Shown: one piece after another, positions 1 to 64,000 of the stretch
Position numbering within the stretch: position 1 is the first letter of the stretch
Layout of the letters: each line of letters opens with the position of its first letter
IMG/VR virus record: IMGVR_UViG_3300028384_001376
Location: 815 to 64,814 of that record
DNA from: a virus
DNA length: 64,000 bases
Reading direction: 5' to 3' (one strand)
Translations under genes and position numbers: made by a program
The notes under the pieces: generated by a model
Told to the model about the DNA's origin: nothing
Databases searched by the model: none
The model's input: only the letters and a program-made list of their open reading frames with translations

Positions 1-189
1 AAGGACGCCACCGAGAAGATGCGCAACGACCTCCGCACCAAGGGCCGTGCTGCCGTATTGGGCAGCGGTCCCTCCGGCCAGATCGATCGGCAGGGAGCCG
101 CAGGCCAAGAGCTTGCCGACTCCAAGAAGTTTGGGGGGCAGTATGCTGTACTCGCCCGTCGAAGCGCCGCACGTCGAGCCCAGTAGTAG
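1..189 (+). CDS. partial CDS entering from upstream (C-terminal fragment); possible scaffolding or head-assembly protein
   Basis: Frame 1 is open from the window edge to TAG 187-189 with strong GC3 bias. Charged Gly-rich tail. Lies directly upstream of the putative capsid gene. Confidence 0.3.
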
Positions 190-221
190 TCATAGCGTAA
201 CCGTCCCCCAGAGGGGGACAC

Positions 222-1196
222 ATGACACTACCATTTGAAGAGCTTGAAGCGATCACCAACGATTACTTCATGCTCGACGGCGGCAAAGCCGTCGACATTT
301 ACTTCGACACGTCATTTTTACTTAATTATCTGCTCAAGCAGCAAAAGGGCCTGTGGGAACGTCCGCCCGGCGGCGAGAAGATCCGCGTGCCGCTCGAATA
401 CGACGGCCAGGAAGCCGAGTTTTACGCCCGTGGCGACACGGTCAACTCCGATGACCGCGAGTCCATCAATGCGGCCTATTTCGAGTGGAAGCACGCCTAC
501 GGCAACGCGACCATCTACCGCATCGATACGCTCAAAAACGCCGATGTCTATGCCCAGGTCCAGCTGGTGGCCCAGCGCGTGGGAGGCGCCCAAAAGTCGC
601 TGACCAAGCTGCTGGCCAGCTCGATCTACGACACACCGGGGGGCAACTCCAAGCGCCTGACCGGCTTTCGGGCCTGCTGCAACGAGACCACCACGCTGGC
701 CTATGGGGCGATCCAGGAGGCGGAGCTGGTGGCCGCCGACGGCACCACGCCCTGGGAAGGCAAGATGGAGGCCACCACCACCAACTTGACTCTCAACGAG
801 CTGCGCACCGGCGCCTCCAACGCCAAGATCCGCGACGGCAAGGGCGGCAAGCCGGATTTGGTGACCACCACCGAGACCAACTGGAACACCATCGCCGATA
901 TCCTGCAGGTCCAACAGAGGTTCGTAAACTCGGATCTGACGGCCAAGGCGGGCTTTACCGGGCTGCATTTCGAGGGCAAGGACATCTTCCCCGACGACTA
1001 CTGCCCGACCAGCCACCTGTTCGAGATCAACAGCAACCACATCGGTTTTGCCGTCCACGCCAACGGCAACTTTGTCCGCACCCGCTGGGCCATCATTCCC
1101 GACAGCCCCCAGGACAAGACGCTGAAGATCTTCTTCGACGGCAACATGGTGTGCAACAACCGCAAGGGCCATCAAGGCTACAGCGACATCAGCTAA
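222..1196 (+). CDS. putative major capsid protein (324 aa)
   Basis: First long ORF of a co-directional structural run, following a scaffold-like fragment. No enzymatic motifs. Assignment by position only. Confidence 0.35.
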   Translation: MTLPFEELEAITNDYFMLDGGKAVDIYFDTSFLLNYLLKQQKGLWERPPGGEKIRVPLEYDGQEAEFYARGDTVNSDDRESINAAYFEWKHAYGNATIYRIDTLKNADVYAQVQLVAQRVGGAQKSLTKLLASSIYDTPGGNSKRLTGFRACCNETTTLAYGAIQEAELVAADGTTPWEGKMEATTTNLTLNELRTGASNAKIRDGKGGKPDLVTTTETNWNTIADILQVQQRFVNSDLTAKAGFTGLHFEGKDIFPDDYCPTSHLFEINSNHIGFAVHANGNFVRTRWAIIPDSPQDKTLKIFFDGNMVCNNRKGHQGYSDIS

Positions 1197-1280
1197 CCGT
1201 TTCCTGACATCCGGCTCCACTTGAGCCTCCAGGAAGCGGAGCAGGAGTCGGTCAACTGCTTCCAGATTGGAGCATGATCC

Positions 1281-2018
1281 ATGACCAGACCATTGAAAAA
1301 AGCGGGTTTTTCCCAAGGCATCTACGCCATCAACGCCACCCAAAAAGAGGAGCTGGGCACCATGCGCATCCTCTCCGACGGGCGGATCTTTCGCTACGCC
1401 AAGGCTGGCGCGTCGGCCCTGGCCGCCGGCAAGATGGGCGTGGCACCGGCCATTGCCGCCGACGTGATGAACGAGGCCTGCGCCAATGCGCACGCCATCG
1501 GCGACTATGTCATCGAGGAGACCATCACCTCTGCGGCCGCCGACTATGCCGAAAACCACTTCCAGGGCGGCTATCTGCAGATCAACGACGCCACCGGCGA
1601 AGGCCATCAGTACAAGATCCAAAGCTCGACGGCTGTGGCCACCGGCGGCACCTCCATCTGCCTGACCTTAGAGGACCCGATCCGCGTGGCGCTGGTGGCC
1701 GCGACCAGCGAGTTCACCATCGCCAAGAGCCCGTGGCAGGGCGTGACCGAGTCCACCACCGAAGAGTCTTTGCCTGTGGGCATCGCCCCTCGGGTGGTCA
1801 CCGCCGCGTACTACTATTGGGCGCAGACCCATGGACCGGCCCTGGCCCTGGTGGCCGGCACCCCGGCCGTAGGCTCGATGCTGACCCTGTCATCGACCGC
1901 TGGTGCGCTGGCGGCGATCAACGCCACCTTGGACATCGACCAGCCGATCTGCGCCATCAGCTGGGGGACCGTCGGCGTGTCCGGCGAATACAAGCCGGTC
2001 TTTTTGAGGATAGATTAA
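1281..2018 (+). CDS. Ala-rich virion protein (245 aa); capsid or decoration candidate
   Basis: ATG 1281 with good GC3 bias. Followed immediately by a terminator-like hairpin, typical of a highly expressed head gene. Confidence 0.35.
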   Translation: MTRPLKKAGFSQGIYAINATQKEELGTMRILSDGRIFRYAKAGASALAAGKMGVAPAIAADVMNEACANAHAIGDYVIEETITSAAADYAENHFQGGYLQINDATGEGHQYKIQSSTAVATGGTSICLTLEDPIRVALVAATSEFTIAKSPWQGVTESTTEESLPVGIAPRVVTAAYYYWAQTHGPALALVAGTPAVGSMLTLSSTAGALAAINATLDIDQPICAISWGTVGVSGEYKPVFLRID

Positions 2019-2042
2019 CGGAATCTGGGCCGCACTCAGATA

Positions 2043-2066
2043 GGCCCGGAGCCGGGTTTTTCTCTC
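2043..2066 (+). terminator. rho-independent terminator-like hairpin
   Basis: GGCCCGG-AG-CCGGG stem followed by TTTTTCTCTCTTTCTT. Confidence 0.45.
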
Positions 2067-2107
2067 TTTCTTACCGGCACCGGGCCGTTACCCAAAGGAG
2101 GTTTTAC

Positions 2108-2371
2108 ATGGCTTTTTCATCCACTGTCACCGACAAGACCGTATTTGGCAACAAACGGCGCCATGCCGGCACATTTAGCTGCGCCAGCGTGGCCACTGGC
2201 GACATCGACACGGGCCTGCGCAGCTGCGAGTCCATCACCTTGACCCACAAGAGCTCTGCGGTGGTGACCAACTGTCCGGCGGTCGACGAGACCCTGCCCT
2301 GTGCGGGCTCGGCCGTGACCATCGTCACCGACTCCAGTGCCGCAGGCTACTGGGAGGCAACGGGGTACTAA
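2108..2371 (+). CDS. hypothetical small virion protein (87 aa)
   Basis: AAAGGAGG RBS 6 nt upstream of ATG 2108. Confidence 0.4.
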   Translation: MAFSSTVTDKTVFGNKRRHAGTFSCASVATGDIDTGLRSCESITLTHKSSAVVTNCPAVDETLPCAGSAVTIVTDSSAAGYWEATGY

Positions 2372-2374
2372 CCC

Positions 2375-3094
2375 ATGGCTACTCTCAGCAACCTAAAAAT
2401 CGCCGCCGAATCGAGCCTGTACCGCCACGACGGCCAGGATCTGGTGGACAAGGTGCGCCGCAAGGTCCAGGACGACAGCTACAGTGTGGACGACATCCTG
2501 GAGCTGTTCAACGCCTGCCTGGTGGAGTTGGCCGGCGAAGTGCTCCTCGAAGAGCTGGAGACCTGGGAGCAGGTCTCGACCGATACCAGCTCATCGACGG
2601 TGCCGCTGCCGGCCAACTACCACCGCGCCCTGCGCTTTTGCCACAGCATCACCAACAAGCGCCGGATACACGTCTACGGCGGCCGGGCCCAGCTCGACCG
2701 CCACTTTGTCCAGCGCGACCAAAGCGGCCGGGTGCTCGGCGTGGCCCCGCACGGGCGCAATTTGTACTACCAGCGCATCCCGCAGACGGCCGAGGTGCTG
2801 GAGATCAACTATTTTCGCTATCCCGAGCCGCTGCGCAGCCGCGACGACAAGCCCACCTGCCTGCCGCCGCACCTGGTCGAACCCTTGCTGGTCAACTACG
2901 CGGCCAAGGAGCTGTTCTCCGAGATCGAAGACGGCATCGAGGGCCCCCAGGTCAACACTGAGCGCTACACGGCCAAGTACGACAAGGCCCGCGCAGCGCT
3001 GGTGCGCTTTGTCGGACCCGAAGAGCGTGCCCCGGTGGAGCTGGTCGACGACCTGCACTGGGACAATCTGGCCTACGGCACAGCGGCCTGGTAG
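2375..3094 (+). CDS. hypothetical protein (239 aa); head-completion or adaptor candidate by position
   Basis: Tightly packed after the head genes. ATG 2375. Confidence 0.3.
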   Translation: MATLSNLKIAAESSLYRHDGQDLVDKVRRKVQDDSYSVDDILELFNACLVELAGEVLLEELETWEQVSTDTSSSTVPLPANYHRALRFCHSITNKRRIHVYGGRAQLDRHFVQRDQSGRVLGVAPHGRNLYYQRIPQTAEVLEINYFRYPEPLRSRDDKPTCLPPHLVEPLLVNYAAKELFSEIEDGIEGPQVNTERYTAKYDKARAALVRFVGPEERAPVELVDDLHWDNLAYGTAAW

Positions 3095-3109
3095 GAGGAG
3101 GAGGGCGCC

Positions 3110-4024
3110 ATGGCCGCACCGATCACCGTTTTTTCCGGCTCGACAGGGCTCAACACCAAGGTTGACCCCACACGGGTGCGCTTTGACCGCCAGGCCGGCA
3201 TCAGCGACCTGGCCGTGGCCTATAACGTCGACCACGACGCCTCCGGGCGCGTGTCGCGCCGCAAGGGTTATAGCGCCACGGCCGTGCTGGCCTCGGCCCA
3301 CAGCCTGTGGTCGGCCGCCGACACCGGCCCGTGCTTTTTCGTCACCGGCACCGATCTGTGCCGGCTGCACAGCGGCTACACCTACACGGCCATCGCCACG
3401 GTGACCGCCGGGGCAACGGTGCGCTACGCACCGCTGGCCGATGTGATCTGCTGGCTCAACGGCCATGAAAAGGGGCAGATACAATTCGGCACCAACAACA
3501 GCTGGGAGGTCGGCGCCTACTATGGGCCGACCACCCACCGCACCTTGAGCGACCCGCCCATCGGCCACCTGGTGGCCACCCATCGCGGGCGCATCTGGAT
3601 CGGCCAGGGATCGGTGGCCTGGTACTCCGAGCCATTTAGCGCTAACCAGTTCGACCTGGCACGCAACTTCGTGCCCTTTGGCACCCGGCTGCGCATGATC
3701 GCGCCCACCGGCCACGCCCTGTTCATCTCCGACGAAAACGGCACCTGGGCGCTGACCGGCGCCGTGCCCGACGACATGCTGCTCAACCAGGTGGCCAACT
3801 ACCCGGCCATCGAGGGCACCGAAGCGGCCATCGATTTGAGCCGCATCGGCGCAGGGGAGATGTTTGGCACCGGGGCCATCTGGACCTCGACCCGTGGGCT
3901 GTGCCTGGGCCTGCCCGACGGCACCATGCTCAACCTGACCGAAAAGAAGTTTGACCTGCCCACCGCAGCCGCCGGCGCTGGCGCCGTGGTGGGCGATCGT
4001 TATGTGGGATTACTGCAACCATAG
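3110..4024 (+). CDS. hypothetical structural protein (304 aa)
   Basis: GGAGGAGGAGGG RBS then ATG 3110. Confidence 0.4.
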   Translation: MAAPITVFSGSTGLNTKVDPTRVRFDRQAGISDLAVAYNVDHDASGRVSRRKGYSATAVLASAHSLWSAADTGPCFFVTGTDLCRLHSGYTYTAIATVTAGATVRYAPLADVICWLNGHEKGQIQFGTNNSWEVGAYYGPTTHRTLSDPPIGHLVATHRGRIWIGQGSVAWYSEPFSANQFDLARNFVPFGTRLRMIAPTGHALFISDENGTWALTGAVPDDMLLNQVANYPAIEGTEAAIDLSRIGAGEMFGTGAIWTSTRGLCLGLPDGTMLNLTEKKFDLPTAAAGAGAVVGDRYVGLLQP

Positions 4025-4041
4025 ACAAGGAGGACCAGCAC

Positions 4042-4911
4042 ATGGACAGCACCAACAACACTCGGATTTTGTACCTGGAGGCCTGCAAGCACGATTTTAG
4101 CGAGTTCATGCACACCCATCCGGGCTATTTTCGCCGGCCCAGCGACGGGCGCATCGACTTCAAGAAAAAGATGATGGAGGACGTGCCCTGGCTCTACGTC
4201 AAGGGCGGACGCAGTCAAAACTGTATTTTGTGGCACAAGATTATGTTCAATGTAATCCATAAGATGAACAAGGTGCCCATCCCCTGCCAGAATTGCTGGA
4301 AAGTGGTGATCATGCCGCGCAATTTGGAGGAGCTCATGGCCACCTGGATACTGCAGCAGGAGCTGGGCCGGCCGAGCAAGTGCGGCACCGAGGGCGAGCG
4401 CTCCAACACCGACCGGCTCTATGGCGGCTACTGGTACAACAACAGCCTGGACGAAGGGCTGGCGTGCTACGAGGCTGTTAAAAATCAGATGGCTGATCAT
4501 CGGACCTACCGGCGCGAGTTTCTCGGCGTGCCGCTGAGCTGCAGCTTCGGAAACAATTACCTGGAAGGCGATGTCGGCTTGTTTCCCCGTTTGATCCTAA
4601 AGCGCGGCTGCACCGAGATGGAGCAGCACTGCGGCCCGTCGGACCAGTGGGACTACGACGGCGTCCAGAAAGAGACCGAGGCGATTGCCACCGACGCCTT
4701 TGCCGCCGATATCGTCGGGCTGCACCAGAGCGAAAACCACATCGCCTCGATCTTAAAGACCTACATCCACAAGGCCTTTCAGTGGGGTGACCCGAGCTAC
4801 GTCAAGTTTACCAACGGCAACCGGCTGTTCGAGCCGCCGGTGACCTATCACGATAAAGATGAGGAGTTTTTAAACCAGGTCAGAAAGCGGACCTTCGAGC
4901 CCATGCGCTGA
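4042..4911 (+). CDS. Cys/His/Trp-rich hypothetical protein (289 aa)
   Basis: AAGGAGG RBS. Local GC dip at 4150-4330. Many CxxC and HxxxH pairs. No family recognised. Confidence 0.45.
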   Translation: MDSTNNTRILYLEACKHDFSEFMHTHPGYFRRPSDGRIDFKKKMMEDVPWLYVKGGRSQNCILWHKIMFNVIHKMNKVPIPCQNCWKVVIMPRNLEELMATWILQQELGRPSKCGTEGERSNTDRLYGGYWYNNSLDEGLACYEAVKNQMADHRTYRREFLGVPLSCSFGNNYLEGDVGLFPRLILKRGCTEMEQHCGPSDQWDYDGVQKETEAIATDAFAADIVGLHQSENHIASILKTYIHKAFQWGDPSYVKFTNGNRLFEPPVTYHDKDEEFLNQVRKRTFEPMR

Positions 4912-4933
4912 CCGCCAAAGGAGGAACCGAACC

Positions 4934-5356
4934 ATGGCCAAGAACGTACACAACGATGTGCTGGACCAGGCGCTGAGCTATCTGTCGACCAATGCCAACC
5001 GTCTGGTGGTGCTCACTGCCGAGCCTACCGGGGCCAGCGCCTACACCAACGCGCAGACCAACTACGACAGCAGCGGCTACCGGCTGGCCGAGGCGACCAT
5101 CAGCGCATCGGACTTTACCGGCCCGGCCGACGGCGACACCTCGGGCAGAAAGATCACGGTCAACGCCCAGAGCTCGATGAGCATCAACGGCGTGGCCAGC
5201 TCGGCTAATGCCACCCATGTGGGCCTGGTGCTCAATCATGCCAGCGCCAGCTCCCAGGCGGTGCTCTACACCACCACCTGCACCAGCCAGAGCCTGACCG
5301 GGGGCAACCAGGTCAACACGCCGGCGTGGGATATCGAGCTTCGTGATCCGACTTAA
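4934..5356 (+). CDS. Ser/Thr/Ala-rich virion protein (140 aa)
   Basis: AAAGGAGG RBS then ATG 4934. Confidence 0.4.
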   Translation: MAKNVHNDVLDQALSYLSTNANRLVVLTAEPTGASAYTNAQTNYDSSGYRLAEATISASDFTGPADGDTSGRKITVNAQSSMSINGVASSANATHVGLVLNHASASSQAVLYTTTCTSQSLTGGNQVNTPAWDIELRDPT

Positions 5357-5421
5357 TCTTGTGGGGATTTATGGGGAAAAATGGGGATTTTTTAGCTGAA
5401 AATTATGAATAGGAGACAATC

Positions 5422-5607
5422 ATGGCAAACTATGCCCTGACCCGGTACAACACCGGGCTCAAAGACACCGTGGACGAGGCCCTGGCGGCCCTGGAGACCC
5501 AGCTGGAGACCGTGGACTCAACGGCCAATCCCATCCGGGGCATGGGCATCGAGATGACCGGCCGCGACCAGCAGCAGTGCATCGGCTGGGTTATTTACGA
5601 CACCTAA
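5422..5607 (+). CDS. small hypothetical protein (61 aa)
   Basis: AGGAGA RBS then ATG 5422. Confidence 0.3.
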   Translation: MANYALTRYNTGLKDTVDEALAALETQLETVDSTANPIRGMGIEMTGRDQQQCIGWVIYDT

Positions 5608-5625
5608 CAGCGCAGCGGGGCAGCC

Positions 5626-6459
5626 ATGGCAGACTGGCCATTTAATATCGATAGTGCCCAGGTCAAGTGCTATCCGACCGGCGCGTCCACCTACAACACG
5701 CAGGTGCAAACCAACTCAAGCGCCAACACCAAGGGCAGTTGGACCGAGCTGGTGGCTTCAACGCCTTTTGATGGGTTTTTAGAGATCCTCATTAGCGCCC
5801 ACATACAACAGTATGATCACCTGTATGATGTTGCAATCGGCGCTGCCAGCTCCGAGCAGGCCATCATAGAAAATGTGCTATTTTCGTGTGCGAATACGGT
5901 TCAAACCAGGATAGTGCATAGGGTGATCCTTCCAGTCCTGGTTCCATCAGGCACCAGAATTTCGATGCGGGCGCAAAGCGCTTATTCGGGCACCACCAGT
6001 ATTTATGCGGCGGTGATGTGCCACCGTATCGGCAGCATGACAGGGGTGCAGCACTATACCAAGATCGACACCTATGGCGCTGACACGGCTGACTCGGGTG
6101 GCACGGCCATCGATCCGGGCGGCACTGCCAACACCAAGGGCAGCTACGTTCAGCTGACATCTTCTTTGGACCGTGACATCAAGGGGTTTTTTCTTTGTAT
6201 AGGATGCCGGCGTGAGTTGGTGCGTGCTAACGCTTATTGGAAGTACGATGTGGCCGTGGGGGCAGCATCGAGTGAAGAAGATATCGTTTCAGACAGCCCC
6301 ATGGCCGTTCATTCAAACAATGAATTGGTAAACCCGGTGATTTCGCCGATCTACTGGATCGCCGTGTCCTCGGGCACTCGCATGTCGATGAGGGCACAAT
6401 GCAGCCTTACCAATGTAGATGATCGGCAGTTTGACGCGATTTTGTACGCCATCAGCTAA
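5626..6459 (+). CDS. two-module repeat protein (277 aa); fibre or baseplate candidate
   Basis: Internal tandem duplication of an ~85-aa module (YDVA[IV]GAASSE...SGTR[IM]SMRAQ...) read in the translation. Confidence 0.45.
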   Translation: MADWPFNIDSAQVKCYPTGASTYNTQVQTNSSANTKGSWTELVASTPFDGFLEILISAHIQQYDHLYDVAIGAASSEQAIIENVLFSCANTVQTRIVHRVILPVLVPSGTRISMRAQSAYSGTTSIYAAVMCHRIGSMTGVQHYTKIDTYGADTADSGGTAIDPGGTANTKGSYVQLTSSLDRDIKGFFLCIGCRRELVRANAYWKYDVAVGAASSEEDIVSDSPMAVHSNNELVNPVISPIYWIAVSSGTRMSMRAQCSLTNVDDRQFDAILYAIS

Positions 6460-6473
6460 AGGGGGAAAGGGTT

Positions 6474-6803
6474 ATGGCAGTAACATCGGTTGGCAGCGGC
6501 TCCCAGACCGCAACGATTGACACCGAGCACACCCTGGATACCGAAACCACCGCCGGGGTCTATGTGCTGGTGGTGGACACGGCCAATTTGGCCGATGGCG
6601 ATGTGCTGATCCTGCGGCTCAAGACCAAGTACGCCAGCGGCGGCACCTCGCGGCTGGCCTTTGTGGCCACCTACGCCAACGCCCAGGTCGAGCCCAACAA
6701 ATATTCGCCGCCGGTCCCGGTGGACACCGAAATTGTGGCAACATTGGAGCAGACCGACGGCACCGGTCGGTCGTTTCCCTGGAATTTTTTAAAGGTGGGC
6801 TAA
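6474..6803 (+). CDS. hypothetical virion protein (109 aa)
   Basis: RBS then ATG 6474. Stop overlaps the next gene's start. Confidence 0.4.
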   Translation: MAVTSVGSGSQTATIDTEHTLDTETTAGVYVLVVDTANLADGDVLILRLKTKYASGGTSRLAFVATYANAQVEPNKYSPPVPVDTEIVATLEQTDGTGRSFPWNFLKVG

Positions 6804-8567
6804 GTGTCTATTCTCACTCGATATGGAGCTTTGCTTTATGGAGGCGGCGCACCTCCCACCGATCTGGAGGTGGCCGACGGCGATCACCTCCACGACGCCG
6901 ACAACATCGCCCTGGCCTCCGACGGCCCGTCGGATCGATGGCGTATCTATGTAGATGCCTTTAATGGCTCGACCAGCTACGGTCAAATTAGCGAAATTCA
7001 GCTGCGCATTTCCGTGTCAGGCGCCGATCAGTGTAGCGGTGGCACGCCATCGGCCTCCAGTGAACGCAACGCTTCCTATGCAGCCGACAAGGCGTTCGAC
7101 GACTCGCAATATAACATGTGGAACACCTCCTTTGGGCAGGTAACCAATCAGTGGGTCGAATATCAGTTCGCCTCGGTAAAGGATATCGTCGAGTACACCC
7201 TCCAGAGCAACACCTCCGGCTTTAGCACCTGGATGGCCAAGGATTTTCACCTGCAGTATTACAATGGAACCAGCTGGGTGACGGTGGACACCCGCACAGA
7301 CGAAACCGGCTGGGGACAATACGAGACCCGCACTTATACGGTCGGCGTATATGACCTTGCGGTCGCCGAGGCCGACCACCTGCATACAGCCGACAATGTG
7401 GTGGTGACCACGCCCACGCTTTTGGAGGTAGCCGCAGCCGACCACCTGCATGTGACCGACAACATCGCCCTGACCCAAGTTCACAACCTGTCCGTGGCCG
7501 CCAGCGATCACCTAAACGTGGCCGATAACATCGCTCTGACCCAGAATCACAGCCTGGCCGTGGCGGCCGCAGATCACCTGCACACGGCCGACGAGCTGAC
7601 CATTGTCACCTTTATCGGCTTGACCATCTCCGAGCCGGTTCATCTGCATACAGCCGACAGCGTGACCTTGACCCAGCACCATATTCTTACGGTCCTGGAG
7701 TGTTATCATGTCCATGCGCCGCCGAACCTTGCCCTGATTCTGCCGCTTTCTGTTCAAGAAAGCGCTCATTTGCATGATGCCGATAGCCTGGCCCTATCCC
7801 AACAACACGAATTATCCGATTTATCAGCCGATCATCTCCACGTTTCCGATCCAATTTCGCTGACCCAGGCGCATACCTTACAGGTGGCCGCCGCAGACCA
7901 CCCGAGCTGGTCCTCCGTGGTCGCGGTGACCCAGCGCCATGCGCTTGCGGTCGGCGATTCAAACCACTTGCATCTTGCCGATGCCCTGTCGCTGAGCATA
8001 TACCTGACAGGCCTCGACGCCTACCACGACCTGGCATCGCCCCAGCTCAATGTTTACTCCGCCTTTGAGCTATTAGTGGCCGAAGCGGCCCACGACCTGG
8101 CCAGCGACGCCCTGAGCTTGGCGCTGACACCTTCCGTTCAGCCGGCCGACCACCTGCATTTTGTCGACCTCATCGATTTGACCGGCACCCATAACCTGGC
8201 CGTGGACGACAGCGCCCACTACCACGAAGGGGAAAAGCCGGACATCTATATGGTTGGCGATCTGCCGTTGCAATCGGCGGTCCAGCAGACGGCCAGCGAC
8301 AACATCGACCTGGGCGGCTCACACTATCTGGCGGTGGCCGACAGCGCCCATGCCACCACGGCCGACGAAGCCCTGACCATCACCCAGGGCCATCGCCTGG
8401 ATATGGATGCTGGCTATGGGCACAGCCACCACATCCACAGCGCCGACAACATCGAATTTGCGGCTCTGCCCGACGTCGAGGGGGTGCCCGTGATGGCCAG
8501 CTTGACCATCCAGCGCAGCTTCTGGCCCAGCAGCACGGTCTATACCATCGAAAGGAGTGTGGCATAG
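6804..8567 (+). CDS. tail fibre / receptor-binding protein (587 aa): discoidin-like domain plus ~15 tandem 22-aa repeats
   Basis: GTG start after an AAAGGTGGG RBS. The N-terminal region resembles an F5/8 type C (discoidin) fold (NMWNTS...QWVEYQF). A 66-nt tandem repeat encodes A(A)DHLHxADNIALTQxHxLxVA about 15 times. Confidence 0.55.
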   Translation: MSILTRYGALLYGGGAPPTDLEVADGDHLHDADNIALASDGPSDRWRIYVDAFNGSTSYGQISEIQLRISVSGADQCSGGTPSASSERNASYAADKAFDDSQYNMWNTSFGQVTNQWVEYQFASVKDIVEYTLQSNTSGFSTWMAKDFHLQYYNGTSWVTVDTRTDETGWGQYETRTYTVGVYDLAVAEADHLHTADNVVVTTPTLLEVAAADHLHVTDNIALTQVHNLSVAASDHLNVADNIALTQNHSLAVAAADHLHTADELTIVTFIGLTISEPVHLHTADSVTLTQHHILTVLECYHVHAPPNLALILPLSVQESAHLHDADSLALSQQHELSDLSADHLHVSDPISLTQAHTLQVAAADHPSWSSVVAVTQRHALAVGDSNHLHLADALSLSIYLTGLDAYHDLASPQLNVYSAFELLVAEAAHDLASDALSLALTPSVQPADHLHFVDLIDLTGTHNLAVDDSAHYHEGEKPDIYMVGDLPLQSAVQQTASDNIDLGGSHYLAVADSAHATTADEALTITQGHRLDMDAGYGHSHHIHSADNIEFAALPDVEGVPVMASLTIQRSFWPSSTVYTIERSVA

Positions 8568-9084
8568 CATGTCTGTCAAGATCAGAGATGTCACCATGAC
8601 CCGGCCGTCCGACGATATCACTATTGAGGCCGGCCACAGCTTTGTCATGGGGGGCCAGATCGTCACCCATGGCGGCGGCCCCTTCTGGAAAGAATCCGGC
8701 GACATGTACTTTGAGTGGGACCAGGGCAACGGCGCCTGGGTCCCCATCGACACCAGCGGCGATCTATATCACGTCACTGACAACCCGGTTGCCGGGCTAC
8801 AAACCAGTGAAGAGCAGACCATCGATATATATTCGGATGCTATGGCCGATGGCACATATCAATTACGAGTCAAGATTGTCGAAGATGATGGCACCACCGA
8901 GCATATCAGCACGGTCCATACCGTCACGGTCACCAGCAGGGCACAGCTTGAGCTACATGATTGTGTCCATATGCACCTGGGCCAAAACATAACGCTGGCC
9001 CAGGCCAGGGCCGTCAACGCGCTGCCCGCTTATGGCCACGACCTTCATCCTGTTCGCGGACGCAAACGATCACGGAGAGCATGA
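8557..9084 (+). CDS. hypothetical protein (175 aa; alternative ATG at 8569)
   Basis: ORF overlapping the fibre gene's stop, in the structural run. Confidence 0.4.
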   Translation: MWHSMSVKIRDVTMTRPSDDITIEAGHSFVMGGQIVTHGGGPFWKESGDMYFEWDQGNGAWVPIDTSGDLYHVTDNPVAGLQTSEEQTIDIYSDAMADGTYQLRVKIVEDDGTTEHISTVHTVTVTSRAQLELHDCVHMHLGQNITLAQARAVNALPAYGHDLHPVRGRKRSRRA

Positions 9085-9115
9085 GCCCGCGACCATGAAA
9101 TAGGGGAGAATTTCA

Positions 9116-9421
9116 ATGATCACCGAAACCGTGTACCGCAACCGCGACAACATCATCTCGTTGGAACTGCGTGCCAACGGCGAGGCCCAGGATATCACCG
9201 GCACCACGCGCATGACGCTGGCCATCGGCGACAAGACCATCGACTCTAACTTGGCCTCGGGCGTGTTCGACTGGACCACCAACGGCGCCGGCGGCCAGCT
9301 GGACCTGACCCTGGGCCACCAGGGCCTGGAAAAGGGCACCTACACGGCAACATTGACCATCTTTGACCTGACCTACCCCAACGGCCTGTGCTGGGGCGAT
9401 TTCGTGGTCAAGGTGCGATAG
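9116..9421 (+). CDS. hypothetical protein (101 aa)
   Basis: GGGGAGA RBS then ATG 9116. Confidence 0.4.
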   Translation: MITETVYRNRDNIISLELRANGEAQDITGTTRMTLAIGDKTIDSNLASGVFDWTTNGAGGQLDLTLGHQGLEKGTYTATLTIFDLTYPNGLCWGDFVVKVR

Positions 9422-9430
9422 GAGGCCAAA

Positions 9431-9931
9431 ATGACCGACTATTTAGGTATTTGCTATCATCTGGAGGGAAAACAGGCCAGCCAGTACGCCAACTTCAACT
9501 TCAACTCCATGTGCCGCTTCAACGGGGTGGACTTAGGGGCCAACGAAAACGGCATCTTTGTCCTCGACGACGGCGATTTCGACTACTCCGATGCGAGCAC
9601 CTACGAGCAGATCGACGCCTTTGTCGAGCTGCCCACCAGCGACTGGGGCATCGAAAACCAGAAGCGCATCCGCAGCGCCCACCTGGGCATCGAGACCAAC
9701 GGCGAGCTTTTGCTCACGTTGACCGACGATGAGGGCGTGGACCACCGCTACGACGTGGTGCCTGACTTTGTCGCTCACAAGCAGCACAGCGTGCGCATCA
9801 CAGCCGGGCGCAACAATGGCAAGGGCCGCTACTGGCGGGTGCGTCTGGACAATATCAACGGGGCCGACTTTAGCCTCAACAACCTGCGCGTCTATCCGGT
9901 CGTGCTGGGCGTGCGGCCGGCCCGCAGCTAA
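9431..9931 (+). CDS. hypothetical protein (166 aa)
   Basis: TAGGAGG RBS then ATG 9431. Confidence 0.4.
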   Translation: MTDYLGICYHLEGKQASQYANFNFNSMCRFNGVDLGANENGIFVLDDGDFDYSDASTYEQIDAFVELPTSDWGIENQKRIRSAHLGIETNGELLLTLTDDEGVDHRYDVVPDFVAHKQHSVRITAGRNNGKGRYWRVRLDNINGADFSLNNLRVYPVVLGVRPARS

Positions 9932-9949
9932 AAAAAAGGAGTATTGGTC

Positions 9950-10192
9950 ATGCCAGATTTTAAAAATCCATTTCCCTTCCATGGGCTGTATAGGTCTTCC
10001 CTCGAAAAACTGCAAAATGCCACCGGCGGCAGAACACCGAAGCCGGCGCCGAAGCCCCCGGTAAAGCAGAAAAGGCCTGTGATTCGGACGCCGGCCCGGC
10101 AGGCGGCTTCGATCGAGACCATGTCGCCCGAGCAGCGGGCCCAATACATGAAGCGGGTAAAAAAGCTCTATCAAGACAGGCGCGGCCCATGA
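9950..10192 (+). CDS. small basic Pro/Lys-rich protein (80 aa)
   Basis: AAAGGAG RBS then ATG 9950. The track start at 9944 is a TTG. Confidence 0.35.
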   Translation: MPDFKNPFPFHGLYRSSLEKLQNATGGRTPKPAPKPPVKQKRPVIRTPARQAASIETMSPEQRAQYMKRVKKLYQDRRGP

Positions 10193-10211
10193 TCGCCGAC
10201 TCCGAAGGGGG

Positions 10212-10460
10212 GTGAGGACCATTTTATTTCCGACATCATTTAAGCCGGAGACATCATTTAAGCCGACGACCTCTTATTTGCCACAGACCTCTTTCAAACC
10301 GGTCACATCATTTAAGCCGACGTTTTCCTCTGCGCGGAGGCCGAAGAAACCCATCGATTCGGCCACAGAAGAGTCCATGCGCTACGCGGAAGAAGAGCAA
10401 GCACGCATCGAGGATCGTGAGCGGCAGCGACGGCGAAGGGCGATTGAGATGCAGGGTTGA
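10212..10460 (+). CDS. small protein with 5x TSFKP peptide repeats and a charged C-terminus (82 aa)
   Basis: GTG start after GAAGGGGGG. DNA direct repeats of ACATCATTTAAGCCG are kept in frame. Confidence 0.3.
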   Translation: MRTILFPTSFKPETSFKPTTSYLPQTSFKPVTSFKPTFSSARRPKKPIDSATEESMRYAEEEQARIEDRERQRRRRAIEMQG

Positions 10461-10546
10461 TCGGTTAGAGCCTGATTAAAACAACAGTGCGGCACCAGGA
10501 AAGAAAGGGAGACACATAAACCCTTATTTTTAAGGAGGATTTAGCA

Positions 10547-11299
10547 ATGTCTCTCAAGCTTTCCACTGGACTTAGAAACAAAATGCTGGGCCTGCAAGCC
10601 ACCGTGACGGCCTCGTTTCAAGGCGCCACCGGCGCTTTTGTCGACGGCGGCGCCGGCGCGGACACCATCACCGACTCGGGCAACGGCTTCATCACCGCCG
10701 GGTTTGCCCCCGGCCAGGTGCTTTTTTGCAAAGGGGCCACCACGGCAGCCAACGACACGGCCGTCACCGGGGCTGTGATCCAAGGGGTGGCCGCTGGCAC
10801 CATTACTTTACTTACCGGCATCGTCAACACCGCCGAGGCCTTTGCTGCAGCCACTCTCATCTGCGCGGCCGAAGGCGGCTCGCTCAAGGACGTGCTGCGC
10901 GACGGCGTGCTGCGCATCTACAGCGGCGCCCAACCCACCAGCCCGGATGCGGCGGTCTCGGGCACCTTGCTGCTGGAGATCAGCGAAAGCGCCGGAGCCT
11001 TTGTGGCCGGCGCCTTCGACAACGGGTTGGAGTTCGGCGATGCGGCCAGCGGAGCCATCTCCAAGGCCAGCGGCGAGACCTGGCAGGATACCGGCATCGC
11101 CACCGGCACGGCCGGCTGGTTCCGCTTCGTGGGCAACCCCACCGACGACGGCTCGGCCAGCACCAGCTTGCCGCGCCTCGACGGATCGGTGGGCACCAGC
11201 GGGGCCGATCTGAACATGAGCAGCACCTCGGTCACCGTGGGGGCCACCTACACCATCGACAGCTTCACCTTGACGCTGCCGGAATATTACGGGGCATAA
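10547..11299 (+). CDS. Gly/Ala/Thr-rich virion protein (250 aa)
   Basis: AAGGAGG RBS. Composition typical of fibre or tube proteins. Confidence 0.45.
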   Translation: MSLKLSTGLRNKMLGLQATVTASFQGATGAFVDGGAGADTITDSGNGFITAGFAPGQVLFCKGATTAANDTAVTGAVIQGVAAGTITLLTGIVNTAEAFAAATLICAAEGGSLKDVLRDGVLRIYSGAQPTSPDAAVSGTLLLEISESAGAFVAGAFDNGLEFGDAASGAISKASGETWQDTGIATGTAGWFRFVGNPTDDGSASTSLPRLDGSVGTSGADLNMSSTSVTVGATYTIDSFTLTLPEYYGA

Positions 11300-11366
11300 G
11301 GGACAAAACCCATCTTTTTTTGGGGGTAGTTTTGTCCCTACAATCGGAGAATTGTAGGAGGCAATT

Positions 11367-12203
11367 ATGGCTGACCTTGTAATGCAGGAGGCGCATCACG
11401 TCCACGCGGCCGACAATGTGGTATTAATCCTGACGGTCACCGTCCAGGAGAGTTACCACGACATCGTGTGTGCGTGCGACATCAGCCCGAGCTGGCACGG
11501 GACAACGCTTTTTGACGACGGCAAGACGCACCCGCACCTTCCCGACCTGCGCATAGAGGCCCAGGCGGGAGAGCGCATCGACGCGGACGCCGAACTGCCC
11601 GGCGTCCAGCTGACCGACATGCGCGGCGGCGCACGGATGGACGACACACCCAACCTGCCCGATCTGGAGCTAAGCGCCGCAGCGCTGGTCGGCGCCACCG
11701 CATCGCTGGACCAGCGCCTGCCGGCCATGGAGGCCTCCGGGCGCACCGGCGCAAGGGCTGACGATGAGCTCATGCTGCCGGCCATGGAGCTGGGCATCTC
11801 CATCTGGGGCGATCTGCTGGCGCGTCTGGATAGGACCCTGCCGGGCTTGACGATCTCGGCCCAAGCATCGACGCCGGTGGTGGCCACCTTGGCCAAAGAT
11901 CTGCCCCCGCTATCTATCTCTGCGGCCGCATCGGCCATCACCACAGCGAGCCTAAACCGGGATCTGCCAGCCCTTAAAATCTCGGCCCAGGCCCTGATCG
12001 GCGCAACGGGCACCCTGGACGCCACGTTGCCCGACCTGGAGCTTGATTCGGACAGCGGCCTGTATGGCGATGCGCTGAGCCTGGATGCCACCCTGCCGGC
12101 CGTGGTGATGGCCAGCATTGCCACCGGCACCTTCGGCGGGCAGGCCGGAGAGCTGGTCGATAGCTCCCGGTTTACCGACTATGTGATGAGGTACGAGCGA
12201 TGA
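11367..12203 (+). CDS. repeat protein (278 aa), fibre-associated
   Basis: N-terminal HHVHAADNVV motif matches the fibre repeat unit. Then about seven ~20-aa LPxLx[IL]SAxA repeats. Confidence 0.45.
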   Translation: MADLVMQEAHHVHAADNVVLILTVTVQESYHDIVCACDISPSWHGTTLFDDGKTHPHLPDLRIEAQAGERIDADAELPGVQLTDMRGGARMDDTPNLPDLELSAAALVGATASLDQRLPAMEASGRTGARADDELMLPAMELGISIWGDLLARLDRTLPGLTISAQASTPVVATLAKDLPPLSISAAASAITTASLNRDLPALKISAQALIGATGTLDATLPDLELDSDSGLYGDALSLDATLPAVVMASIATGTFGGQAGELVDSSRFTDYVMRYER

Positions 12204-13660
12204 CGCACCTGGTCGGCCTCTTGACCCTAATCTGCATGTTTTTTGGAGTGGCCATGGATGAGCGCTCAGATCGACGCTATTTCAACTTAAACGGCATCAG
12301 CTTTGAGCTGTACGGCGACGTGGAGCAGGCCCGCAGGATTGTCCCGGCAGCCCAACGGCTGATGTTTAAGACCAAGTTGACCAACACACAAGGCCTGAGA
12401 CAGCTGCGCAACGAGGCGATGTTAGGCAATGGGATCGAGATCCGGGTTTCCAGCGTATTTGGAGACGATCGCGCCAAGATCTACTATCCGCCGGGGCCGC
12501 CGGTGGGTGTAAAACCCAAAGAGCGGATCATCACCCGCAAGAGGATGTACCCGGTGCTGGGCATCAGCCTGTCGCCCCATGAATACCTGGGCGAGCGTGT
12601 CGGCGACATGTATCAAGAGGGCCCCGTGCCGCTTTCGACCATCACCAGCTACTACATGGGCTTAGAGCAGGACCGCCTCTGGTATGAAAGCATCTTGTCG
12701 GACAAAAGCACGGAGTGGAAGAAATATAACCGCCTGGTCGATGTCAGCCTCTACGGCAACCAATATTCCACTTCCCCAAGCGAATATAGCTATACGCCCG
12801 TAGAAGATCACATCATCTGGGACCATGAATTTGCCTACCGCACCATTTGGGACCCCTTCGGCCACTCTTACAATGTTGACCCGGTGATTTTTACCTGCGG
12901 CGATTATGTGCCCGAGACCGAGCTTGAGATCGAGCTTTACCATGATGAGATCCGGGCGGCAGAGTTTGAACGGCGCTACGACTATAGCCTGGTCGTTGCC
13001 GTTGGAGCAGGGCGCAGCAGCACTTCGTCCAGCCATTACGTATATGACCGGGAATTTATGGAGGACTACAACATCCCCGACGACCTGGTCGCCGACGGCT
13101 GGCCGGAGGCGATGAGAAATCGCTGCTGTTATGCCGACGGCGATTACGAGGTGTGGGAGCGCAGGGGCTCTACCGCCACGCATAGCGGCATCTCAATCTA
13201 TTGGGAGGAGGGTTGCGAGACCAATGGGGAAGCGTCTTTCGATGAAAACGAGCACAGCGCATGCCTTTACTCCCGATATAATCTCAGCGGCGCCCGCAAC
13301 TACAGCTATCAGCTGATTTTGTACGTCGATGGCGAAGACTATCTGGTCTATTCGGGCACCCGCACAGACGATTCGGAGATGCCCGACGATATCTATGTGG
13401 TGAGCGTCAAGATCTTCGATTTTTACGGCCTGCCGGTGGTAGTCTTCGGTTATGTCCAGTTCTTTGTCTCCCAGCCCGATATCGCCAAGTACGGGATTTG
13501 GTTTAATGGCGAGCTTCGCCTGACCGAAGATTGGCCCATCGACGCATACATTACGCATCCCGTCAACGTGCCCGATGAATATTCGCACTTGTACGGTTAC
13601 GGAGAGCCGGTCGCTTTCGGCATCGAGGTCGAAGAGACGACTATCGTCGACAGCGTTTAA
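12200..13660 (+). CDS. Tyr/Trp/Asp-rich hypothetical virion protein (486 aa)
   Basis: ATGA overlap with the upstream gene. Aromatic-rich composition suggests a carbohydrate-binding or tail-spike-like role (inference). Confidence 0.45.
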   Translation: MTHLVGLLTLICMFFGVAMDERSDRRYFNLNGISFELYGDVEQARRIVPAAQRLMFKTKLTNTQGLRQLRNEAMLGNGIEIRVSSVFGDDRAKIYYPPGPPVGVKPKERIITRKRMYPVLGISLSPHEYLGERVGDMYQEGPVPLSTITSYYMGLEQDRLWYESILSDKSTEWKKYNRLVDVSLYGNQYSTSPSEYSYTPVEDHIIWDHEFAYRTIWDPFGHSYNVDPVIFTCGDYVPETELEIELYHDEIRAAEFERRYDYSLVVAVGAGRSSTSSSHYVYDREFMEDYNIPDDLVADGWPEAMRNRCCYADGDYEVWERRGSTATHSGISIYWEEGCETNGEASFDENEHSACLYSRYNLSGARNYSYQLILYVDGEDYLVYSGTRTDDSEMPDDIYVVSVKIFDFYGLPVVVFGYVQFFVSQPDIAKYGIWFNGELRLTEDWPIDAYITHPVNVPDEYSHLYGYGEPVAFGIEVEETTIVDSV

Positions 13661-13683
13661 AGCCTAATGCAAGGAGGTTACCT

Positions 13684-15648
13684 ATGTCCTTTACTTTTCC
13701 GGGTGATCCCGTAAACCTAACGGCACCGCAAGCGGTGTCCTCTTCGGGCCAAACCGTGCTCGAAAAGTTCCAGCAGGCGCAAAGCTATGCCGATTCGGCC
13801 TGGAACGAAACCTGGAACCTGCTCGACCAGCTCAGAAACCAAGAGTACTTGATCGAGTGGGAGCCCATCGAGGTGGACGATCTGGACCTGATGGGTCTGG
13901 ACGGGCTGGGCATGGAAGAGCCGGCCGAGCCTGCGGTGGACACCGACATCGCCGTGGCCACCACGACCATGAGCGCGGAGGCGCCCACCTTAGATGATGT
14001 GGATATCTCAGCCGAGACGCCGCCGGCCATGAACGTGGCCGATCCGCAGTTTGCCATCCCGGACGCGCCCACCGACGAGTTCCCGGTCTTTAGCGAAAAC
14101 GCCCCGGACCTGACGGCCATCGACTATCCGACCCGGCCGGACATCGATCTGCCGGCCGTACCGCAGCTGACCGATGTGTCGATCCCCAGCCCGCCCGAGT
14201 ACAACATCGCCGATTTCGAGGGCACGGCGCCCACTGCGGATCTGACGCCGCCGGATGTGAGCTTCAACTTTGACGAGGCGGCATATACCAGCGCAGTCGG
14301 AGACGAGCTGGCGACCAAGCTGTTGGGCGACCTGCAGACCGGCGGCAGCGGCCTGGACGAGGCCACCGAGCAGGCCATCTACGATCGGGCCATCTCGCGC
14401 CAGCAGACCGAAAACGAAAAGGTGGTCAACGATGCCTTGAACTTTTTTGCCAGCCGGGGCTTTACCCTGCCGCCCGGTGCGCTATCCGGGGCGATCATCG
14501 AGGCCAACACCCGCGTGGCCCAGATCCGCGAGGATCTGAACAACGACATTCTGATCCAGCAGTCCAACCTGGCGCAGAAAAACACCCACTTTACCATCTC
14601 CTCGTCCATCGAGCAGGAAAAGGGCTTGATGGCCCTGCACAACCAGGTCCAGCAACGCGCCTTCGAGGTGGCCCAATACACGGTGGAGGCCGCCGTGAAG
14701 ATCTACGGCATCCGGGTCGAAGCCTACAAGGCCCAGCTGGAGGCCTATAAGGCCCTGGCTCAAGTCTATGAAGTGCGCATCCGGGCCGAGATCGGCAAGG
14801 CCGAGATCTACAGGGCCCAGATCGAAGGGGTCAAGGCCGTGGTGGAGGTGGACCGGGCACGGGTGGAGGCCTATCGGGCCCAGGTGCAAGGCGTTGCCAC
14901 GCTGATCGAGCTCTACCGAGCCGAGATGGAAGGCACGCGGGTCCGCGCCGAGGTGGACCGCACCCGCGTGCAGTCTTTCGGCGCCCTGGTCGAGGCCTAC
15001 CGGGCACAGATCCAAGCGGTCACGGCCCGATACGAGGCCTACCGCTACCAGATCGAAGGCGAGAAGGTCAAAGCCGACATGTACCGCAGCCAGGTTGAGG
15101 CCTATGTCGCCCAGGTCCAGGCCTATAAGGCACGGGCCGATGTGGATGTCTCCCGCGCCCAGGTGGCCGTCGAACTCAACCGTGGCCGGGTGGAGGTCTA
15201 CCGGGCCGAGATCGAACGCTACCGGGCCGAAGTGCAGGCGGCCATCGCCCAGGCCGAGACCGAAGTCAAGGTCGAAGAGCTGGAGGTGGGGGTTTACGAG
15301 AGCCAGATCAAAAGATATCAGGCCGAGGTAGATGCCACCGTGCGGGCCTTTCTCGGTCGCGTCGAAGAGCTCAAGGCCCAGATCGACCTGGAGATCAAAG
15401 AGGCCGATGTCTCCACGCGCACGGCCATTGCCAGGTACGAGATGATGACCGAGTCGATCCGCAGCGCCGCCCGTGTGTCGGGCCAGCTGGCCGCATCGGC
15501 CATGGCCTCGGTATCGGCGTCGGCCGATATTTCGCACCGGGAGAGCCGCAGCGACTCGACGAGCCAATCGGCCAACGCCTCGGCCAGCAGCAGTCATAGC
15601 AGGGCGTACAGCCACAGCTGGCAAGATATTACCGTACATCATACTTAA
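13684..15648 (+). CDS. internal-virion / ejection protein candidate (654 aa) with ~30 tandem 11-residue helical repeats
   Basis: AAGGAGG RBS. Acidic/Pro N-terminus. A 33-nt periodic repeat encodes VEAYRAQIxGV-type 11-mers. Ser-rich C-terminal tail. Confidence 0.5.
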   Translation: MSFTFPGDPVNLTAPQAVSSSGQTVLEKFQQAQSYADSAWNETWNLLDQLRNQEYLIEWEPIEVDDLDLMGLDGLGMEEPAEPAVDTDIAVATTTMSAEAPTLDDVDISAETPPAMNVADPQFAIPDAPTDEFPVFSENAPDLTAIDYPTRPDIDLPAVPQLTDVSIPSPPEYNIADFEGTAPTADLTPPDVSFNFDEAAYTSAVGDELATKLLGDLQTGGSGLDEATEQAIYDRAISRQQTENEKVVNDALNFFASRGFTLPPGALSGAIIEANTRVAQIREDLNNDILIQQSNLAQKNTHFTISSSIEQEKGLMALHNQVQQRAFEVAQYTVEAAVKIYGIRVEAYKAQLEAYKALAQVYEVRIRAEIGKAEIYRAQIEGVKAVVEVDRARVEAYRAQVQGVATLIELYRAEMEGTRVRAEVDRTRVQSFGALVEAYRAQIQAVTARYEAYRYQIEGEKVKADMYRSQVEAYVAQVQAYKARADVDVSRAQVAVELNRGRVEVYRAEIERYRAEVQAAIAQAETEVKVEELEVGVYESQIKRYQAEVDATVRAFLGRVEELKAQIDLEIKEADVSTRTAIARYEMMTESIRSAARVSGQLAASAMASVSASADISHRESRSDSTSQSANASASSSHSRAYSHSWQDITVHHT

Positions 15649-15663
15649 TCTTAGGAGGCCGCC

Positions 15664-16737
15664 ATGCCATACGAATATGAATACAAGCCGCCTTTTCAAA
15701 GGGGCACCGATCCGTTGACCCCCATGCAGCGGCTGAACTACCACTACACCAACCGCATGGGGTCCTATGCGCCCCGGCCCAGTCCCACCCCGGACATAGG
15801 CCCAGGTGCCGTGCGGCGCGGTGCCGGCGATATCTGGACGCGGGTGCGCACCGAGCTGAGCAACATCAAACAGGGCTTTACCACCATGGGACGCGGTTTT
15901 GCCGAGGCGGGCAGAGATGTGGGCCGAACCACCGGCATTACCCAATTTGGCCAGGGTGCCATCGAGGCGGGCCGTGATGTGGGCCAGGCGCTGCAGCGCC
16001 TCAATCTGGGCCCGCAGGGACCGACCCGGTTTACCCTTAATGACCCCAATGCCCGGCCGGATCGTCCTGGACCCGGCACGGCGGCCGCCAGCCCGGCGCC
16101 CAACGCACCCACCGTGGAGACCGTCGAAAGAGGTGCGCCAAGAAGCACCTACGATCGCGGCGAAGGCGCCCCCACCGGTGCCACCCGAACCCAGGCGGCC
16201 GCCGCCACCGGCACGGCGCCGCCGCCGGTGGGGACAAATGTCCCCGCCCGCAACCGCTACCTGCAGATGTACTACGCCGGCGCCGATGCTCAGGATAAAT
16301 TTTTATCCGGCCTGCCCACCGGCCGGGCGCCCATCGAGGCCATCCGGGGCACCAAGCGCAGCTACTGGTCGCCGACCACCGAAAAAGAGTACGGCACGAA
16401 GCTGGAGGCGGCCTTTGGCGTCGAGCACAAGGAAGTGGCCGCCAAGGCGGGAGCGAAGTCGAAGCAGCAGTTCGAGCTGACCAAAGAGCGCATCAAGGCG
16501 CAGAAACCAGCCGAAATTCACAGGGTCACAGATCCTGAGACCCTCAAAGAAGAGCTCAAAATCTTTGATCCCAATACCAAGAAATTCATCGATAACGATG
16601 TCGAAAGGGACAAGGCGATTGCAGAGGCCCTGCGGGCCGGGACCGTTTCCGAAGATGAGTTCAAAGACTATTACAATAAGGCCAGCGCCGCACAGAAAAA
16701 GCGTTTGCGAGAGCTTATCGCTGGATTTCAGAAATAA
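15664..16737 (+). CDS. Pro/Ala/Gly-rich protein with charged helical C-terminus (357 aa); internal virion protein candidate
   Basis: AGGAGG RBS. Sits between the repeat protein and the giant gene. Confidence 0.45.
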   Translation: MPYEYEYKPPFQRGTDPLTPMQRLNYHYTNRMGSYAPRPSPTPDIGPGAVRRGAGDIWTRVRTELSNIKQGFTTMGRGFAEAGRDVGRTTGITQFGQGAIEAGRDVGQALQRLNLGPQGPTRFTLNDPNARPDRPGPGTAAASPAPNAPTVETVERGAPRSTYDRGEGAPTGATRTQAAAATGTAPPPVGTNVPARNRYLQMYYAGADAQDKFLSGLPTGRAPIEAIRGTKRSYWSPTTEKEYGTKLEAAFGVEHKEVAAKAGAKSKQQFELTKERIKAQKPAEIHRVTDPETLKEELKIFDPNTKKFIDNDVERDKAIAEALRAGTVSEDEFKDYYNKASAAQKKRLRELIAGFQK

Positions 16738-16749
16738 CAAGGAGGCAAA

Positions 16750-19700
16750 ATGGCTGTCTCATTGGCAGAAATAAGCCGGTGGATGGATGAGCAGGACGAG
16801 GCCCCGCGCTCAGCGCCGCAGGCCTTTCGTTTTGAACCACCGCCCCAGGCAGAGCCTTACCTGCCCCACATTAAAGCGGCCGAGCAAAAATATGGGCTGC
16901 CGGAAAACCTGCTGGCACGGGTGATTGCCCAAGAGAGTAACTTTAACCCGCAGGCGGTCTCGCCCAAAGGGGCCAGAGGTATCGCCCAGATCATGCCCGA
17001 CTATCATCCCGATGTGGACCCGGACGACCCGGTCCAGGCCATCGACTATGCAGCCGGCTATCTGCGCCAGAACGCCGACCGCTTCGGTGGCGACTGGGAC
17101 AAGGCCATCGCCGCCTATAATGCCGGCCCCGGCAATATTGAAAAAGGCATTATGCCGGCCGAAACCCAAGATTATCTCAAACGCATCAAGGGAGATGTCG
17201 CCCCGGTAGCCGGCGACGTGGATCTGCAATCGATTCTGGCCTGGATGGACGAAGAGGACCGGCGCCAGGCTGCGCCCGAGCCCGGCCTGATCAAGTCCGT
17301 CACAGGCGATGTCGCCGGCGGCTTGATCGATCTTGGCGAAATGTACGCCCGCGCCGGTCGCGCCCTGCCCGGCGGCCCGGAGGCCGGCGTCGAAGGCGGT
17401 GACTTTTTATCCAAGGCCGTCGTGTGGGCCGAAGACTTTCGCAAGGCCAACCCGAGCCTGGATGTCAATCCCAACCGCAAGGGGTTTTCGCGCTGGTTTC
17501 ACGAAGGCCTGCGTGCAGCCACTACTTCTATAGCCGCAGGCCTGCCCGGTGCGGCCGCCGGTGCCGCCATAGGTTCTCTTGTCAGCCCTGGCGTGGGCAC
17601 CTTCATCGGCGGTCTTCTCGGTTATGCCACCGGTGGCGCCACCCTTTTCGGTATGAGCGAATATGACTCGTTTCTGGAAGAGGCTCTCAATGCCGGCGTG
17701 CCGCTGGACCAGGCCGAGCCGGCCGCGATGCGCAGCGGCATGTACGAGTGGAGTTTCGAGTTTGGCGCCGATCTTTTGGAAGGTTTGACCCTGGGTGCTG
17801 GCAAACTGGCTTCCGCCGCTGGCAAGCAAGCCCTCAAGGAGACGGTTGCATCCCTTTTCAAGCAGGGCGTCAAGTCCGCTTTGAAGCGCGGGACGGGCAT
17901 CGTGGGCATCGAGACCGCCTCAGAGATGCTCACCGCCGGTTTACAGGCCGAAGAGTTGCAAGGCTTGGGCATCGGCAGCCAGCGCTTTACCGAGGCGGCC
18001 ATCCATGCCTTTGGCCCCTCGCTGGTGGCCTCGATGATCTTTGCCGGCCTGGGCGAGTATGGCCGGCATCGGGTGAGCAAGCGGGTGCAAAACACCTTGA
18101 AAGACCCCGAGGCCTCACCGGAGGCCCGCGAGGCTGCGGTCAAGATGGTCCACGACGCCATCGCCCCGGTCAATGAGCAAGTGGCGGCGCTGTGGCAGGA
18201 CACGGCCATGCAGGCGGTGGCAAACAACGAGGCCATCGACCTGGATGCGCCCATCGCCACCGACGCCCAGCTCGATGCCATGATCGAGGCCGACGTGGAC
18301 CTGGGCGAAAACGCGGCCAATGCCGTGGCCCAGGAGGAGGCTGCCGCTGCGGCCACCGAGCAGACCACCATTGAAGAAGACATCGACGCCCATGAGGCCT
18401 CCAAGGCCGCCGACCCGCTGGGCGACGACGCCATCGCCCAGGATATCATCGACAAGATCGCTGGCGGCCGTACCGCCCCGGTGGCCACCGTGCCACGCGG
18501 GCAAGGGGCCGAAGAGCTCAAGGCGGCCATTAGTGACTCAAAAACGGCCGAAAGTGAGCCACAAACCGGTTTGCCATTAACGGGTGAGGCACAAGCCTAT
18601 GAGCTGCCGCCTAAAACCGAAGGCGACTACAACCGCATCAAAGACTATGCCCAGTGGTTCAGAGCCAACCGCGATATGTCCAAGCGCTCCAATGCGGCCA
18701 GGGCCGATGAATTGGACTATTTTCTGGAGCGTCTGAGCCTGGGCAATCTGCCCATGCGACTGGCCCGAGTGATCAAAGGCAAAGGCAAGACCTGGGGCGA
18801 CGAGCGCATGGACCGCGTGGTCGATTTGCACGAACCGGTGCGCCGGGCCCTGGCTGATAAGTATGGCATGAACCTGATCAACAAGGCTTTTGAGGACCCC
18901 GAGTATAAAAAGAAGATCCGGGCCAAGCAAAAGGCCCAGGAGGAGCTACACCAACAGGCCCGCGAGCTGCTGACCGAGGACGAGTACCGCAAGGTCAGCA
19001 TGACCAACGTGCTGAGCCACTACTTCGACCCGGAGAAAAAAGAGCGGCCCACCACCTACGGCCTGGCACGCCGGCTTAACACCAGTGTGGAGGAGATCCG
19101 CGAGGCCATCGCCCTGGTCAACGAGTTCACCGACGGCGGACTCTATGTGGGCGAGCGCGGCGTGATCGACGGCACCATGTTCGATCGTGACGGTTATGAT
19201 ATGCACCGCGTCTTTCAGGGGGTGATCGACAAACGGGGTCAAACCGGGCCAAAACCGGAAGAACCGGGTGAAACCGTTTCAACCCAGGTTGAAACGCCGA
19301 CCGAAAAACCGCAAACCAAGCGCGAAAAGGCCGAAGCCGAATATAACGAGTTGGTGGCCTCTCTCACCGACGAGCAGCGCACCGCCCTGGGAGATCTGGT
19401 CAAAGAGACCGCGCCGAAAAACCCCTCGGTGTTGACCCACCGCATCCGCAAAAAGCTGGCCGAGATGGAAAAGGCGCCAGAAGCGCCGCAGATCCCCACC
19501 GATGTTATGCGAATGGTCAATGGCCGCTATGTCCAGATGACTGAGGCCGAGCGCCCTGCCCTGTACGAGCAGCTGGCTGACCTTAAAAAACAGGCCCAGG
19601 CCCACGGCGACAAGTTCCCACGGGGTACGATGCTGGCCGTCAATGCGCAGATGCGAACCCTGGAAAACGGGGCGGGCGAAATACCGACCTTCAAGACCAT

Positions 19701-22700
19701 TATCAACGAGGCCAAAGAGGAATTGGCCAAGCTGGAAAAGCCCCCGGCGCCGGCAGAAGAACCTGCCGATTCAACCTGGTGGGATAAAGAGCTGACACCC
19801 CAGGGCCGCCGCGAAGTTATGGCCAAGGCCGGCATTAAGCTGCCCGCCAGGGTCTTGTGGCGCAACATTTCGGATGAGAATCGGGCACGGCTATTGAGGG
19901 CCAAAGAAAGTGAACCTCCGGCCGGCAAAAAAACCGGCCTGACACCCGAGGGGCGAAGATCGCTCACCCGCCTGCGCGACCACCTCGAAAACAAGGGCGC
20001 CGGCTGGATACCGTCGGCAAAAAATACCTCCGAGCGCGTATCCTATCGCATTGTCCCGAGCGAAGCCAAGGACGGCTATTACAGCATCGAGCGTATTGAC
20101 GAGCGGAAGCTGCGCCAGATCCACACCGGCCCCTGGAATATGGAGCAGGCCAGGGCCGCCGCCATGAGGATGGCCAGGATGGAGCTGGAAACCGGGGAAA
20201 AACCCCCTCACCCTTCCAGTATCAAGAAGACCAAAGAAGAAAAAGCATCCGTGAAATTTGAGATCGGCGATATCGTGCGCCCCAAGCAGGGCAGCGGCAT
20301 CAGCGAAAAAAATGCCGGACGAATCGAACACATCAGCCGCGACAGCCAGGGCAATGAGTCGATCCAGACCGAAAACACCGGCAGCATGCACTTTGACGCC
20401 AAAGATTGGGAGCTGGTCACGCCCGAGGCTGAAAAGCCCTTGACACCAGATTCACAGATAGCAAATAATAAACCATTAGCCAGCGTTAGCGCCGACGACC
20501 TTCTGGCCGAGTGGGACCGGCAGGCGGCCGAGGCCGAAAAGCCGAAAAAGCCGAAAAAGCCGGAGACCTTAAAAGAGCGCCGCAAAAAGGTCAAGGCCCG
20601 GCAAAAGCAAAACGCCCAGGCGGCCAAACAGCCGGCCAAAGTAAAAAAGGCCGCCCGGCAAAAGGCCAAAGAGACCAAACAGCACCTGGCCAACGCCCTG
20701 GACGCCCTCAAGCAGATCAATAAGATTGTGGGCGAAAAGGGCCAGCTCGGCGAGGTCGACCCAACCAAATGGGAGCAGATCCGGCCGCTGCTCAAACTGG
20801 CCTGGGATGAAATGCTGGCCGCCGGCAAATCGGCCAAGGAGTTTGTGGCCCTGTCGCTGCAGACCCTGAGTCCGGCAGGCCGCCCCTATTTCGAGAAATT
20901 CGTAAGAGAGGAGATCGCCAATGAGCCTGTATCCGGTGAGAATGAAATACCTTTTGATGAGGGACTTTTACGGGACCGTGAAGAAGTGGCGGGAGAACCC
21001 CGACCAGCTGGACCAGGAGATCAGACAGACGCTGATCAATTCGGGCCAGTACGCGCAGGAGCTGAAGAGCAAGAACCTGGCATACGACCAGAGACAGGAG
21101 CTGATCAACAACTTCATCGCCCCGGCGGACGTACCGGACAAGCAAAGCCCGGACGAAAACCTGTTCGAGCAGATGATCAAGTGGGCGGAGGAAAAGGGAG
21201 CTCAGTTTCTCCAGGAGCGCAAGGCACAGAAGCGTTAGCGCCCGAGGATCGCAACCACGTCATCGCCCCCGACGATGTTATCGCCCCGCCTGGGATCGAG
21301 GGCAAAATCAACGCCAACATCAAGGCTATTCGCCTGCTCAAACAGCTGGAAGAACAAGATCGCAACCCCACCCCTGACGAAAAGAAAATCCTGGCCCAAT
21401 ATGTCGGTTGGGGCGCCTTTTCGCAAAAGGTGTTCAACGCCGACTATCACCGCTACTTGACCAAAAACAAAGACACGGCCCCGGAGGATTACTTTTGGCA
21501 GCCCGAAACGCTGAAAAAGTACAACCAGTGGGCCAACAAGTACGGCAAAAAGCTGCACCCCCAGCTCGGCGGCTTGATGACCCAGGAGGAGTGGAGCTCG
21601 GCGGCAGCGTCTACGATCAACGCTCATTTCACTTCAAAAGAGGTCGTTACCAACATGTGGGACCTGGCCAAACGTCTGGGGTTTAAGGGCGGCACCGTGC
21701 TCGAACCCGCCGCCGGCGTCGGCAACTTCTTTGGTCTCATGCCCCAGGATATCGCCCAAGAATCGGTTCTTTTCGGCGTGGAAAAAGACAGCCTCTCCGG
21801 CCGGATTCTCACCAAGCTGTATCCCCAAGCCGCCATAGAGGTGGGCCCGTTTGAAAAAAGCAGGGCGGTGCTGGACAACTCCATCGACCTGACCATTACC
21901 AACGTGCCCTTTGGCCGCGTTTCGATCTCAGACAAGCGCCATCCTGACTATGACGGCTGGCGGCTGCACAACTACTTTCTGGCCCGCAGCCTGGACGCCA
22001 CCAAGCCCGGCGGTCTGATGATGGCCATCACCTCGGCCTGGTCCATGGACGCCAAGAGCAACGGCAATGTGCGCGAATACCTGGCCAACAAAGCCGACCT
22101 GATCGGCGCCATACGCCTGCCCAACACGGCATTTAAGAGCAATGCCGGCACAGAGGTTGTCACCGATGTGCTGGTATTTCGCAAAAAGGACTCCAACGCC
22201 GCGAGCCTGGGCCACGATTTTCGCGTGGTCGACTATCTCGACAACAAAGAGTTCAGGGCGGCCGAAAAAAAGCTGATGCAAGCGCGGGAGCGGTTTGCCC
22301 GAGTGAAGAAAACCAAGCCCCAAAAAGACGCCAAGGCCCATGTCATGCGTGCCTATCGCCGGCGGTACAAGGCGGCCAAAGAGGCCGTCTCAGAGGCCAT
22401 GACAGACTATCGGGCCAGCTACGCGATCAACGAATACTTTATCAAAAACCCTGAGATGGTCCTGGGCAAGCACTCGATGAAAGGCTCGATGTACGCGGCC
22501 AACACTTACACCGTTGAGCCCTCGGGTGATCTGGCCGGGCAGATGGCCGAGGCCGTGACATCGTTTCCAGAAAATATTGCCGGCGAAGGCAGCGATCTGA
22601 GTCAACTGGAAAGGGTGGAGCTGGCCGGGATGAACGCCAAAGAGGGCACGCTGACCGTAAAAGACGGCGAGATCAAACTCATTGAAAACGGCCGTCTGGT

Positions 22701-25700
22701 CTCCCCACACTATGTGGGCAGCAAAGGTGAAAAGATGCCGCTCAAGCCGGCACAGCTCAAGCGCGTCAAGGCTTATCTCAAGCTGCGCGACCTGACGGCC
22801 GAGACCATTGCGGCCATGGGCGATGAGGCCACCACCGACGCCCAGGTCACAGACTACCAGCGCCGACTCAACCAGACCTATGATGCCTACGTCAAAAAAT
22901 TCAAGGCTTTCAACGGCAACGCTGCAAACAGTTTTCTGTCAAAGCTGGACAACGATTTTGCCTTGGTCGACGCCCTGGAGGTCCGCGTGGGCGATGGGCC
23001 CGACGCCGAATGGGTCAAGGCGCCGATCTTTACCGAGCGCACCGTATATCCTTTCAGAGAGCCCGACTCGGCCGACAGCATCGAGGACGCCATAAACCTT
23101 TCGATCATCTACCGTGGCGAGGTGTCGATGCCGTACCTGTCCGAGCTGTTGAGCATCCAGGATGCCGAAGCGATCAAGCGCGAGATCGTTGAAAAGGGCC
23201 TGGGGTTTGTCAACCCGGACACCGGCAAGGTCGAGCAGCGCGACCTGTATCTGTCCGGCAACGTGAAAAAAAAGCTGGCCAAGGCCAAGACGCTCGCTCA
23301 GGGCGATCCGTCTTATAATGCCAATGTCAAGGCGCTTGAGGCGGTTATTCCCGAAGATATTGATATCGAGTTTATCACCTTTCGCCTGGGCTCGACCTGG
23401 CTGCCGGCCGAAGCGGTCCAGGACTTTATAAAAGAGGTCATCGAGGTCGACGCCACCGTTGAGTACGTCGAAAAGGCCGGTGTGTCGCGCTGGCATATCG
23501 GCATAAACTCCGGCGCTTTCAACATAAAAAACCGTGAGACCTATGCCAGCGGCGATATTTCGGCCGTCGGTCTGATCGATCTGGCCCTTAACCTTAAATC
23601 GCCAAAGGTCATGGTGCCCACCGAGGACGGCAAGAGCACCTACGAGGATAAGGAAAAATCCAGAGAGGCTCGGATCAAGATGAACGAGGTCAGCGACGAG
23701 TTTGTCGCCTGGGCCAAGGGGCACGCCGACTGGACCTCCAGGTTGACCGCCAAGTATAACGAAGAGAAAAACGGCACCGTGCTGAGAAAGCACACCGCCC
23801 CGGATATCGATGTTTACCCCAACGCCAGCCCGGTTAATGTGGATGGCGCCCCGTTGCGGCTGCGTGAGCATCAGAAAATTGCCGTATCACGGGCCCTGCA
23901 AGAGTCTGTCCTGCTGGCCTACGGTGTGGGCACCGGCAAGACCTTTATCCTGATCACCACGGCCATGGAGATGAAACGCATCGGCACGGCCCGCAAGCCG
24001 CTGATCGTGGCCCACAACTCGACCATCGACCAGTACCGCAACAGCTTTAAGGTGCTCTATCCGGGCGCCAAGGTGCTGATCCCCAACGACAAACAGCGCA
24101 ACGCCAAGCAGCGCAAAAAGCTGCTGATCAGCATGGCCACCAATGACTGGGACGCCATCGTGCTGCCCCAGAGCTTTTTCGACGGCATCGCCAACGATCC
24201 GGCCAGAGAGCAGGCCTTTGTCGATGAGCAGATCGCACAAATCGAGGATGCCATTGCCGAGGCGGTAGCCGAGGAGGGCTCCGACTCCTGGACGGTCAAG
24301 GATCTGGAAACCCTCAAGGAGAACCGCATCCAGCGTCTGGATCGCCTGCTGGACCGTCGCCAAGACGAGGCGCTGACCTTTGAGCAGATGGGCATCGACG
24401 CCCTGTTGGTCGACGAGGTCCACTCCTATAAGCGCAGCGAGTTTTACACCAAGCTGAACAAGGTGCGCGGCATCGACAACGGCTCCAGCCAAAAGTCGAC
24501 CAGCCTGATCTTAAAGAGCCAGTTTGTCCGGCAAAAGACCGGCGGGAAAAACATTATCACGGCCACCGGCACCCCGATATCCAACACCCTGGCCGAGCTG
24601 TGGACCATGCTGCGCTATGTGCGGCCCGATCTGCTCGAAGACTATGGCGTGGCGATGTTCGACAACTTCGCCTCCACCTTCGGGGTGGTCGATGAGGACA
24701 CCGAACAGACGGCCAGCGGCTTCAAAGAGATCGAGCGCTTTAAGAGTTACACCAACGGCCCCGAGTTGCTGAGCATGTTCTACAGCGGCGCCGACGTGCG
24801 CCTGACCAAAGATGCCAACCTGCGCCTGCCGGACATCAAGGGCGACAAGCCCACGATGGTCGTCAACGACAAGTCGCCCGAGCTGACGCTCTATATCAAG
24901 GATATCATCGATCGATGGAAGGCATGGGAATTGTTGACCGGCCGAGAAAAGCGGCAACAGAAGCATGTGCCCATCGTGCTCTATGGCCTGGCCAAAAAGG
25001 CCGCCGTGGATATGCGCCTGGTCGACCCGCAGTATTTCCAAGACGATCCCAACAGCAAGGTCAACAACTGTGTGCGCGAGGCCCAGCGCATCTACAAAGA
25101 GTCTGCCGATATCCAGGGGACACAGGTCATATTTTGCGATCTGATTCGAGACAACGCCAAAGCTCCGCGCTTTAACCTGCACGAAGATCTTAGGGCCAAG
25201 CTGATCAAAACCGGCATCGGCGATGACGAAGTTGTCATATTTGAGTCCGGCCTATCCGATACCAAAGAAGAAGCCATCAAAGACCGGGTGCGCAGCGGGG
25301 CGATCCGGGTGATTATCGGCACCACCGAGCGCCTGGGCATTGGCGTTGACATCGCCGACAAGATCGTGGCCGGCCATCATCTGACCGTGCCGGATCGGCC
25401 CATGGATATGGAGCAGCGCAACGGCCGGTTTATCCGTCAAAGCAACAAAAACAGCCAGGTCGAAGTGCTACAATACGCCACCAAGGACACCCTGGACGCG
25501 GTTATGTTCCAGCGCCTGGCCACCAAGCAAAAGGGCGCCGACCAGGTTCTGACCGGCGATATCGACGGCCGCGACTTCGAGGACCCGTACAGCGCCGAGC
25601 AGGCCGATTTTAACGAGTTCGCCGCTGCGGCCTCGGGCAAGGCCGGCAAGCTGTTGTTTGAAAAGAGCAAGCTGACCAGCCAATTGCACAAACACCGGAT

Positions 25701-28700
25701 CGCCGAACAGGCCCATATTCGCAAGGTCTCCAACGCCCGACGGGAGATCAACCAGATCCCGGAACTGATCAGGCACGCAGAGATCGACTTGGCAAACGCC
25801 GAGCAGTTCAAGGCATACACGGACGAGGCCTTTCCTACCGGCAGGCTTGAAAAGCTGACCATCGACGGCAAGGAGATGCCCCGCAAGGAGGCCTATGAGA
25901 TCCTCACCAAGCGCATCGAGAGCCAGATCAGCGCCTGGGAGGACGAGTTTATCGGCAAGCCCATGGGCGATTTTCGCAAAAACGCTCCTGACAAAGATGG
26001 GTATGGAGACCCCAGGCTCAGCGCCGAGTATAAGCTGGCCGCCGGCGATATCGAGCTAAGGGTCGAGCTGATCGGCCGGGAAAACTATACTAAGGAGAGA
26101 AAGCCGTCGACTAAGCTGCAATGGTCTGAGGTCCGGGATAGGAGGGACGAAGATTGGCGCACCCAAAAGGTCGGCAATATCCCGATCAGCCTAAGATTCA
26201 AGGGCCGATTCCTGGGCCATATCTACAACGTAGGGCGCAAAAGCCTGGCCCAGCGGATCACCAGAAAACTCAACGAGCTAATTGCCGAAAGCAAAACGAG
26301 GCCGGATTATCATCGCAAGGCCATTAAGGCGCACAAAGCGGATATGGCCGAATATGAGAAGATCGCCCAGGAGTCGTTCAAATACCGCGAGGAAATGACC
26401 GAGATCCAACGCCGCATCGCCGAGATCAAAGCGGAGCTGACCCGGCTGAGCTCCGATGAGCTGCTCGGCGTCGAAGACGAGACGGCCGAGCAAGAGACGC
26501 CGGCGCCCAGCGGCATAGTCTACCATACGAAAAGCTCGGGACAGATCCGCACCCAGGCCATGAAGGACTTAAAAAACGGGATCATGCGCCTGCTGGTCGA
26601 CGACCTTAACCTCCACCGCCATGAAATCGAGGACTGGAAAGAACACATCAAAGAGGTCAAGGATACGCCCAAGGGCATTGTGATCGCCACCAGGAACTTT
26701 ATGGCCGCTTATGACTATGAGCTCAGCGCCGATGCGCGTCGGGCCCTGGGCCGGTTGATGCGCAATGCCACCGAGCAGATCAACCAGGGCCAACTGGTCG
26801 GCACCTTTGGAGAACCGCTGAGCGCCGGTATTCCAAAGGCCCTGGACGAAACCTTGCCCGATGACCTGCCCGAAGGGGTCACCCGGTTTGCCATGGGCAC
26901 CGCCGTCGAACGCCGGGCCCTAAATGTCCAACAGGTGCGCAACGTCCAGCGTGCCGCCGAGGTGGTCACCGCCGCCTTGTCCAAAGCCGGAGTCTCCAAG
27001 GCGTTGCGCAAGCAGATCACCCTCGACTTTAAGCCGATCATCGACCTGCGCGGCAAGGACATCGAGCAGACCGTCAAGGAGTGGGCCGCCCAGAAAAAGA
27101 GCGTTTCCACCATCTTGGGCGCCACCACTTTTAGCCGCTTCAACGCCCTGGTACAGCTCTCCCTGGAGCAGGACCTGACCAGACTGGAGCGCACCAGCTA
27201 CCACGAAGCGCTGCATATCCTGGCCCGCTGGGTGCTGCCCGAGGCCGAATATGGCCGGTTGATGAAGATGTATGACGGCAACGAAGAGGCCGCCGCCGAG
27301 GGCTTTGCCGACTATATGGCCGGGCGCACCAAACCGATCGGATGGCTGCGGCGCATCTTCATCAAGCTGCGCAACTTGCTCCGGCGGGTGGGAGGCGCCC
27401 TGCGCGGCGCCGGCTTTGTCAGCGCCGAGGATATCTTCGGTCGAATGGCCGGCCGGGCCTATACCGGTCAACCGATGCGACCGGCTACGGGCACCAGCAT
27501 CGCCCTGATGGCCGAACAGCGGGCCGCCAAATGGTACAGTCAGATGGAACGTCACCTGGAAGCCAAATTGCCGGGCAAAGGCACGCCGGCGCAGATCAAA
27601 AAGCTGCTCGACATCTGGGCCAAAAAGGGCCAGATCAACGCCGAGGAGCTGGAGTGGTCGGGGCTGCGCGAGTGGTTGGATGATTTCCAAAAGACAAAAG
27701 AGGCCGAATGGGTCGAGCAGCAAAAGCAATCCAAACAGATCAAAGACGAGCTTGGAAGGGGATATATGGACTTCTTGCTCGGAAGACATGAAACCGCCCT
27801 CGAAGGCATCAAAAGCTATGACCGGATCATAGACCGCTTAAAGGGCGAGGCTAAAAAGCAAAAGTTTGCCGTTACAAAGGCTGACGTGCTGGCCCAGCTG
27901 GCCGCCGGCCGGGTGCGGATCGAGGAGGTGGTAAAGGGTACATATCCGGTTTTAGACACCATCGCCAAAGAGATGGGTTATGGTGGATGGACGGCAGATT
28001 TAACAGATGAACAACAGCAAGAGATTATTGCTGAATCAGAAAGATATCCCCATCTTGGCGATGCCACCAAATTCGCCCAATGGCAAGAACCCGGCGGCGA
28101 GAACTACCGCGAGTTGCTGCTGACGCTGCCGGCAAAACAAGCACCTTTAAAAGATATTGATACGTCAAGCTGGACAGTCGAAACAATAGAAGAAAATGAG
28201 TACACTGGGCAGCGCGATATAGTCATTTTTGATGAAAACGGAAATCGATTAACTACGCGGTATGGGTTTAGAGGCACTGACGAAATGGCCATTGGCCAAA
28301 TGTCTGAAATAGAGAAAGACAGAGCACAACGGGCAAAGCAAAAAGAAGCAACCTATAAATCCACCCACTGGGACGAGCCCAACGTGTTGGCCCATGTCCG
28401 TTTCAACGAGCGCACCGGCACCGATGGCGAGCGCATCCTGTTCATCGAGGAGATCCAGAGCGACTGGCACCAGACCGGGCGCCAGAAGGGGTATAAAGGC
28501 GATATACCACACCCAAAAATCCGCAAGGTCGGCACCGTCCACACTTATACGCAAGAAGAATTAAAAAAAGAAGCAGACCATTGGCCCGTTGATTACATGC
28601 GAGATATTTCCGGGTTGAAGGCATCGGACATAACCTCTTTATCTGATCGCCTGACGAGGGAGGATCAAGAGCGGATACTCGAAGGGATAAAGGCTGGTGG

Positions 28701-31700
28701 GCGTCTCGGCAAAACCAATCCAATATGGGTGGTGAAAAATCCTGCCGGGGAGATTGTTTTTGCCACAATGTGGGGCAAAGGTGTGGCAGAGCAAACCGCA
28801 AACAAGTGGACCATGGCAGATCCCAAAACAGATAAGGAGCTGTTGGACAGAGAGGGGGATAGAATACGCCATAGCTCAAAAGAGGTTGTCGAACAACAGG
28901 CCCACTACCGCAGGGTCAACATGCAAGAGGGCATGGTCCCCGACGCCCCCTACAAAAAGACCTGGCCCCTGCTGGCCATGAAAAGGATGGTGCGCTACGC
29001 CGCCGAGGCCGGCTTCGACGCCATCGCCTGGACGCCGGGCGAGGTGCAGGCCGAGCGGTATGATTTGAGAAAGCACATCGATAATCTTTACTACGAGAAG
29101 CATCCAGACGGCATCACCATCGTTGCCAACAAAGATGATCGGCCCATCCTTGAGAAAGACAAGCTGTCCGAGCGTGCTTTAGAAGACCATGTTGGCAAGG
29201 ATTTGGCCAAAAAGATCATCGATGCAAAGGATGACCAAGGCATCTTCGACGGCCTGGATCTCAAAGTCGGCGGCCAGGGAATGCGCGGCTTTTACGACAA
29301 GATCCTGCCGGCCACGGTCAACAAGTTCTTCGGCAAAAAGGCCTGGGGCAAGGCCAAGGCCGAGACAATAGTGATCCCAAAAACCGCATTGTCTCCAGGG
29401 GAAAAAATTGACAGGTCAAGCCCATATGCCAGGGAAGTCTGGCACCTGCCCATCACCCGCGAGATGCGTCAAAAAGCCCTGGGCGAGGGCATGACCTTGT
29501 TCCAGGTGGCCGACACCACCGACGTTTTCGGCGAGGTGCTGCCCGAACCGGTGGAAGAGCAGATGAAAGCCGCCCGTGGCCGCGACAAGGCCAGCGTCAA
29601 GCAGCGTTTTTCCGACTGGCTCAAAACGGCCATCGCCACCTTCACGCCGGGCCAGATGTATCCGCAGATGCCCAACAAATACTTTGGCAAGGAAAACGAG
29701 ATCCTGCGCCGCTTCGTGGAGATCGCCAGCTACTCCAAGTCGCGGGCGGTGATGGACCTAAAAGAGATCCTCAACCCCAAACAGCTGGGGCCGGCCGGAT
29801 ACGACCTGTTTAACCTAAAGATCGTGCTCGACGACATGCTCTACGACGTGGAGACCGAGGGCCGGCCGCTCAACGACTGGCAGGAGCGCTACGGCGAGCT
29901 GCCCTTCGGCTTTGAAAGCGCCGACCAGCTGCGCGAGTCATTGGCTCGCATCGACCAGCGCGTGGCGGCCAACGCCGACGTGGCCGCAGCGCTGCAAAAA
30001 CGGCGCAAGATCATGCGCAAGCTGCGCCGGGACCTGGTGGCCGAGGGCCTTTTGGACCGCTCAGTATTGGATGACGAGCGCTACTTTCACCATGAAGTGC
30101 TCCAGTATGCCAACCTGGCCCACATGGCCGGCGTGGGCACCGGCTCGCGGGATGTGCGCACCAAGAAAAAGGGCTGGCAGATCTACCGCACCGGCTCGAT
30201 CAAAGACTACAACACCGAATACATGCAAAGCGAGTTCAAGGTGCTGGCCCAAGGCTACTCCCAGCTGGAGACCAAGCGTATCCTCGATGAGCTGGATGAG
30301 TCGAGCAACATCATCGGCGAGCTGCGCCACAAGGCCCGACAGCTTAACTATGTGGCCATCGTCGGCGGCCAGGAGAACTACAACCGGCTGCAACAGCTGC
30401 GCAACCAGGTGGCCTACCTGCGCGGCGACGGTCGAGACCTGGACAGCGATACCAAGGCCCAGATCAAAGCGCTCACCGACGAGATCTGGCAGCTGGACCC
30501 CACCATGCCCTTTCGGCAAAAGATCGCCATCGGCATGAGCAAGATGGGCGAGCCCCTGGAAGATGACCTGGAGTATATGGACTTTTCCGAGATCGCACGG
30601 CTGGCCGACGCGGGCGACATGGGCGCGGCCACGGTGCTAAAGGCCGTCAACGAGCGCAAGGCCTTTATCGCCGAGGCCCTGGGCGACGCCCACATGACCT
30701 GGCAAAAGCTCATGGAAGAGCGCGAGCCGCGCAAAGGGTCGGCCGGCTGGGCCGAGTGGATACCCAAACCCGGATCGGCCTGGTATCTGACCAACTCGCT
30801 GACCGACAAGCTGCTCGAACAGGTGGCCGCCGGGCTGCCCATCAGCCAAGAAGAGATCCGTCAGGTGTGGACCCGTGGCACCGACAAGCGCTGGGTAGTG
30901 CCCGCCGAGCTGGCCGAAGTGCTCAACGGCAAGGAGTTTATGAACCTCAAGCAGGACAACGTGGTAGCCGAAGCGGCTGAAAAGACCCTTAATTGGTGGA
31001 AGCGCTGGATACTGATCAACCCTTTTCGCTTTTTCAAGTACAACTTTAACAACCTGTCCGGCGACTTCGATATCGTCCTGGCCTATGACCCCAAGATCTT
31101 AAATTGGACCAAGCAGGCCGCCATAGACCTGTGGGCCCATCACTACGACAAGCCCATGGGGCCGGCCACCAAGGCCGAGCTGACCAAGGCCCTCAAGTAC
31201 GGCGTGATCGGCTCGGGCATGACGGTGCATGACATCCCCGACATTACCGACAGCGCCCAGTTCGATCAGCTGATCAGCGCCCTGCGGGCCGACAAACGCA
31301 AGGGCATCGACTACATCAAGCGCTTTTGGGGGGGCAGTAAAAACTTTACCACCTGGCGCGAAAACGTGCTGCGCCTGGCCTCCTATCGCTATTTTCAAGA
31401 AAAAGTTAGGGCCGGCAAACGGGTCTACGGTGCCAGCGACGTGGCCAAGGTCGATGCGGTCACCGATCCAGACAAAAAGGCCGCCTTGCTGGCCCGCGAG
31501 CTGATCGGCGACTACGGCGGGCTGAGCAAGGGCGGTCAGTGGCTGCGCCGCAATGCGATCCCCTTTTACAGCTGGAATGAGATCAACGCCCCGCGCTACT
31601 GGCGCATGTTCAAAAACCTGCCCGTCGAGGGCGAGCCCAGGGGCCGGCGCCTGCGCATGGGCGGCGCCCTGGCCAAAAAGGCCGGCGTAACCACGGCCAA

Positions 31701-37075: not shown

Positions 37076-37941
37076 CCGAAAACCCCAAAATCAAACTCGG
37101 CTTAAATGCCGGCCTGTCGCTGGCCGACTATCACGGCCACAAGACCAGCTACTCTAAGAGTGACCTGGTCAACTATGCCAAGACGCCGCTGGAGTGTTAC
37201 ACCAAAAAGCACGCCACCGAGGAGAAAAAGCGCGACATCTTCGAGCTGGGCACCGCCGCCCATGCCGCCATCCTCGAAGGCCTGGAGGCTTACTGGAGCC
37301 GGGTGGCCATCGTGCCCGACGAGGTGCTGGGCAAAAACGGTGCGCGTAGCACCAAGGCCTACAAAGAGTGGGCCGTCGCCCACACCCACAAGACAACCTT
37401 GACCGCCGACCAGGCCCGCGCCGTGGAGCAAATCTTCCACAGCGCCTTTAAAAAGACCATCTTCGAGCAGCTGCTCAACGGCGGCATCCCGGAAATGAGC
37501 GCCTTCTGGATCGAAGACTTCGACGGCCATCCGCTCATGCTCAAGTGCCGCCCCGACTATCTTCCGGCCAATGCCGTGGTGGTCGATCTCAAGACCACCG
37601 GCGACATCCACAACTTTTCCAGGACGGCCCACAACCTCAAGTACCACTGGAGCGCCTGGCTGACCTGCCGGGGTCTGACTCAGATCACCGGCCAGCTGCA
37701 CAACCAGTATTACTTCGCCGTGGTCGAGGTCGAAGAGCCCTTTGATTCGATGATGGTCCAGGTCATGCCCGAGCATTTTGAGCTGGCCGAATACGAGATC
37801 ATGGAGCTGCTGCCGCGCCTGGCCGCCTGTGACCGCGACGACTTCTGGCCAGGACTGCCCGACGATGTCATCGCCATGGAGATGCCCAGCTGGGCCTTTA
37901 GGAACGCTCGACATATCTTGGATCAGGCCCAGGCGGCGTAA
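37072..37941 (+). CDS. PD-(D/E)XK nuclease (YqaJ/RecE-like phage exonuclease) (289 aa)
   Basis: D...EVK..K-type signature (VVDLKTTGD). Sits in a recombination-gene position. Confidence 0.55.
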   Translation: MTENPKIKLGLNAGLSLADYHGHKTSYSKSDLVNYAKTPLECYTKKHATEEKKRDIFELGTAAHAAILEGLEAYWSRVAIVPDEVLGKNGARSTKAYKEWAVAHTHKTTLTADQARAVEQIFHSAFKKTIFEQLLNGGIPEMSAFWIEDFDGHPLMLKCRPDYLPANAVVVDLKTTGDIHNFSRTAHNLKYHWSAWLTCRGLTQITGQLHNQYYFAVVEVEEPFDSMMVQVMPEHFELAEYEIMELLPRLAACDRDDFWPGLPDDVIAMEMPSWAFRNARHILDQAQAA

Positions 37942-37953
37942 GAGAGGTGTTCT

Positions 37954-38175
37954 ATGTCCATACCATCCTCGCGCTGCCGCAGCTGTGGCGCCCCAATCCT
38001 TTGGGTCACCATGGAAAGTGGAAAGTCCATGCCCGTCAACCCGGAAAGGTTGCGGGTCGTGCTGACCAACAGGGACTACACCGGCGGCACAGTGATCACC
38101 GGGCACCTGCCCCACTGGGCCACCTGTCCCCATGCCGACAAGCACCGCAAAACAAAGCATAGGAGAGGATTATGA
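37954..38175 (+). CDS. zinc-ribbon protein (73 aa)
   Basis: CRSCG...CPHADKH motif pair. Confidence 0.4.
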   Translation: MSIPSSRCRSCGAPILWVTMESGKSMPVNPERLRVVLTNRDYTGGTVITGHLPHWATCPHADKHRKTKHRRGL

Positions 38176-39737
38176 ATCATTACCCCCAGCAGCAAAGAAC
38201 TACTACCGCGCTGGTGCCGATGAACGAGCAGGCGCTGGCCAAGATGAACAAGACCGGCAAGCAGATCTCTGCCATCATCGACGAGTGCCTGCCGGCGGCC
38301 ACCGGCAACGCGGCCGACTTTATCAGCTCGTTGGCCATCGCCAAGGGCGTCCACGACCTCAAGGCGATCTTCTTGCAGTCGCCGGAGATCCGCCAGGTGG
38401 TCATGAGCATGTGCAACAACCGGCTCGGTTTTCTCACCGACCGCACCCCGGCCATCGTGACGCGCAACCAGCGCAACGGTAAATACCCCAACAAGCTCTA
38501 CTCCTACGAGGAGCTGGTGGACCCGATCATCGAGGGCCTGCTCAAGGGCTACCGGATCAGCAATAACGAGATCAACATCATCTCCGGCCAGTTCTACGCC
38601 GCCAAGGCGGGCAACTACCGCATGATCCTGGAGTATCCGGGCCTGGCCAACTTCGCCTACAACAACTCTCCCGCCGTCTATGCCCAGGACCACAAGTCGG
38701 CGAGAGTCAAGTGCTGGGCCAGCTGGAAGATCAACGAGGTCGCCCAGTCCATCGGCATGGAGCCCAACGACGAGCTGATCCTGGCCATCCGGGTCAACTA
38801 CGGCATGGGCGACGACGCCGTGCTGGGCAAGGCCCACGCCAAGCTGTTCAAGCGGGTGCTGGAGCGCTTGAGCGGCCAGGTGATCCCGGAGAGCTCCGAT
38901 GTGGAGGTGATCAACGGCCAGGCGCTTCCGGCCGAAGAGATCCCCGCAGCTCCGGCCCAGGTCGCCCAGCCCGAGCGCCCCGCTCTGGACCTCTACGGCG
39001 AGGTCGAGCCCGCACCGGCTGCCAAGCCCACCGAGGTCGAGATCAACCCGCAGCTGCGCCAGAAGTTTGCCCAGGTGCTGCGCAAGGAGCTCGGCGGTGA
39101 AGACATTTATGTCAAAGCGGCCCTGGAAGATGTTCCCGCCGGGGCCTCCCGCCAGGGGCTCAGCGAGGCCGAGTTTATCTTGAAGATGCTCAACTTCAAG
39201 CAGGAGCGCGACGCCTGGATCGAAGGATTGGCAGGTGCAATCCTGGCCAACAACGCCAGCAAGCAGGTCGAGGTCGAGATCGAGTCCGAGGTAGAGCAAC
39301 AACTCACATTCCCTGCCCCTTCCGAGCCCCAGCCTGCGCCCCAGGAGAACAACTACTGGGCCGACAGGTCCAACTGGGTCACCCGGCGCGGAGTCCCCTT
39401 TTTGCTGCTGGTGCGCATCGGCTTAGCTCTACCCTTTGCCTCGGGCACCCTGGCCAAGCAGGACGGCGACGTGGTCGAGATCACCGAGACCGCCAAGGCG
39501 ACCTACAACGCCGAGCGGAACAAAAACCCCAGCGCCTGGGGCGCTCTTCTGACCGCCCACGCTGCCGTCAAAGTGGCCGTCAAAAACAAAATCGAAGACA
39601 AGGGGTCTATGGGGCTCGTCAGCGGCATCTTCGACCAATGGCTGGCAGAGGCATCAGGTGATAGCGATGCGTCCGGCCAGCCGCCGGAAAAGGGGCAAGA
39701 CGCCCCGCAAACGAAAGAGGCCGTCGAGCAGTTTTAA
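38172..39737 (+). CDS. recombination protein candidate (RecT/Red-beta-like SSAP?) with acidic/Pro-rich C-terminal extension (521 aa)
   Basis: Position directly after the exonuclease. Weak resemblance to the RecT core. Not certain. Confidence 0.4.
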   Translation: MNHYPQQQRTTTALVPMNEQALAKMNKTGKQISAIIDECLPAATGNAADFISSLAIAKGVHDLKAIFLQSPEIRQVVMSMCNNRLGFLTDRTPAIVTRNQRNGKYPNKLYSYEELVDPIIEGLLKGYRISNNEINIISGQFYAAKAGNYRMILEYPGLANFAYNNSPAVYAQDHKSARVKCWASWKINEVAQSIGMEPNDELILAIRVNYGMGDDAVLGKAHAKLFKRVLERLSGQVIPESSDVEVINGQALPAEEIPAAPAQVAQPERPALDLYGEVEPAPAAKPTEVEINPQLRQKFAQVLRKELGGEDIYVKAALEDVPAGASRQGLSEAEFILKMLNFKQERDAWIEGLAGAILANNASKQVEVEIESEVEQQLTFPAPSEPQPAPQENNYWADRSNWVTRRGVPFLLLVRIGLALPFASGTLAKQDGDVVEITETAKATYNAERNKNPSAWGALLTAHAAVKVAVKNKIEDKGSMGLVSGIFDQWLAEASGDSDASGQPPEKGQDAPQTKEAVEQF

Positions 39738-39855
39738 CCTGTAACCAGGGTCGGCAGTCTTCTGTGCTGCCGGCCCGCAGCCCGCTCCATCGTTCCAGCC
39801 AGCCCCATCCAAGCTCCAGATCCATCAAATGACAATCAAATAAGCACCGGAGACA

Positions 39856-40863
39856 TTGACAATGAAAGGCTTCGTCGGAAAATCTCCTTCCATCCAGTGG
39901 TACTACAAAGATTGGCTGGCCGATCGGCAGCTGCAACGTACCACGGTGGCAACCCGAGGAGTGTGGATGAACCTGCTCATGTATATGATCGACGGCAGTT
40001 TCGACCTCACCAATGGCCAGCCCGGCCGGATGGAGTCCGTCACGATTCGGGAGATCTGTGCTCTGGCGCACTGCAGAGAGCAGGAGGCCTGGGACTTTTT
40101 GGAAGAGGCATTTCAATATGGCTTTTGCGAAGTTCAAGTGGACAGAAACAGGACTTTCCACATAATGTCCAGGCGCTTGTCCGCCGACGCAGAGAACAGG
40201 GCCAAGTGGCGGGAACAAAAGAGAAAACAGCGCGAAGAGAAAAGAAAAAGGAAAGATGTCCGCGACGATGTCCGCGATGTGTCCACCCCCTGTCCACCCC
40301 TATCTCCTACTCCTACTCCTACTCCAACTCCTAAAGGAGTATATAAGAGTGTGTGTATTGGCATTTCGCTGCTCAGCCAAATCGCCAAACTGTTCAATGA
40401 GCTCCTCAGCCCCCCGTTAGCTCCGGTCCGAATTTCGGCCGACGGCAAGCTCATGTCCAAGTCGCTCGCCGAGCTGCTCGGCCAGAGGTGCTCGGCCAGC
40501 TCCGAGCTCAAGGCCCCGGAGTGGTGGCGATCGTTTTTTTTGGAGATCAAGCAGATGCCTTTTCTGCTCGGCGAAAGCGACAGCGGCTGGAAGGCCAGCC
40601 TGCACTGGATCGCCAAGCGCAACAACTTCGAGAAGATCTTGGACGGCAACTATCGCCAGAGCTCGACGAGGCGCCCCCGGAGCTCAAGGTCGCCCCCGCC
40701 GCCGCCGGCCAACTCCAGGGAGGCCCGCCGGCAAGACATCTTAAAACAGTGTGACTACCTCAACGCGCTATCCGATGCGCAGCGAAAGGCCGAAGATGAG
40801 ACAAACCAAACACAGAATCGCGGCGATCAGCACGGCCCTCATGCGATTGAACATCGCCAATAA
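39856..40863 (+). CDS. DUF1376 (YdaU-like) phage replication-associated protein (335 aa)
   Basis: N-terminal WYYKDWLADRQL...GVWMNLLMYM motif. Low-complexity PTPTPTP linker. Confidence 0.5.
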   Translation: MTMKGFVGKSPSIQWYYKDWLADRQLQRTTVATRGVWMNLLMYMIDGSFDLTNGQPGRMESVTIREICALAHCREQEAWDFLEEAFQYGFCEVQVDRNRTFHIMSRRLSADAENRAKWREQKRKQREEKRKRKDVRDDVRDVSTPCPPLSPTPTPTPTPKGVYKSVCIGISLLSQIAKLFNELLSPPLAPVRISADGKLMSKSLAELLGQRCSASSELKAPEWWRSFFLEIKQMPFLLGESDSGWKASLHWIAKRNNFEKILDGNYRQSSTRRPRSSRSPPPPPANSREARRQDILKQCDYLNALSDAQRKAEDETNQTQNRGDQHGPHAIEHRQ

Positions 40864-41170
40864 CCTGGGCAAGACCAGCAAGGAGATCAAGGTCTACGTC
40901 GATGCCATCTTGCCGAGCTTGAGCTCGTTCAGTACCGAGGTCCTCATCCGGGCCATCGATGATTTTTCGCGGAGCTCAAAGTGGTGGCCCAAGCTGGCCG
41001 AGCTCATCGAAGGAGCTCGGATCACGGCGCAGGCTATGGAGTACGAGCGCCAGCGCAAGATCGCCAAGCTGCCCCCACCTGCAGAGCTCACCGACCGCCA
41101 GCGGTTGAAAAACCTGGTCGCCATAAAAAAATTGCGCCAGCGCTTGGCGCAGCAAAGGAGGATGTCATGA
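40796..41170 (+). CDS. hypothetical protein (about 124 aa; start uncertain, overlaps the upstream gene)
   Basis: ORF 40751-41170. Several in-frame candidate starts. Confidence 0.3.
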   Translation: MRQTKHRIAAISTALMRLNIANNLGKTSKEIKVYVDAILPSLSSFSTEVLIRAIDDFSRSSKWWPKLAELIEGARITAQAMEYERQRKIAKLPPPAELTDRQRLKNLVAIKKLRQRLAQQRRMS

Positions 41171-41484
41171 AACCTGCTTTTCAGCTGATGGCCCCGCCCA
41201 TCAATGTCATTACAGCCATTGCCCGCGACAAATTCTGGCGCGGCGTCTGGCGCGTGTGCTACCACAACGGCGGCCAGAGCCGCATCAGCCTGGAGCTGGT
41301 GGCCACCTACGAGGTCGAAAAAGAGTTGTTCCACCTGGAAAACAGCAGCCAGGTGCTCGACGCACCGGCCTTCGAGGCCTACCGGCGCCAGCACTGGCCC
41401 ATGCCCCACGAAAAAGAGCGCAACCCGGACAACGTCACCCTGGGCGTCCACTCCGGGTCCAGCCCCAACCGAGCCAAATTGTAG
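41167..41484 (+). CDS. hypothetical protein (105 aa)
   Basis: ATGA overlap with the upstream gene. Confidence 0.35.
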   Translation: MKPAFQLMAPPINVITAIARDKFWRGVWRVCYHNGGQSRISLELVATYEVEKELFHLENSSQVLDAPAFEAYRRQHWPMPHEKERNPDNVTLGVHSGSSPNRAKL

Positions 41485-41493
41485 GAGGAGATC

Positions 41494-41871
41494 ATGTCAA
41501 CGATTTTGGAGTACATCAAAAACATACTGGCCAGCGGCGTGTTGAGCATCGTCAACATCGCCGACGGCGCCGCCGTTGAGATGGCCGATCATGGGCTGGC
41601 CAAACTGATCGCCGACTGCGCCGACCCCAACACGGCCACCAAGGCCAAGCGGGTGCTCAACCTCAAGCTGACCATCATGCCGTCGGCCGACCGCACTATC
41701 TTGACCTACGACATCGACGTATCGCTCAAGCTGGCGGGCCTGGCGCCGGCCTCGGGCTCGGCCGATATCGAGCAGACCGGTCGGGGCGTAATCGCCAAGC
41801 AGCGCGGCGCAGCCCAGCTGCAGCTTTTTGACAATGTTTCATTCAAACTCGAAGAGGAGGATAGCAAATGA
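41494..41871 (+). CDS. hypothetical protein (125 aa)
   Basis: GGAGGAG RBS then ATG 41494. Confidence 0.4.
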   Translation: MSTILEYIKNILASGVLSIVNIADGAAVEMADHGLAKLIADCADPNTATKAKRVLNLKLTIMPSADRTILTYDIDVSLKLAGLAPASGSADIEQTGRGVIAKQRGAAQLQLFDNVSFKLEEEDSK

Positions 41872-42593
41872 TCAAAGAAGCCATCGAGAAGATTTTGGAC
41901 CTGGCGCCGATCGAAGATAAGACCATCGAAATCCACGATCGTCTCTACACCCGTAAACACCTAACTCGGGTACTCCGGCCCGATGAAGCGGCGCCCGATG
42001 TAATCAAGCTGCACACCCTCAAGGGCGTGGTCGATTTTGTCTACCAAAACGCCGGCATCGATATGCCCGCCAAACAAGGACTGAGCATCCATGTGGCCAG
42101 CGAGCACCTCGTTTTGCTGGCCGGCCACCTGCAGCCGACCAACGACAATAAGCGCTTTTACTACCTGGAAAGTCGGCTGGCCCACGACATGTTCAGCTTC
42201 GGCCACTGGTGGAGCCAGGAGGATTTTATCATCGGGCTCAATGCCCTGTTTGTCCCGGACGAGATGCGCGACAAGGTCCTGCAGCTGGTCAGCCACATGA
42301 TCGACGACGAGGGCACCGAGTACCGAGACGACGGCGTCGGACAGACCGTCACCGTGCGCTCGGGCGTCCACATGGCCGGCGAGCAGGCCGTGCCGCCGAC
42401 CATCCGACTAAAGCCCTATCGCACCTTCCGCGAGGTCGATCAGCCGGCCAGCGACTTTTGCCTGCGCGTGCGCCAAAAACCATTGCGCCTGGCCTTGTTC
42501 GAGGCCGACGGCGGCGTGTGGCGCCTTGAGGCCATCAAGCGGATCAAGCAGTATTTTAACGATCAGCTGCCTGAGTTGGCGGTGTGGGGGTAG
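41868..42593 (+). CDS. hypothetical protein (241 aa)
   Basis: ATGA overlap. Operon context. Confidence 0.4.
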   Translation: MIKEAIEKILDLAPIEDKTIEIHDRLYTRKHLTRVLRPDEAAPDVIKLHTLKGVVDFVYQNAGIDMPAKQGLSIHVASEHLVLLAGHLQPTNDNKRFYYLESRLAHDMFSFGHWWSQEDFIIGLNALFVPDEMRDKVLQLVSHMIDDEGTEYRDDGVGQTVTVRSGVHMAGEQAVPPTIRLKPYRTFREVDQPASDFCLRVRQKPLRLALFEADGGVWRLEAIKRIKQYFNDQLPELAVWG

Positions 42594-42597
42594 TGAT

Positions 42598-42885
42598 ATG
42601 GCCTATCAAGCCGACTTTGAGAGCCTGGCAGAGTATTGGCAATCGTTTGAGCGGCGCTGTGTGCCGGATGATGCGTCTCCGGCGCAGCGCTTTGACACCC
42701 AGGCGGCCTTTTTTGCGGGCGCAATTTCGACGCTTATGCTGCTGGACGGCGCTTTTTTTGACCCGCAGGCCTCCGAGGAGGATAAGTCGGCCCGGTTGGC
42801 TGAGATCCGAAAAGAGATCCGGGCCTATACCGACCCTGCGATGGTGCAGGCGGTGATGGAGTCGCTGGTGAGCGAGATCCATTAA
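42598..42885 (+). CDS. hypothetical protein (95 aa)
   Basis: ATG 42598 directly after the upstream stop. Confidence 0.35.
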   Translation: MAYQADFESLAEYWQSFERRCVPDDASPAQRFDTQAAFFAGAISTLMLLDGAFFDPQASEEDKSARLAEIRKEIRAYTDPAMVQAVMESLVSEIH

Positions 42886-42910
42886 CACCAAAAAAAGAAA
42901 GGGAAAAGCA

Positions 42911-43717
42911 ATGAAAAAGAGATGGTTTGTGCTGCTGTTCTGTGGCCTACTGGCAATGGGATGCTCCAATCCTTTCACACCGGCCGGCCATGAGGGCTAT
43001 GTCTATGAGACGCCGCGCATATTCGGCAAGGGCGGCTTCAAGGGGATTGTCAAGGGCCCTGGCAACTACGGCGCCTCTTTATGGCTCAACCAAGCGATCA
43101 ATATCGATGTCCGGCCCAAAACCTATATCGAGAATTTCAAAATCTTGGCCAAGGATGATCTGAACGTCAGCTTCAAGTTCGAGGCGGTGATCAAATTAAC
43201 GCCAGGCCAAGTGGACAAGGTGGTCCAAAATTACGCCAGCGAACAGTGGTACATGCGTTTTGTCAAAGAGCCCTTCCGTTCGTTCGTGCGCAATTCGACC
43301 CAAAAGCATACCTCCCGCGAGCTCAAGGCCCAGCGCGAGGTGATATCCGAGGAGGTCAAAACCAGCCTGGAGCGGTATCTGGACGGCTCGCCCTTTGTCC
43401 TGGTCAAGATGGTGGTGGGCAACATCGACTACCCGCCGGTGGTGGCCAAGGCCGTGGAGAAGAAGCTGGCCGCCCAGCAATTGTTGGAGGAGAAAGAGAC
43501 TCAGAAAAAGATCGCCAAGCGTGATGCCGAGATCAAAATCGAAGAGGCCAAGGGCATTGCCGAGTCCCAGCGCATCATCAACGCCACGTTGACGGCTAAT
43601 TATTTGCAACATGAGGCCATCCAGGCACAACTGGCCATGGCTGACAGCCCTAACCATACCACGGTGTATATTCCCTCGGGTGCTAACGGTATTCCCGTGG
43701 TCAAGACAGTCAAGTGA
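42911..43717 (+). CDS. SPFH/band-7 (prohibitin-like) lipoprotein (268 aa)
   Basis: Lipobox LLAMGC. SPFH core followed by a coiled-coil. Confidence 0.65.
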   Translation: MKKRWFVLLFCGLLAMGCSNPFTPAGHEGYVYETPRIFGKGGFKGIVKGPGNYGASLWLNQAINIDVRPKTYIENFKILAKDDLNVSFKFEAVIKLTPGQVDKVVQNYASEQWYMRFVKEPFRSFVRNSTQKHTSRELKAQREVISEEVKTSLERYLDGSPFVLVKMVVGNIDYPPVVAKAVEKKLAAQQLLEEKETQKKIAKRDAEIKIEEAKGIAESQRIINATLTANYLQHEAIQAQLAMADSPNHTTVYIPSGANGIPVVKTVK

Positions 43718-43723
43718 GGAAAA

Positions 43724-43805
43724 AATTTACAGAAGAAGTAATGTATTGAATCAAAATGTTTACAGGGCGTAAACGAGTATAGGGTAAAAATTTGCAGGAT
43801 GTAAA
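43724..43805. promoter_or_regulatory. operator-like TTTAC-N5-GTAAA sites upstream of the integrase gene
   Basis: TTTACagggcGTAAA at 43759-43773. TTTGCaggatGTAAA at 43791-43805. A weaker site at 43726. Same motif as in the cI/cro switch. Confidence 0.35.
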
Positions 43806-43854
43806 TTCATATGATAGGATACCTCCCATAGTTCAATCGTACAGGGAGGTAAAT

Positions 43855-45093
43855 ATGGACGGTTCAATCACGACCAGAAGTAAATGTCGCTGTGGTGGCT
43901 CTTTTGTCTTTGATCGCGGGCGCCGTGATCTTTTTTGCGATAAATGTGACGCAAGGACCACCGGCACCTATGTCGTTAGGTTTGGCAAAGGTAAAAACAG
44001 ACACTACAAATCGTTTGGTCATAACATTGAGGCCGCAATACAACACTTGGATCATATCCGATGCCAACGGGGCAACCCGGAAGTTTACGGCAAGTATGAT
44101 CCGAGGGACTGGCAAAAGCATAGCCCCTTGAGTATTGCGGCGCTGGGAGAAGCATGGGTTCGAAAAAAGAAGGCCACCAAGCCACCCCTTACCTTGACCA
44201 GAATGGGGATGATCACTAACTCGATTATGCGTTTGACCGAGCACATTGACATGGATGGCAGCAGACTCGGCGATAGGAGTATTAAGACCTTGACCGATAT
44301 GGATTTGGAGTTGTTCTATACTACCGATCACCGCAAGCTCAACAATCCCAAAGAGGAGTTGTCAAGCAAGACATTGTTCGACACCTGCAATACTCTGAAT
44401 GAGTTTTTTGTGTGGGCGGCCAAGATGGCTGGCTGCGAGCCGATCAAATTTAGAGATCTCGGATATGAGCGCAATGAAACGGAGCCGATTACCATCCAGC
44501 AGCAAGTTGCCCTGGTTGAATGGGTCAAAGAGAATTGCCCCGAGCCCAAGATCTGGTTTGCCATCGAGGGGTTGGCCAGAAACCCAAACGTCAGGCCGAG
44601 TGCGTTTTGTTATATCCTCTGGGAGCACATCAGTCCAACTGTCGGCAGGATATACGTTTATCGGCGTAAATCCCGACGTAAGATCAAGCAGGGTGCGCCC
44701 AAACCTAAAATCGTCATAATGAGCCAGGAGATGATGGATTATATCAAGTCCATCGAGTGGGGCACCGGGCCGTTTATGACCTATACGACACAACGATCCG
44801 GCGTTAAAATCGGCCAGCGCATCCATCCGAAGGTGCTAAACATTTGGGTCAAAAAGGCTGGCAAAGCATTGGGTATCGACACCACCTTGTATGCGGCCAC
44901 CAAGCACACCAGCGTCACCGGCATTAAGGCCTACATGGATGACGAGGCTATCCGGCGTGGGTTTTCGCAGCATGCAACCGAGGACGCATACATGCACTAT
45001 CAACATGATCAACTTACAGATCAGATCCGGGCGCAAAAAGCCTACGATCAGATGCTGGAAGATGCAAAAAGTAAATTGAAAGTGGTCAAATAA
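43855..45093 (+). CDS. integrase (tyrosine recombinase candidate) with N-terminal zinc-ribbon (412 aa)
   Basis: AGGGAGGT RBS. C-terminal ...ATKHTSVTG...YMHY resembles the R-H-R-Y catalytic region. Adjacent repeat and hairpin region. Confidence 0.55.
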   Translation: MDGSITTRSKCRCGGSFVFDRGRRDLFCDKCDARTTGTYVVRFGKGKNRHYKSFGHNIEAAIQHLDHIRCQRGNPEVYGKYDPRDWQKHSPLSIAALGEAWVRKKKATKPPLTLTRMGMITNSIMRLTEHIDMDGSRLGDRSIKTLTDMDLELFYTTDHRKLNNPKEELSSKTLFDTCNTLNEFFVWAAKMAGCEPIKFRDLGYERNETEPITIQQQVALVEWVKENCPEPKIWFAIEGLARNPNVRPSAFCYILWEHISPTVGRIYVYRRKSRRKIKQGAPKPKIVIMSQEMMDYIKSIEWGTGPFMTYTTQRSGVKIGQRIHPKVLNIWVKKAGKALGIDTTLYAATKHTSVTGIKAYMDDEAIRRGFSQHATEDAYMHYQHDQLTDQIRAQKAYDQMLEDAKSKLKVVK

Positions 45094-45106
45094 TGCGGAA
45101 GAACAA

Positions 45107-45276
45107 CTGCGCGACCATTGCGCGACCTTTTTTGAGGTTTGAAATTTTTAACCAATTGAAATTTAAGGGTAAATTGGAGGCGGCATCCAGATTCGAATTG
45201 GATGCCTCCTAATAACTACTTGAAATACCTCATATAAAAACCGCACTTTTGACCGCTGCGCGACCATTGCGCGACC
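45107..45276. repeat. attP-like region: two copies of CTGCGCGACCATTGCGCGACC flanking an AT-rich segment and a 12-bp-stem hairpin (45176-45209)
   Basis: Direct repeats at 45107-45127 and 45256-45276. Hairpin GGAGGCGGCATCCAG/ATTCGAAT/TGGATGCCTCC. Confidence 0.35.
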
Positions 45277-45371
45277 TACCAGGTCTATCGGTAGTTATCA
45301 CCGACAGAAAATACAATCAATAATCGACCGCTCCTTGGTCGAAAAAAATCATTTTCACAGGAGGAGGACCC

Positions 45372-45710
45372 ATGCCCCGACACATGAGTTTTACCCTGAC
45401 CAAGGAACAGATCCGCAATCACACCAAGGATGTCACCCGCCGCCGAGGCTGGTGGTTTTTAGAGCCCGGCGATGAGATCGTCGCCGTCGAGCAGATCATG
45501 GGCCTGCGGCGCGGCGAAAAGGTCGCCCCGCTGTGCAAGATCCGCGTGATCTCCACCCGGCCCGAGCCGCTCAACGCCATCACGCCGGCCGAGGTGGAGC
45601 GCGAGGGGTTCCCGAAGCTGAGCCCTGAGCAGTTAATCGAGCTGTATTGCCAGCACATGAGGTGCCCGTCGACAGAGGAGGTCAACCGGATTGAGTTTGA
45701 ATATTTGTAG
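45372..45710 (+). CDS. ASCH-domain protein (112 aa)
   Basis: GGAGGAGG RBS. ...DVTRRRG...PGDEIVAV... pattern resembles the ASCH beta-barrel. Confidence 0.45.
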   Translation: MPRHMSFTLTKEQIRNHTKDVTRRRGWWFLEPGDEIVAVEQIMGLRRGEKVAPLCKIRVISTRPEPLNAITPAEVEREGFPKLSPEQLIELYCQHMRCPSTEEVNRIEFEYL

Positions 45711-45719
45711 GAGGTGCAG

Positions 45720-46086
45720 GATGACATTTGACCCGCGCATAAATCAGATCAAAGAAATCCTGGAGCAACATCGAGGTAAAAGCAATCAAATAAGCGCCGG
45801 CGAAGTTGGCCCGATGGTTGGGATTAATGAAGACCCAACGCATTTTCAGACGCGCAAGCTGATTCTTCAAACAATTAAGCGTTTCCAGCTGCCAGTTGCT
45901 GCTTCAAGTCGTGGTTACTACCTGATTAGCACCAGCCAAGAGCTTGAAAAATATCTCAGCAGTATCGATGGCAGGATGCGCGAAATGCAAAAGAGAAAAA
46001 AAATAGTCCGGCAAGCCTTTGATAACTACTACAGCGCAGCCAAAAAGGCACAAAGCCACAGCTTTGATCAACTGCATCTGTTTTGA
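45720..46086 (+). CDS. hypothetical protein (122 aa), low-GC accessory gene
   Basis: ATG 45720. GC dip across 45700-46400. Confidence 0.4.
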
Positions 46087-46145
46087 TGAGCTGCGCCTGC
46101 AGTCGAAAAAACACACAAGCCTTTTGGGAGGATGGACTGCTGATA

Positions 46146-46378
46146 TGAAAGAAAAAATAGTGCAAATTGTATCGGCCCACCAGCCAGTGTGGGCTGTTTA
46201 TAAAAACGAGTGGGGAGAGACATGTGAAAAAATACATCTATGGGCATTGTTAGATGACGGTGAAGGCTACACGCATATAGAGGGAATCGCTCTTTGTGAT
46301 GATTGTTTAGAGCCAGTTGAAAGATATAGTAATTTTAATCGCTATACAGAAACATCTCCATCCGAGTTGGCAGAGTAG
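46146..46378 (+). CDS. hypothetical Cys-containing protein (77 aa)
   Basis: ATG 46146. Confidence 0.35.
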
Positions 46379-46469
46379 GCGAGCTGGAACGAGATGCCCG
46401 ACGTGCTTTTTCACGAAGAAGACTCATAGGGTGCGGACCCAATAACAACTTAAAAAAAAGGGAATTGCC

Positions 46470-46775
46470 ATGTCCGATAACCTTGAGAAGCTCCAAGAGG
46501 TGACCACCAAAGAGCTCATCGGCTTTTTCGATGGCCCGAAGGCGGTGCGCGAGAGCAAAGACGCCCTCAACGCCGCCCGGCTCGCCGTCAGCACGCTGTC
46601 GGCGGTCGGCCGCATCAAGGCCACCGAGCGGGCCAAGGACGCCACCCAGCTGATGGTGCTCAAGAATATTTGCAAAGACCAGGCGCAGTTTGACCAGTAC
46701 GTCAAGATTGCCATGCCCCACCTCAATCCGGGGTTGATGATTGAGGCCGGCAATGCGCTTCCCGACCAGGCGTGA
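46470..46775 (+). CDS. hypothetical protein (101 aa)
   Basis: AAGGGAATTGCC then ATG 46470. Confidence 0.4.
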   Translation: MSDNLEKLQEVTTKELIGFFDGPKAVRESKDALNAARLAVSTLSAVGRIKATERAKDATQLMVLKNICKDQAQFDQYVKIAMPHLNPGLMIEAGNALPDQA

Positions 46776-46789
46776 CATGGACTGATAGG

Positions 46790-47290
46790 GCCAGGGATGG
46801 TGCAGTGCGATATGGAGAGTCAAGGCGGCTCAGGGCTATATATGGCTAAATTAGTCCAGGCTGGTTCCGGTGATGCAAGCCAAGGCTGCTCTTGTCTTGG
46901 ATAGACCGGGTGCGACATAGCCGGGCGATGCCGAGCCGGGCACTCCAAGCCAAGGCAGCCCGTAGCATGGCGAGTTAATGCTGGGCGCTGTAATGCACTA
47001 CAAGGCGGCTCGCGGACTGACCGATGCAATGCGCTGCAATGCGCGACCGGGCAGTACCAGACGTAGCTTTGTCTGTCAAGGCGGCCCATGACCTGACTTG
47101 ATATGGCCCGTCGATGCTTGGAAAGCCAATGCGGCCCTTGTTTAGGCCGGGCTGGGCCAAGCCGGGCGATGTCCGACTTTGCCGTGCCCGGCAAGCCAAG
47201 GCAAGGCAATGCGACCCCGAGCACGTCACGATTAGATCAGGCGTTACACGGCAAAGCAAGGCTCCACAAGTCAAGGCGAAAGGAGAAGAA
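46790..47290. repeat. non-coding array of about 9 CAAGGC(N)GC motifs plus two ~45-bp AGCCGGGCGATG...CCAAGGCA units
   Basis: Motif starts at 46821, 46881, 46951, 47001, 47077, 47127, 47197, 47257 and 47273. No convincing ORF on either strand. Confidence 0.45.
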
Positions 47291-47291
47291 G

Positions 47292-47501
47292 ATGCTGGCA
47301 AGATCGGGATATAACAGGAGTTGGCCCAAAAAACGGAAGATGCCGGTTTGTATCCGGTGCGAGCAACCGTTTCGGCCCAAACCCAATAAAAGCATCACGA
47401 TTTGCCAAGCGTGTCTATTAACCCAAAGCCAAAAAGAAAGGGAGAAGAACAATGAGAAAGATCACAGCCGTAATCGAAGGAATTGCGCCCATTTTGTTTA
47501 A
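47292..47501 (+). CDS. small zinc-ribbon protein (69 aa), uncertain
   Basis: GGAGAAGAAG then ATG 47292. CxxC...CxxC pair. Overlaps the next gene by 50 nt. Confidence 0.3.
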   Translation: MLARSGYNRSWPKKRKMPVCIRCEQPFRPKPNKSITICQACLLTQSQKEREKNNEKDHSRNRRNCAHFV

Positions 47502-48096
47502 CCGTTTCACCGAAGAGGCCATCGATGCGATGGAAAAGATGTCCGGTGGAAAAAAGAAAACCAAAAAGGACAAGGTTGTAGAGGCTACCACCAAAGTCTA
47601 CCGGGATGCTGAGGGATTTTTGTGTGTTCCGTCAGACAACGTCAAAAAATGTATCCTGGAAGGATGTGCCATGGGTGGCTATAAGATCGGCCGCCGCAGC
47701 GCTATGCCGTTTATGCGGGCCACTTTGTTTCTTGAAGGGCAAACCGTATCATTTGGCAAAAAAGATCCCGATGGCCATCATACGACGGAGGTTTTCCGAC
47801 ACGACGGAAAGACCTTCTACCACATAAAAGAACCCGATGGCATCCATGAGTGTACGGGTCGCATACCTCCGCGCACAGGTGCCCGTGTAGTGATCCGGCG
47901 CCCCTATCTTGACACGGGCTGGACCTTGACGCTGCCTCTTATCGCCATGGATGATCGCATCAACGATGAAATGATCCAGGGCTCAATCCAAGAGGGTGGT
48001 CTGCTGGTGGGGTTGTGCGATCATCGGCCCGAATATGGTCGCTTTAAGATCAATAAATTTGAGATTAAAGAGGCTAAGGTTAAGAAAGCTGCATAG
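47452..48096 (+). CDS. hypothetical protein (214 aa)
   Basis: AGGGAG RBS then ATG 47452. Confidence 0.45.
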   Translation: MRKITAVIEGIAPILFNRFTEEAIDAMEKMSGGKKKTKKDKVVEATTKVYRDAEGFLCVPSDNVKKCILEGCAMGGYKIGRRSAMPFMRATLFLEGQTVSFGKKDPDGHHTTEVFRHDGKTFYHIKEPDGIHECTGRIPPRTGARVVIRRPYLDTGWTLTLPLIAMDDRINDEMIQGSIQEGGLLVGLCDHRPEYGRFKINKFEIKEAKVKKAA

Positions 48097-48147
48097 AGTC
48101 AAAGTGGGCCCCAGGCGGTCCTGGGGTCCACTCAGAGGAGACCTTAG

Positions 48148-48510
48148 ATGAAAAACCAAATCCCCCCCAACATCGAAAAATTGCGCATCACCCACGGCCC
48201 GCTGGCCTCCGATCCCAGCTATGGCCGCAACGGCGTATTTTTCATCCCCTACGCCGACACCGAGCTGCGGGTGATCATCTCCGACGGCGGCGGCTGGGAC
48301 CATGTCAGCGTGAGCACAGGCCACCGCTGCCCCACGTTTGAGGAACTCAAGTGGATAAAAGGGCTGTTTTGGGACAAGGAGGAGACCGTCGTCCATTTCT
48401 TCCCCAAAGAGAGCCAATACGTAAATTGTCACCCATACACCCTGCACCTGTGGAAAAAGCAGGGCGTAGACCATGAGCTGCCACCGTCGGTCTTTGTCGG
48501 GCCCAGCTGA
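48148..48510 (+). CDS. hypothetical protein (120 aa)
   Basis: GGAGACC...ATG 48148. Confidence 0.45.
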   Translation: MKNQIPPNIEKLRITHGPLASDPSYGRNGVFFIPYADTELRVIISDGGGWDHVSVSTGHRCPTFEELKWIKGLFWDKEETVVHFFPKESQYVNCHPYTLHLWKKQGVDHELPPSVFVGPS

Positions 48511-48530
48511 AAAACAAGAGGAGGAAAACA

Positions 48531-49274
48531 ATGGGTAAACTTCACGAATTGTTGTCAGTAGAGGGCGACCTGGAGGGCACCTTCAAGGCCATCTTGAAAG
48601 AGACCCAGCACAGCTTCGCCAAAAAGCCGGGCCTTTTTTTCGGCTACAACAAGCGCCTGGAGATGTTCGCCGAGGATGCGCCCCAGGCCCCGGAAGAGTC
48701 CCAGGAGATGACCAGCACCGTCAAGGAGAAGGTCAACTACGCCTCCGGCCACATCATCAAGTACCTGGACGCGGTCTTACAGAAAGAGGCCACCAACCAG
48801 CTGGCCAAGGCCGACCTGGTGGTCGACGGCGTCACCTTGGGCTCGGACCTGCCGGCCACCTTCCTGCTGGGCCTGGAGACCCGGCTCAAAAAAGTGCGCG
48901 AGGCCCTGGCCGCCATGCCCACCCTGCCCTCGGGCCGCAGGTGGACGGTCGATACGACCAGGGGCGAGGATGTCTACCTTTCCGAGACGCCCGACGAGAA
49001 GTTTAAGACAGCCAAGACCTTCCGGCACAAAGTGCTTTATGAGGCCACCGAGCACCACCCGGCGCAGATCGAGCGCTGGGAGGAGACCGAAAACGTGGGA
49101 AAATATATTACGACGACCTGGTCCGGGATGTTGTCATCGGCGCAAAAGTCTGCCATATTGGGCCGAATGGATAAGCTAATCCAGGCCACCAAAAAGGCCC
49201 GACAGCGGGCCAACACGCAAGACGTGCTCCAGCGTACCATCGGCAAGGAGCTGTTCGATTATTTAGCGGTTTAG
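48531..49274 (+). CDS. hypothetical protein (247 aa)
   Basis: AGGAGGAAAACA then ATG 48531. Confidence 0.45.
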   Translation: MGKLHELLSVEGDLEGTFKAILKETQHSFAKKPGLFFGYNKRLEMFAEDAPQAPEESQEMTSTVKEKVNYASGHIIKYLDAVLQKEATNQLAKADLVVDGVTLGSDLPATFLLGLETRLKKVREALAAMPTLPSGRRWTVDTTRGEDVYLSETPDEKFKTAKTFRHKVLYEATEHHPAQIERWEETENVGKYITTTWSGMLSSAQKSAILGRMDKLIQATKKARQRANTQDVLQRTIGKELFDYLAV

Positions 49275-49373
49275 CTATGGGACAGCGTCAGCCTTAGTCT
49301 CAGCGTCAGTATTTCAATTTAGTGTTTTGATCCCTCAGTTTTAAGTGCGGGCAAAAAAAATTTGGCAACCAGG

Positions 49374-49417
49374 TCGATTGCACCTGTGCGACGGTTCAAA
49401 TCCGTTCCTCCCCTCCA
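49374..49417 (+). other. tRNA 3'-half fragment (variable region, T-arm, acceptor 3' strand CCTCCCC, T, CCA)
   Basis: GACGG-TTCAAAT-CCGTT T-arm followed by CCTCCCCTCCA. No matching 5' half upstream. Confidence 0.4.
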
Positions 49418-49430
49418 AACCAAACTCTAT

Positions 49431-49455
49431 GGGGAGGTAGCTCAGTGGTAGAGCA
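49431..49455 (+). other. tRNA 5'-half fragment (acceptor GGGGAGG plus D-arm)
   Basis: GGGGAGG-TA-GCTC-AGTGGTA-GAGC-A. No anticodon arm or T-arm follows. The acceptor is perfectly complementary to the fragment at 49407-49413. Confidence 0.4.
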
Positions 49456-49508
49456 AGGCATGTGAGTCTGAGCCAGGTTGTTCAACATCAAAGGTAAAAC
49501 CCGCCACA

Positions 49509-49582
49509 GCGCACATCGCTCAGTCTGGTTAGAGCATACGCCCTTGGAGCGTAGGACATCGGTTCAAATCCGATTGTGCATG
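49509..49582 (+). tRNA. tRNA (anticodon loop CCTTGGA, probably UUG/Gln; imperfect acceptor stem)
   Basis: Manual fold gives acceptor GCGCACA, D-arm GCTC/GAGC, anticodon stem TACGC/GCGTA, T-arm ATCGG-TTCAAAT-CCGAT and 3' strand TGTGCAT. Acceptor positions 2:71 and 1:72 are a mismatch and a wobble. Confidence 0.45.
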
Positions 49583-49649
49583 ACATTGAAGCTGGGGGTC
49601 TCGGCACGGATAGGTCGGGGCCCCCATACACCCAACAACGGAGGAGCAC

Positions 49650-49901
49650 ATGGACGATATAGCAAAACAGCAGTATCTCGAAACTCTATTGCGCGGGATG
49701 GCTGCGGCCATCGATGAAACCATTAACGAGAAGCTGGGCAACTTGGGCTTTGCCCTGGTCGTGTTCGAGTTTAATAAGCTCGACCTCGGCCATTACGTCT
49801 CCAACGCCCGGCGCGACGATATGATCAAGGCCCTGCGCGAGCTGGCCGACCGGCTGGAGAAAAACCAGACCATCCCGCCGGGCCATGAGGTGGTGCAGTA
49901 G
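49650..49901 (+). CDS. hypothetical protein (83 aa)
   Basis: GGAGGAGCAC then ATG 49650. Confidence 0.4.
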   Translation: MDDIAKQQYLETLLRGMAAAIDETINEKLGNLGFALVVFEFNKLDLGHYVSNARRDDMIKALRELADRLEKNQTIPPGHEVVQ

Positions 49902-50320
49902 TGCGGCCCAACCCCACCGAAACCGAGGACCACAAGGCCCTGATCCGCTGGGTGCGGTTCATGGAACTGCAGATCCCGGACCTGCGCTTTTTCATCCATT
50001 ACCCGGCGTCCGGGTTCAACGTCGGCGCCCGCGAGCAAAAGGCCCGGAACAAGGTGGTGATCATCCAGCGGCAGATCCTCAAGCAGCTGGGCGTGAGCAA
50101 CGACGTGGCCGATTTTTTGTGGCCCGTGCGCCGGGGCCCCTACCCTGGCCTGTGGATGGAGCTCAAGCGCCGTCGTGGCGGCAAGCTGCGCCAGGGCCAA
50201 AGAGAGTGGCTCAACGCCATGGAGGCCCAGGGCTATGCCGTGGCCGTGGCCCGTGGGCTGGAGGCGGCCAAGGCGGTGGTGCTGCAGTATGAGGGGCTCA
50301 AAGATGACGAGCAGACCTAA
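49901..50320 (+). CDS. VRR-NUC domain nuclease (139 aa)
   Basis: GTG start overlapping the upstream stop. VRR-NUC-like conserved D/E/K/Q pattern. Confidence 0.5.
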   Translation: MRPNPTETEDHKALIRWVRFMELQIPDLRFFIHYPASGFNVGAREQKARNKVVIIQRQILKQLGVSNDVADFLWPVRRGPYPGLWMELKRRRGGKLRQGQREWLNAMEAQGYAVAVARGLEAAKAVVLQYEGLKDDEQT

Positions 50321-50501
50321 GCCATATCAACTCAAGCCCGGCCTGCCGCAGGCCTGCCCGCTGATCACCCGGATGGTGCCCAAGGCCTGCCGGTTTGCGC
50401 CCCGGTTGTTTTTCCAGCTGCTGCATGAGGGCGTGCTGCCCATCGATGATGATTGCCCGTATCGAGGAATTTGCAAACTCTACAAGAGGAGGAAAAGATG
50501 A
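50304..50501 (+). CDS. small Cys-containing protein (65 aa), uncertain
   Basis: ATG 50304 overlapping the stop of the VRR-NUC gene. Confidence 0.25.
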   Translation: MTSRPKPYQLKPGLPQACPLITRMVPKACRFAPRLFFQLLHEGVLPIDDDCPYRGICKLYKRRKR

Positions 50502-51115
50502 AAAAAGGATTAAGCGAGATCGTATGTATCATAGATCGATCGGGTTCCATGGAGAAAATCAAGCACGACGCCATCGGCGGGTTCAACACCTTCGTGGCCG
50601 ATCAAAAAAGACACCCCGGCGAGGCCACCATGACCTATGTGCAATTCGACAACCAGTATGAAATCGTCTTTGAGGGCAAACCCCTCAACGAGGTTCAACC
50701 GATTGACGCATCTACATTTGTGCCCAGAGGATCTACGGCGTTGTTGGATGCAGTGGGCCGTACCATCAACAATGTCGGGGCACGACTGTCAAACATACCA
50801 GAAGACCAACGGCCGGAAAGTGTTATCGTGGTAATCATCACCGACGGCGAGGAAAACGCCAGCCAGGAGATGACGCGGAAGATGATCAAGGGCATGATCA
50901 CCCATCAGCAGGACAAGTACGGCTGGCAGTTTATCTTCCTGGCGGCCAATCAGGATGCCTTTGCCGAGGCTGGCAAGCTGGGCATCCCACAGTTTAACAC
51001 GAATAATTTTGCACCCACCGGCGAAGGCGTAAGGTCGGCCTATAAAATCTCAAGCGATACAACGGCCAGCTATCGGGCACAAGGGAGCTCACATGAAAAA
51101 GATACTACTATTTGA
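50498..51115 (+). CDS. von Willebrand factor A (vWA) domain protein (205 aa)
   Basis: AGGAGGAAAAG RBS. MIDAS motif IIDRSGSM. Confidence 0.6.
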   Translation: MKKGLSEIVCIIDRSGSMEKIKHDAIGGFNTFVADQKRHPGEATMTYVQFDNQYEIVFEGKPLNEVQPIDASTFVPRGSTALLDAVGRTINNVGARLSNIPEDQRPESVIVVIITDGEENASQEMTRKMIKGMITHQQDKYGWQFIFLAANQDAFAEAGKLGIPQFNTNNFAPTGEGVRSAYKISSDTTASYRAQGSSHEKDTTI

Positions 51116-51560
51116 CTTCGACGGCGTGATCCACAGCTATGAGAGCGGCTGGAAAGGCGCCCGCGTCATCCCTGACGGGCCTGTGCCAGGGGCCATCGAG
51201 TGTTTGATCGAGCTGGTGCTCGACGGCAGATACGAGGTGTGCATCTACTCCAGCCGATCGAGCCAGCGGGGCGGCAAGCGTGCCATGAAGCGATGGCTGC
51301 GCGAGTGGTTCGTCAATCTGTGCCGCGCTAAGCCCTACCCTATGCTGTCGGGTCCGCTCAGGACCTGGATGGACCAGTATGCGTTTGGCAAGGCCTACTT
51401 TGTCGGTGCCGATCAACTGATCCGCGCCATCAGCTGGCCCAACAAAAAGCCGCCGGCGTGGCTGACCATCGATGACCGGGCAGTCACATTCACGGGCGAC
51501 TTCGAGACCCTGCGCGGGGTCATCGAGACATTCAAACCGTGGAATAAGAAGAAGGTATAA
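51093..51560 (+). CDS. HAD-superfamily phosphatase / nucleotidase-like (155 aa)
   Basis: Motif I FDFDGV at the N-terminus. Confidence 0.55.
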   Translation: MKKILLFDFDGVIHSYESGWKGARVIPDGPVPGAIECLIELVLDGRYEVCIYSSRSSQRGGKRAMKRWLREWFVNLCRAKPYPMLSGPLRTWMDQYAFGKAYFVGADQLIRAISWPNKKPPAWLTIDDRAVTFTGDFETLRGVIETFKPWNKKKV

Positions 51561-51565
51561 GCGCT

Positions 51566-51754
51566 ATGTCGGATCGAATCACGCATTTATTGAGATACAT
51601 GGAGTACGATTACCTGACGGACGCAGAGCATGATCTGGTCTGCAGTTTTGAAAAACAGTTTGAGCGCAAGGGCAGCCTATCGGATCGCCAGCTGAAAATC
51701 CTGGAGGATATCAATGAGCGGGCTGATCTGAGGAATGGCCCCTTCCGACGATAA
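51566..51754 (+). CDS. small hypothetical protein (62 aa)
   Basis: ATG 51566 directly after the upstream stop. Confidence 0.35.
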   Translation: MSDRITHLLRYMEYDYLTDAEHDLVCSFEKQFERKGSLSDRQLKILEDINERADLRNGPFRR

Positions 51755-51772
51755 TCGAAAAGGAGACCCATC

Positions 51773-52045
51773 ATGAATAGACATCAGAGCGCCAGGGGCT
51801 CAATGCCCATCGGCAATCAACGGCCCAGGGCCATCGAGGTCAAGATTGCCGACACCGAGGAGCTGACCTGCGAACAGTGCGGCGCTGCGGCCTGGCAGGA
51901 TGCCGTGAGAATTTTTCGCGTGTCCCGGTTGCTGGCGGGTACACCCACGGACATTTTCGCCCGTGCTAATACTGTCGTGTGCGCCAAGTGCGGGGCGCGT
52001 AAGGACGACGAGACGCCGCTGCAAGTGCTCCATATAACGCTATGA
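51773..52045 (+). CDS. small zinc-ribbon protein (90 aa)
   Basis: CEQCG...CAKCG motif pair. Confidence 0.4.
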   Translation: MNRHQSARGSMPIGNQRPRAIEVKIADTEELTCEQCGAAAWQDAVRIFRVSRLLAGTPTDIFARANTVVCAKCGARKDDETPLQVLHITL

Positions 52046-52290
52046 ATCGGGACCTATATCTCAAGCGCGTCGCCGAGCTGTGTGGCGATGACGAGCGCCT
52101 GGAGGGCCTGGATGCCATCCGAAAATTCATCGATCCGACGATGAGCATGCGCACGTTTTACAATCACCACAGGGAGCCGCTGCGCCCGTGGATCGTCGAG
52201 CGAAAAATGTGGTGGAAAAAGCGATTGCCGCAGTTCTACAGTTACAAGCGGTTAATTTTGCTATACATGCTCAAACGCAAAATCATCTGA
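52042..52290 (+). CDS. hypothetical protein (82 aa)
   Basis: ATGA overlap. Last gene before the terminator. Confidence 0.4.
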   Translation: MNRDLYLKRVAELCGDDERLEGLDAIRKFIDPTMSMRTFYNHHREPLRPWIVERKMWWKKRLPQFYSYKRLILLYMLKRKII

Positions 52291-52454
52291 ATTTGCACCA
52301 AAAAAGCGCGCTCCTCTGTGAATATTTCGGCACTCGGCAAGGGTGAAGGCCGAGATATCAACACAGGAGCGCCTCCCAGCGGGCGCGATCCCGCTAATGC
52401 GGTGGGAATTGTCTGTCGGCTTGGCAGGTTGCACGGCAGGGAGGCCAAAAGAAG

Positions 52455-52486
52455 AGGCCCGTCGGATCTCGGCGGGCCTTTTTTGG
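52455..52486. terminator. rho-independent terminator (GGCCCG...CGGGCC + TTTTTT), possibly bidirectional
   Basis: Hairpin and T-tract read directly. Lies between convergent gene blocks. Confidence 0.5.
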
Positions 52487-52520
52487 GTTGTAGCTATGTA
52501 GTTTGATTCCTATTGTTACC

Positions 52521-52796
52521 CTATTTACAGCGATATGAGGCTGCGCACCCTCCGATACATTGTGGATCGCCATTGCAGAGCGCCATGCATGTTTCCATCT
52601 GATATCGGCAGCTGTAACCGTTGATGCATAGCTTATAGTTCGCAGCGCAATTGCTGTTACAATACGGATCGCCACCGCAAAAAGCCATACACTCCGCCAC
52701 CTGTTGGCGACAGCTATCCTCCCCACCAATAGCGGCGGCGGCAAAAATGGTGACCAACAACGAAATGACGACTGATAAAATGGCAGTTTTCGTCAT
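52521..52796 (-). CDS. secreted Cys-rich small protein (91 aa; signal peptide plus two CMAxCxGDPxCxxxCAAxYxxC repeats, 14 Cys)
   Basis: Strong RBS ATAGGAGGTATTT and an AT-rich promoter-like upstream segment. Hydrophobic N-terminus with an AAA-IGG cleavage-like site. Confidence 0.45.
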   Translation of the reverse strand: MTKTAILSVVISLLVTIFAAAAIGGEDSCRQQVAECMAFCGGDPYCNSNCAANYKLCINGYSCRYQMETCMALCNGDPQCIGGCAASYRCK

Positions 52797-52864
52797 AAAT
52801 ACCTCCTATAGAACAAATTACACATTTTGTACCTGCTGATAGATTGCTGCATCAAGCATGCCGG

Positions 52865-53098
52865 TTAGAGGCCCAGGACGACTTCGAGCTCGTTGCAGTC
52901 GCGCAGGAGATGCTGGTATCTGAGCTCAAGCGGCAGCCGGACGCTGGCGGGCACCTCCGCGTCGTAGGCGCCATCACGGGCCAGCTGGTCCAAGATGTTG
53001 ATCTTGTTTGCCAGCATTTCTTCGAGCACGGCGGGATGGTAGCCGCCGCCCTGGTAGTACAATAGTTCTGTGTTTTTTTGACAATGTGGACAGATCAT
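52865..53098 (-). CDS. hypothetical protein (77 aa) with N-terminal CPHC
   Basis: Preceded by the conserved AACCCCACGCCAAAGGAGG motif. Confidence 0.35.
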   Translation of the reverse strand: MICPHCQKNTELLYYQGGGYHPAVLEEMLANKINILDQLARDGAYDAEVPASVRLPLELRYQHLLRDCNELEVVLGL

Positions 53099-53136
53099 GG
53101 TTTTCTTCCTCCTTTGGCGTGGGGTTGGTTAAGGTC

Positions 53137-53442
53137 CTACTGTTCATCCCTCCTGAATTTGGCCAGCCAGGCCTTGACGGCCTCTTTCGAGCCCCAACAG
53201 TCGCGTGGGGCATGGTTATGCAGATAGTTGACGTAGGCGGGCAGGTTGCCGATGTTGTTGTGGTCCGCTCGACCAATGGCCGTGTGCAGATCGTTGATTA
53301 ACACGGCGTATAAGAACTCGCCCGGCATATAGCCCTTTTCGATATAGTCGATCACCGACTGGCGCATGTAGTCGGGCACGGCATAGGTTTGGAAACCGTA
53401 CTCGAACGTCCAAGGGTCGCTGGTTGTTTGATAGTCTGGCAT
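53137..53442 (-). CDS. hypothetical protein (101 aa)
   Basis: AAGGAG RBS then ATG at 53442 (minus strand). Confidence 0.4.
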   Translation of the reverse strand: MPDYQTTSDPWTFEYGFQTYAVPDYMRQSVIDYIEKGYMPGEFLYAVLINDLHTAIGRADHNNIGNLPAYVNYLHNHAPRDCWGSKEAVKAWLAKFRRDEQ

Positions 53443-53452
53443 AGGCGGCTCC

Positions 53453-53701
53453 TTAATTCTCCACAAAGCCCTGTTTGATTTTAGTTTCTTCGGTGATGAG
53501 CCCCAGTTTTTTGAGATCTGCGGTCATAGACTCCTCGGTCTGGCCCCAAAAAATCAGCAGATCAACGTCTATACCCACATCTTCGGCCATGATATGGATA
53601 GGCTTGCCCTCCCGCAACTTGCCCAGGTTGGCCTCAGATAAGCCCAGGCCGAGCATTTCTCTATTTCCACTTCCACGTCCTGCTTTAAATTTGATCATCA
53701 T
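53453..53701 (-). CDS. hypothetical protein (82 aa)
   Basis: ATGA overlap with the upstream gene. Confidence 0.4.
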   Translation of the reverse strand: MMIKFKAGRGSGNREMLGLGLSEANLGKLREGKPIHIMAEDVGIDVDLLIFWGQTEESMTADLKKLGLITEETKIKQGFVEN

Positions 53702-54048
53702 ACCTCCTGTGCGCCGAGAAAGGCCACAAGCCCCTCGGCCTCTAAGTTTTCTGTTTCTGCGATCTGCTCGCAAATGTATCTATGGCCTGCAGCGGCCTCT
53801 GACCATGTGCTATAGCGCCGCCGGATTTCCACCTCGTCCGGCCCGAAGATGGCCGTTTCAAATAGCAGCGGCGGGCCCTTCCAGAACTGATGGTCTAATC
53901 CCAGGAATACGGTGCTGATCCAATATCCGGCGATATTAGCGTCAGCGACTCGGCGACGGTCGATATCGTTCATCATCAGCCCCCACTCTGTGATGTCGAA
54001 CGTGGGGATGGGGTTGTTGTCGTCGTCGAGGATGTAGAGGCCTATCAT
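53698..54048 (-). CDS. hypothetical protein (116 aa)
   Basis: Start MIGLYILDDDNN at 54048 (minus strand). Confidence 0.35.
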   Translation of the reverse strand: MIGLYILDDDNNPIPTFDITEWGLMMNDIDRRRVADANIAGYWISTVFLGLDHQFWKGPPLLFETAIFGPDEVEIRRRYSTWSEAAAGHRYICEQIAETENLEAEGLVAFLGAQEV

Positions 54049-54049
54049 G

Positions 54050-54340
54050 CTATATCGCCTTGCGCCGGGCATCGGCGACCGCCCGACGCTTGAGTTTTGC
54101 TGGCAGGGCGGCAAAGTCGTACTCGACGCCGTGCCGATAGGCCCGCGCTTTGATACAGCAACCATCGCCCACGGGCACCAGCCCCCTTTTCACCAGGGAG
54201 CACTTGGCCCGGCCCTGGCGATTGAAGCGCAGGCTGGGGCACCGGTCGAGCTCGCCGATGCCGTGGTAAGCCTGCCCGGCGATGCAGGTGGTGGAAAGGC
54301 AGCAGAAGCCGCAGCGGACGCATTTGTGGGGGTAGTTCAT
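54050..54340 (-). CDS. CxxCxxCC cysteine-cluster protein (UPF0153/YkgJ-like) (96 aa)
   Basis: CVRCGFCC motif plus additional Cys. Confidence 0.45.
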   Translation of the reverse strand: MNYPHKCVRCGFCCLSTTCIAGQAYHGIGELDRCPSLRFNRQGRAKCSLVKRGLVPVGDGCCIKARAYRHGVEYDFAALPAKLKRRAVADARRKAI

Positions 54341-54361
54341 CCTTCCTCGCTCAGCTTTGGG

Positions 54362-54700
54362 TTAGGCGTCTTCGATGATATCGCCGAAATACTTCTCGAT
54401 CACGTCAGTACTCAGATACTGCTCAGCCCACTCCAGGGCCTCATCCTTCGACATGGGGATGAGCTTGGACCCGCCGGAGCTGCCGGAGCTGCTGTGCTGG
54501 TCAACCTTGTGCCCGAAACGGGTCATTGGCCCGCCAGTGCCCGCGAGGAAATATCGCTTGGACCTGGGGGTGACGTAGAGCCCGGCCTCCCACCAGGAGA
54601 AGTCGGACCTGCTGCTGGCGCCTGCGCCGATGTTGTCGGTCTCGCCGATTAACGTGGCTTTGTCGGTGTCGTAGCGGACACCTTGGATGATGCGTTTCAT
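54362..54700 (-). CDS. hypothetical protein (112 aa)
   Basis: Preceded by the conserved motif and a double GGAGG RBS. Confidence 0.45.
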   Translation of the reverse strand: MKRIIQGVRYDTDKATLIGETDNIGAGASSRSDFSWWEAGLYVTPRSKRYFLAGTGGPMTRFGHKVDQHSSSGSSGGSKLIPMSKDEALEWAEQYLSTDVIEKYFGDIIEDA

Positions 54701-54770
54701 GATGCCTCCTTATGCCTCCTTTGGCGTGGGGTTATGGGGCCAGCCATGCCAGCCCCTGGTGGTTGTCGTT

Positions 54771-54971
54771 TTACTTCTGGAAATCTGCGACGCGACCATC
54801 ATAGTCGCAGTCTGTGCAGGAGCAGAAGTTTTCACTCTCCCACTCGAAGTCGCCGGTCTTTTCAACGCCATTGTCGGATACGCGGGCGGTCGTGCCGCCC
54901 TGGATGCTGAAAGGGCCCTCGCTGCCGCATTTGGGGCAGGCCATGCCTGCTAATACGTTTGTGTTTGCCAT
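54771..54971 (-). CDS. zinc-ribbon protein (66 aa)
   Basis: GGAGGG RBS. CPKCG...CSCTDC motif pair. Confidence 0.4.
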   Translation of the reverse strand: MANTNVLAGMACPKCGSEGPFSIQGGTTARVSDNGVEKTGDFEWESENFCSCTDCDYDGRVADFQK

Positions 54972-54979
54972 ATTCCCTC

Positions 54980-55237
54980 CTAATACTCCATATCGCCTTC
55001 TTCGATGACCTCGGCCTCGAAATAATTGATGGCCTCGAACATAACGCTTTTGACTTCCGATACGTCCAGCCCGCACTCGCGGGCCAGTAGGTGCCCCAGG
55101 TTGACCATCAGGTCCTTCACGTTTTGCCGCGTTTCGCCCTCCTCCGTGGCCGGGAAGGCCTCCAGGGCGGCCAGCGCCCAGTCGGCTCGCACGTCGTTGA
55201 GTGGCTGGCCTGAGTTTTTGATTGGGGTGTGTGACAT
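54980..55237 (-). CDS. acidic hypothetical protein (85 aa); first gene of the leftward small-gene block
   Basis: AAGGAGAAACA then ATG (minus strand). Conserved motif upstream. Confidence 0.4.
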   Translation of the reverse strand: MSHTPIKNSGQPLNDVRADWALAALEAFPATEEGETRQNVKDLMVNLGHLLARECGLDVSEVKSVMFEAINYFEAEVIEEGDMEY

Positions 55238-55424
55238 TGTTTCTCCTTTCGCTTGGCGTGGGTTCGATATGTACCACCTATTATATACACCCAAAGGGTG
55301 CGTAGGTCAAGCACAAAAGCACCCCCGAGGTGGGTTTTGTAAACGGATTTGCAGCGTCATGAATTGCACGGTCATGCGTTACAACCTATTGATTTCAGGT
55401 GTTTAGGTGTAATATGTTCAACCT

Positions 55425-56015
55425 ATGGTTGAACATGATGCGATATTGCCGGACCTGCCGAGCAAGGCCCGCACGGGGGGCCGATACTCCCCCGAGCGGC
55501 TCGCCGAGGCCGAGGAGGATGCCCAGCGAACCCTGCTGGAGGGCTATCAGTCTGCCCTGGCCGGACGGGGGATCACCGAGGAGCGGCTGGCCCGGCTGCG
55601 GGTACAGCAGCTCGGCGCAATCAAGGTGCAGCTGGTCAAGCTCAAGGGCCACCTGCCCCGCCAGCTCAAGCTGCCCAGGGGCTACAAGATCATCACGCCC
55701 ACCGAGCGCATCGCCATCACCGACCCGGAGACCGGCGCGGAGCTCGTCGTCGATCCTGGCGAGACGTTGATCGAGCTCAGGCTGCCCGATTGGGCGACCA
55801 GGGAGAAGGCCATCCAGGCCATCGAGGCCATCATGGGCTATCGCACCGAGGTGCAACCCGGTGGTGATGGGCGCAGCGTGATCGTGGTCAACTCGCTGGT
55901 GCCGCTGCCCGAGCCGCCGCCCAGCCCCGAGGCCCTGGCCCTGGTCCACGGCACCGACCCGGATGCGCCGAGCGGCGGCAACGGCAATGGTGGCGGCAAC
56001 GGAGGCGGGCCATGA
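55425..56015 (+). CDS. terminase small subunit candidate (196 aa)
   Basis: Sits immediately upstream of and overlapping (ATGA) the terminase large subunit. No independent motif support. Confidence 0.35.
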   Translation: MVEHDAILPDLPSKARTGGRYSPERLAEAEEDAQRTLLEGYQSALAGRGITEERLARLRVQQLGAIKVQLVKLKGHLPRQLKLPRGYKIITPTERIAITDPETGAELVVDPGETLIELRLPDWATREKAIQAIEAIMGYRTEVQPGGDGRSVIVVNSLVPLPEPPPSPEALALVHGTDPDAPSGGNGNGGGNGGGP

Positions 56016-57655
56016 CCATCTCCAACCGCGACATCGGCTACCAGCCCCAGCCCAAGCAGGCCCTGCTGCACGGCTGCCCGGCCAACGAGATCCTCTACGG
56101 CGGCGCTGCGGGCCCCGGAAAGTCCCACGCCCTGCGCTACGACGGGCTCATGCTGGCCATGCTCATTCCAGGCCTGCAGGTCTATCTGTTCCGGCGCACC
56201 TACCCGGAGCTGGAGCGCAACCACATCCTGTTCATCCTCAGCGAGTGGGGCAACCAGCACGGCACCTGGAACGCGGGCAAGAAGCGCTACATCCTGCCCA
56301 ACGGGGCCACCATCCACGCCTGCCACGCCCAGCACGAAAAAGATGTGATGCTCTACCACGGCGCCGAAATCCACTACTTGATCATCGACGAGCTCACAAC
56401 GTTCACAGAGTGGCAGTACACCTACCTACGCAACCGCGTGCGCTGCACCCTGGAGATCCCGGTCCAGTTCCGCCACAAGATCCCCGGCATCGCCTGCGGC
56501 TCCAACCCCGGCGGGCCCGGCCATGAGTTTTGCAAGCGCACCTGGGTCGATTTTTGCCGCGTCACCGCTGCCCAGGCCGAAGTGGCCAAGGCCTCCGGCG
56601 TGCGCGTCTACGAGCACAAGACCCACCGCGACGACACGATGATACACTACGCCGTCAAGCAGGCCAGCGCCAACGACGGCGGCATGCTGCGGGCCTACAT
56701 CCCCGGCCTGCTCGAAGACAACCAGATCCTGATGCAGCGCGATCCGGGCTACATCAACCGCGTCAAGGCCATGCCCGAGCCCTACCGCAGCGCGTATCTC
56801 GATGGCGATTGGGAGATCTTCATCGGCCAAGCGTTCAATTTCTCCCGCCAGCACCACGTCTGCCACGACCACCCCGTGCCGCGCTATGCCCCGTTGTATT
56901 TCACGTTCGATTGGGGTTTCGCCAAGCCGTACAGCTGCGGCTGGTGGTACGTCGACGCCGACGGTCGCATCTTCCGCTTCGCCGAGCTCTACGGCTGGGC
57001 CCGCACCCCGGACGTGGGCCTGCGCCAGACCGACTCCGAGATGGCCGAGGCCGTGATCGCCCGCGAGGTGCAGCTCGGGCTGCGCGATCAGATGGGCAAG
57101 TGGATCGGCAAGCGCCACATCGTCAGGCTGGCAGATCCCACCTGCATGAACAAGAAACCGGACTACAAAGGCGGCGGCCAGGGCCCGAGCACCTCCGAGG
57201 TGTGGGCCGCCCATGGCCTCATCCTCCAGCCCGGAGACCCGTCCCGCGAGCTCAAGATCCGCCAGTTCCATGAGAGGTTGCGCGTACCCAAAGACGGCAG
57301 CATGCCAATGATGATGATTTTCGAGTCATGCAAGCAGTTCATCCGCACCATCCCGCTGCTCCAGCAAGACGAGCACAAGCCCGAGGACGTGGACACCGAC
57401 ATGGAGGACCACATCTACGACGAGGCCGCCCATGTGTGCATGGCCCGGCCCATCAAGCTCACCCTGCCCAAACCCAAGCCCAACACATACGCCGCCAGGA
57501 TCGATGCCCTCAAGCGCGGCGACGCCGACAGCTACGAGACCTACGCCACCGCAGAGGCCGACGCGGCCATGCGGGCCCTGGACGGCGATAGCTGGGACGC
57601 AACCGGAGAGGAGGACCACTATGACGACGGCCAGTTGGTTGACACTGTTGATTAG
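56012..57655 (+). CDS. terminase large subunit (547 aa)
   Basis: Walker A GGAAGPGKS. Walker B-like LIIDELTTF. C-terminal RNase-H-like nuclease region with conserved acidic residues. Confidence 0.85.
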   Translation: MTISNRDIGYQPQPKQALLHGCPANEILYGGAAGPGKSHALRYDGLMLAMLIPGLQVYLFRRTYPELERNHILFILSEWGNQHGTWNAGKKRYILPNGATIHACHAQHEKDVMLYHGAEIHYLIIDELTTFTEWQYTYLRNRVRCTLEIPVQFRHKIPGIACGSNPGGPGHEFCKRTWVDFCRVTAAQAEVAKASGVRVYEHKTHRDDTMIHYAVKQASANDGGMLRAYIPGLLEDNQILMQRDPGYINRVKAMPEPYRSAYLDGDWEIFIGQAFNFSRQHHVCHDHPVPRYAPLYFTFDWGFAKPYSCGWWYVDADGRIFRFAELYGWARTPDVGLRQTDSEMAEAVIAREVQLGLRDQMGKWIGKRHIVRLADPTCMNKKPDYKGGGQGPSTSEVWAAHGLILQPGDPSRELKIRQFHERLRVPKDGSMPMMMIFESCKQFIRTIPLLQQDEHKPEDVDTDMEDHIYDEAAHVCMARPIKLTLPKPKPNTYAARIDALKRGDADSYETYATAEADAAMRALDGDSWDATGEEDHYDDGQLVDTVD

Positions 57656-57878
57656 CACTGTAATCGCCCCGGCGCTGCTGTACCTGGGCATCTGGACCGG
57701 CTACTGGATGGGCCGCAACAGCCAGGACAAGCCGGTGCGCAGCCAGCTCAACCCACCTAAGCGCCCGCTGCGGCGCAAGCCCATCGACGAGCCCGAGGGC
57801 GACCCCTACGTGGAGGCCATGACGGCCCCACCCACCGACGAGGGCCGCGTGCCCACGCTGCCCGACGAGAGGAGATGA
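57621..57878 (+). CDS. small membrane protein (85 aa)
   Basis: One TM segment. Overlaps the end of TerL. Confidence 0.35.
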   Translation: MTTASWLTLLISTVIAPALLYLGIWTGYWMGRNSQDKPVRSQLNPPKRPLRRKPIDEPEGDPYVEAMTAPPTDEGRVPTLPDERR

Positions 57879-57879
57879 G

Positions 57880-58365
57880 ATGAAACTGATATGTGAGATA
57901 TGTCACACCTACATCGGCCAGTTCGACCATCTGACGATTTTCGAGCCCATCGCCGGAGTGATGTTCACCAGCCCCAGGCCGCGCCGCGAGGTGCCGCCGC
58001 CCTTCGCCCCATCGCTGGGTTGGGTGGATATGCGCTGTCCGGTCTGCCGCAAGCGGCCCATGATCAAGCCCCACCGGATCATGATCAGCCACCCCAGGTG
58101 TTTCGAGACCTCCGGCACCACCACCGCCGCCTATTTCAAGGTGCCCGAGCGGGCCCGCGAGGCGGCCAAGATCGAGGTGGTCTCGGCCAGCGCCGAGGAG
58201 GTAGTCCAGACCTCCACCGCAGCTCCGCCGGTGGACGATACGGCTGTCGCCGACGAGGAGGGCCCGCGCATCTGCGCCACCTGCGGCAAGGAGTACACAT
58301 CCCACGAAAACCTGATGAGATACCACCACCCGTGCCCCAAACTGGCCAAGGGCAACGAGGACTAA
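57880..58365 (+). CDS. zinc-finger protein (161 aa)
   Basis: CEICH...CPVCRK...CATCGK...HHPCP motifs. Confidence 0.4.
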   Translation: MKLICEICHTYIGQFDHLTIFEPIAGVMFTSPRPRREVPPPFAPSLGWVDMRCPVCRKRPMIKPHRIMISHPRCFETSGTTTAAYFKVPERAREAAKIEVVSASAEEVVQTSTAAPPVDDTAVADEEGPRICATCGKEYTSHENLMRYHHPCPKLAKGNED

Positions 58366-58376
58366 GGAGGTGCGCC

Positions 58377-58622
58377 ATGACGCTGATCCGACCCGACACC
58401 GACCCGTGGAGCCTGACCGATGGCCATGTCTGCGACATGTGCTCGACCAGCGACAACGAGGTCGCCCGTCGCAACTGCGGGCGCCAACTCCCCGCCACCA
58501 AGGGCGACATCGAAGACCTCTACCGGCAGCTGGTCCAGAGCCAGCGCACCTTTTTAGACGAGATCGTGGACATGCTCGCAGAATCCCTGCGATGCAAACC
58601 GATCAGGAGAGATGACCAATGA
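58377..58622 (+). CDS. hypothetical protein (81 aa)
   Basis: GGAGGTGCGCC then ATG 58377. Confidence 0.35.
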   Translation: MTLIRPDTDPWSLTDGHVCDMCSTSDNEVARRNCGRQLPATKGDIEDLYRQLVQSQRTFLDEIVDMLAESLRCKPIRRDDQ

Positions 58623-60910
58623 CCACCGCAACCGCAGTACGACAACCACCGCCCGACACCGAGCTCATCCCGGTCGAGGGCAACGAGGAGACCGGCTACC
58701 GCGTGTTCCATGTGTTGGACGAGATCCTCAAGTTCAAAAACGAGATGGGCCTGCCCGGCAAGTGGCAGCGCAACTACGAGCTGTCGAGGAATAAGCACTG
58801 GAAGAACAAGAACGTCAAGGCCCCGCTGGTCACCGCCAATTTGCTCTACAACCACCGGCAAAGGACCGTCAACCAGCTCACCGACAACAACCCCACTTTC
58901 AACGTCAAGCAGGTCGGAGAAGTCGAGACCGAGAAAGAAGACGTGTTCGAGATGCTGCTGCACACCGCAGAGTACTGGTGGGGCGACACCGAGCAGCAGG
59001 CCGAGCTGGAGCGCAGCGTGCTCAACGGCGAGACCTACGGCTGCGCCATCGAAAAGATCTATTTCAACCCGGAGCTGGAAAACGGCATCGGCGAAGTAGA
59101 GTCGGCCATCGTGGACCCCTATCATTTCGGCTGGTATCCGGTTAAGCAGATGGACGTGCAAAAGGCCGAGGCCGTGCTGCACTACTACCCGCAGTCGGTG
59201 CGCACCCTGCGCCGCGAGTACCCGGACAAGGCCCACGCCATCAAATCAGACGACGAGTACCTCAAGAGCCTGGGCGACGAGCGCCTGGAGATGATCGGCA
59301 CGGCGGCCAAGCGCCCCAGCGGCTATTTGAGCACCTTCGCGGGCATCGTCAAGAACCTGCTCAACCTGCAGGCCGAGGGCCAGGGCGTGGACGCCGAGAC
59401 CCTGGTGGTCGAGTGCTGGGTGCGCGACTACTCCCAGCTGCCCGACGACGGCGGTGATAAGTACCCTGGCAAGATAAGGATGGTCAAGTGCTGCAGCGGC
59501 GGCAGTGTGGTCCTGGAGGACCGGGCCAACCCGTCCATCAACCCGGACCTGGAGCCCGAGCAGGCCTCGCTGACGTACTTGTACTCCCGCTTTCCGTTTG
59601 TCTTCACCCACAGCGTCACCGACACCTCGTTTCCATGGGGCATGAGCGACTACGAGCAGCTCGAAGAGCTCAACGTCGAGGTCAACAAGACCCTGAGCCA
59701 GCTGACCATGATCAAGGACCGGCTGAGCCGCATCAAGCTGCTCAACCCGAGCGACAGCGGCGTCTCCAACGAGGAGCTGACCAACAAGCCAGGGATACTC
59801 AACCCCACCTCGGCCATGACCGCCCAGGGCATCCGCTACCTGGACCCGCCCCAGCTGCCGCCGGACCTGCCCAACCTGCTGACCATCTATCGTGAGCTGT
59901 TCTATGCGGTCGCAGGCTCCTTCGAGCTGGAGCAGGCCCAGCGCGACGGCAGAGACGTGATCGCCTACAAGGCCATCGCCGCGCTGATGGAGCGGGCGGC
60001 CACCATGTTGCGCGGCAAGATCCGCAACTACTCCAAGCTGATCAGAGAACGGGGCCGGATGTACCTGAGCTGCGCGATGAATTGGTACACCGAGCCGCGC
60101 TGGATCAGCTACGAGCAAGACGGCGAGGAGCTGTCCGCCGCCATCGAGGGCCGCGAGATGATGATCCCGGCCAAGCTCAACGTGGTCTCCGGCTCCACCA
60201 TGCCGGTCTCCAAGGTCCAGGAGCGTGAAGAGGCCCTGGCGCTGTTCGACAAGCAAGCCATCGACGCCGAGGAGCTGCTCAAGAAGATCGAGTGGCGCGA
60301 CTGGAAGAAAGTCGTCGAGCGCATGCGCCTGGGTCCGCTGGGCGTGTTCCTCCAGCGCCTGGGCGTGATGGGATTTCCCCCGGCCATGCTCCAGGCCCTG
60401 GAAGAGATCGGCGCCATGGAGGAAAAGGATTTCGAGCGGGCCATCGAGGCCGGTGAGATTCCGCCGCTGGCCGCCCTGCTGCCCGGCCCCGAAGATGTCA
60501 TCGACATCGAGCCCCAGGTGCCACCCGAACTGCAGGCCGAGATGGACAAGGCCGCCGCCGAGGTGCGCAAGATCGATGCGGACACCCGTCTGATCGAGGA
60601 GAAGATCGTCACCGAAAAGGTCGAGCAGCAGGTCAAGCTGGCCGGAGTCCAATTCGACGAGGACAAGCTCAAGATCGAGCGGGCCCGCACCGTCGCCGAC
60701 ATCGAAAACGCCGCCCGTGGCCAGGAGCGCGAGGATGTCAACGTCGGCCAGAACATCGACAAGGCCGAAAAGGACGAGGCCCGCGCCGAGCGCAACGAAG
60801 AGCGCGAAGACAAGCGCCTGGCCGCCGAGATCGAGACCAAGGAGAGTGAGCAACGCGCCCAGGGTCCGCACCGCGAGCGCGGGCTCAAGAGCAACAACAA
60901 GGAGAAGTAA
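58619..60910 (+). CDS. portal (head-to-tail connector) protein candidate (763 aa) with charged coiled-coil C-terminus
   Basis: Size and position right after the terminase. AGGAGA RBS. ATGA overlap with the upstream gene. Confidence 0.55.
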   Translation: MTTATAVRQPPPDTELIPVEGNEETGYRVFHVLDEILKFKNEMGLPGKWQRNYELSRNKHWKNKNVKAPLVTANLLYNHRQRTVNQLTDNNPTFNVKQVGEVETEKEDVFEMLLHTAEYWWGDTEQQAELERSVLNGETYGCAIEKIYFNPELENGIGEVESAIVDPYHFGWYPVKQMDVQKAEAVLHYYPQSVRTLRREYPDKAHAIKSDDEYLKSLGDERLEMIGTAAKRPSGYLSTFAGIVKNLLNLQAEGQGVDAETLVVECWVRDYSQLPDDGGDKYPGKIRMVKCCSGGSVVLEDRANPSINPDLEPEQASLTYLYSRFPFVFTHSVTDTSFPWGMSDYEQLEELNVEVNKTLSQLTMIKDRLSRIKLLNPSDSGVSNEELTNKPGILNPTSAMTAQGIRYLDPPQLPPDLPNLLTIYRELFYAVAGSFELEQAQRDGRDVIAYKAIAALMERAATMLRGKIRNYSKLIRERGRMYLSCAMNWYTEPRWISYEQDGEELSAAIEGREMMIPAKLNVVSGSTMPVSKVQEREEALALFDKQAIDAEELLKKIEWRDWKKVVERMRLGPLGVFLQRLGVMGFPPAMLQALEEIGAMEEKDFERAIEAGEIPPLAALLPGPEDVIDIEPQVPPELQAEMDKAAAEVRKIDADTRLIEEKIVTEKVEQQVKLAGVQFDEDKLKIERARTVADIENAARGQEREDVNVGQNIDKAEKDEARAERNEEREDKRLAAEIETKESEQRAQGPHRERGLKSNNKEK

Positions 60911-60952
60911 CTAACGCCCTGGTGCGGCCCAGGCAAAAAGAAAGGAGATGCA

Positions 60953-61462
60953 ATGGATAAGGAAGGAGCCATCACCGAACGTAACATCGACAAGCTGATA
61001 GATGTCGTAGATCGGCAAACCTATGAGAACACCTGTTTGAGAAACGAGCTGGAGGTGCTGAAACATCAAAACAGCTTGCTTGAAAGGGCTGATTACAAGA
61101 GATGGCGCAATATAGACCCACAGCTGGAGGCCGTAGTCGTAGCAACGGCCCTGGCTGGTATCGACCCGTATGTCGTGAAGTATTTTGTCGATGGTCATTA
61201 CTTTCCACCCGGCACTGACGATGAGCCCCTGTACTGCCTGCTGAGCATCGACGAAGCAAAGTTCAAGAGCGATCTAAAGAGCTTTGTATTTCACGAGATT
61301 ACCCAGGAGGCGGTTGACGAGCTGTGGGCTGAGATCCAAAAGCGCATAGAGCCCATTGGCAAAGCACTGCTTGAATTGAAGGAATCGTTTTTGCTCAGAG
61401 AGAGATATTGGCGAAATTTCTTTTCTATACGCTGGTTTAGCCCAGAAGACGAGGAGGATTAG
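60953..61462 (+). CDS. hypothetical protein (169 aa), low-GC accessory gene
   Basis: AAAGGAGATGCA then ATG 60953. GC dip. Confidence 0.4.
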   Translation: MDKEGAITERNIDKLIDVVDRQTYENTCLRNELEVLKHQNSLLERADYKRWRNIDPQLEAVVVATALAGIDPYVVKYFVDGHYFPPGTDDEPLYCLLSIDEAKFKSDLKSFVFHEITQEAVDELWAEIQKRIEPIGKALLELKESFLLRERYWRNFFSIRWFSPEDEED

Positions 61463-61464
61463 CT

Positions 61465-61647
61465 ATGCCCGCAGCCTACGAAGCCATGCGAGACCACTTC
61501 GCCCGCCAAAACCGCGCCGACGGCATGAGCGCCGCCGCAGCGCTCAAGGCGGCCAAGACCAAGGCGGCCAAGATCTACAACGCCAAGCACAAGAGTCGCC
61601 CGGTCCATCCGGGCATGCACGGCAAAAAGCGCAAGCGCAAACGCTAA
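61465..61647 (+). CDS. small basic protein (60 aa)
   Basis: GGAGGATTAGCT then ATG 61465. Confidence 0.3.
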   Translation: MPAAYEAMRDHFARQNRADGMSAAAALKAAKTKAAKIYNAKHKSRPVHPGMHGKKRKRKR

Positions 61648-61693
61648 CAACGCCCTGGTGCGGCCCAGGGCCCCAAAAGAAAGGAGAGATCCC

Positions 61694-61939
61694 ATGACCC
61701 AACGCATCGACGCCCACTACCACCACCCCAACCCGTGGTCCACGCGCATGGAGCTCGACTACATCACCCGCATGGGCAGCCACCGCCATGGCCGGGGCAA
61801 AAACGGACCCAAGATCAGCCGCGCAAGACTGCTGCGCCGCTACATCCGCGCCAGCGCCCAGCGCAATTGGGGCAAAATCGACGGGCGGCGGGCCATGGCA
61901 TTTGCCCGCGCTGAGCTCATGCGCGAGGCCGGGACATAG
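61694..61939 (+). CDS. hypothetical His-rich protein (81 aa)
   Basis: AAAGGAGAGATCCC then ATG 61694. Confidence 0.35.
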   Translation: MTQRIDAHYHHPNPWSTRMELDYITRMGSHRHGRGKNGPKISRARLLRRYIRASAQRNWGKIDGRRAMAFARAELMREAGT

Positions 61940-61950
61940 GAGAAGACAAG

Positions 61951-62352
61951 ATGCCTGTCTACGACTACGAGTGCGCCGCCTGCGGCCACATCCACGAACG
62001 CATCGAAGAGGCCGACGACCAGCTGAGCAAGCCGTGCCCGGCCTGCGAGCTGGCCGTGGCCGTGCGCATCATCAGCTGCGGCAACAGCGCCTACATCGGC
62101 AACCAGGACGCCCCCTGGCTCAAGTCGGTCAGAGAGGTGGTCGGCGATGAGACCCGCGAGGGCCGCGAGTTTCTCCGAGACCCTACGCGGGCCAACTACC
62201 GCGCCTGGATGGATCGCAAGGGGCTGCGGCCCCTGGAGCCCGGCGAAAAGGGCGGCAAGCAGCAAAAGCGCGAGATCGTCAGCCAGCGCATGGTGGCCAA
62301 GCTGGCCGAGCTGCACCGACAGCGCACGGCGCTCAAGGTGGGTCGCCGATGA
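61951..62352 (+). CDS. FmdB-family zinc-ribbon protein (133 aa)
   Basis: N-terminal MPVYDYECAACGH...CPAC motif. Confidence 0.45.
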   Translation: MPVYDYECAACGHIHERIEEADDQLSKPCPACELAVAVRIISCGNSAYIGNQDAPWLKSVREVVGDETREGREFLRDPTRANYRAWMDRKGLRPLEPGEKGGKQQKREIVSQRMVAKLAELHRQRTALKVGRR

Positions 62353-62511
62353 TACGCATCACCGCCCCCCACTTTTGCGCCGGTGCCATCTTCCGGCACG
62401 GCAAGATCGTAGAGGCCGCGCCCATCATCAAGTGGATGATCGGCCGGTCGGTCGCCGATATGCGGAGGTATTGTGAGCAGATGGCGTGGCGTTTCGAGAT
62501 GTTGGAGTAGA
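62349..62511 (+). CDS. small hypothetical protein (54 aa), uncertain
   Basis: ATGA overlap with the upstream gene. Confidence 0.25.
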
Positions 62512-62656
62512 CGGACGGCAGGCGATTCACTCCGAATCTAACCCCACGCCAATGGAGGTAGGAAGGAAGGGTCGCGTAACACCTGCCGTCCAACCGCAAC
62601 CCGCTGGCACTATAGGCACACAATCACCGGCAATGCAACCCGAAAGAGAGGATGAG

Positions 62657-63043
62657 ATGACCGAGGAGATCGCCAACACCCCAGAGCCGATCCAAGCCTA
62701 CACCCGTGTAACCGCCCGCGACAAGCGGGGCCCTGGCGGCGCCTTTCACTACTATCTGGTCGAGCCGCTGGTAGAGCCGCCCAATCCGCTGGGCTCTGTG
62801 TTCGCCCAGGTCAAGTTCCAGAAGGGTCCCATCGCCGACGAGGGCGTCAACGGCTGCACCAACGAGGACCTTTTGACTATCGTGGGCCACCGGCTCGAAT
62901 GTTTCCAGGCCGGAAGTCACCCGTGCGAGGAGAACGAGCGGGCCATAGAGCATGTGCAAAAGGCCCTGCGCTACCTGCACAAGCGCACCCGCGAGCGTCA
63001 GGCCCAGGGCGTCGAGGGCACCGGTGAGCATCGCAGCCAGTGA
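62657..63043 (+). CDS. hypothetical protein (128 aa; alternative start 62552)
   Basis: AGAGAGGA then ATG 62657. An in-frame ATG at 62552 lies inside the conserved motif. Confidence 0.4.
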   Translation: MTEEIANTPEPIQAYTRVTARDKRGPGGAFHYYLVEPLVEPPNPLGSVFAQVKFQKGPIADEGVNGCTNEDLLTIVGHRLECFQAGSHPCEENERAIEHVQKALRYLHKRTRERQAQGVEGTGEHRSQ

Positions 63044-63159
63044 CCGACGAGACCACCACCTGCTTGAACGGGCGCTTTGTCGATTTTTTTGTGCGCACTC
63101 GGCCCGTGCCCCCGTGGGCCAAGCTGGCCGTGCTGCGACCACCAACACAAGAGAGGTAA

Positions 63160-63765
63160 ATGATGCAAAAAGACACCCGCTACATCTTAGAGACCGTGGC
63201 GATCATCACCCAGATCGCCAACGCCCACTATAAACCGGCCGTCGAGGCCGAGCCCCAGCGCCAGAGCGTGGAGCTGGACCGGCGCATCGTGGCCCGGCTG
63301 GTCGCCATGGCCCAGAGCGTGGCCAGCGGGCTCAACAACAAGGAGCGCTACGACCTGGAGGTGATGGTCAACCGGCTGGCCAACCACTACGGCAACACCG
63401 AGGGCTCCAGCCCCGTGGCGGAGCTGGCCGTGGACCCCAAGGAGCTCGATGTGCCCGACAGCGCCATCTACAGCCGCGACGAGCCCGAAAAGCTGCGTGC
63501 CATCCCCATGTGGGGCATCTGGACCAAGACCGGCAAGACGCTGGCCGTGCGCATCGACGGCCCCTTTGCCTGCATCACCAAAGAGGGCCCGCTGGTATGC
63601 CGCGACGGCTATCTGGCCCTGGACACGCAAGGCTATCCCTACCCTGTCAGCCGGGAGATCTTCGAGGCCACCTACGCCAACGAGCTGGGCGAGCAGATCG
63701 CCGGCAAGTGCATCCTGGCCGACGACGAGCCCGCCGAGGCGCCCCAAACCCAGGCCAAGAGGTAG
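63160..63765 (+). CDS. hypothetical protein (201 aa)
   Basis: GAGAGGTAA then ATG 63160. Confidence 0.4.
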   Translation: MMQKDTRYILETVAIITQIANAHYKPAVEAEPQRQSVELDRRIVARLVAMAQSVASGLNNKERYDLEVMVNRLANHYGNTEGSSPVAELAVDPKELDVPDSAIYSRDEPEKLRAIPMWGIWTKTGKTLAVRIDGPFACITKEGPLVCRDGYLALDTQGYPYPVSREIFEATYANELGEQIAGKCILADDEPAEAPQTQAKR

Positions 63766-63947
63766 GTGTATCTCTTGACGGGCGCAAGTTTTTGAGGTTA
63801 CAGGCATTTTTAGGATGATACTGGCTTGTTCCATGCGTGCTGTTCGCGCCCGGCGGGACCGGGTGAATATAAGCCACTGGGATGGGTTAATGTTTATTAC
63901 ACCCGCCGGGAGCGACCAGCCAGCAAACAACCACAAGGAGTTGCATC

Positions 63948-64000
63948 ATGTCAGACGACAACCAACAGGCGCTAAACAACGCAGGGGCTGCGCCTACCTC
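63948..64000 (+). CDS. partial CDS running off the window end
   Basis: AAGGAG RBS then ATG 63948. Open to the window edge. Confidence 0.3.
   Translation, partial: MSDDNQQALNNAGAAPT

What the first reader, a model, noticed from the sequence alone, without database searches (positions are those of the whole stretch)
13684..15648. Virion protein built from about 30 tandem 11-residue repeats
The coding DNA has a 33-nt period between about 14690 and 15330, encoding VEAYRAQ[IV]xGV-like undecapeptides. Hendecad repeats can form long right-handed coiled-coils or apolipoprotein-like helical sheets. This fits an extended envelope-spanning conduit working with the downstream SLT giant protein. The C-terminus is an unusual Ser-rich tail.
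Basis: seen in the sequence. Interest (0 to 1): 0.55.

Follow-up and report, generated by a model that had tools for sequence, protein, structure and literature searches.

The report
Phage coiled-coil rod protein, heptad-based
This gene encodes a conserved phage virion protein whose long helical part repeats every 7 residues, not every 11, and whose proline-rich front half appears to run alongside that helix to form a stiff rod, more probably a tail appendage than a DNA conduit.

Summary
The ORF (13684-15648, 654 aa) is real and its coding sequence is periodic. The period is 21 nt / 7 aa, not 33 nt / 11 aa: DNA lag 21 scores z=+7.1, lag 33 z=-0.4.

Residues 343-496 form 22 unbroken heptads, A-x-[VIL]-E-[AG]-[YF]-[KR]. 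This is a "Type-3" pattern with two opposite apolar seams. The Ser-rich tail is real and conserved.

The protein belongs to PHROG 10969 (function unknown). Homologues include F116 p57, H66_0058 and Dartukuta gp55, and the family has about 3,200 clusters in metagenomes. Its pre-coil domain is shared with KPP25 gp04, which is solved in PDB 26la/44nx together with tail-region protein gp06.

Most members have no indel across 385 residues. In relatives with longer coils, the acidic Pro-rich N-terminal linker lengthens in proportion (slope 0.52-0.55, r=0.99), with the same number of extra repeat copies. I infer that the N-terminal half lies antiparallel along one helix of about 52 nm.

Rod length varies several-fold among relatives. 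That argues against a fixed periplasm-spanning conduit and favours a tail-docked fibre-like rod. Function is inferred, not shown.

The parts
13671..13677 (+). Ribosome-binding site AAGGAGG, 6 nt upstream of the ATG
   Evidence: Read directly from the sequence.
13684..15648 (+). ORF of 654 aa. Member of PHROG 10969; homologue of F116 p57, H66_0058 and Dartukuta gp55.
   Evidence: ORF listing. PHROG 10969 matches at E=1.4e-107 over aa 92-638. tblastn finds 42 phage records. GC3 is 0.82 in frame.
13741..13836 (+). N-terminal helix, aa 20-51 (32 aa). Proposed to pack against the C-terminal end of the long helix (aa 585-615, 31 aa).
   Evidence: AF2 secondary structure. The pairing is inferred from length matching only.
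13837..14292 (+). Acidic, Pro-rich extended linker, aa 52-203. It has 37 D/E, 2 K/R and 21 Pro, four hydrophobic-PxxP motifs and invariant prolines. Proposed strand that runs along the coiled coil.
   Evidence: Composition. Invariant P114/129/141/157/171/183/190, and a length of 125 aa for aa 91-215 in 44 of 50 sequences. No secondary structure, at pLDDT about 65-77 over most of the segment. Its length co-varies with coil length in relatives.
14293..14673 (+). Conserved helical 'head' domain, aa 204-330, with motifs GGSGL..ATEQAIYDRA..SRGFxLPPGAL..DLNNDIL. Shared with the KPP25 gp04 family.
   Evidence: phmmer against PDB 26la_X gives E=1.1e-5 over aa 222-376. Profile-profile A1 vs A2 gives probability 96.5%, E=1e-9, over aa 174-319. 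No indel in 120 sequences.
14674..15528 (+). Long alpha-helical heptad region, aa 331-615. The helix starts at aa 264 inside the head domain, so aa 264-615 is 352 aa, or about 52 nm if straight.
   Evidence: AF2 helices 264-415 and 421-615. No helix-breaker cluster between aa 320 and 606. 139 of 146 anchored family members have exactly 254 aa between the head end and the C-end anchor.
14710..15171 (+). 22 unbroken heptads, aa 343-496, with consensus A-x-[VIL]-E-[AG]-[YF]-[KR]. This is the 'hphphhp' or Type-3 pattern with two apolar seams.
   Evidence: Heptad lay-out. Class frequencies per heptad position over 120 sequences. Periodicity statistics.
15529..15645 (+). Ser-rich C-terminal tail, aa 616-654, with an alternating S-x-S-x-S pattern and aromatic/His residues near the end. 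Predicted disordered.
   Evidence: Sequence. Family consensus. The tail is also present in Dartukuta gp55. pLDDT is below 50.
9431..9931 (+). 166-aa protein homologous to the C-terminal domain of KPP25 gp06 and to F116 p56. Candidate docking partner of the head domain (inferred).
   Evidence: Local phmmer: KPP25 gp06 E=1.4e-14. Homologues are present in L005 and L007. gp06 and gp04 share PDB entries 26la and 44nx.
12200..13660 (+). 486-aa protein immediately upstream, with no detectable homologue in relatives. A large, mutually dissimilar protein holds this position in the relatives examined. Candidate receptor-binding partner (speculative).
   Evidence: No PHROG or Pfam hit. No counterpart at E<=1e-3 in L005 or L007, although the flanking genes are conserved.
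15664..16737 (+). 357-aa basic protein with a Pro/Gly-rich N-half and a Lys/Glu-rich C-half, lying between the target and the giant gene. Context only.
   Evidence: ORF. pI 9.6. Weak homologue in L007.
16750..32553 (+). 5267-aa giant virion protein with an SLT domain and a DarB-like methyltransferase-helicase. Its relatives, F116 p60 and H66 gp60, were classed as IVP-D (the T7 gp16 type) by Hardies et al. Context only.
   Evidence: Pfam SLT at aa 41-139 and ResIII. PHROG 10089. PMC4819975.

Best explanation
The protein is a structural rod of the virion.

Shown:
- It belongs to a very large, length-locked family of phage proteins (PHROG 10969).
- Its C-terminal half is a heptad coiled-coil sequence with two apolar seams per helix. 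One seam is large (V/I/L plus Tyr). The other is small (Ala plus Ala/Gly) and lies about 154 degrees away.
- In relatives, the length of the acidic Pro-rich N-terminal linker tracks the length of the coil at about 0.53-0.55 residue per helical residue. The same number of extra repeat copies is found in both segments.

Inferred structure: the chain folds back on itself.
- The N-terminal helix (aa 20-51) sits at the far end.
- The extended linker (aa 52-203, about 2.8 A per residue) runs antiparallel along the long helix (aa 264-615, about 52 nm). It probably lies on the Ala/Gly seam.
- The head domain (aa 204-330) forms the base.
- The V/I/Tyr seam joins two or three such helices into a coiled coil.
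- Any indel in the helix then needs a matched indel in the strand. This would explain the absence of indels in most members.

Inferred function: the head domain docks on a tail protein carrying the gp06 C-terminal-type domain, here the 9431-9931 product. The rod projects from the tail as a fibre or whisker-like appendage, possibly carrying the variable protein encoded just upstream. It is not a channel for DNA.
For: Periodicity and pattern. The pattern hhphphp is the 'Type 3' repeat, which sets up two distinct hydrophobic seams (PMC6175849; PMC7814010).

Family membership and size. There are 3,176 representatives of 50%-identity clusters at E<=1e-3.

Length lock:
- No gap in aa 216-600 in 120 sequences at 33-75% identity.
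- 139 of 146 members have an identical coil spacing.

Co-extension:
- Eight relatives have coils longer by 33 to 417 aa. All have linkers longer by 20 to 219 aa, with r=0.987 and slope 0.52-0.55.
- Repeat units pair as 55/103 aa (P0255), 23/43 aa (P0266) and 69/130 aa (P0277), a ratio of 0.53 each. Length differences are consistent with four extra copies in each segment in P0255 and one in P0277. In P0266 they fit three extra coil copies (129 aa) and three or four linker copies.
- With head-domain anchors only, the slope is 0.53 over 237 sequences. A shorter clade loses about 35 and about 20 aa, and no sequence has a long coil without a long linker.
- In the query itself the ratio is 152/254 = 0.60.
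- In P0050 two helices are extended together at a ratio of about 0.9, as expected for helix-helix pairing.

Position of the coil insertions: in most long relatives they lie at about query aa 507-590, far from the AF2 hairpin tip.

Tail association:
- The head domain is homologous to KPP25 gp04.
- gp04 shares PDB entries 26la and 44nx with gp06. Portal and nozzle are in 26fb, and the capsid protein is in 26de and 44ny.
- gp06-C-type proteins are conserved in the window, L005, L007 and F116/H66. In H66 that gene abuts the homologue.
- A nozzle gene directly follows the homologue in L005.
Against: - AlphaFold2 (monomer, 50-sequence alignment, pLDDT 71, pTM 0.40) predicts an alpha-helical hairpin instead: helices 264-415 and 421-615. 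The regular heptad block 343-496 happens to be centred on that turn.
- I could not inspect model coordinates or run a multimer prediction.
- Covariation analysis (Meff about 96) was inconclusive.
- What PDB 26la depicts could not be retrieved. Co-deposition with gp06 does not prove an external location, and the role of gp06 itself is unknown.
- The gene sits next to the ejection-protein genes in the window, F116 and KPP25.
- The protein has no beta-rich receptor-binding domain.
- H66 virion mass spectrometry did not list the homologue.
- Some long relatives may share an ancestral expansion. The number of fully independent co-expansions is therefore at least three or four rather than eight.
Confidence: 0.45

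Rival explanations
1. Ejection (internal virion) protein. It is packaged in the head, expelled at infection and assembled into an alpha-helical tube across the periplasm. It would be a functional analogue of T7 gp15 or N4 gp52, working with the downstream SLT/DarB giant protein.
For: - The gene lies upstream of the giant protein, separated from it by a single gene, in the window, F116, Dartukuta and L007. In KPP25 and L005 two or three genes intervene.
- It is all-alpha beyond aa 204.
- Hardies et al. found no IVP-B or IVP-C candidates in the F116 group, and describe IVP-C proteins as fast-evolving, helical and coiled-coil-rich (PMC4819975).
- gp15-like proteins are normally assigned by size and synteny (PMC8954989).
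- Type-3 heptads are the pattern that can close into large alpha-barrels.
- There is a weak phmmer match to the MacA hairpin (E=0.002).
Against: - No profile similarity to T7 gp13-15 or P22 gp14/7/20/16; all hhalign probabilities are below 4%. A profile search of the PDB finds only KPP25 gp04.
- No transmembrane segment.
- Helical length differs several-fold among relatives and is matched by the N-terminal strand. A periplasm-spanning tube should have a roughly fixed length.
- The KPP25 homologue is ordered with gp06 and is not deposited with the portal. The KPP25 proteins gp02 and gp03, encoded next to the giant gene, are absent from the PDB.
- A nozzle gene follows the homologue in L005, and a terminator is annotated after it in H66.
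Confidence: 0.2
2. Structural rival: the helical region is a true antiparallel alpha-hairpin about 22-29 nm long, as AlphaFold2 predicts. It would oligomerise into a multi-helix bundle, with the Pro-rich linker wrapping up and down it.
For: - The AF2 best model has a turn at aa 416-420.
- The regular heptad block 343-496 is centred at aa 419.5.
- Foldseek matches are all antiparallel coiled-coil hairpins such as Rad50, SMC and chemoreceptors.
- The 0.55 ratio would also fit a strand that travels twice the length of a hairpin.
Against: - pTM is 0.40, and the turn itself has pLDDT below 50.
- There is no conserved helix breaker at aa 416-420 or anywhere in aa 320-606.
- Covariation shows no enrichment for a fold-back at aa 418. 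It shows only a weak, uncorrected enrichment near aa 456-464.
- Tandem insertions in relatives mostly sit in one 'arm' (about aa 507-590), which would unbalance a fixed hairpin.
Confidence: 0.2
3. Tail-channel plug or needle, or an internal axial core or ruler. The rod would sit in or on the tail axis, like the P22 gp26 needle, and be released first at infection.
For: - The gene lies between the nozzle genes and the ejection genes, as P22 gene 26 does.
- It has a long heptad coiled coil, like gp26.
- The partner domain (gp06 C-terminal type) shows a weak, position-consistent resemblance to the C-terminus of the T7 nozzle protein gp12 (hhalign E=0.022, probability 2%).
Against: - No similarity to P22 gp26 (probability 0.7%).
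- gp04 is not in the portal-nozzle entry 26fb.
- Rods predicted at 52 nm, and at more than 100 nm in P0255, exceed any podovirus tail channel. The longest would exceed the capsid's inner diameter.
Confidence: 0.12

Closest known systems
PHROG 10969 (Pseudomonas phages F116 p57, H66_0058, LKA5, Epa33 'structural protein 4', 8P; phage Dartukuta gp55)
   Same: - Full-length homology, with the HMM matching at E=1e-107.
- The same architecture: N-helix, Pro-rich linker, head domain, Type-3 heptads and Ser tail, checked in Dartukuta gp55.
- The same gene neighbourhood.
   Different: - Only about 32% identical to the cultured-phage members.
- The function of the whole family is unannotated.
- The F116 reference ORF is frameshifted.
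KPP25 gp04 family (PHROG 36971; PDB 26la chain X and 44nx, 'Structural protein', 318 aa)
   Same: - Homologous head domain (target aa 174-319 = gp04 57-211, probability 96.5%).
- An N-terminal helix followed by a low-complexity linker, and an Ala-rich C-terminal helix.
- A similar gene position, upstream of the giant-protein module.
   Different: - Half the size.
- It lacks the Type-3 heptad block (z=0.2 at period 7/3) and the Ser tail.
- Its structure is deposited, but neither a title nor a paper could be reached here.
T4 fibritin (wac) and other phage coiled-coil fibres such as the T7 gp17 shaft (from my own knowledge)
   Same: A long, heptad-based alpha-helical rod on a phage particle, of the order of 50 nm, anchored at one end.
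   Different: - No sequence relationship was tested or expected.
- As far as I know, fibritin has no length-matched Pro-rich strand and no second Ala/Gly seam.
- The oligomeric state here is unknown.
Type-3 (a/d + c/f) bifaceted coiled coils: the TolC alpha-barrel, designed alpha-sheets and nanotubes (Walshaw & Woolfson 2001, cited in PMC6175849 and PMC7814010)
   Same: The same hphphhp / hhphphp heptad pattern, with two seams on nearly opposite faces of the helix.
   Different: Here one seam is made almost only of Ala/Gly. It may be used by an extended strand rather than by another helix. No evidence of a closed barrel was obtained.
T7 gp15 / N4 gp52 periplasmic-tunnel ejection proteins
   Same: Helical virion proteins encoded just upstream of a giant ejected protein that has a lytic transglycosylase domain.
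   Different: - No sequence or profile similarity.
- Variable rod length.
- An ordered association with a protein encoded in the tail gene region, in the KPP25 homologue.

Membership tests
Hendecad (11-residue) coiled coil | Sequence periodicity of 11 residues (33 nt), with hydrophobic period 11/3 | tested here: not met
   Lag 11/22/33 identity is 0.087/0.032/0.077. DNA lag 33 gives z=-0.4, and hydropathy at period 11/3 gives z=-0.8.
Heptad coiled coil, Type-3 (bifaceted) subclass | 7-residue periodicity with apolar residues at four positions, in the pattern hhphphp / hphphhp | tested here: met
   Lags 7 to 42 are significant. Apolar residues (large hydrophobic plus A/G/S) make up 85%, 98%, 96% and 72% of heptad positions 1, 3, 5 and 6. 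Positions 1, 3 and 5 have at most 3% charged residues. These figures cover 22 heptads in 120 sequences. Definition from PMC6175849.
Heptad coiled coil | Helices actually wound round each other, with a known oligomeric state | not testable with these tools
   Only a monomer AF2 prediction was possible. No multimer prediction and no coordinates were available.
PHROG 10969 | Full-length match to the family HMM | tested here: met
   E=1.4e-107, covering aa 92-638 of 654 and profile positions 85-630 of 632.
KPP25 gp04 family (PHROG 36971 / PDB 26la_X) | Homology over the whole protein | tested here: inconclusive
   Only the head domain is significantly similar (E=1e-9, probability 96.5%, aa 174-319). 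The C-terminal match is not significant (score -2.3).
T7 gp15-type periplasmic tunnel protein (IVP-C) | Sequence or profile similarity to T7 gp15 or its recognised homologues | tested here: not met
   hhalign of A1 against T7 gp15 gives probability 0.3%. A profile search of the PDB gives no ejection-protein hit.
T7 gp15-type periplasmic tunnel protein (IVP-C) | [quoted passage not shown] | tested here: inconclusive
   The protein is helical and lies one gene upstream of the IVP-D-type giant. No IVP-B is identifiable. Copy number and ejection cannot be tested here.
T7 gp14-type outer-membrane ejection protein (IVP-B) | Predicted transmembrane helices (PMC8954989) | tested here: not met
   The maximum 19-residue Kyte-Doolittle mean is 1.01, with no window at or above 1.6. 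hhalign against T7 gp14 and P22 gp7 gives probabilities of 0.3% or less.
P22 gp26-type tail needle | Homology to gp26, and an axial trimer plugging the nozzle | tested here: not met
   hhalign probability is 0.7%. The axial location is not testable. KPP25 gp04 is not in the portal-nozzle PDB entry.
DNA tandem-repeat array | Head-to-tail DNA copies detectable by Tandem Repeats Finder | tested here: not met
   No array of period 21 or 33 is found. Only two short 15-nt rows are reported.

The most novel reading that the evidence does not exclude
The family represents a fibre architecture that, as far as I could find, has not been described. It would be a 'self-splinted' rod: one very long heptad helix per chain, lined over its whole length by the chain's own extended, acidic, Pro-rich N-terminal segment lying on an Ala/Gly seam. 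The rod can then change length only by matched duplications in two distant parts of the gene. Such duplications are observed as 23/43, 55/103 and 69/130-residue unit pairs. By this route the rod would be tunable from a short KPP25-type version to more than 100 nm, in thousands of uncultured podophages.
Probability: 0.35. Interest if true: 0.6.

Novelty: new variant of a known kind. Interest (0 to 1): 0.4.

Why it matters
This is one of the conserved but unannotated virion proteins of the F116/Hollowayvirus-like podophages. Its family has about 3,200 clusters at 50% identity in metagenomes.

- Knowing that it is a heptad rod corrects the annotation lead. It is not a hendecad array and probably not the DNA conduit.
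- It points to a tail appendage that may carry the variable, host-range-determining protein encoded next to it.
- The co-duplication of a Pro-rich strand and a coiled coil at a fixed 0.53 ratio is a clean comparative signal. If confirmed, it would give a simple design rule for length-adjustable protein rods.
- It would also explain why a 385-residue stretch tolerates no indels at 33% identity.
- If the rival reading were right instead, this would be the missing periplasmic-tunnel protein of a phage group that injects a 5,000-residue enzyme.

Tried and rejected
1. Retrieving what PDB 26la depicts.
- I modelled a protein 99% identical to KPP25 gp04 (pLDDT 57) and searched the PDB fold library. 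There was no hit, so the entry post-dates that library.
- Literature searches for KPP25, phiR18, Kochitakasuvirus and for Pseudomonas podophage cryo-EM found no structural paper.

2. Fold searches with the target model against the PDB and against viral predictions. They returned only generic antiparallel coiled coils such as Rad50, SMC and chemoreceptors. None was informative.

3. Covariation (MI with APC) on 120 sequences, to locate a fold-back. It was too shallow (Meff 96). There was only a weak, uncorrected enrichment around aa 456-464 and none at the AF2 turn.

4. Ralstonia phage GP4, a relative by portal and capsid protein with a published tail containing a 'rope protein' (that description is from memory). 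No GP4 tail or internal protein resembles this family. The phiXacm4-11 preprint describes a T7-like phage and is not related.

5. Similarity of the gp06-C-type domain to the T7 gp12 C-terminus. hhalign gave E=0.022 but probability only 2%, so I keep it as a hint only.

6. hmmalign to place the insertions. Local mode pushed them to the ends. Global pairwise alignment placed the coil insertions acceptably, but alignment of the linker is unreliable. I therefore did not use axial matching of insertion positions as evidence.

7. The N-helix and C-end anchors mis-place in some sequences. I repeated the test with head-domain anchors only.

8. Promoter and terminator scan around the gene. Nothing exceeded the chance expectation.

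9. The weak MacA alpha-hairpin match (E=0.002). I judged it to be coiled-coil composition bias.
Full report
**Observation.** The ORF exists exactly as stated: 13684..15648, + strand, 654 aa. It has an AAGGAGG site 6 nt upstream of the ATG, and GC3 is 0.82 in frame against 0.66 and 0.42 in the other two frames. The long antisense ORF 14482..15945 is a shadow of this GC-rich periodic coding strand.

The coding DNA is periodic, but the period is 21 nt, not 33 nt.
- In 14644-15351, identity at lag 21 is 0.454, against a codon-shuffle null of 0.329 +/- 0.017 (z=+7.1).
- Lags 42 and 126 are the highest, at 0.464.
- Lag 33 gives 0.321 (z=-0.4) and lag 66 gives 0.24.
- At the protein level, identity autocorrelation peaks at every multiple of 7 (0.19-0.25). 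Lags 11, 22 and 33 give 0.087, 0.032 and 0.077.
- The same holds as a mean over 50 homologues.
- Tandem Repeats Finder sees no 21- or 33-nt array, so this is a protein-pattern periodicity and not a young DNA repeat.

They lie 42 residues, or six heptads, apart. The stated refutation criterion, no significant 33-nt periodicity, is met. The Ser-rich tail is real and conserved.

**Anatomy.** An AlphaFold2 monomer model built on a 50-sequence alignment (pLDDT 71, pTM 0.40) gives the following:
- a helix at aa 20-51;
- no secondary structure in aa 52-203;
- helices at aa 204-219 and 226-257;
- one very long helical region, aa 264-615, which the model bends at aa 416-420, where pLDDT falls below 50;
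- a disordered tail.

Residues 52-215 contain 37 Asp/Glu, 2 Lys/Arg and 21 Pro. They carry four hydrophobic-PxxP motifs and seven invariant prolines.

Residues 343-496 are 22 consecutive heptads with no register break. The consensus is A-x-[VIL]-E-[AG]-[YF]-[KR]. Over 120 sequences, the four apolar positions look like this:

| Heptad position | A/G/S | Large hydrophobic |
|---|---|---|
| 1 | 63% | 22% |
| 3 | 25% | 73% |
| 5 | 61% | 35% |
| 6 | 8% | 64% (46% Tyr) |

Positions 2, 4 and 7 are polar. This hphphhp pattern explains why hydropathy power is concentrated at period 7/3 (z=21.7). It is the 'Type 3' heptad, which sets up two hydrophobic seams on one helix (PMC6175849; PMC7814010). Here a V/I/Tyr seam and an Ala/Gly seam lie about 154 degrees apart. 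There is no transmembrane-like segment.

**Family.**
- Pfam finds nothing.
- PHROG 10969, of unknown function, matches over the full length at E=1.4e-107.
- tblastn finds about 32%-identical homologues in 42 phage records. Most are Hollowayvirus phages of Pseudomonas: F116 p57, H66_0058, LKA5, and Epa33 and 8P, where the homologue is annotated 'structural protein'. Phage Dartukuta gp55 is also found.
- The word-indexed protein search returned 488 relatives.
- The exhaustive profile search found 3,176 representatives of 50%-identity clusters at E<=1e-3, of which 1,782 score at or below 1e-30.
- Dartukuta gp55 has the same Type-3 heptads (z=18.9) and the same Ser tail.

**Context.** The window is a nearly complete podophage genome. 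It contains terminase at 56012-57655, portal at 58619-60910, major capsid protein at 222-1196, an adaptor at 2375-3094 and a nozzle-type Hc3 protein at 3110-4024. The giant 5267-aa ORF carries an SLT domain and a DarB-like methyltransferase-helicase.

Hardies et al. placed F116 and H66 in a 'tail structure homology group' of their own. They identified the nozzle (p52) and an IVP-D-type giant protein (p60, H66 gp60). They found no IVP-B candidates in this group (PMC4819975).

**A distant relative has a solved structure.** phmmer and a family profile against PDB sequences hit only 26la chain X (also in 44nx), a 'Structural protein' of 318 aa, at E=1e-5 to 1e-6. That sequence is KPP25/phiR18 gp04.

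Profile-profile comparison of the two families gives probability 96.5% and E=1e-9 for target aa 174-319 against gp04 57-211. What is shared is the pre-coil 'head' domain, not the heptads.

Within the PDB:
- gp04 shares entries 26la and 44nx with gp06, a 620-aa virion protein encoded just after the nozzle gene.
- Portal and nozzle are in 26fb.
- The capsid protein is in 26de and 44ny.
- gp03, gp05 and gp02 are absent.

The C-terminal domain of gp06 exists as a separate small protein in this window (9431-9931, E=1.4e-14), in F116 (p56) and in the metagenomic relatives L005 and L007. In H66 the gene carrying that domain abuts the homologue of the target.

I could not obtain the title of 26la, because it post-dates the fold library.

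**Gene order.** The window, F116, Dartukuta and L007 show the order [variable large protein] - [target] - [one gene] - [giant]. In KPP25 and L005 two or three genes lie between the homologue and the giant. In L005 the gene directly downstream of the homologue is the nozzle-type protein, homologous to window 3110-4024 at E=2e-79. In H66 a terminator is annotated right after the homologue. The gene therefore sits at the border between the tail module and the ejection module. Adjacency to the giant gene alone does not assign it.

**The length lock and its exceptions.** In 120 family members that are 33-75% identical to the query, aa 216-600 align without a single gap. Of 146 anchored members, 139 have exactly 254 residues between the head domain and the C-terminal anchor.

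The exhaustive search also returned longer relatives. In all eight whose coil is longer, by 33 to 417 aa, the Pro-rich linker is longer too, by 20 to 219 aa. The correlation is r=0.987 with a slope of 0.52-0.55.

In three relatives the expansions are recognisable tandem repeats whose unit lengths pair up in the two segments:

| Relative | Linker unit | Coil unit | Extra copies | Ratio |
|---|---|---|---|---|
| P0255 | 55 aa | 103 aa | 4 in each | 0.53 |
| P0266 | 23 aa | 43 aa | 3 in the coil, 3-4 in the linker | 0.53 |
| P0277 | 69 aa | 130 aa | 1 in each | 0.53 |

The copy numbers are my reading of the length differences.

- Using head-domain anchors only, the slope over 237 sequences is 0.53. 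A shorter clade loses about 35 and about 20 residues. No sequence has a long coil with an unchanged linker.
- The query itself has 152 linker residues for 254 coil residues, a ratio of 0.60.
- A ratio of 0.53 equals the rise of a helix residue (about 1.5 A) divided by about 2.8 A, which is typical of an extended Pro-rich chain.
- As an internal control, P0050 has two helices extended together, by 76 and 87 aa. That ratio of about 0.9 is what helix-helix pairing predicts.

**Interpretation.** The simplest reading is that the N-terminal half of the chain runs antiparallel along a single long helix.
- The N-helix (32 aa) lies against aa 585-615 (31 aa).
- The linker lies along aa 331-584.
- The head helices lie against aa 264-330.
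- This gives a rod of about 52 nm.
- The Ala/Gly seam is the obvious bed for the strand, and the V/I/Tyr seam is the obvious helix-helix core. Both assignments are inference.
- A two-part pairing explains why indels are almost never tolerated.

The AF2 alpha-hairpin is a rival.
- In its favour, the regular heptad block is centred on the predicted turn.
- Against it, the turn has low confidence.
- There is no helix-breaking motif anywhere in aa 320-606.
- Covariation does not support a fold-back at aa 418.
- The tandem insertions of most long relatives lie at about aa 507-590, in one 'arm'.

**Function.** I favour a tail-docked, fibre- or whisker-like rod, for these reasons:
- the ordered gp04-gp06 association in KPP25;
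- conservation of a gp06-C-type partner;
- a mutually dissimilar large protein always encoded just upstream;
- a nozzle gene next door in L005;
- rod length that varies several-fold among relatives.

It lacks positive evidence beyond synteny and helicity, and it fits poorly with the variable length. There is no profile similarity to T7 gp11-15, P22 gp10/26/14/7/20/16 or any GP4 tail or internal protein; all probabilities are below 4%.

None of these functional statements is shown. They rest on comparative inference and on a PDB co-deposition whose content I could not read.

**Verdict.**
- The protein is a member of a known but uncharacterised phage family.
- The Type-3 heptads, the 385-residue indel-free core and the co-duplicating Pro-rich strand make it a moderately interesting structural variant of phage coiled-coil rods.

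Noticed in passing
window 11367-12203 (+): The 278-aa protein two genes upstream of the target contains ten repeats of about 21 aa, of the form D-x-x-L-P-x-L-x-[IL]-S-A. The LP dipeptide falls at aa 58, 77, 97, 118, 137, 158, 179, 200, 221 and 243. Homologues in L005 (473 aa) and L007 (348 aa) differ in length, so the copy number probably varies.
   Followed up: partly
window 3110-4024 and 9431-9931 (+): The nozzle (tubular tail B) may be split. The 304-aa Hc3-type protein matches only the C-terminal part of PHROG 8040. A separate 166-aa protein carries the domain found at the C-terminus of KPP25 gp06 and in F116 p56. That domain aligns weakly, but in the matching position, to T7 gp12 aa 702-760.
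   Followed up: partly
L001 (F116, NC_006552) 11692-13506: The reference F116 p57 ORF runs out of frame after about aa 275, giving an Arg/Gly-rich nonsense sequence. tblastn needs two pieces there but only one in LKA5 and H66. F116 p55 and p56 likewise correspond to the single 387-aa gene H66_0057. These are probably sequencing errors in the 2005 record.
   Followed up: partly
window 16750-32553 (+): A single 5267-aa ORF. It has an SLT lytic transglycosylase at aa 41-139, a Gly-rich hydrophobic stretch at about aa 255-300, and a DarB-like methyltransferase plus SNF2/ResIII helicase (PHROG 10089). Relatives range from more than 3,000 aa (GP4) to about 4,200-4,400 aa (Dartukuta, L005, L007). The equivalent is split into two genes in F116.
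   Followed up: partly
L002 (MW749009, 'Bacillus phage' Dartukuta): This phage is F116-like throughout the tail and ejection module. The N-terminus of gp55 is almost identical to that of F116 p57. The recorded Bacillus host looks doubtful.
   Followed up: no
window 1274-2371 (+): This 365-aa ORF has pI 11.4 and is Arg/His/Gly-rich, except for its last 90 or so residues. It overlaps a 245-aa ORF at 1281-2018 in another frame. The long ORF is probably not the real gene over most of its length.
   Followed up: no
L003 (KPP25) 12633-13805: KPP25 gp03 is labelled 'photosystem II D1' through PHROG 35998. It shows weak BNR/Asp-box (sialidase-type beta-propeller) matches instead, so the label is almost certainly wrong.
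   Followed up: no
window 34001-36000: GC drops to 0.49 and AT skew turns negative around a 400-aa ORF on the minus strand (34189-35391). That ORF has no PHROG match. It may be a moron or an oppositely transcribed module.
   Followed up: no

What the first reader, a model, noticed from the sequence alone, without database searches (positions are those of the whole stretch)
16750..32553. 15.8 kb single gene encoding a 5267-aa polyvalent virion protein
One uninterrupted reading frame fills a quarter of the window. It sits in the slot podoviruses use for injected internal-core proteins, after the fibre genes and just before lysis. It has an SLT domain, a Gly/Ala-zipper hydrophobic region, a basic low-complexity spacer, an N6A methyltransferase, an SNF2-type helicase, a HExxH motif and at least two large C-terminal regions with no recognisable family. 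Fusions of SLT, MTase and helicase are described for phage and plasmid polyvalent proteins injected to counter host restriction (the MTase-plus-helicase pairing recalls P1 DarB). This size and domain mix, fused to the cell-wall-penetrating module, looks unusual and may include new effector domains.
Basis: partly seen in the sequence, partly recalled or inferred. Interest (0 to 1): 0.9.

Follow-up and report, generated by a model that had tools for sequence, protein, structure and literature searches.

The report
Giant injected anti-restriction phage protein
A real 5267-residue phage gene encodes a giant multi-enzyme protein that is probably packed in the virion and injected with the DNA; the kind is known from Bcep22-type and F116-type phages, but its last 1700 residues consist of two widespread modules that no database describes.

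Summary
The ORF is real: 16750-32553, 5267 aa, with a good ribosome-binding site. It lies in a metagenomic phage contig between virion genes and a lysis cassette.

The SLT transglycosylase, hydrophobic Gly-zipper module, basic spacer, LPD36-N6A-methyltransferase-SNF2 core and conserved HExxH...E motif are all confirmed.

The kind is known. It is a phage-type "polyvalent protein" (Iyer 2017). Virion-associated DarB-like giants of 3.6-4.9 kaa occupy the same slot in Bcep22, JC1, PEp14, LASTA and Atu_ph08. F116-like podoviruses carry a different 3.8-kaa giant there.

Three things differ:
- The C-terminus is not the PLxRFG module of those phages. It is a ~1000-aa helical "module A", found in 2166 50%-identity clusters and at the C-terminus in every hit inspected. 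It is absent from Pfam, NCBIfam, PHROGs, PDB and all 50,697 deposited phage genomes searched.
- About 615 aa (540-1155) have no relatives at all.

The protein has 2 Cys in 5267 aa, against a 1.2% background. N4 vRNAP and T7 gp15 and gp16, which are proven ejected proteins, have none. This supports injection.

Verdict: a new variant of a known kind, of moderate interest.

The parts
16750..32553 (+). Whole giant ORF, 5267 aa plus stop
   Evidence: Shine-Dalgarno AAGGAGG 4 nt upstream; 2 Cys only
16870..17166 (+). SLT lytic transglycosylase domain (aa 41-139), catalytic E62-S63, AYNAG 122-126
   Evidence: Pfam PF01464 E 1e-24; PHROGs for internal virion/lytic tail proteins; PDB MltC/Slt70; motifs
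17284..18294 (+). Hydrophobic Gly/Ala-zipper module (aa 179-515), candidate membrane-insertion part
   Evidence: hydropathy peaks at aa 260-290 and 416-434; conserved in P0037 (51%), P0038 (44%), P0008/P0011, LASTA aa 344-640 (26%) and 6 IMG/VR loci
18367..20214 (+). Orphan acidic/helical region (aa 540-1155), no relatives found
   Evidence: no hit in the 5.8-billion-cluster word-indexed search or in IMG/VR loci; only short motifs (846-903; 969-1055 to Atu_ph08) match
20215..20949 (+). Small conserved domain (aa 1156-1230), basic low-complexity spacer (aa 1263-1312) and helical pre-MTase domain (aa 1313-1400)
   Evidence: phrog_4317 over aa 1157-1277; tblastn to about 10 IMG/VR loci; P0029, P0093 and P0108 align from about aa 1226-1239; spacer sequence
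20950..21249 (+). Pro/Gly-rich linker (aa 1401-1500), low GC3
   Evidence: sequence; GC3 0.56 for aa 1251-1500
21250..23799 (+). LPD36-like helical domain (GWGA 1553) plus N6-adenine DNA methyltransferase (motif I 1652, motif IV NVPF 1718) with C-terminal extension (aa 1501-2350)
   Evidence: phrog_10089 'DarB-like antirestriction' E 9e-279, phrog_11801; 32-34% identity to the Bcep22/LASTA/PEp14/VvAW1/Atu_ph08 giants; 66% to P0008/P0011; motifs; LPD36-MTase-SF2 module defined in PMC5512222
23800..25599 (+). SWI2/SNF2-type SF2 ATPase/translocase (aa 2351-2950), motifs I, II, III and VI intact
   Evidence: Pfam ResIII, SNF2-rel_dom, Helicase_C; PDB ISWI/INO80; motifs
25600..26859 (+). Post-helicase helical region (aa 2951-3370)
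   Evidence: still inside the phrog_10089 match, which runs to about aa 3477; P0008/P0011 align to about aa 3245
26914..27456 (+). HExxH zincin-like metallopeptidase candidate (aa 3389-3569); HEALH 3485-3489 (nt 27202-27216), candidate third ligand E in EGFADY 3517
27517..29514 (+). Module B (aa 3590-4255): conserved, unannotated enzyme-like module with possible GNAT-like core; contains a low-GC3 insert at about aa 3920-4060
29527..32550 (+). Module A (aa 4260-5267): all-helical C-terminal module, core aa 4665-5267
13684..15648 (+). Upstream 654-aa Cys-free coiled-coil virion protein, candidate co-ejected or ejectosome partner
   Evidence: phrog_10969 E 1e-107; 32% identity, E 1e-60, to 'structural protein 4' of F116-like podoviruses; homolog upstream of the giant in L018; 0 Cys
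15664..16737 (+). Upstream 357-aa Cys-free ORF directly before the giant, candidate ejection partner
   Evidence: 0 Cys; no family hits; position equals Epa33 gp61 (720 aa, 0 Cys)
32550..32984 (+). M15 peptidase endolysin; start overlaps the giant's stop; first gene of the lysis cassette
   Evidence: Pfam Peptidase_M15_3 E 8.5e-16; phrog_894 endolysin; TM-protein ORFs follow

Best explanation
It is a phage-type polyvalent virion protein. It is a single late-expressed polypeptide that is packaged in the capsid in a few copies and ejected into the host ahead of or together with the DNA, as a string of loosely linked domains.

Proposed sequence of events:
1. The N-terminal SLT domain cuts peptidoglycan. 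(Domain and catalytic motifs shown; its role in entry inferred.)
2. The hydrophobic Gly-zipper module, together with the two Cys-free proteins encoded just upstream, helps build the trans-envelope conduit. (Inferred.)
3. In the cytoplasm, the LPD36-N6A-methyltransferase-SNF2 translocase unit tracks along the incoming DNA and methylates it in cis against restriction, as P1 DarB does. (Motifs intact, shown; activity inferred.)
4. The HExxH domain probably cuts the polyprotein or host targets. (Motif shown; function inferred.)
5. Module B is an additional enzyme-like cargo, possibly a GNAT-fold acyltransferase. (Weak lead.)
6. The constant C-terminal module A is the part that recruits variable cargo into the virion or ejection apparatus. 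It would be the functional counterpart of the PLxRFG module of Bcep22-type and F116-type phages. (Inferred from its invariant terminal position and the shuffled cargo.)
For: - The ORF and all motifs are intact.
- phrog_10089 'DarB-like antirestriction' matches at E 9e-279.
- There is 32-34% identity over about 1500 aa to the giants of Bcep22, DC1, JC1, PEp14, LASTA, VvAW1 and Atu_ph08.
- The same gene order, virion proteins then giant then lysis, occurs in Bcep22, PEp14 and Epa33, and in prophages.
- The upstream 654-aa gene is homologous to F116-type 'structural protein 4'.
- JC1 gp69 was detected in CsCl-purified virions with 51 unique peptides (PMC9144972).
- Cysteine is excluded: 2/5267 against 1.2% in the other ORFs, Poisson P 7e-25.
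- The same exclusion is seen in N4 gp50 (0/3500), N4 gp51, T7 gp15 and T7 gp16. It also holds in all relatives: 0-1 Cys per 3.6-4.9 kaa, and 0.05% over 254,638 aa of IMG/VR giants.
- Module A ends the protein in all 150 listed hits of 2166 clusters. It is preceded by varied cargo: RadC, ART, ParB, zeta toxin, SLT, MTase-helicase.
- The LPD36-MTase-SF2 module and the MPTase are the signature domains of polyvalent proteins (PMC5512222).
- N4 vRNAP shows that a 3500-aa beads-on-a-string protein can be ejected through a tail channel (PMC13434306).
Against: - There are no proteomic or functional data for this protein, or for any protein that carries module A.
- The phage is far from cultured phages: its portal is 26% identical to the best cultured match. 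Its morphotype is therefore inferred from synteny only.
- Module A has no fold or sequence relative with a known role, so its packaging role is an argument from position.
- Motif IV is NVPF rather than the canonical NPPF.
- The HExxH fold was not confirmed structurally.
- Cysteine exclusion is correlative evidence.
Confidence: 0.72

Rival explanations
1. The ORF is an assembly or frameshift artefact. A metagenomic chimera would have joined several genes, or pieces from different phages, into one frame.
For: Only one contig carries it (JGI, 64,814 bp). No other protein is collinear over more than 2842 of the 5267 residues. GC3 dips at aa 1251-1500 and 3751-4000.
Against: - Every junction type is seen independently. 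P0008 and P0011 span the hydrophobic module to the helicase. P0061 spans helicase, module B, then module A. P0001 spans the HExxH region, module B, then module A. L045 has the HExxH region directly before module A. P0004 has SLT plus module A.
- Annotated isolates carry 4.4-4.9 kaa genes with the same N-terminal order.
- Cysteine exclusion is uniform over the whole length.
- 5267 codons without a stop has a chance probability of 1e-79.
- The start has an SD and the stop overlaps the next gene's start.
Confidence: 0.04
2. It is a virion-internal protein that is packaged but not delivered to the cytoplasm. It would be a capsid-internal scaffold or pressure element, or a periplasm-only entry device whose MTase-helicase acts on DNA inside the head or during late infection before packaging.
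For: P1 DarB-type protection could in principle be set up before ejection. Module A is large, helical and structural-looking. Nothing shows cytoplasmic delivery.
Against: An ATP-dependent SNF2 translocase and a SAM-dependent MTase need cytoplasmic cofactors. The SLT and hydrophobic modules make sense only outside the capsid. Cysteine exclusion is shared with proteins known to leave the capsid. Iyer 2017 infers delivery for the whole class.
Confidence: 0.15
3. It is an oversized tape measure protein of a long-tailed phage. Tape measure proteins also carry SLT domains and Gly-zipper hydrophobic segments.
For: The best PDB hit of the SLT domain is a tape measure protein (9b45). The window has no other ORF long enough to be a typical tape measure, except the 654-aa coiled-coil ORF. 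The portal's nearest cultured relative is not a Bcep22-type phage.
Against: - No tail tube, sheath or chaperone families were found among the ORFs scanned.
- The gene lies after the receptor-binding-like protein and directly before lysis, as in podoviruses Bcep22, JC1 and F116-type phages.
- Homologous giants belong to phages of podovirus morphology: JC1 has the C1 morphotype (PMC9144972).
- MTase, helicase and peptidase cargo is not a tape measure feature.
Confidence: 0.03
4. It is mainly a host-takeover toxin carrier. The decisive activity would be module B, a GNAT-like acyltransferase that modifies host defence proteins or tRNA, as AcrVA5 or TacT/AtaT do. The DarB-like unit would be secondary.
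Against: The model is poor overall (pLDDT 59.8, pTM 0.37). Foldseek finds nothing significant. No GNAT Pfam family hits any of 15 members. hhalign against the phage GNATs gives probability 0.1%. No acetyl-CoA-binding motif was verified.
Confidence: 0.2

Closest known systems
Giant DarB-like / PLxRFG virion proteins of Bcep22-type podophages and relatives (Bcep22 gp75 4602 aa, JC1 gp69 4515 aa, PEp14 gp27 4914 aa, LASTA gp1 4433 aa, Atu_ph08 4877 aa, VvAW1 3640 aa)
   Same: - N-terminal SLT in LASTA and PEp14, and a hydrophobic module in LASTA.
- LPD36-MTase-SNF2 core at 32-34% identity over about 1500 aa.
- HExxH...E motif 500-600 aa after the helicase in five of the six compared (none found in Atu_ph08).
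- Cys-free composition.
- Position after tail and virion genes, and before the lysis cassette in Bcep22 and PEp14.
   Different: - No PLxRFG C-terminal module: no NCBIfam hit, no motif, hhalign probability 0.1%.
- It carries module B and module A instead.
- Motif IV is NVPF, not NPPF.
- aa 540-1155 are unique.
- It is 350-830 aa longer than all but VvAW1 (about 1630 aa longer than that one).
Phage-type polyvalent proteins (Iyer, Burroughs, Anand, de Souza, Aravind 2017, PMC5512222)
   Same: Many unrelated enzymatic domains in one polypeptide, encoded among late virion genes. It holds the LPD36-MTase-SWI2/SNF2 module, a zincin-like HExxH domain and a lysozyme-type domain, which are the hub domains of that class.
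   Different: Modules A and B match none of the LPD, PBECR or other polyvalent-protein families now in Pfam. Cysteine exclusion is not mentioned in that paper (0 occurrences of 'cysteine').
Phage P1 DarB
   Same: The N6A-methyltransferase plus SF2 helicase pair. P1 DarB itself is head-packaged and protects incoming DNA in cis against type I restriction. The PHROG family is named after it.
   Different: By my recollection DarB is about 2255 aa; the tools did not check this. It lacks SLT, the hydrophobic module, and modules A and B. Its packaging depends on DarA, Hdf and other P1 proteins; I did not search for homologues of those here.
F116-type podovirus giant 'structural protein 5' (Epa33, 3799 aa)
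   Same: Same slot, two genes after a homolog of the window's 654-aa ORF and directly before holin and muramidase. It is Cys-free and has HExxH motifs.
   Different: No BLAST similarity to our giant at all. It has a PLSRFG C-terminal module and no MTase-helicase. It shares other cargo with module-A giants.
N4 virion RNA polymerase gp50 and T7 gp16
   Same: Large Cys-free proteins ejected through a short tail. T7 gp16 has an N-terminal SLT, and N4 gp50 is a 3500-aa string of loosely connected domains. phrog_342 'internal virion protein with endolysin domain' hits the SLT.
   Different: No RNAP domain. There is no similarity beyond the SLT. hhalign of module A against the N4 gp50 C-terminal region gives probability 0.2%.

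Membership tests
Phage-type polyvalent protein (Iyer et al. 2017) | Two or more unrelated effector or enzymatic domains in one polypeptide | tested here: met
   SLT, N6A-MTase, SNF2 ATPase and HExxH domain
Phage-type polyvalent protein (Iyer et al. 2017) | Encoded among late or virion structural genes of a (pro)phage | tested here: met
   terminase, portal, major head, head closure and tail proteins upstream; lysis genes downstream
Phage-type polyvalent protein (Iyer et al. 2017) | LPD36 (GxGU motif) - EcoKI/TaqI-like adenine MTase - SWI2/SNF2 module | tested here: met
   GWGA at 1553, motif I at 1652, NVPF at 1718, helicase motifs I-VI; phrog_10089 E 9e-279
Phage-type polyvalent protein (Iyer et al. 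2017) | Delivered into the host with the DNA | not testable with these tools
   indirect only: Cys exclusion as in N4 gp50 and T7 gp15/gp16
Bcep22 gp75 / PLxRFG-domain giant virion proteins | MTase-helicase core homologous to gp75 | tested here: met
   32.5% identity, aa 1523-2963 to gp75 aa 1588-2959
Bcep22 gp75 / PLxRFG-domain giant virion proteins | C-terminal PLxRFG domain | tested here: not met
   no NCBIfam hit at E<=0.1; no PLxRFG motif; hhalign of module A against the LASTA/PEp14/Atu C-terminal module gives probability 0.1%; none of the module A motifs occur in those proteins
Bcep22 gp75 / PLxRFG-domain giant virion proteins | Position between tail/virion-associated genes and the lysis cassette | tested here: met
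Bcep22 gp75 / PLxRFG-domain giant virion proteins | Presence in purified virions | not testable with these tools
   shown for JC1 gp69 only (PMC9144972)
P1 DarB antirestriction | N6A-MTase fused to SF2 helicase | tested here: met
P1 DarB antirestriction | Protects incoming DNA in cis from type I restriction; packaging dependent on DarA/Hdf | not tested
T7 gp16-type internal core protein | N-terminal SLT on an ejected, Cys-free internal virion protein | tested here: met
   SLT; phrog_342 over aa 36-149; Cys counts
T7 gp16-type internal core protein | Homology to gp16 beyond the SLT domain | tested here: not met
GNAT acyltransferases (for module B) | GNAT alpha/beta fold | tested here: inconclusive
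GNAT acyltransferases (for module B) | Sequence membership or the acetyl-CoA-binding motif A | tested here: not met
   no GNAT Pfam family in 15 members; hhalign against phage GNATs gives probability 0.1%
Zincin-like MPTase of polyvalent proteins | HExxH helix plus a downstream Glu-bearing helix | tested here: met
   HEALH at 3485 and EGFADY at 3517; both conserved in an alignment of 11 giants
Zincin-like MPTase of polyvalent proteins | Zincin fold or Pfam MPTase-PolyVal membership | tested here: not met

The most novel reading that the evidence does not exclude
Module A (aa 4260-5267) would define a very large, undescribed family of C-terminal 'virion-loading/ejection' domains. It would be a constant adaptor that lets about 60-65 kb environmental phages load and inject almost any shuffled enzyme cargo, as an alternative to the PLxRFG module. 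Near-absolute cysteine exclusion would be a general, predictive sequence signature of phage proteins that are ejected through the tail. Module B would be a new GNAT-like effector family delivered in this way.
Probability: 0.3. Interest if true: 0.65.

Novelty: new variant of a known kind. Interest (0 to 1): 0.45.

Why it matters
Giant polyvalent proteins take up about a quarter of these phage genomes, yet none has been dissected experimentally beyond virion proteomics.

This example shows a modular structure: a variable cargo set bracketed by an entry device at the N-terminus (SLT plus hydrophobic module) and one of at least two alternative constant C-terminal modules. Module A is found in more than 2000 sequence clusters, 115 IMG/VR contigs, and prophages of Desulfobacterota, Nitrospirota, Gemmatimonadota and Sphingomonadales. 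It is absent from the 50,697 deposited phage genomes searched and from the domain libraries searched (Pfam, NCBIfam, PHROGs).

If module A is the packaging or ejection adaptor, it would be a handle for loading foreign proteins into phage particles. It would also be a marker for finding injected anti-defence effectors in metagenomes. The cysteine-exclusion signature could serve as a cheap predictor of ejected proteins.

Tried and rejected
- Megablast of the gene against phages and plasmids found no match.
- PDB sequence search of the C-terminal half, and of profiles A1 and A2, found nothing.
- Module A as a divergent PLxRFG domain was rejected: hhalign probability 0.1%, and no shared motifs.
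- Module A as a relative of the N4 vRNAP encapsidation region was rejected: probability 0.2%.
- Module A as a relative of the Epa33 C-terminus was rejected: probability 0.3%.
- Module B as a relative of the separate small GNATs of Bcep22, LASTA and Itty13 has no sequence support.
- Foldseek on the module B model was not significant.
- The afdb50 fold library was unavailable.
- Exact look-up of the neighbouring 654-aa protein in the contig index found no record.
- The Gill et al. 2011 Bcep22 paper (PMC3187461) is not held. Bcep22 virion data are therefore cited only through the JC1 paper.
- aa 540-1400 at first looked entirely orphan. Tblastn against IMG/VR loci then showed that aa 1156-1400 is conserved, so the orphan part shrinks to aa 540-1155.
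- The tape-measure and defence-system readings (weak PglX, DrmD and MAD2 NCBIfam hits far below cut-off) were rejected on context.
Full report
**1. Observation**

The window contains one open reading frame at 16750-32553 (+), ATG start, 5267 codons. The next longest ORF is 763 aa. The translation has a single terminal stop. AAGGAGG lies 4 nt before the ATG, and the preceding ORF stops at 16737. The stop overlaps the ATG of the next gene at 32550. With the window's base composition (stop probability 0.034 per codon), a stop-free run of this length has a chance probability of about 1e-79.

**2. Context**

The window is almost the whole of a single JGI/IMG metagenome contig of 64,814 bp. The identical protein, P0040, is on record from that one contig only.

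It is a phage genome:
- large terminase at 56012-57655
- portal at 58619-60910
- major head protein at 222-1196
- head-closure protein at 3110-4024
- a tail protein with a galactose-binding-like domain at 6804-8567
- further virion proteins at 9431-9931 and 10547-11299

Directly downstream of the giant gene lie an M15 peptidase endolysin (32550-32984) and membrane-protein ORFs, which form a lysis cassette.

The phage is remote from cultured phages. There is no DNA match, and the portal is only 26% identical to its best match in 50,697 phage records.

The 654-aa ORF two genes upstream (13684-15648) is homologous to 'structural protein 4' of F116-type podoviruses (32% identity, E 1e-60). In those phages it lies two genes before a 3799-aa 'structural protein 5', which is followed by holin and muramidase. 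Bcep22 and PEp14 show the same order: tail fibres and virion-associated proteins, then a giant gene, then lysis genes; the LASTA record shows the same genes upstream of its giant but ends before any lysis genes. The morphotype of this particular phage is inferred, not shown.

**3. Anatomy (aa coordinates; nucleotide coordinates are in the parts list)**

- **41-139, SLT lytic transglycosylase.** Pfam E 1e-24; catalytic ES at 62-63 and AYNAG at 122-126.
- **179-515, hydrophobic Gly/Ala-rich module.** Hydropathy peaks at 260-290 and 416-434. It is conserved in several other giants, including LASTA aa 344-640.
- **540-1155, acidic and helical, no detectable relatives**.
- **1156-1400.** A small conserved domain, the basic spacer (1263-1312) and a helical domain that precedes the MTase in relatives.
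- **1401-1500, Pro/Gly-rich linker.**
- **1501-2350, LPD36-like domain plus N6-adenine methyltransferase.** GWGA at 1553, motif I EPAAGVGNF at 1652, motif IV NVPF at 1718.
- **2351-2950, SNF2-type ATPase.** GVGTGKT, DEVH, TGTP and QRNGRFIRQ are all intact.
- **2951-3370, helical extension,** still inside the DarB-like PHROG match.
- **3389-3569, HExxH domain.** HEALH lies at 3485 and EGFADY at 3517. The HExxH plus downstream EExxA(D) pattern is conserved at the same post-helicase position in all 11 giants aligned: this protein, P0002, P0018, Bcep22, LASTA, PEp14, VvAW1, P0011, P0005, P0041 and P0042.
- **3590-4255, module B.**
- **4260-5267, module A.**

There are no internal repeats. GC3 is uniform (0.70-0.85) except for dips at aa 1251-1500 and 3751-4000.

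**4. What is known**

The central 2000 residues match phrog_10089 'DarB-like antirestriction', a profile of 4647 columns, at E 9e-279. They are 32-34% identical over about 1500 aa to the annotated giant proteins of these phages:

| Phage protein | Length (aa) |
|---|---|
| Bcep22 gp75 | 4602 |
| LASTA gp1 | 4433 |
| PEp14 gp27 | 4914 |
| Atu_ph08 | 4877 |
| VvAW1 | 3640 |

DC1, JC1, PBC5 and others also match. LASTA and PEp14 also share the N-terminal SLT, and LASTA the hydrophobic module.

JC1 gp69 (4515 aa) was found in CsCl-purified virions with 51 unique peptides. It is described as taking 22% of that genome (PMC9144972).

Iyer et al. 2017 (PMC5512222) defined the whole class as 'polyvalent proteins'. 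In that paper the LPD36-adenine MTase-SWI2/SNF2 module is the third most prevalent element, and the zincin-like metallopeptidase is the main hub. Lysozyme-type domains are proposed to breach the wall at entry.

The architecture of the first ~3600 residues is not new.

**5. What is different**

BLAST and tblastn find no similarity between the last ~1700 residues and any of those annotated giants.

Their C-terminal ~900 aa is the PLxRFG module: PLARFG in LASTA and PEp14, PLGRFG in Atu_ph08, PLSRFG in Epa33. Our protein has no such motif and no NCBIfam PLxRFG hit. A profile-profile comparison gives probability 0.1%.

*Module A.* An exhaustive HMMER scan of 1.84 billion representatives found 2166 clusters at E<=1e-3, of which 1554 are at E<=1e-30. 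In all 150 listed hits the match ends at or near the C-terminus of the protein, and these proteins range from 580 to 6639 aa. The core is aa 4665-5267.

Module A also occurs in:
- 34 GTDB species genomes, as prophages: Desulfobacterota, Nitrospirota, Gemmatimonadota, Sphingopyxis, Novosphingobium and others
- at least 115 IMG/VR contigs, many of them 60-65 kb

In both sets it again ends ORFs of 1.2 to more than 4.4 kaa. In the prophage loci inspected, these are often followed by holin-like and lysozyme-like genes.

No family or structure covers it:
- no Pfam family in any of 24 members
- no NCBIfam or PHROG family
- no PDB sequence hit
- no deposited phage genome

The cargo in front of module A varies: MTase-helicase in about 20-25% of proteins, module B in about 10-20%, and also RadC, ART, ddrB-ParB, zeta toxin and SLT. 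The F116-type giant shares cargo with module-A giants but ends in PLxRFG. P0016 combines module B with a PLxRFG-type C-terminus. So there are at least two alternative constant C-termini, with shuffled cargo in front of them.

*Module B.* About 25 other giants share it, including Dolichospermum phage Dfl-JY45, which has two copies. No Pfam family is found in any of 15 members. It has many nearly invariant polar residues, for example SxHxDEPNxLAHxR, LFxEEIQSDWHQ, AWTxGEQQAERY and GGEGMxGFYDK, which suggests an enzyme.

I treat 'GNAT-like' as a lead with roughly 40% credibility. It is notable that Bcep22, LASTA and Itty13 encode a separate small GNAT in the same gene block, while the window does not.

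**6. Cysteine exclusion**

| Protein or set | Cys / residues |
|---|---|
| This giant (both Cys in the helicase) | 2 / 5267 |
| 29 other ORFs of the window | 112 / 9372 (1.2%) |
| Bcep22 gp75 | 0 / 4602 |
| LASTA gp1 | 0 / 4433 |
| PEp14 gp27 | 0 / 4914 |
| Atu_ph08 | 1 / 4877 |
| VvAW1 | 0 / 3640 |
| Epa33 structural protein 5 | 0 / 3799 |
| 39 metagenomic giants | 0.03% |
| 80 IMG/VR module-A ORFs | 0.054% of 254,638 aa |
| N4 gp50 (proven ejected) | 0 / 3500 |
| N4 gp51 (proven ejected) | 0 / 644 |
| T7 gp15 (proven ejected) | 0 / 747 |
| T7 gp16 (proven ejected) | 0 / 1318 |
| N4 primase (not ejected) | 8 / 715 |

Sources. For this protein the Poisson probability of two or fewer Cys is 7e-25.

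The two ORFs just upstream of the giant are also Cys-free (0/654 and 0/357). This is independent compositional evidence that the giant and its two neighbours travel through the tail and periplasm. 'Cysteine' occurs nowhere in the main text of Iyer 2017, and four ejection-protein papers returned by the search show no occurrence of the word.

**7. Mechanism**

This follows the numbered model given under the best explanation.

- *Shown:* intact catalytic motifs for SLT, MTase and ATPase; a conserved metallopeptidase motif; late-gene context; Cys exclusion; modular conservation.
- *Inferred:* packaging through module A; ejection as beads on a string, as described for N4 vRNAP (PMC13434306); membrane insertion by the Gly-zipper module; cis-methylation of incoming DNA as for P1 DarB; self-processing by the HExxH domain; effector activity of module B.

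**8. Rivals**

An assembly chimera is unlikely, because every junction type recurs in independent sequences. A tape measure protein is rejected on gene order, cargo and relatives. A non-delivered internal protein cannot be excluded without experiments.

**9. Verdict**

This is a genuine and well-preserved gene, and a new variant of a known kind.

Three points deserve attention:
- the very large, unannotated C-terminal module A family
- module B
- the cysteine-exclusion signature

Interest is 0.45.

Noticed in passing
window 16750-32553; also 13684-15648 and 15664-16737: There is near-total cysteine exclusion: 2/5267, 0/654 and 0/357, against 1.2% in the other ORFs. All giant relatives share it, as do the proven ejected proteins N4 gp50 and gp51 and T7 gp15 and gp16. 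It could be a general predictor of ejected phage proteins.
   Followed up: partly
window 13684-15648: This 654-aa ORF has long heptad-like repeats (VEAYRAQ..., EAYKAL...) and a Ser-rich tail. It is homologous to 'structural protein 4' of F116-type podoviruses and to a gene upstream of the giant in a Ca. Magnetominusculus prophage (L018). It is a likely ejectosome or tunnel component.
   Followed up: partly
L044 2548-13947 (Pseudomonas phage Epa33, F116-type): This 3799-aa Cys-free 'structural protein 5' sits in the same slot. It has a PLSRFG C-terminal module and two HExxH motifs but no MTase-helicase. It shares cargo domains with module-A giants (P0131, P0144, P0094). This shows cargo shuffling between two types of C-terminus.
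   Followed up: partly
L001 3403-3834, L002 4212-4667, L006 3215-3652: Bcep22, LASTA and Itty13 each encode a small (143-151 aa) GNAT acetyltransferase inside the virion-gene block a few genes upstream of the giant gene. The window has no homolog, but its giant carries a possibly GNAT-like module B.
   Followed up: partly
window 20500-21250 and 28000-28750 (aa 1251-1500 and 3751-4000): GC3 drops to 0.52-0.56 inside the giant gene, against 0.70-0.85 elsewhere. The dips coincide with the basic and Pro/Gly-rich linkers and with a lineage-specific insert in module B. This may reflect relaxed constraint or recent insertion.
   Followed up: no
window 21901-21912 (aa 1718-1721): MTase motif IV is NVPF, as in the closest core relatives P0008, P0011, P0029 and P0006. 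The Bcep22, LASTA, PEp14, Atu_ph08 and VvAW1 giants have NPPF. This is a subfamily marker of unknown consequence.
   Followed up: no
window 49509-49582: A single tRNA-Gln (anticodon TTG) lies in the early/middle gene region.
   Followed up: no
window 34189-35391 (-) and 35960-36418 (-): The only sizeable minus-strand genes lie just after the lysis cassette, in a low-GC stretch (0.49). The 400-aa ORF is a coiled-coil protein with no integrase or other family hit. The 152-aa ORF looks like an HTH repressor from its sequence. PEp14 has an integrase at the equivalent place.
   Followed up: no
P0007 (Dolichospermum phage Dfl-JY45, 2387 aa): This is one of only two deposited phage records with module B (the other is Caudoviricetes sp. 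MW202675). It carries two tandem copies of it, together with an ART-PolyVal domain.
   Followed up: no

Follow-up and report, generated by a model that had tools for sequence, protein, structure and literature searches.

A gene for a 5267-residue protein in an uncultured phage contains a DarB-type methylase-helicase dyad, composed of an LPD36-like domain, a gamma-class N6-adenine DNA methyltransferase, a middle domain and a SNF2 ATPase. We consider it probable (about 0.72) that this dyad resides in a virion protein, is ejected at infection, and protects the entering genome in cis through methylation, occlusion, or both. The analysis establishes homology and fold, the integrity of the motifs, a cassette-like distribution and a late-operon context. 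Methylation and an anti-restriction phenotype would be expected by analogy with relatives, and the support for the anti-restriction reading comes entirely from homology. An earlier note on this DNA had proposed a candidate injected anti-restriction module at this site. The candidate gains in standing from its homology and collinearity with P1 DarB, the archetypal virion-packaged, co-injected protein of defence against restriction.

A single giant reading frame contains the module

The window, a stretch of 64,000 nucleotides from a metagenomic contig, contains a giant ORF on its plus strand that is stop-free over 15.8 kb according to the ORF list and translation (Table 1). An identical 5267-residue protein is recorded on a 64,814-bp JGI/IMG contig. 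Codon-position GC was 0.585/0.379/0.771, which identifies the plus frame as the coding one; the GC3 of the giant ORF was 0.747. The interval flagged by the earlier note (21560-25450) also has three long ORFs on the opposite strand, which are shadow ORFs. As that note had claimed, methyltransferase motifs I and IV and a DEVH helicase core ending in QRNGRFIRQ occur inside one giant protein; all of the quoted motifs fall within this ORF. The spacing of about 550 residues between methyltransferase and helicase motifs has to be corrected: motif IV is separated from Walker A by about 670 residues and from DEVH by 833.

Table 1. Features of the giant protein gene, with positions in the window and residue numbers in the giant protein
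Feature	Nucleotides	Residues	Strand	Basis
Giant ORF, carrier of the module	16750..32553	5267 aa	+	ORF list, translation
Lytic transglycosylase (SLT) domain, N-terminal	16870..17166	41-139	+	Pfam, PHROG
Two glycine-rich hydrophobic segments	17527..18054	260-291, 416-435	+	Kyte-Doolittle scan
Full DarB-like module, single homologous unit	~21256..25959	~1503-3070	+	PHROG 10089 alignment, blastp spans, P0211
LPD36-like helical domain, N-terminal to methyltransferase	21292..21609		+	homolog alignment, AF2 model
Gamma-class N6-adenine DNA methyltransferase domain	21610..22629		+	blastp, AF2, Foldseek, profile alignment
NAHFTS helix of methyltransferase		1624-1629	+	translation
Motif I, VLEPAAGVGNFFG	21697-21735	1650-1662	+	translation
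Methyltransferase motif II, GVEKD		1676-1680	+	translation
Motif IV, TNVPFG	21898-21915	1717-1722	+	translation
Family-specific middle domain between methyltransferase and helicase	22630..23859	1961-2370	+	
SNF2-type ATPase/translocase	23860..25629	2371-2960	+	Pfam, PDB sequence matches, motif alignment
Walker A, GVGTGKT	23923-23943	2392-2398	+	translation
DEVH	24412-24423	2555-2558	+	translation
TATGTPISN		2604-2612	+	translation
QRNGRFIRQ	25414-25440	2889-2897	+	translation
Conserved C-terminal domain, constant scaffold part	29518..32550	4257-5267	+	protein search, cassette counts

The module is a DarB-type dyad

The flagged interval does lie on the module, but is shorter than it. Residue 1 of a related protein, P0211, aligns to residue 1510 of the giant protein, at the module start, and the module is therefore larger than had been marked. 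Its span was also traced by blastp against Bcep22 gp75, Itty13, PEp14, LASTA and VvAW1. PHROG 10089 ("DarB-like antirestriction") matched residues 1503-3070 with E=0 and 1310 bits. Together with the 36.8 bits scored by the Pfam SNF2-rel_dom model, this places the DarB-type signal, as judged from motifs and homology, far beyond chance. P1 DarB itself aligned in three collinear blastp HSPs (E 8e-27, 4e-14 and 1.6e-6), and collinear similarity to P1 DarB and DarB-like proteins extends across the methyltransferase, the middle region and the helicase. Identity was 31-35% over 85-98% of the module for the giant proteins of Bcep22, PEp14, LASTA, Itty13, VvAW1, PBC5 and Atu_ph08.

The helical domain at the start of the module (AF2 model) carries the GxGU motif of LPD36 (U = G/A/S) in the form GWGA (residues 1553-1556, nt 21406-21417). 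Its G, W and G are nearly invariant in the homolog alignment (alignment positions G53/W54/G55), and the motif alignment showed that GxGU is kept in P1 DarB (GEGG) and in phage giants.

The methyltransferase domain aligned with residues 87-280 of P1 DarB at 32.7% identity (blastp, E 8e-27). Its AF2 model (pLDDT 85) retrieved Type I HsdM, BsaXI, M.BseCI, TaqI and CamA as top Foldseek matches in the PDB, and also LlaBIII. A profile of the domain aligned in register with M.TaqI, active-site residues included. The SAM-binding ExxxGxG and the catalytic N, P and F are kept in 73 of 73 homologs, in which T1628, E1652, G1656, G1658, N1718, P1720 and F1721 are invariant. The features of an EcoKI/TaqI-like enzyme (motif I, NPP(Y/F), TP cap) are thus present with family-typical substitutions: the N-terminal helix cap reads FTS and not the textbook TP, and motif IV reads NVPF and not NPP(Y/F). 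Position 2 of motif IV is variable, and NVPF is both the motif of P1 DarB and the majority form in 120 close homologs. Among adenine-N6 methyltransferases, the Erm/KsgA enzymes work with N(I/L)PY. All Pfam methyltransferase models stayed below threshold (Eco57I 16.8 bits, cut-off 25.3).

A SWI2/SNF2-clade ATPase is fused C-terminal to the methyltransferase. Pfam identified SNF2-rel_dom (3e-9, cut-off 24.9 bits) and ResIII (5e-9) in this part, and the best sequence matches in the PDB were ISWI, INO80 and DDM1. An eight-way alignment with P1 DarB and phage giants showed that motifs I-VI (seven with Ia) are all kept: I GVGTGKT, Ia LIVAHNS, II DEVH, III TATGTPISN..ELW, IV VIFCDL, V GTTERLGIGVD and VI QRNGRFIRQ. 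The motif degeneracy that the earlier note had asked to be checked was thus not encountered in the helicase, and in the methyltransferase domain, too, all catalytic motifs are intact. The middle domain between the two enzymes has the signature YLSGNV..KL (residues 2167-2176) and no relative among solved structures. No target-recognition domain was found in the module.

Gene context suggests an ejected virion protein

The giant ORF is the last gene of a structural gene run. Terminase and portal genes are at the window end, genes for the major head, head closure and tail proteins lie upstream, and replication genes lie downstream. The SLT domain was identified by Pfam (PF01464, E 6.8e-25), and its region also matched PHROG 342, "internal virion protein with endolysin domain" (E 8e-26). 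The place in the late operon and the N-terminal SLT domain fit an ejected virion protein. The hydrophobic segments could possibly be the membrane-inserting part of such a protein; in the P0211 contig, the region that holds them forms a gene of its own further upstream.

By analogy with relatives, the giant protein would be packaged and ejected. Mass spectrometry of purified virions detected JC1 gp69 (PMC9144972), and the Dar proteins of P1 are packaged in the head and act in cis (PMC12707154; PMC5512222). The upstream virion genes do not resemble their counterparts in Bcep22-like phages, so synteny with proteomically characterised relatives provides no argument for packaging. A tblastn search of the window with P1 DarA, Hdf, DdrA, DdrB and Ulx gave no matches at E <= 0.1. 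Of the multi-gene P1 Dar system, the DarB component alone is therefore present, and the module does not belong to that system. Being fused to a structural giant protein may make up for the partners that P1 needs to package DarB.

Past the module, residues 3076-4256 have no recognisable family. No nuclease family was found in the giant protein with Pfam, NCBIfam, PHROG and PADLOC, and a novel nuclease in the familyless region is possible. Pfam also identified no other domains typical of polyvalent proteins. The C-terminal domain of about 1000 residues had no matches in Pfam, PHROG, NCBIfam or the PDB, and none by tblastn in the GenBank phage and plasmid collections. It recurs in at least 9199 representative proteins at E <= 1e-3 (clusters at 50% identity, a lower bound), nearly always at their extreme C-terminus. 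This family of uncultured-phage proteins is very large and unannotated, and the DarB dyad is present in about 25% of its long members.

An all-or-none cassette among giants with the same C-terminal domain

Of 72 long proteins that have the C-terminal domain in common, 18 had the methyltransferase, middle domain and helicase together, and none had the methyltransferase alone. Within these giants the dyad is an optional and indivisible cassette, which argues for an accessory role in conflict. Elsewhere, dyad homologs were present in 137 phage records and 2033 plasmid records, 703 of the latter conjugative, and 1107 plasmid records had the dyad at 30-35% identity over more than 80% of the module. 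Free-standing metagenomic homologs of 1300-1850 residues also exist. The module itself is ordinary in that it is an intact copy of a well-known type borne by many phages and plasmids as a shield for incoming DNA against restriction enzymes of the host. "DarB-like antirestriction" is already a routine annotation of such giant phage genes, and the idea of the earlier note is reasonable but not new.

Tentatively, and with more doubt than confidence, the C-terminal-domain family could be regarded as a general delivery chassis for swapped injected effectors, the dyad being one of them. As equally tentative for the dyad itself we regard sequence-independent "blanket" adenine methylation coupled to SNF2 translocation, a reading suggested by the failure to find a target-recognition domain.

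Proposed mechanism and alternatives

In the preferred reading, the giant protein would be packaged in the virion and, at infection, ejected before the DNA or together with it, its transglycosylase and hydrophobic segments acting in the cell envelope. The dyad would then reach the cytoplasm and load on the entering phage DNA. ATP-driven tracking along this DNA would allow it to methylate adenines and/or to occlude or displace Type I-like restriction complexes, so that protection would be conferred in cis on the genome that carried the dyad in. Cis protection against Type I restriction is known for P1 only (PMC11109961; PMC12707154).

The same protection might be achieved if no methylation were needed, with the SNF2 motor and methyltransferase scaffold coating the DNA or stripping or blocking restriction complexes, and the methyltransferase fold acting chiefly as a clamp, for DNA or for base flipping. 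Reviews regard Dar as possibly a physical obstruction that acts strictly in cis (PMC12707154), the mechanism of P1 DarB is described as undefined, and the literature covered holds no demonstration of methylation by DarB (PMC11109961). The failure to find a target-recognition domain also points this way. Nevertheless, we consider this version unlikely. The invariant residues E1652, G1656, G1658, N1718, P1720 and F1721 match the active-site residues of TaqI, and invariance of SAM-binding and catalytic residues is the pattern expected from selection on catalysis. This version also overlaps with the preferred reading, and the two are not mutually exclusive.

It is improbable that the SNF2 ATPase, once ejected, works as an internalisation motor and pulls the phage genome into the cell, with the methyltransferase being secondary. 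SNF2 enzymes are dsDNA translocases (PMC5512222), the giant gene is located where podophages encode ejection proteins, and the N-terminal SLT domain and hydrophobic segments would act in the envelope. However, the module is missing from about 75% of the long proteins with the same C-terminal scaffold, so those phages manage delivery without it. Deletion of P1 darB is reported to lead to EcoB/EcoK sensitivity and not to loss of infectivity (PMC11109961), and the same dyad is common on conjugating plasmids.

We give even less credence to an action on host rather than phage DNA, in which the module would remodel or mark the chromosome or be part of a phage-borne restriction-like or exclusion system. 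Polyvalent proteins do unite many offensive activities (PMC5512222), and there are weak generic matches to DrmD, ZorD, PglX and MAD2 profiles. But the defence matches are short and reach no more than 30-40 bits, where the NCBIfam cut-offs are 500-1500 and the DarB-like family scores 1310 bits; Pfam, NCBIfam and PADLOC identified no nuclease domain in residues 1501-3100; and P1 Dar works in cis on packaged DNA (PMC12707154). Least credible is a decayed, non-functional remnant within a large structural protein, as the non-textbook NVPF and FTS and the sub-threshold Pfam methyltransferase scores might suggest, since NVPF is the P1 DarB and majority form, the catalytic positions are all invariant, the seven SNF2 motifs are all intact, and the stop-free frame has normal GC3.

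Comparison with known systems

P1 DarB (2255 aa) has the same order of parts, namely a helical GxGG/GxGA domain, an N6A methyltransferase, a middle region and a SNF2 ATPase. It shares NVPF (in GNVPFG) and all helicase motifs with the giant protein, yet identity to the module is only 23-33%. DarB is virion-borne, co-injected and cis-protecting (PMC5512222; PMC12707154). It is free-standing and loaded into the head with the aid of DarA, Hdf, DdrA, DdrB and Ulx, whereas the dyad described here is internal to a larger protein.

The "DNA methylase-helicase dyad" of polyvalent proteins consists of LPD36 with GxGU, an EcoKI/TaqI-like adenine methyltransferase and a SWI2/SNF2 ATPase (PMC5512222). The module fits this dyad as described by Iyer, Burroughs, Anand, de Souza and Aravind in 2017, as part of a multidomain protein that arrives together with the invading DNA, except that they state NPP(Y/F) and a "TP" cap where NVPF and TS are present here (PMC5512222). 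The "N12 class adenine-specific DNA methylase / SNF2-related" proteins of plasmids and ICEs contain the same dyad, but they come from stand-alone genes, are expressed or passed on during conjugation, and have no tie to a structural protein of a phage.

Type I, Type ISP and Type III restriction-modification enzymes (HsdM/HsdR, LlaBIII, EcoP15I) likewise combine a gamma-class adenine methyltransferase with an SF2 translocase, and the methyltransferase fold matches HsdM and LlaBIII. The module differs from them in its SNF2-type ATPase; moreover, neither a nuclease domain nor anything like the HsdS specificity subunit or domain was found. Membership in DISARM, BREX, Zorya or MADS was rejected, as NCBIfam scores were far below the cut-offs (DrmD 28.6 bits, cut-off 610; PglX 19.5, 500; ZorD 17.8, 1500; MAD2 19.6, 720), and PADLOC defence models matched the module with at most 30 bits over short stretches.

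A similar architecture is that of the DarB-like giants encoded by Bcep22-like and related podophages (Bcep22 gp75, JC1 gp69, PEp14 gp27, LASTA gp01 "PLxRFG protein", Itty13, VvAW1, PBC5, Atu_ph08 gp21). With 3600-4900 residues, they are encoded by the last genes of the structural module, like the giant ORF, several carry an SLT domain at the N-terminus, and their dyad has a similar internal location, at residues ~1600-3100. The combination of an N-terminal SLT domain and an internal DarB module in a single giant late gene, as in Bcep22 and PEp14, is present here too, with blastp HSPs in the SLT domain to the PEp14, LASTA and Itty13 giants. Only these two parts are shared, and the C-terminal 2200 residues are dissimilar by blastp and profile search: the PLxRFG motif is absent, blastp gave no similarity to the PEp14, LASTA and PBC5 giants past residue 3075, and the profile of the C-terminal domain did not match them. 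The giant protein thus represents a different scaffold in a different phage lineage than the Bcep22-like giants, carrying the same cassette.

Similarity to DarB-like antirestriction proteins

The giant protein is the product of a single unbroken ORF (16750-32553, + strand, 5267 aa), as seen from the ORF list and translation of the window, and all motifs quoted in the earlier note were found in this frame. The interval flagged there lies inside a homologous unit, but is too short, since the PHROG match extends the unit to aa ~1503-3070 (nt ~21256-25959). The spacing of about 550 aa between methyltransferase and helicase motifs was in error, with motif IV lying 670 aa from Walker A and 833 aa from DEVH.

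PHROG 10089, "DarB-like antirestriction", matched aa 1503-3070 (E=0, 1310 bits). A blastp comparison with P1 DarB (NC_005856) gave three collinear segments, the methyltransferase (32.7% identity, E 8e-27), the helicase N-lobe (22.6%, E 4e-14) and the helicase C-lobe (29%, E 1.6e-6). In tblastn searches, the module was present in 137 GenBank phage records, all at <60% identity, and the best of these matches showed 31-35% identity over 85-98% of the query. Most phage matches, among them those in Itty13, POI1126, VvAW1, PEp14, Atu_ph08, PBC5, LASTA and the Bcep22 group, carry the label "DarB-like antirestriction". The module was also detected in 2033 plasmid records, with at least 80% of its length covered in 1107. 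Megablast of the module interval against GenBank phages gave no match, peptide-pattern scans of IMG/VR revealed no close relative, and the same kind of scan of GTDB genomes matched only two distant MAG loci. As far as sequence can tell, the module is a DarB-type methylase-helicase dyad, with every defining feature that a sequence can display.

Two of the public records appear to contain annotation problems. In Pseudomonas phage Itty13 (NC_070969.1), an open frame of 4112 aa with homology to the DarB-like giants runs on the + strand from 6625 onward, opposite three annotated "hypothetical proteins" (gp01-gp03); the annotation of this part seems to follow the wrong strand. In Sinorhizobium phage PBC5 (NC_003324.1, 4937-20685), a DarB-like giant is split into the CDS gp22 and gp21, separated by a 1.6-kb gap. 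The tblastn matches continue through this gap, so that the record may contain a frameshift or an error of sequencing.

Methyltransferase, upstream domain and helicase

No Pfam methyltransferase model reached threshold (Eco57I, 16.8 bits versus a cut-off of 25.3), and the methyltransferase is therefore identified by its PHROG match, its fold and its profile. For aa 1501-1960, an AF2 model based on 73 homologs had a pLDDT of 85 and a pTM of 0.84. The closest solved structures were lmo1582, BsaXI, Type I HsdM subunits, M.BseCI, M.TaqI, CamA, LlaBIII and DrdV, which are gamma-class N6-adenine DNA methyltransferases. The family profile was in register with M.TaqI, aligning TSpeV with TPPEV, LEPamGiGhF with LEPACAHGPF, GvElD with GVEID, and GNvPFg with GNPPYG. 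Three independent tests thus agree on a gamma-class N6-adenine methyltransferase.

In the 73-sequence alignment, T1628, E1652, G1656, G1658, E1678, D1680, N1718, P1720 and F1721 were invariant. N[VI]PFG was the commonest form of motif IV among 120 close homologs. P1 DarB has GNVPFG and thus shares NVPF with the giant protein, whereas the giants of Bcep22, PEp14, LASTA, Itty13 and VvAW1 have GNPPFG. The adenine-N6 methyltransferases Erm and KsgA are active with N(I/L)PY. The NVPF form of motif IV is not a sign of degeneration. Alignments and the AF2 model also placed a helical domain with GWGA (aa 1553-1556) upstream of the methyltransferase, which fits the LPD36 "GxGU" domain reported as part of the methylase-helicase dyad (PMC5512222). 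M.EcoGIX, a plasmid single-strand-specific methyltransferase, was considered as a characterised relative and rejected, as its paper mentions neither a helicase fusion nor a DarB link.

The helicase scored 36.8 bits with Pfam SNF2-rel_dom (cut-off 24.9) and also matched ResIII. Its top PDB sequence matches were ISWI, INO80, DDM1 and HELLS, across the SNF2-specific motif III "TGTP..N.L.ELW". When it was aligned with P1 DarB and six phage giants, eight sequences in all, every one of motifs I, Ia, II, III, IV, V and VI was kept. The degenerate catalytic or Walker motifs that the earlier note had named as counter-evidence were looked for and were absent, the methyltransferase and SNF2 motifs being intact.

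Reading frame and genome context

The module has a GC content of 0.585/0.379/0.771 by codon position, in agreement with other genes of the window. In three antisense ORFs inside the module, the first codon position has the highest GC (0.76-0.85), a mirror image of GC3 in the + frame, and we therefore regard them as shadow ORFs, not genes. Towards the centre of the giant gene (window 20001-30000, comprising the module and the orphan region), GC is 0.55-0.59 versus 0.61-0.62 at the ends, and GC3 falls to 0.62 at 19750-21249 and 27250-28749. This pattern agrees, weakly, with a mosaic origin of the gene.

Features of the window, with motif positions from translation of the giant ORF
Feature	Window (nt)	Protein (aa)	Strand	Remark
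Major head protein	222-1196
Head-closure protein	3110-4024
Tail or virion proteins	up to 16737			giant gene follows
Two glycine-rich, glycine-zipper-like hydrophobic segments	17527-18054	260-435		after SLT domain
Methyltransferase motif I, VLEPAAGVGNFFG	21697-21735	1650-1662	+
Motif IV, TNVPFG	21898-21915	1717-1722	+
Walker A, GVGTGKT		2392-2398	+
DEVH	24412-24423	2555-2558	+
TATGTPISN		2604-2612	+
QRNGRFIRQ	25414-25440	2889-2897	+
Three antisense ORFs	22939-25182		-	310, 201, 223 aa; inside module
Replication and recombination module				downstream of giant gene; exonuclease VIII-like, replication-initiator-like
400-aa ORF	34189-35391		-	no PHROG or Pfam family
HTH_3 repressor-like gene	35960-36418		-
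DUF7873 protein	48531-49274			adjoins tRNA-Gln; E 2e-74
tRNA-Gln, anticodon TTG	49509-49582			sole Rfam or ARAGORN match in window
Large terminase	56012-57655
Portal	58619-60910

A protein identical to the giant protein over its 5267 aa has been recorded from one JGI/IMG contig of 64,814 bp. The window, with 64,000 bp, therefore comprises almost all of this contig of an uncultured phage, which probably represents a full genome in circularly permuted form. An exact look-up of the window gene at 13684-15648 gave no record. The N-terminal lytic transglycosylase domain of the giant protein (Pfam SLT, 6.8e-25) resembles the PHROG "internal virion protein with endolysin domain", and its combination with the hydrophobic segments is, by analogy, the layout of ejected virion proteins. 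The direct evidence for packaging is that from relatives: 51 unique peptides of JC1 gp69 were recovered from CsCl-purified virions (PMC9144972), and the P1 Dar proteins are head components acting in cis (PMC12707154; PMC5512222). No homolog of the P1 Dar partners DarA, Hdf, DdrA, DdrB and Ulx was found in the window, and the module is therefore not a member of a multi-gene P1 Dar system.

The major head gene lies at the start of the window, and the terminase and portal genes at its end (56012-64000). The lowest GC of the window (0.494) occurs at 34001-36418; the 400-aa ORF and the HTH_3 gene located there may represent a lysogeny/regulatory switch or a moron.

Carrier scaffold and distribution of the dyad

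Downstream of the dyad, aa 3076-4256 (window 25975-29517, ~1180 aa) are almost without detectable homologs, with two weak matches in a word-index search. A HEALH sequence in this region (aa 3485-3489, 27202-27216) was considered as a zincin peptidase that might release the module and rejected as unsupported: there was no Pfam match, and HExxH is not kept in the few homologs aligning nearby. The C-terminal ~1000 aa (aa 4257-5267, window 29518-32550) form a widespread domain, with 1728 representative proteins matching at E <= 1e-30 and, when the limit is relaxed to E <= 1e-3, 9199. These proteins are 1000-6600 aa long, and the matching part almost invariably lies at their very C-terminal end. 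Neither Pfam, PHROG, NCBIfam nor PDB sequences gave a match to this domain, and a tblastn search with aa 4661-5267 was negative for GenBank phages (50,697 records) and for plasmids (72,556). Such a very large unannotated domain family is a more unusual item than the dyad.

The C-terminal domain has 72 representatives that reach 2500 aa or more. Of these, 18 possess the complete set of methyltransferase, middle domain and helicase, two possess the helicase only, and no representative has a methyltransferase by itself. In one of the two helicase-only proteins (P0247), the alignment starts at its own residue 12, which would fit a fragment truncated at the N-terminus. The two closest relatives of the giant protein, P0211 and P0212, are equally similar to it at the C-terminus (53-54%), whereas their modules show 45% and 29% identity, respectively. 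Residue 1 of P0211 aligns exactly at aa 1510 of the giant protein, so that this shorter giant opens directly with the DarB module; on its JGI contig (L010), the hydrophobic N-terminal part is encoded upstream by a gene of its own (907 aa, 262-2985). The optional distribution and the differing identities of module and C-terminus show the dyad to be an accessory, mobile and indivisible cassette, recombining between scaffolds.

Proposed function and alternatives

From the observed homology, fold, motif integrity, accessory distribution and late-operon context of the dyad, and inferring packaging, ejection, catalysis and phenotype of the giant protein by analogy, we consider it probable (about 0.7) that a packaged and ejected dyad protects the entering genome in cis by methylation and/or occlusion. 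The giant protein would be packaged and then ejected, and the dyad would load onto the entering DNA and move along it using ATP, methylating adenines and/or occluding Type I-like restriction complexes on its way. A tracking, methylating and occluding model of the dyad was put forward by Iyer et al. (PMC5512222). The mechanism of P1 DarB is still called "not defined", and restriction alleviation confounds plasmid-based DarB assays (PMC11109961).

Protection without methylation would agree with the literature, but the invariance of the catalytic residues favours catalysis. Use of the dyad as a genome-internalisation motor is disfavoured by its optional distribution and its abundance on plasmids; the accessory distribution fits a conflict function and speaks against an essential motor for DNA entry. 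For action on host DNA, or a defence-like system, there were only generic matches of <=30-40 bits to DrmD, ZorD, PglX and MAD2. A decayed remnant is contradicted by the conserved motifs.

Comparison with known DarB-like proteins

The anti-restriction role proposed in the earlier note is already the accepted annotation for such genes. What is new is a divergent member of this long-known module (identity to any cultured phage, ~32%), and as one more such example it alters the picture little on its own. The SLT domain and the dyad are all that the giant protein shares with the giants of cultured phages. Residues 3075-5267 showed no similarity to these giants in blastp and profile searches, and in a synteny comparison the upstream virion genes showed none to those of Bcep22, PEp14, LASTA, Itty13 and VvAW1. 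The PLxRFG C-terminal domain was considered and rejected, the motif being absent and blastp and profile similarity lacking; because its C-terminal domain differs, the giant protein falls outside the Bcep22/PEp14 "PLxRFG" family.

An indivisible cassette moving between unrelated giant scaffolds supports an accessory conflict role of the dyad, and argues that methyltransferase and motor work only together. For tractable homologs, for example P1 DarB or JC1 gp69, the comparison provides a mutagenesis map consisting of T1628, E1652, G1656, G1658, N1718, P1720 and F1721, the invariant YLSGNV..KL signature, and SNF2 motifs I-VI.

Follow-up and report, generated by a model that had tools for sequence, protein, structure and literature searches.

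The giant protein encoded in this window (a stretch of 64,000 nucleotides of viral DNA) raises the question of what its C-terminal part does. An earlier note, made from the letters, described a HExxH motif followed by about 1,800 amino acids (aa) of non-repetitive, conserved-looking sequence, which it could assign to no family and proposed as a likely place for undescribed enzyme or toxin domains. The size and the absence of repeats were borne out: the stretch from 27199 to the stop codon encodes 1,784 aa without internal repeats by self-BLAST. The blocks that the note quoted were found (WPLLAMKRMVRYAAEAGFDAIAW at 28963-29031, GIDYIKRFWGG at 31303-31335, and NAIPFYSWNEINAPRYW at 31552-31602). 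Their apparent conservation was also real, the blocks after the HExxH motif matching 1,378 database proteins at E<=1e-3, far above chance.

Three conserved units were resolved in these 1,784 residues: a zincin-type metallopeptidase domain (MPT), a bipartite domain (D1/D2) and a C-terminal module (CTM). All three represent new domain families, in a class of protein that has been described before. Nothing in Pfam, even at E<=10, or in NCBIfam matched the region, and PHROG gave a single weak match. When segments of the window and all members of three alignments were scanned against Pfam, NCBIfam and PHROG, none of the three units could be assigned to a named family, and PDB profile searches with the three alignments gave nothing significant (IrrE, E 1.4; LL-37, E 0.19). 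That no family could be named thus held for the blocks in Pfam, NCBIfam and PDB by sequence.

A giant gene at the end of a virion block

The gene as a whole and its N-terminal domains are as follows.

16750-32553, plus strand: giant ORF encoding a phage polyvalent protein of 5,267 aa (ORF list and translation)
16870-17166, plus strand: N-terminal SLT lytic transglycosylase domain, aa 41-139 (Pfam SLT, E 1.2e-24)
17527-18051, plus strand: Gly-rich hydrophobic segments, aa 260-290 and 416-434 (hydropathy scan)
20992-26619, plus strand: DarB-like N6-adenine methylase and SNF2-type helicase, aa ~1415-3290 (phrog_10089 'DarB-like antirestriction', E 0; Pfam ResIII, SNF2 and Helicase_C)

Polyvalent proteins carry many unrelated catalytic domains, are encoded with virion or transfer genes, and are shuffled combinatorially among relatives (Iyer et al. 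2017, PMC5512222). Here, SLT, methylase-helicase, peptidase, D1/D2 and CTM all lie in one ORF. The genes upstream of it match PHROG tail and virion-structural families, and the same window also encodes an SU10-type adaptor, a large terminase and a P22-like portal. No large gene follows the giant gene in the virion structural block, and its place in related contigs is the same. As many as 17 different module combinations were seen among 269 collected related proteins; two of the relatives, P0001 and P0004, share aa 175-500 and both have the CTM at their end. The product is probably a DarB-like polyvalent ejection protein of a phage structural operon, which would be packaged and ejected. The 654-aa protein encoded upstream showed no similarity to N4 gp51.

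Among known systems, gp75 of Burkholderia phage Bcep22 and JC1 gp69, of the Lessievirus podophages ('DarB-like antirestriction protein') are likewise giant, with 4,515-4,602 aa, and are encoded by the last gene of the virion module. Bcep22 gp75 shares the DarB methylase-helicase core, with 32% identity to aa 1523-2963 of the giant protein. DarB of phage P1, compared here by its description, shares this methylase-helicase dyad of a virion-carried anti-restriction protein; Iyer et al. describe it as the dyad only (PMC5512222), whereas the SLT domain, peptidase, D1/D2 and CTM of the giant protein lie outside the dyad.

The predicted metallopeptidase domain

The peptidase domain contains the following features.

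26917-27474, plus strand: zincin-type metallopeptidase domain MPT, aa ~3390-3575, ~190 aa (alignment A3)
27202-27216, plus strand: HEALH motif, aa 3485-3489 (His3485, Glu3486, His3489), the sole HExxH of the 5,267-aa protein
27286-27288, plus strand: Glu3513, predicted third zinc ligand, on an E-x-x-A helix (near-invariant column E124 of A3, then invariant Ala127)
27340-27408, plus strand: cationic amphipathic helix after the peptidase core, aa ~3531-3553 (conserved in A3; helix 102-124 of model 2)

The HEALH motif, which had been placed at 27199, an in-frame position that corresponds to Tyr3484, is real. A lone HExxH is weak evidence because 0.108 such motifs are expected from the composition and 9.9% of shuffled sequences carry one. 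We took this one as real because it is conserved, being retained in 120 of 127 homologous segments. In A3 (22 homologues, 18-40% identity), only H3485, E3486, H3489 and A3516 are invariant. A conserved triad around the motif had been suggested as a check; E3513, 24 residues past His3489, is near-invariant in these sequences and is the candidate third ligand. In the predicted structure (AF2), HEALH lies inside helix 52-66 of model 2 (pLDDT 79-92) and E3513 at the start of helix 83-94. The part before the HEALH helix, where metallopeptidases of polyvalent proteins have a three-stranded beta-sheet, had a pLDDT of 34-60 in the model starting at aa 3430.

Metallopeptidases of polyvalent proteins (Pfam MPTase-PolyVal) have been described by a HExxH helix followed by a helix with a Glu ligand (PMC5512222), and the residue pattern of the MPT supports the presence of this gluzincin signature. 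Judged from His3485, Glu3486, His3489 and Glu3513, the MPT is a catalytically intact gluzincin-type peptidase with predicted activity, in agreement with the earlier zincin-like call. It shares with the described enzymes the variable inserts between the two helices and the fusion to SNF2 ATPase, adenine methylase and lysozyme-type domains. It differs from them in remaining below the MPTase-PolyVal model and every other peptidase model and in adding the conserved cationic amphipathic helix, whose profile gave the weak match to LL-37 (E 0.19). The window sequence had no match to Pfam peptidase models, and among the 22 members there was one weak match, to Tox-MPTase2 (E 7e-4). Comparison by hhalign with the HExxH subdomain (C1) of the N4 vRNAP was weak (Prob 52%, E 1.5e-4); this same comparison paired the 'ILGAT...LVQLSL' hairpin with C1.

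H1 and the bipartite domain D1/D2

Between the peptidase and the CTM lie a small helical domain and the bipartite domain.

27502-27846, plus strand: small helical domain H1, aa ~3585-3699 ('AKWYSQ...ELEWSGLxEWL'), conserved in 97 of the 269 collected proteins (pLDDT about 80-93)
27847-28494, plus strand: D1, first half of the bipartite conserved domain, aa ~3700-3915 (alignment A2)
28495-28944, plus strand: variable, low-confidence D1-D2 linker or insert (coverage 18-31 of 120 hits; pLDDT <50)

D1 was found in about 115 of the 120 top hits. N3785, Y3786, E3788, H3873, N3878, H3882, R3884, E3900, E3901, Q3903 and D3905 of D1 are invariant in A2. Together with other positions of the domain, about 20 polar residues are invariant across sequences 34-42% identical to the query, including the His/Glu/Asp clusters of D1. 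Part of D1/D2 has a GNAT-type fold in the predicted structure. The unit differs from GNAT acetyltransferases such as TacT, AtaT and the GNAT-like domain of ICL2 in several respects. No Acetyltransf family model matched any of 27 D1/D2 members at E<=1, and hhalign with the GNAT protein Bcep22 gp69 gave a Prob of 0.1. Two conserved loops, h-G-K-x-h-A-x-K-I and V-G-G-E-G-M-K-G-F-Y-D, were found, neither of which exactly fits the canonical GNAT motif A (Q/R-x-x-G-x-G/A). D1/D2 also has two elements beyond those of GNAT enzymes: the conserved N-terminal half D1 and ~150 aa of variable, inserted sequence.

From these models, D1/D2 is a single, widespread and unnamed unit that resembles an enzyme and is predicted to have, in part, a GNAT-type fold. 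The proposal of undescribed enzyme or toxin domains is plausible for this unit only (WPLLAMKRM...), with its invariant polar residues and GNAT-like predicted fold, and not for the last 1,000 aa. Most likely, D1/D2 would be an acyl-transfer or CoA/nucleotide-binding effector acting on a host target early in infection. This abundant domain is a candidate new effector of that phase.

Two other readings of D1/D2 were weighed. It might be a non-catalytic ligand-binding or regulatory GNAT-like module, comparable to the acetyl-CoA-sensing C-terminal domain of Mycobacterium tuberculosis ICL2, or a structural spacer. The ~20 invariant polar residues at 34-42% identity are more than a spacer or a simple binding module usually retains, and we regard this reading as unlikely. 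D1/D2 might instead be a PD-(D/E)xK, RecB-like nuclease with a Lys-to-Gln variant. The residues can be arranged accordingly, with E3876 before a strand, E3901-x-Q3903 in the next strand and Q4100-x-x-x-Y4104 in a later helix (A2, strand order of model 2), and an ExQ variant occurs in BglII. We hold a nuclease to be very improbable and retain the effector with a GNAT-type fold as the preferred reading. TacT and AtaT, with which it would then be compared, are GNAT toxins that acetylate tRNA.

The C-terminal module and the proposed role of the protein

The remainder of the protein is a single module.

29527-32553, plus strand: C-terminal module CTM, aa 4260-5267 and stop codon, 1,008 aa
30862-32070, plus strand: conserved core of the CTM, aa ~4705-5107, overlapping the N-terminal part of Pfam LPD38 (hhalign to the Bcep22 gp75/Stx-phage module)

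The CTM matches 2,887 cluster representatives, with E<=1e-30 for 2,080. It is always at the extreme C-terminus (median of 7 residues after the module, 161 proteins), and the cargo ahead of it varies among relatives. By tblastn, it matched no isolated phage in a collection of 50,697 records. The module is mostly helical, and searches gave neither an enzyme-like structural match nor a solved structural relative. Its invariant polar residues are K4751, N4768, D4772, D4774, R4870, E4871, R4875, Y4922 and R4933. Reading its 'GDFDIV' as the DxDxD motif of a two-barrel RNA polymerase was rejected, the third Asp being missing and the segment being predicted helical.

Comparison of the CTM by hhalign with the C-terminal module of Bcep22 gp75 and the Stx-phage proteins gave a Prob of 96.1% (E 3.6e-9, 346 columns), and the reciprocal run gave 97.4% (E 9.5e-12). 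With a thin profile, the comparison with Bcep22 gp75 gave a Prob of only 1-5%. Because significance was reached only with enriched profiles, a reversed-profile control was run, and it gave 0.3%. The homology is limited to about 350 of the 1,008 residues, and only the N-terminal part of LPD38 is inside the aligned region. Within the ~1,000-aa module of Bcep22 gp75 it is seen at the profile level only, at 17% identity over ~350 columns; N, D and E-N-x-x-R are among the CTM residues retained in this remote module. Bcep22 gp75 matches Pfam LPD38 directly, whereas the giant protein does not; in 15 CTM members, the LPD38 model gave no match even at E<=10. The CTM thus has both the sequence homology and the extreme C-terminal position with virion genes that mark LPD38 modules. 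These profile comparisons make it, in all probability, remotely homologous to the end of Bcep22 gp75 and phi24B gp47 that carries LPD38. The earlier note had allowed that the domains might prove to be known LPD or polyvalent-associated spacers. For the last 1,000 aa, which include GIDYIKRFWGG and NAIPFYSWNEINAPRYW, this is nearly the case, the module being a distant homologue of the LPD38 module. D1/D2 or the CTM may also equal an LPD of Iyer et al. that was never entered in Pfam.

Some relatives with such an end have been found in virions. JC1 gp69 was detected in virions by mass spectrometry (PMC9144972). That paper cites mass spectrometry of Bcep22 virions by Gill et al. and does not state the result for gp75. 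The Bcep22 gp75/JC1 gp69 type also has an internal HExxH domain (HEAFH 3552), which is matched by the MPT profile (E 2e-4); Bcep22 gp75 lacks D1/D2, the A2 profile giving no significant match. The giant proteins of Stx phages (phi24B gp47 and Stx2 phage 86 orf35; LPD5-LPD1-MuF_C-LPD38) have the same position at the end of the late operon and the same C-terminal module superfamily. They differ in their cargo (LPD5, LPD1 and MuF_C, without DarB and without D1/D2) and in ending with a canonical LPD38-type module. Virions contain phi24B gp47 in abundance, and it was proposed to be an encapsidated ejection protein (bioRxiv 10.64898/2026.04.10.717836); phage PTXU04 requires a giant LPD38 protein to infect efficiently (bioRxiv 10.1101/2023.09.18.558157). 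The C-terminal domain of the N4 vRNAP, another giant ejected protein, has the same layout: a HExxH subdomain, C1, is followed by C2, ~1,000 mostly helical residues of ~110 kDa without structural relatives (PMC13434306). This protein differs in its cargo, an RNA polymerase and not DarB, and in the low similarity of C1 to the MPT. Homology between the CTM and C2 was not found by hhalign with a single sequence, a 13-sequence profile or a large profile (Prob 0.1-0.3).

We propose that the giant protein would be produced together with the virion proteins, loaded into the capsid and, along with the DNA, ejected into the host cell. In order, it would carry the SLT hydrolase, the hydrophobic Gly-rich segments, the DarB-type methylase-helicase as anti-restriction cargo, the zincin, the H1-D1/D2 effector and the CTM. 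The MPT most likely cleaves its own polyprotein into functional parts, either inside the capsid or once the protein has entered the host. The CTM would be a constant 'chassis' common to thousands of giant proteins, most likely needed for the protein to be taken up into the capsid, to be ejected through the tail, or both. The analysis showed where the domains lie, how well they are conserved, what they are related to and which folds are predicted for them, whereas packaging, ejection, self-processing and any acyl-transfer chemistry are inferred; the whole model of a virion-packaged polyvalent protein with self-processing peptidase, D1/D2 effector and CTM chassis seems to us likely.

Other roles can be envisaged for both ends of this arrangement. 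The HExxH domain could be an effector that cuts host proteins, such as those of defence, or a cell-wall peptidase that aids the SLT domain at the envelope. Effector action is one option given for polyvalent-protein metallopeptidases by Iyer et al. (PMC5512222), the metallopeptidase domain of phi24B gp47 was proposed to degrade peptidoglycan (bioRxiv 10.64898/2026.04.10.717836), and the catalytic residues of the MPT are intact. However, profile and domain searches found no similarity of the MPT to known peptidoglycan peptidase families, and the domain is internal and often lies directly before the CTM (among 65 proteins with both the CTM and this peptidase, 39 have its end within 60 aa of the CTM start), so that cis-acting processing fits. 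We give these roles in place of self-processing a lesser, though appreciable, chance; the two are mutually compatible. The CTM itself could be an enzyme or toxin, in line with its invariant polar residues, several of which are also in the remote Bcep22-type module. Against this, it is always the last domain whatever the cargo, it is mostly helical without an enzyme-like structural match, and its relatives belong to proteins detected in virus particles (PMC9144972; phi24B preprint). The MPT-CTM layout also mirrors the HExxH and helical C2 parts of the N4 vRNAP, a region reported to be necessary for encapsidation (PMC5512222, PMC13434306). Since the CTM is a homologue of the LPD38 module of virion-packaged proteins, a packaging or ejection module is more likely than a toxin, and an enzymatic CTM appears distinctly unlikely.

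A bolder version of the preferred model can be formulated. D1/D2 would be a new, very widespread GNAT-fold enzyme family, delivered with DNA by phages and large plasmids, that acylates host tRNA, a translation factor or a defence protein within the first minutes of infection, as a virion-borne counterpart of TacT/AtaT. The HExxH peptidase and the ~1,000-aa helical end would form a general delivery cassette defining a superfamily of giant ejection proteins (Bcep22-like, Stx-type, archaeal and those of thousands of uncultured viruses). Taken jointly, we consider these propositions doubtful.

Few phage proteins are as large, or as poorly understood, as the giant polyvalent proteins. Efficient infection depends on one whose sole signature is LPD38, and another makes up a major, though invisible, part of the virion. 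The CTM family, with 2,887 clusters outside Pfam, is now linked by homology to the LPD38 end of virion proteins. As judged from profiles, this tie suggests a common packaging/ejection chassis with swappable anti-defence cargo. The frequent peptidase-chassis dyad makes the self-processing hypothesis testable. Current views are not overturned by these results, which add named, testable parts to polyvalent proteins.

The CTM was also considered as a stand-alone protein. The 'solo' proteins of ~1,050 aa, P0134 and P0124, begin at contig edges and are probably truncated; the only informative cases are a split gene in L001 and the 1,642-aa P0125.

Layout and setting of the giant protein

The window contains a single very long ORF (16750-32553, + strand), the recognisable domains of which occupy the N-terminal two thirds of its 5,267-aa product. 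Genes upstream have PHROG matches to tail and virion-structural families, and the giant gene is the last of the structural block, likewise in related contigs. These upstream matches, together with an SU10-type adaptor, a terminase and a P22-like portal, indicate a podovirus-like phage. The terminase, portal and adaptor genes are found towards the two window ends (56012-60910 and 222-4911), so the window appears to be almost an entire podovirus-like genome in circularly permuted form.

Features of the giant protein (aa) and its surroundings (window positions)
aa 41-139: SLT lytic transglycosylase (Pfam SLT, E 1e-24)
aa 260-290 and 416-434: Gly-rich hydrophobic segments
aa ~1415-3290: DarB-like adenine methylase and SNF2-type helicase (phrog_10089, E 0)
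aa ~3390-3575: conserved peptidase block surrounding the HExxH
aa ~3585-3915: conserved block, small helical domain H1 and domain D1
aa ~4066-4250: conserved block, domain D2, including WPLLAMKRM
aa 4260-5267: conserved block, C-terminal module (CTM)
2375-3094: SU10-type adaptor
56012-57655: large terminase
58619-60910: P22-like portal

The four conserved blocks were defined by mapping database matches onto the last 1,784 aa (27199-32553). The earlier note had described this part as an HExxH followed by non-repetitive blocks of no nameable family, possibly enzymatic or toxin domains. The observation was confirmed: its three peptide blocks lie at 28963-29031, 31303-31335 and 31552-31602, internal repeats are absent across the 1,784 aa, and searches gave no Pfam (E<=10) or NCBIfam match and one weak PHROG match. 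The interpretation was supported in part: the peptidase reading is supported, and the idea of enzymatic or toxin domains is plausible only for D1/D2. The 1,784 aa match 1,378 database proteins, the best 120 of which are all metagenomic and of 1,063-3,112 aa, mostly 2,000-3,100. Among these 120, many have Pfam domains characteristic of polyvalent proteins (LPD38, LPD22, LPD23, ART-PolyVal, RadC and InPase); the LPD domains of the homologues fall outside the regions aligned to the query.

Between the hydrophobic region and the DarB module, ~880 residues (aa ~520-1400, window 18310-20950) are without assignment. Within them lie a highly basic segment rich in Lys, Ala and Gln (~aa 1290-1345) and linkers that are acidic or Pro-rich; just three other collected proteins share the region. 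The exact 5,267-aa protein is a cluster representative in a public protein collection (P0126). A 654-aa protein (13684-15648; phrog_10969, unknown function, E 1e-107), encoded two genes ahead of the giant one, has many coiled-coil-like AYxAQ/VEAY repeats and may act as a partner in ejection; similarity to N4 gp51 was absent.

The predicted peptidase domain

The sole HExxH of the giant protein is HEALH at aa 3485-3489 (27202-27216). By composition, 0.108 such motifs are expected by chance, and 9.9% of shuffled sequences had one. A lone HExxH is therefore not significant, and the case depends on conservation. The domain was present in ~125 of 269 collected proteins (local iterative search), and HExxH was retained in 120 of 127 homologous segments. 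In an alignment of 22 sequences with 18-40% identity, the only invariant residues were His3485, Glu3486, His3489 and Ala3516. Glu3513, which opens the next predicted helix 24 residues past His3489, was near-invariant. This is the gluzincin pattern of the zincin-like peptidases of polyvalent proteins, which supports the metallopeptidase reading. Iyer et al. (PMC5512222) report fusions of those peptidases to SNF2 ATPases, adenine methylases and lysozymes, and proposed that they process the polyprotein.

The domain fell below every Pfam peptidase model and had no PDB sequence match. Its profile aligned with the HExxH subdomain of N4 virion RNA polymerase (vRNAP) over a beta-hairpin and the HExxH helix (Prob 52%, E 1.5e-4), which is only suggestive of kinship.

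Past the peptidase core, most homologues have a conserved cationic amphipathic helix, IGWLRRIFIKLRNLLRRVGGALR (27340-27408, aa ~3531-3553), which may be a membrane-binding element. The domain profile weakly matched human antimicrobial peptide LL-37 (E 0.19).

The paired domains D1 and D2

D1 and D2 always co-occur in constant order, with a variable, poorly predicted insert between them. Among 27 aligned sequences, N3785, Y3786, E3788, H3873, N3878, H3882, R3884, E3900, E3901, Q3903 and D3905 were invariant in D1, and W4094, Q4100, R4103, Y4104, K4150, Y4182, D4183 and N4191 in D2, as were several glycines. These residues form an enzyme-like pattern. Members had no Pfam family match and no PDB sequence match. 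The AlphaFold model of aa 3430-4300 was mediocre overall (pLDDT 66, pTM 0.48) and good for D2 (pLDDT ~70-93); a Foldseek search with it gave nothing significant.

A Dolichospermum phage also has the pair, as does a 5,001-aa "LPD23 domain-containing protein" of P. aeruginosa plasmid p382 (NZ_CP115292, 1-13785), a 278-kb plasmid typed as non-mobilizable. D1/D2 is thus not limited to phages.

The C-terminal module and its proposed role

A 15-sequence profile of the CTM (1,008 aa, mostly helical), searched against 1.84 billion representatives, found 2,887 proteins (2,080 at E<=1e-30) of ~750 to 6,639 aa, the shortest of which are probably truncated. The match was always at the extreme end of the protein, with a median of 7 residues beyond it. 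The cargo ahead of it varied: DarB in 35 proteins, D1/D2 in ~28, and in many none of DarB, D1/D2 or the peptidase. The peptidase preceded the CTM in 20 proteins by single-sequence search and in 65 of 157 CTM-bearing proteins by iterative profile, ending <=60 residues before it in 39 of the 65; in the giant protein, H1-D1-D2 separates them. A tblastn search with the CTM against a 50,697-record isolated-phage collection gave no match.

Bcep22 gp75 (4,602 aa) shares the DarB core with the giant protein (32% identity) and has HEAFH at 3552, matched by the peptidase profile (E 2e-4), followed by ~980 more residues. Relatives of this C-terminal stretch, which contains Pfam LPD38, occur in 339 phage records, among them Stx phages, Vibrio phages and archaeal virus MetMV. 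At each of the four loci that were inspected (Bcep22, Stx2 phage 86, Vibrio phage D80 and MetMV), the stretch forms the end of a giant ORF. In Methanosarcina virus MetMV (MK170447, 6001-8223), it ends a ~3,000-aa giant ORF; the module thus spans bacterial and archaeal viruses.

Thin profiles of the Bcep22-type module and the CTM gave just Prob 1-5%. With 157 CTM and 21 Bcep22-type sequences, hhalign gave Prob 96.1% (E 3.6e-9) over 346 columns, covering CTM residues 446-848 (aa ~4705-5107); the reciprocal comparison gave 97.4% (E 9.5e-12) and a reversed-profile control 0.3%. Both modules have x-N-P, N-x-x-x-D, E-N-x-L-R-L-x-x-Y and A-A-x-x-A-[RK], with a hydrophobic helix and an acidic cluster after the last of these. 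Where D1/D2 proteins have no CTM, they often terminate in the Bcep22-type module (17 among collected proteins), so the two are alternative, distantly related end modules. N4 vRNAP has the same layout, an HExxH subdomain followed by ~110 kDa of helices without structural relatives (PMC13434306); comparison of the CTM with its C2 subdomain was negative.

Several related proteins are linked to virions or infection. JC1 gp69 was detected in purified virions by mass spectrometry, in a paper that cites Bcep22 virion mass spectrometry and states no result for gp75 (PMC9144972). The phi24B gp47 protein (LPD5-LPD1-MuF_C-LPD38), abundant in virions and invisible in cryo-EM, was proposed as an encapsidated ejection protein (bioRxiv 10.64898/2026.04.10.717836). 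Phage PTXU04 needs a 2,198-aa LPD38-only protein to infect efficiently (bioRxiv 10.1101/2023.09.18.558157), and encapsidation of N4 vRNAP reportedly needs its C-terminal 1,400 aa (PMC5512222).

We infer that the giant protein is a polyvalent protein packaged in the virion and ejected. The SLT domain and hydrophobic segments would act on the envelope, the DarB module would protect the incoming DNA, and the zincin domain would most likely cut the chain into units. D1/D2 would be an effector with a predicted GNAT-type fold and putative acyl-transfer chemistry, and the CTM, the constant part, would serve incorporation and/or ejection. What the analysis itself shows is the domain map, the conservation, the homology and the predicted folds; packaging, ejection, self-processing and acyl transfer are inferred. 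As a class, polyvalent proteins built around a zincin hub and carrying LPD domains were already known. The additions made here are a pair of large domain families that Pfam lacks, a homology linking the CTM to the LPD38 end module, the pairing of peptidase and CTM as a dyad, and a prediction that D1/D2 is GNAT-like.

In a related 64.7-kb contig (ENA ERZ25039600 contig_7641, 934-12268), three ORFs of 1,839, 689 and 755 aa take the place of one giant gene, and two small genes on the reverse strand (8641-9171 and 9595-9990) lie directly ahead of the CTM-encoding ORF. An insertion could account for this, or else a natural split, in which case the CTM would be able to work as a separate chain.
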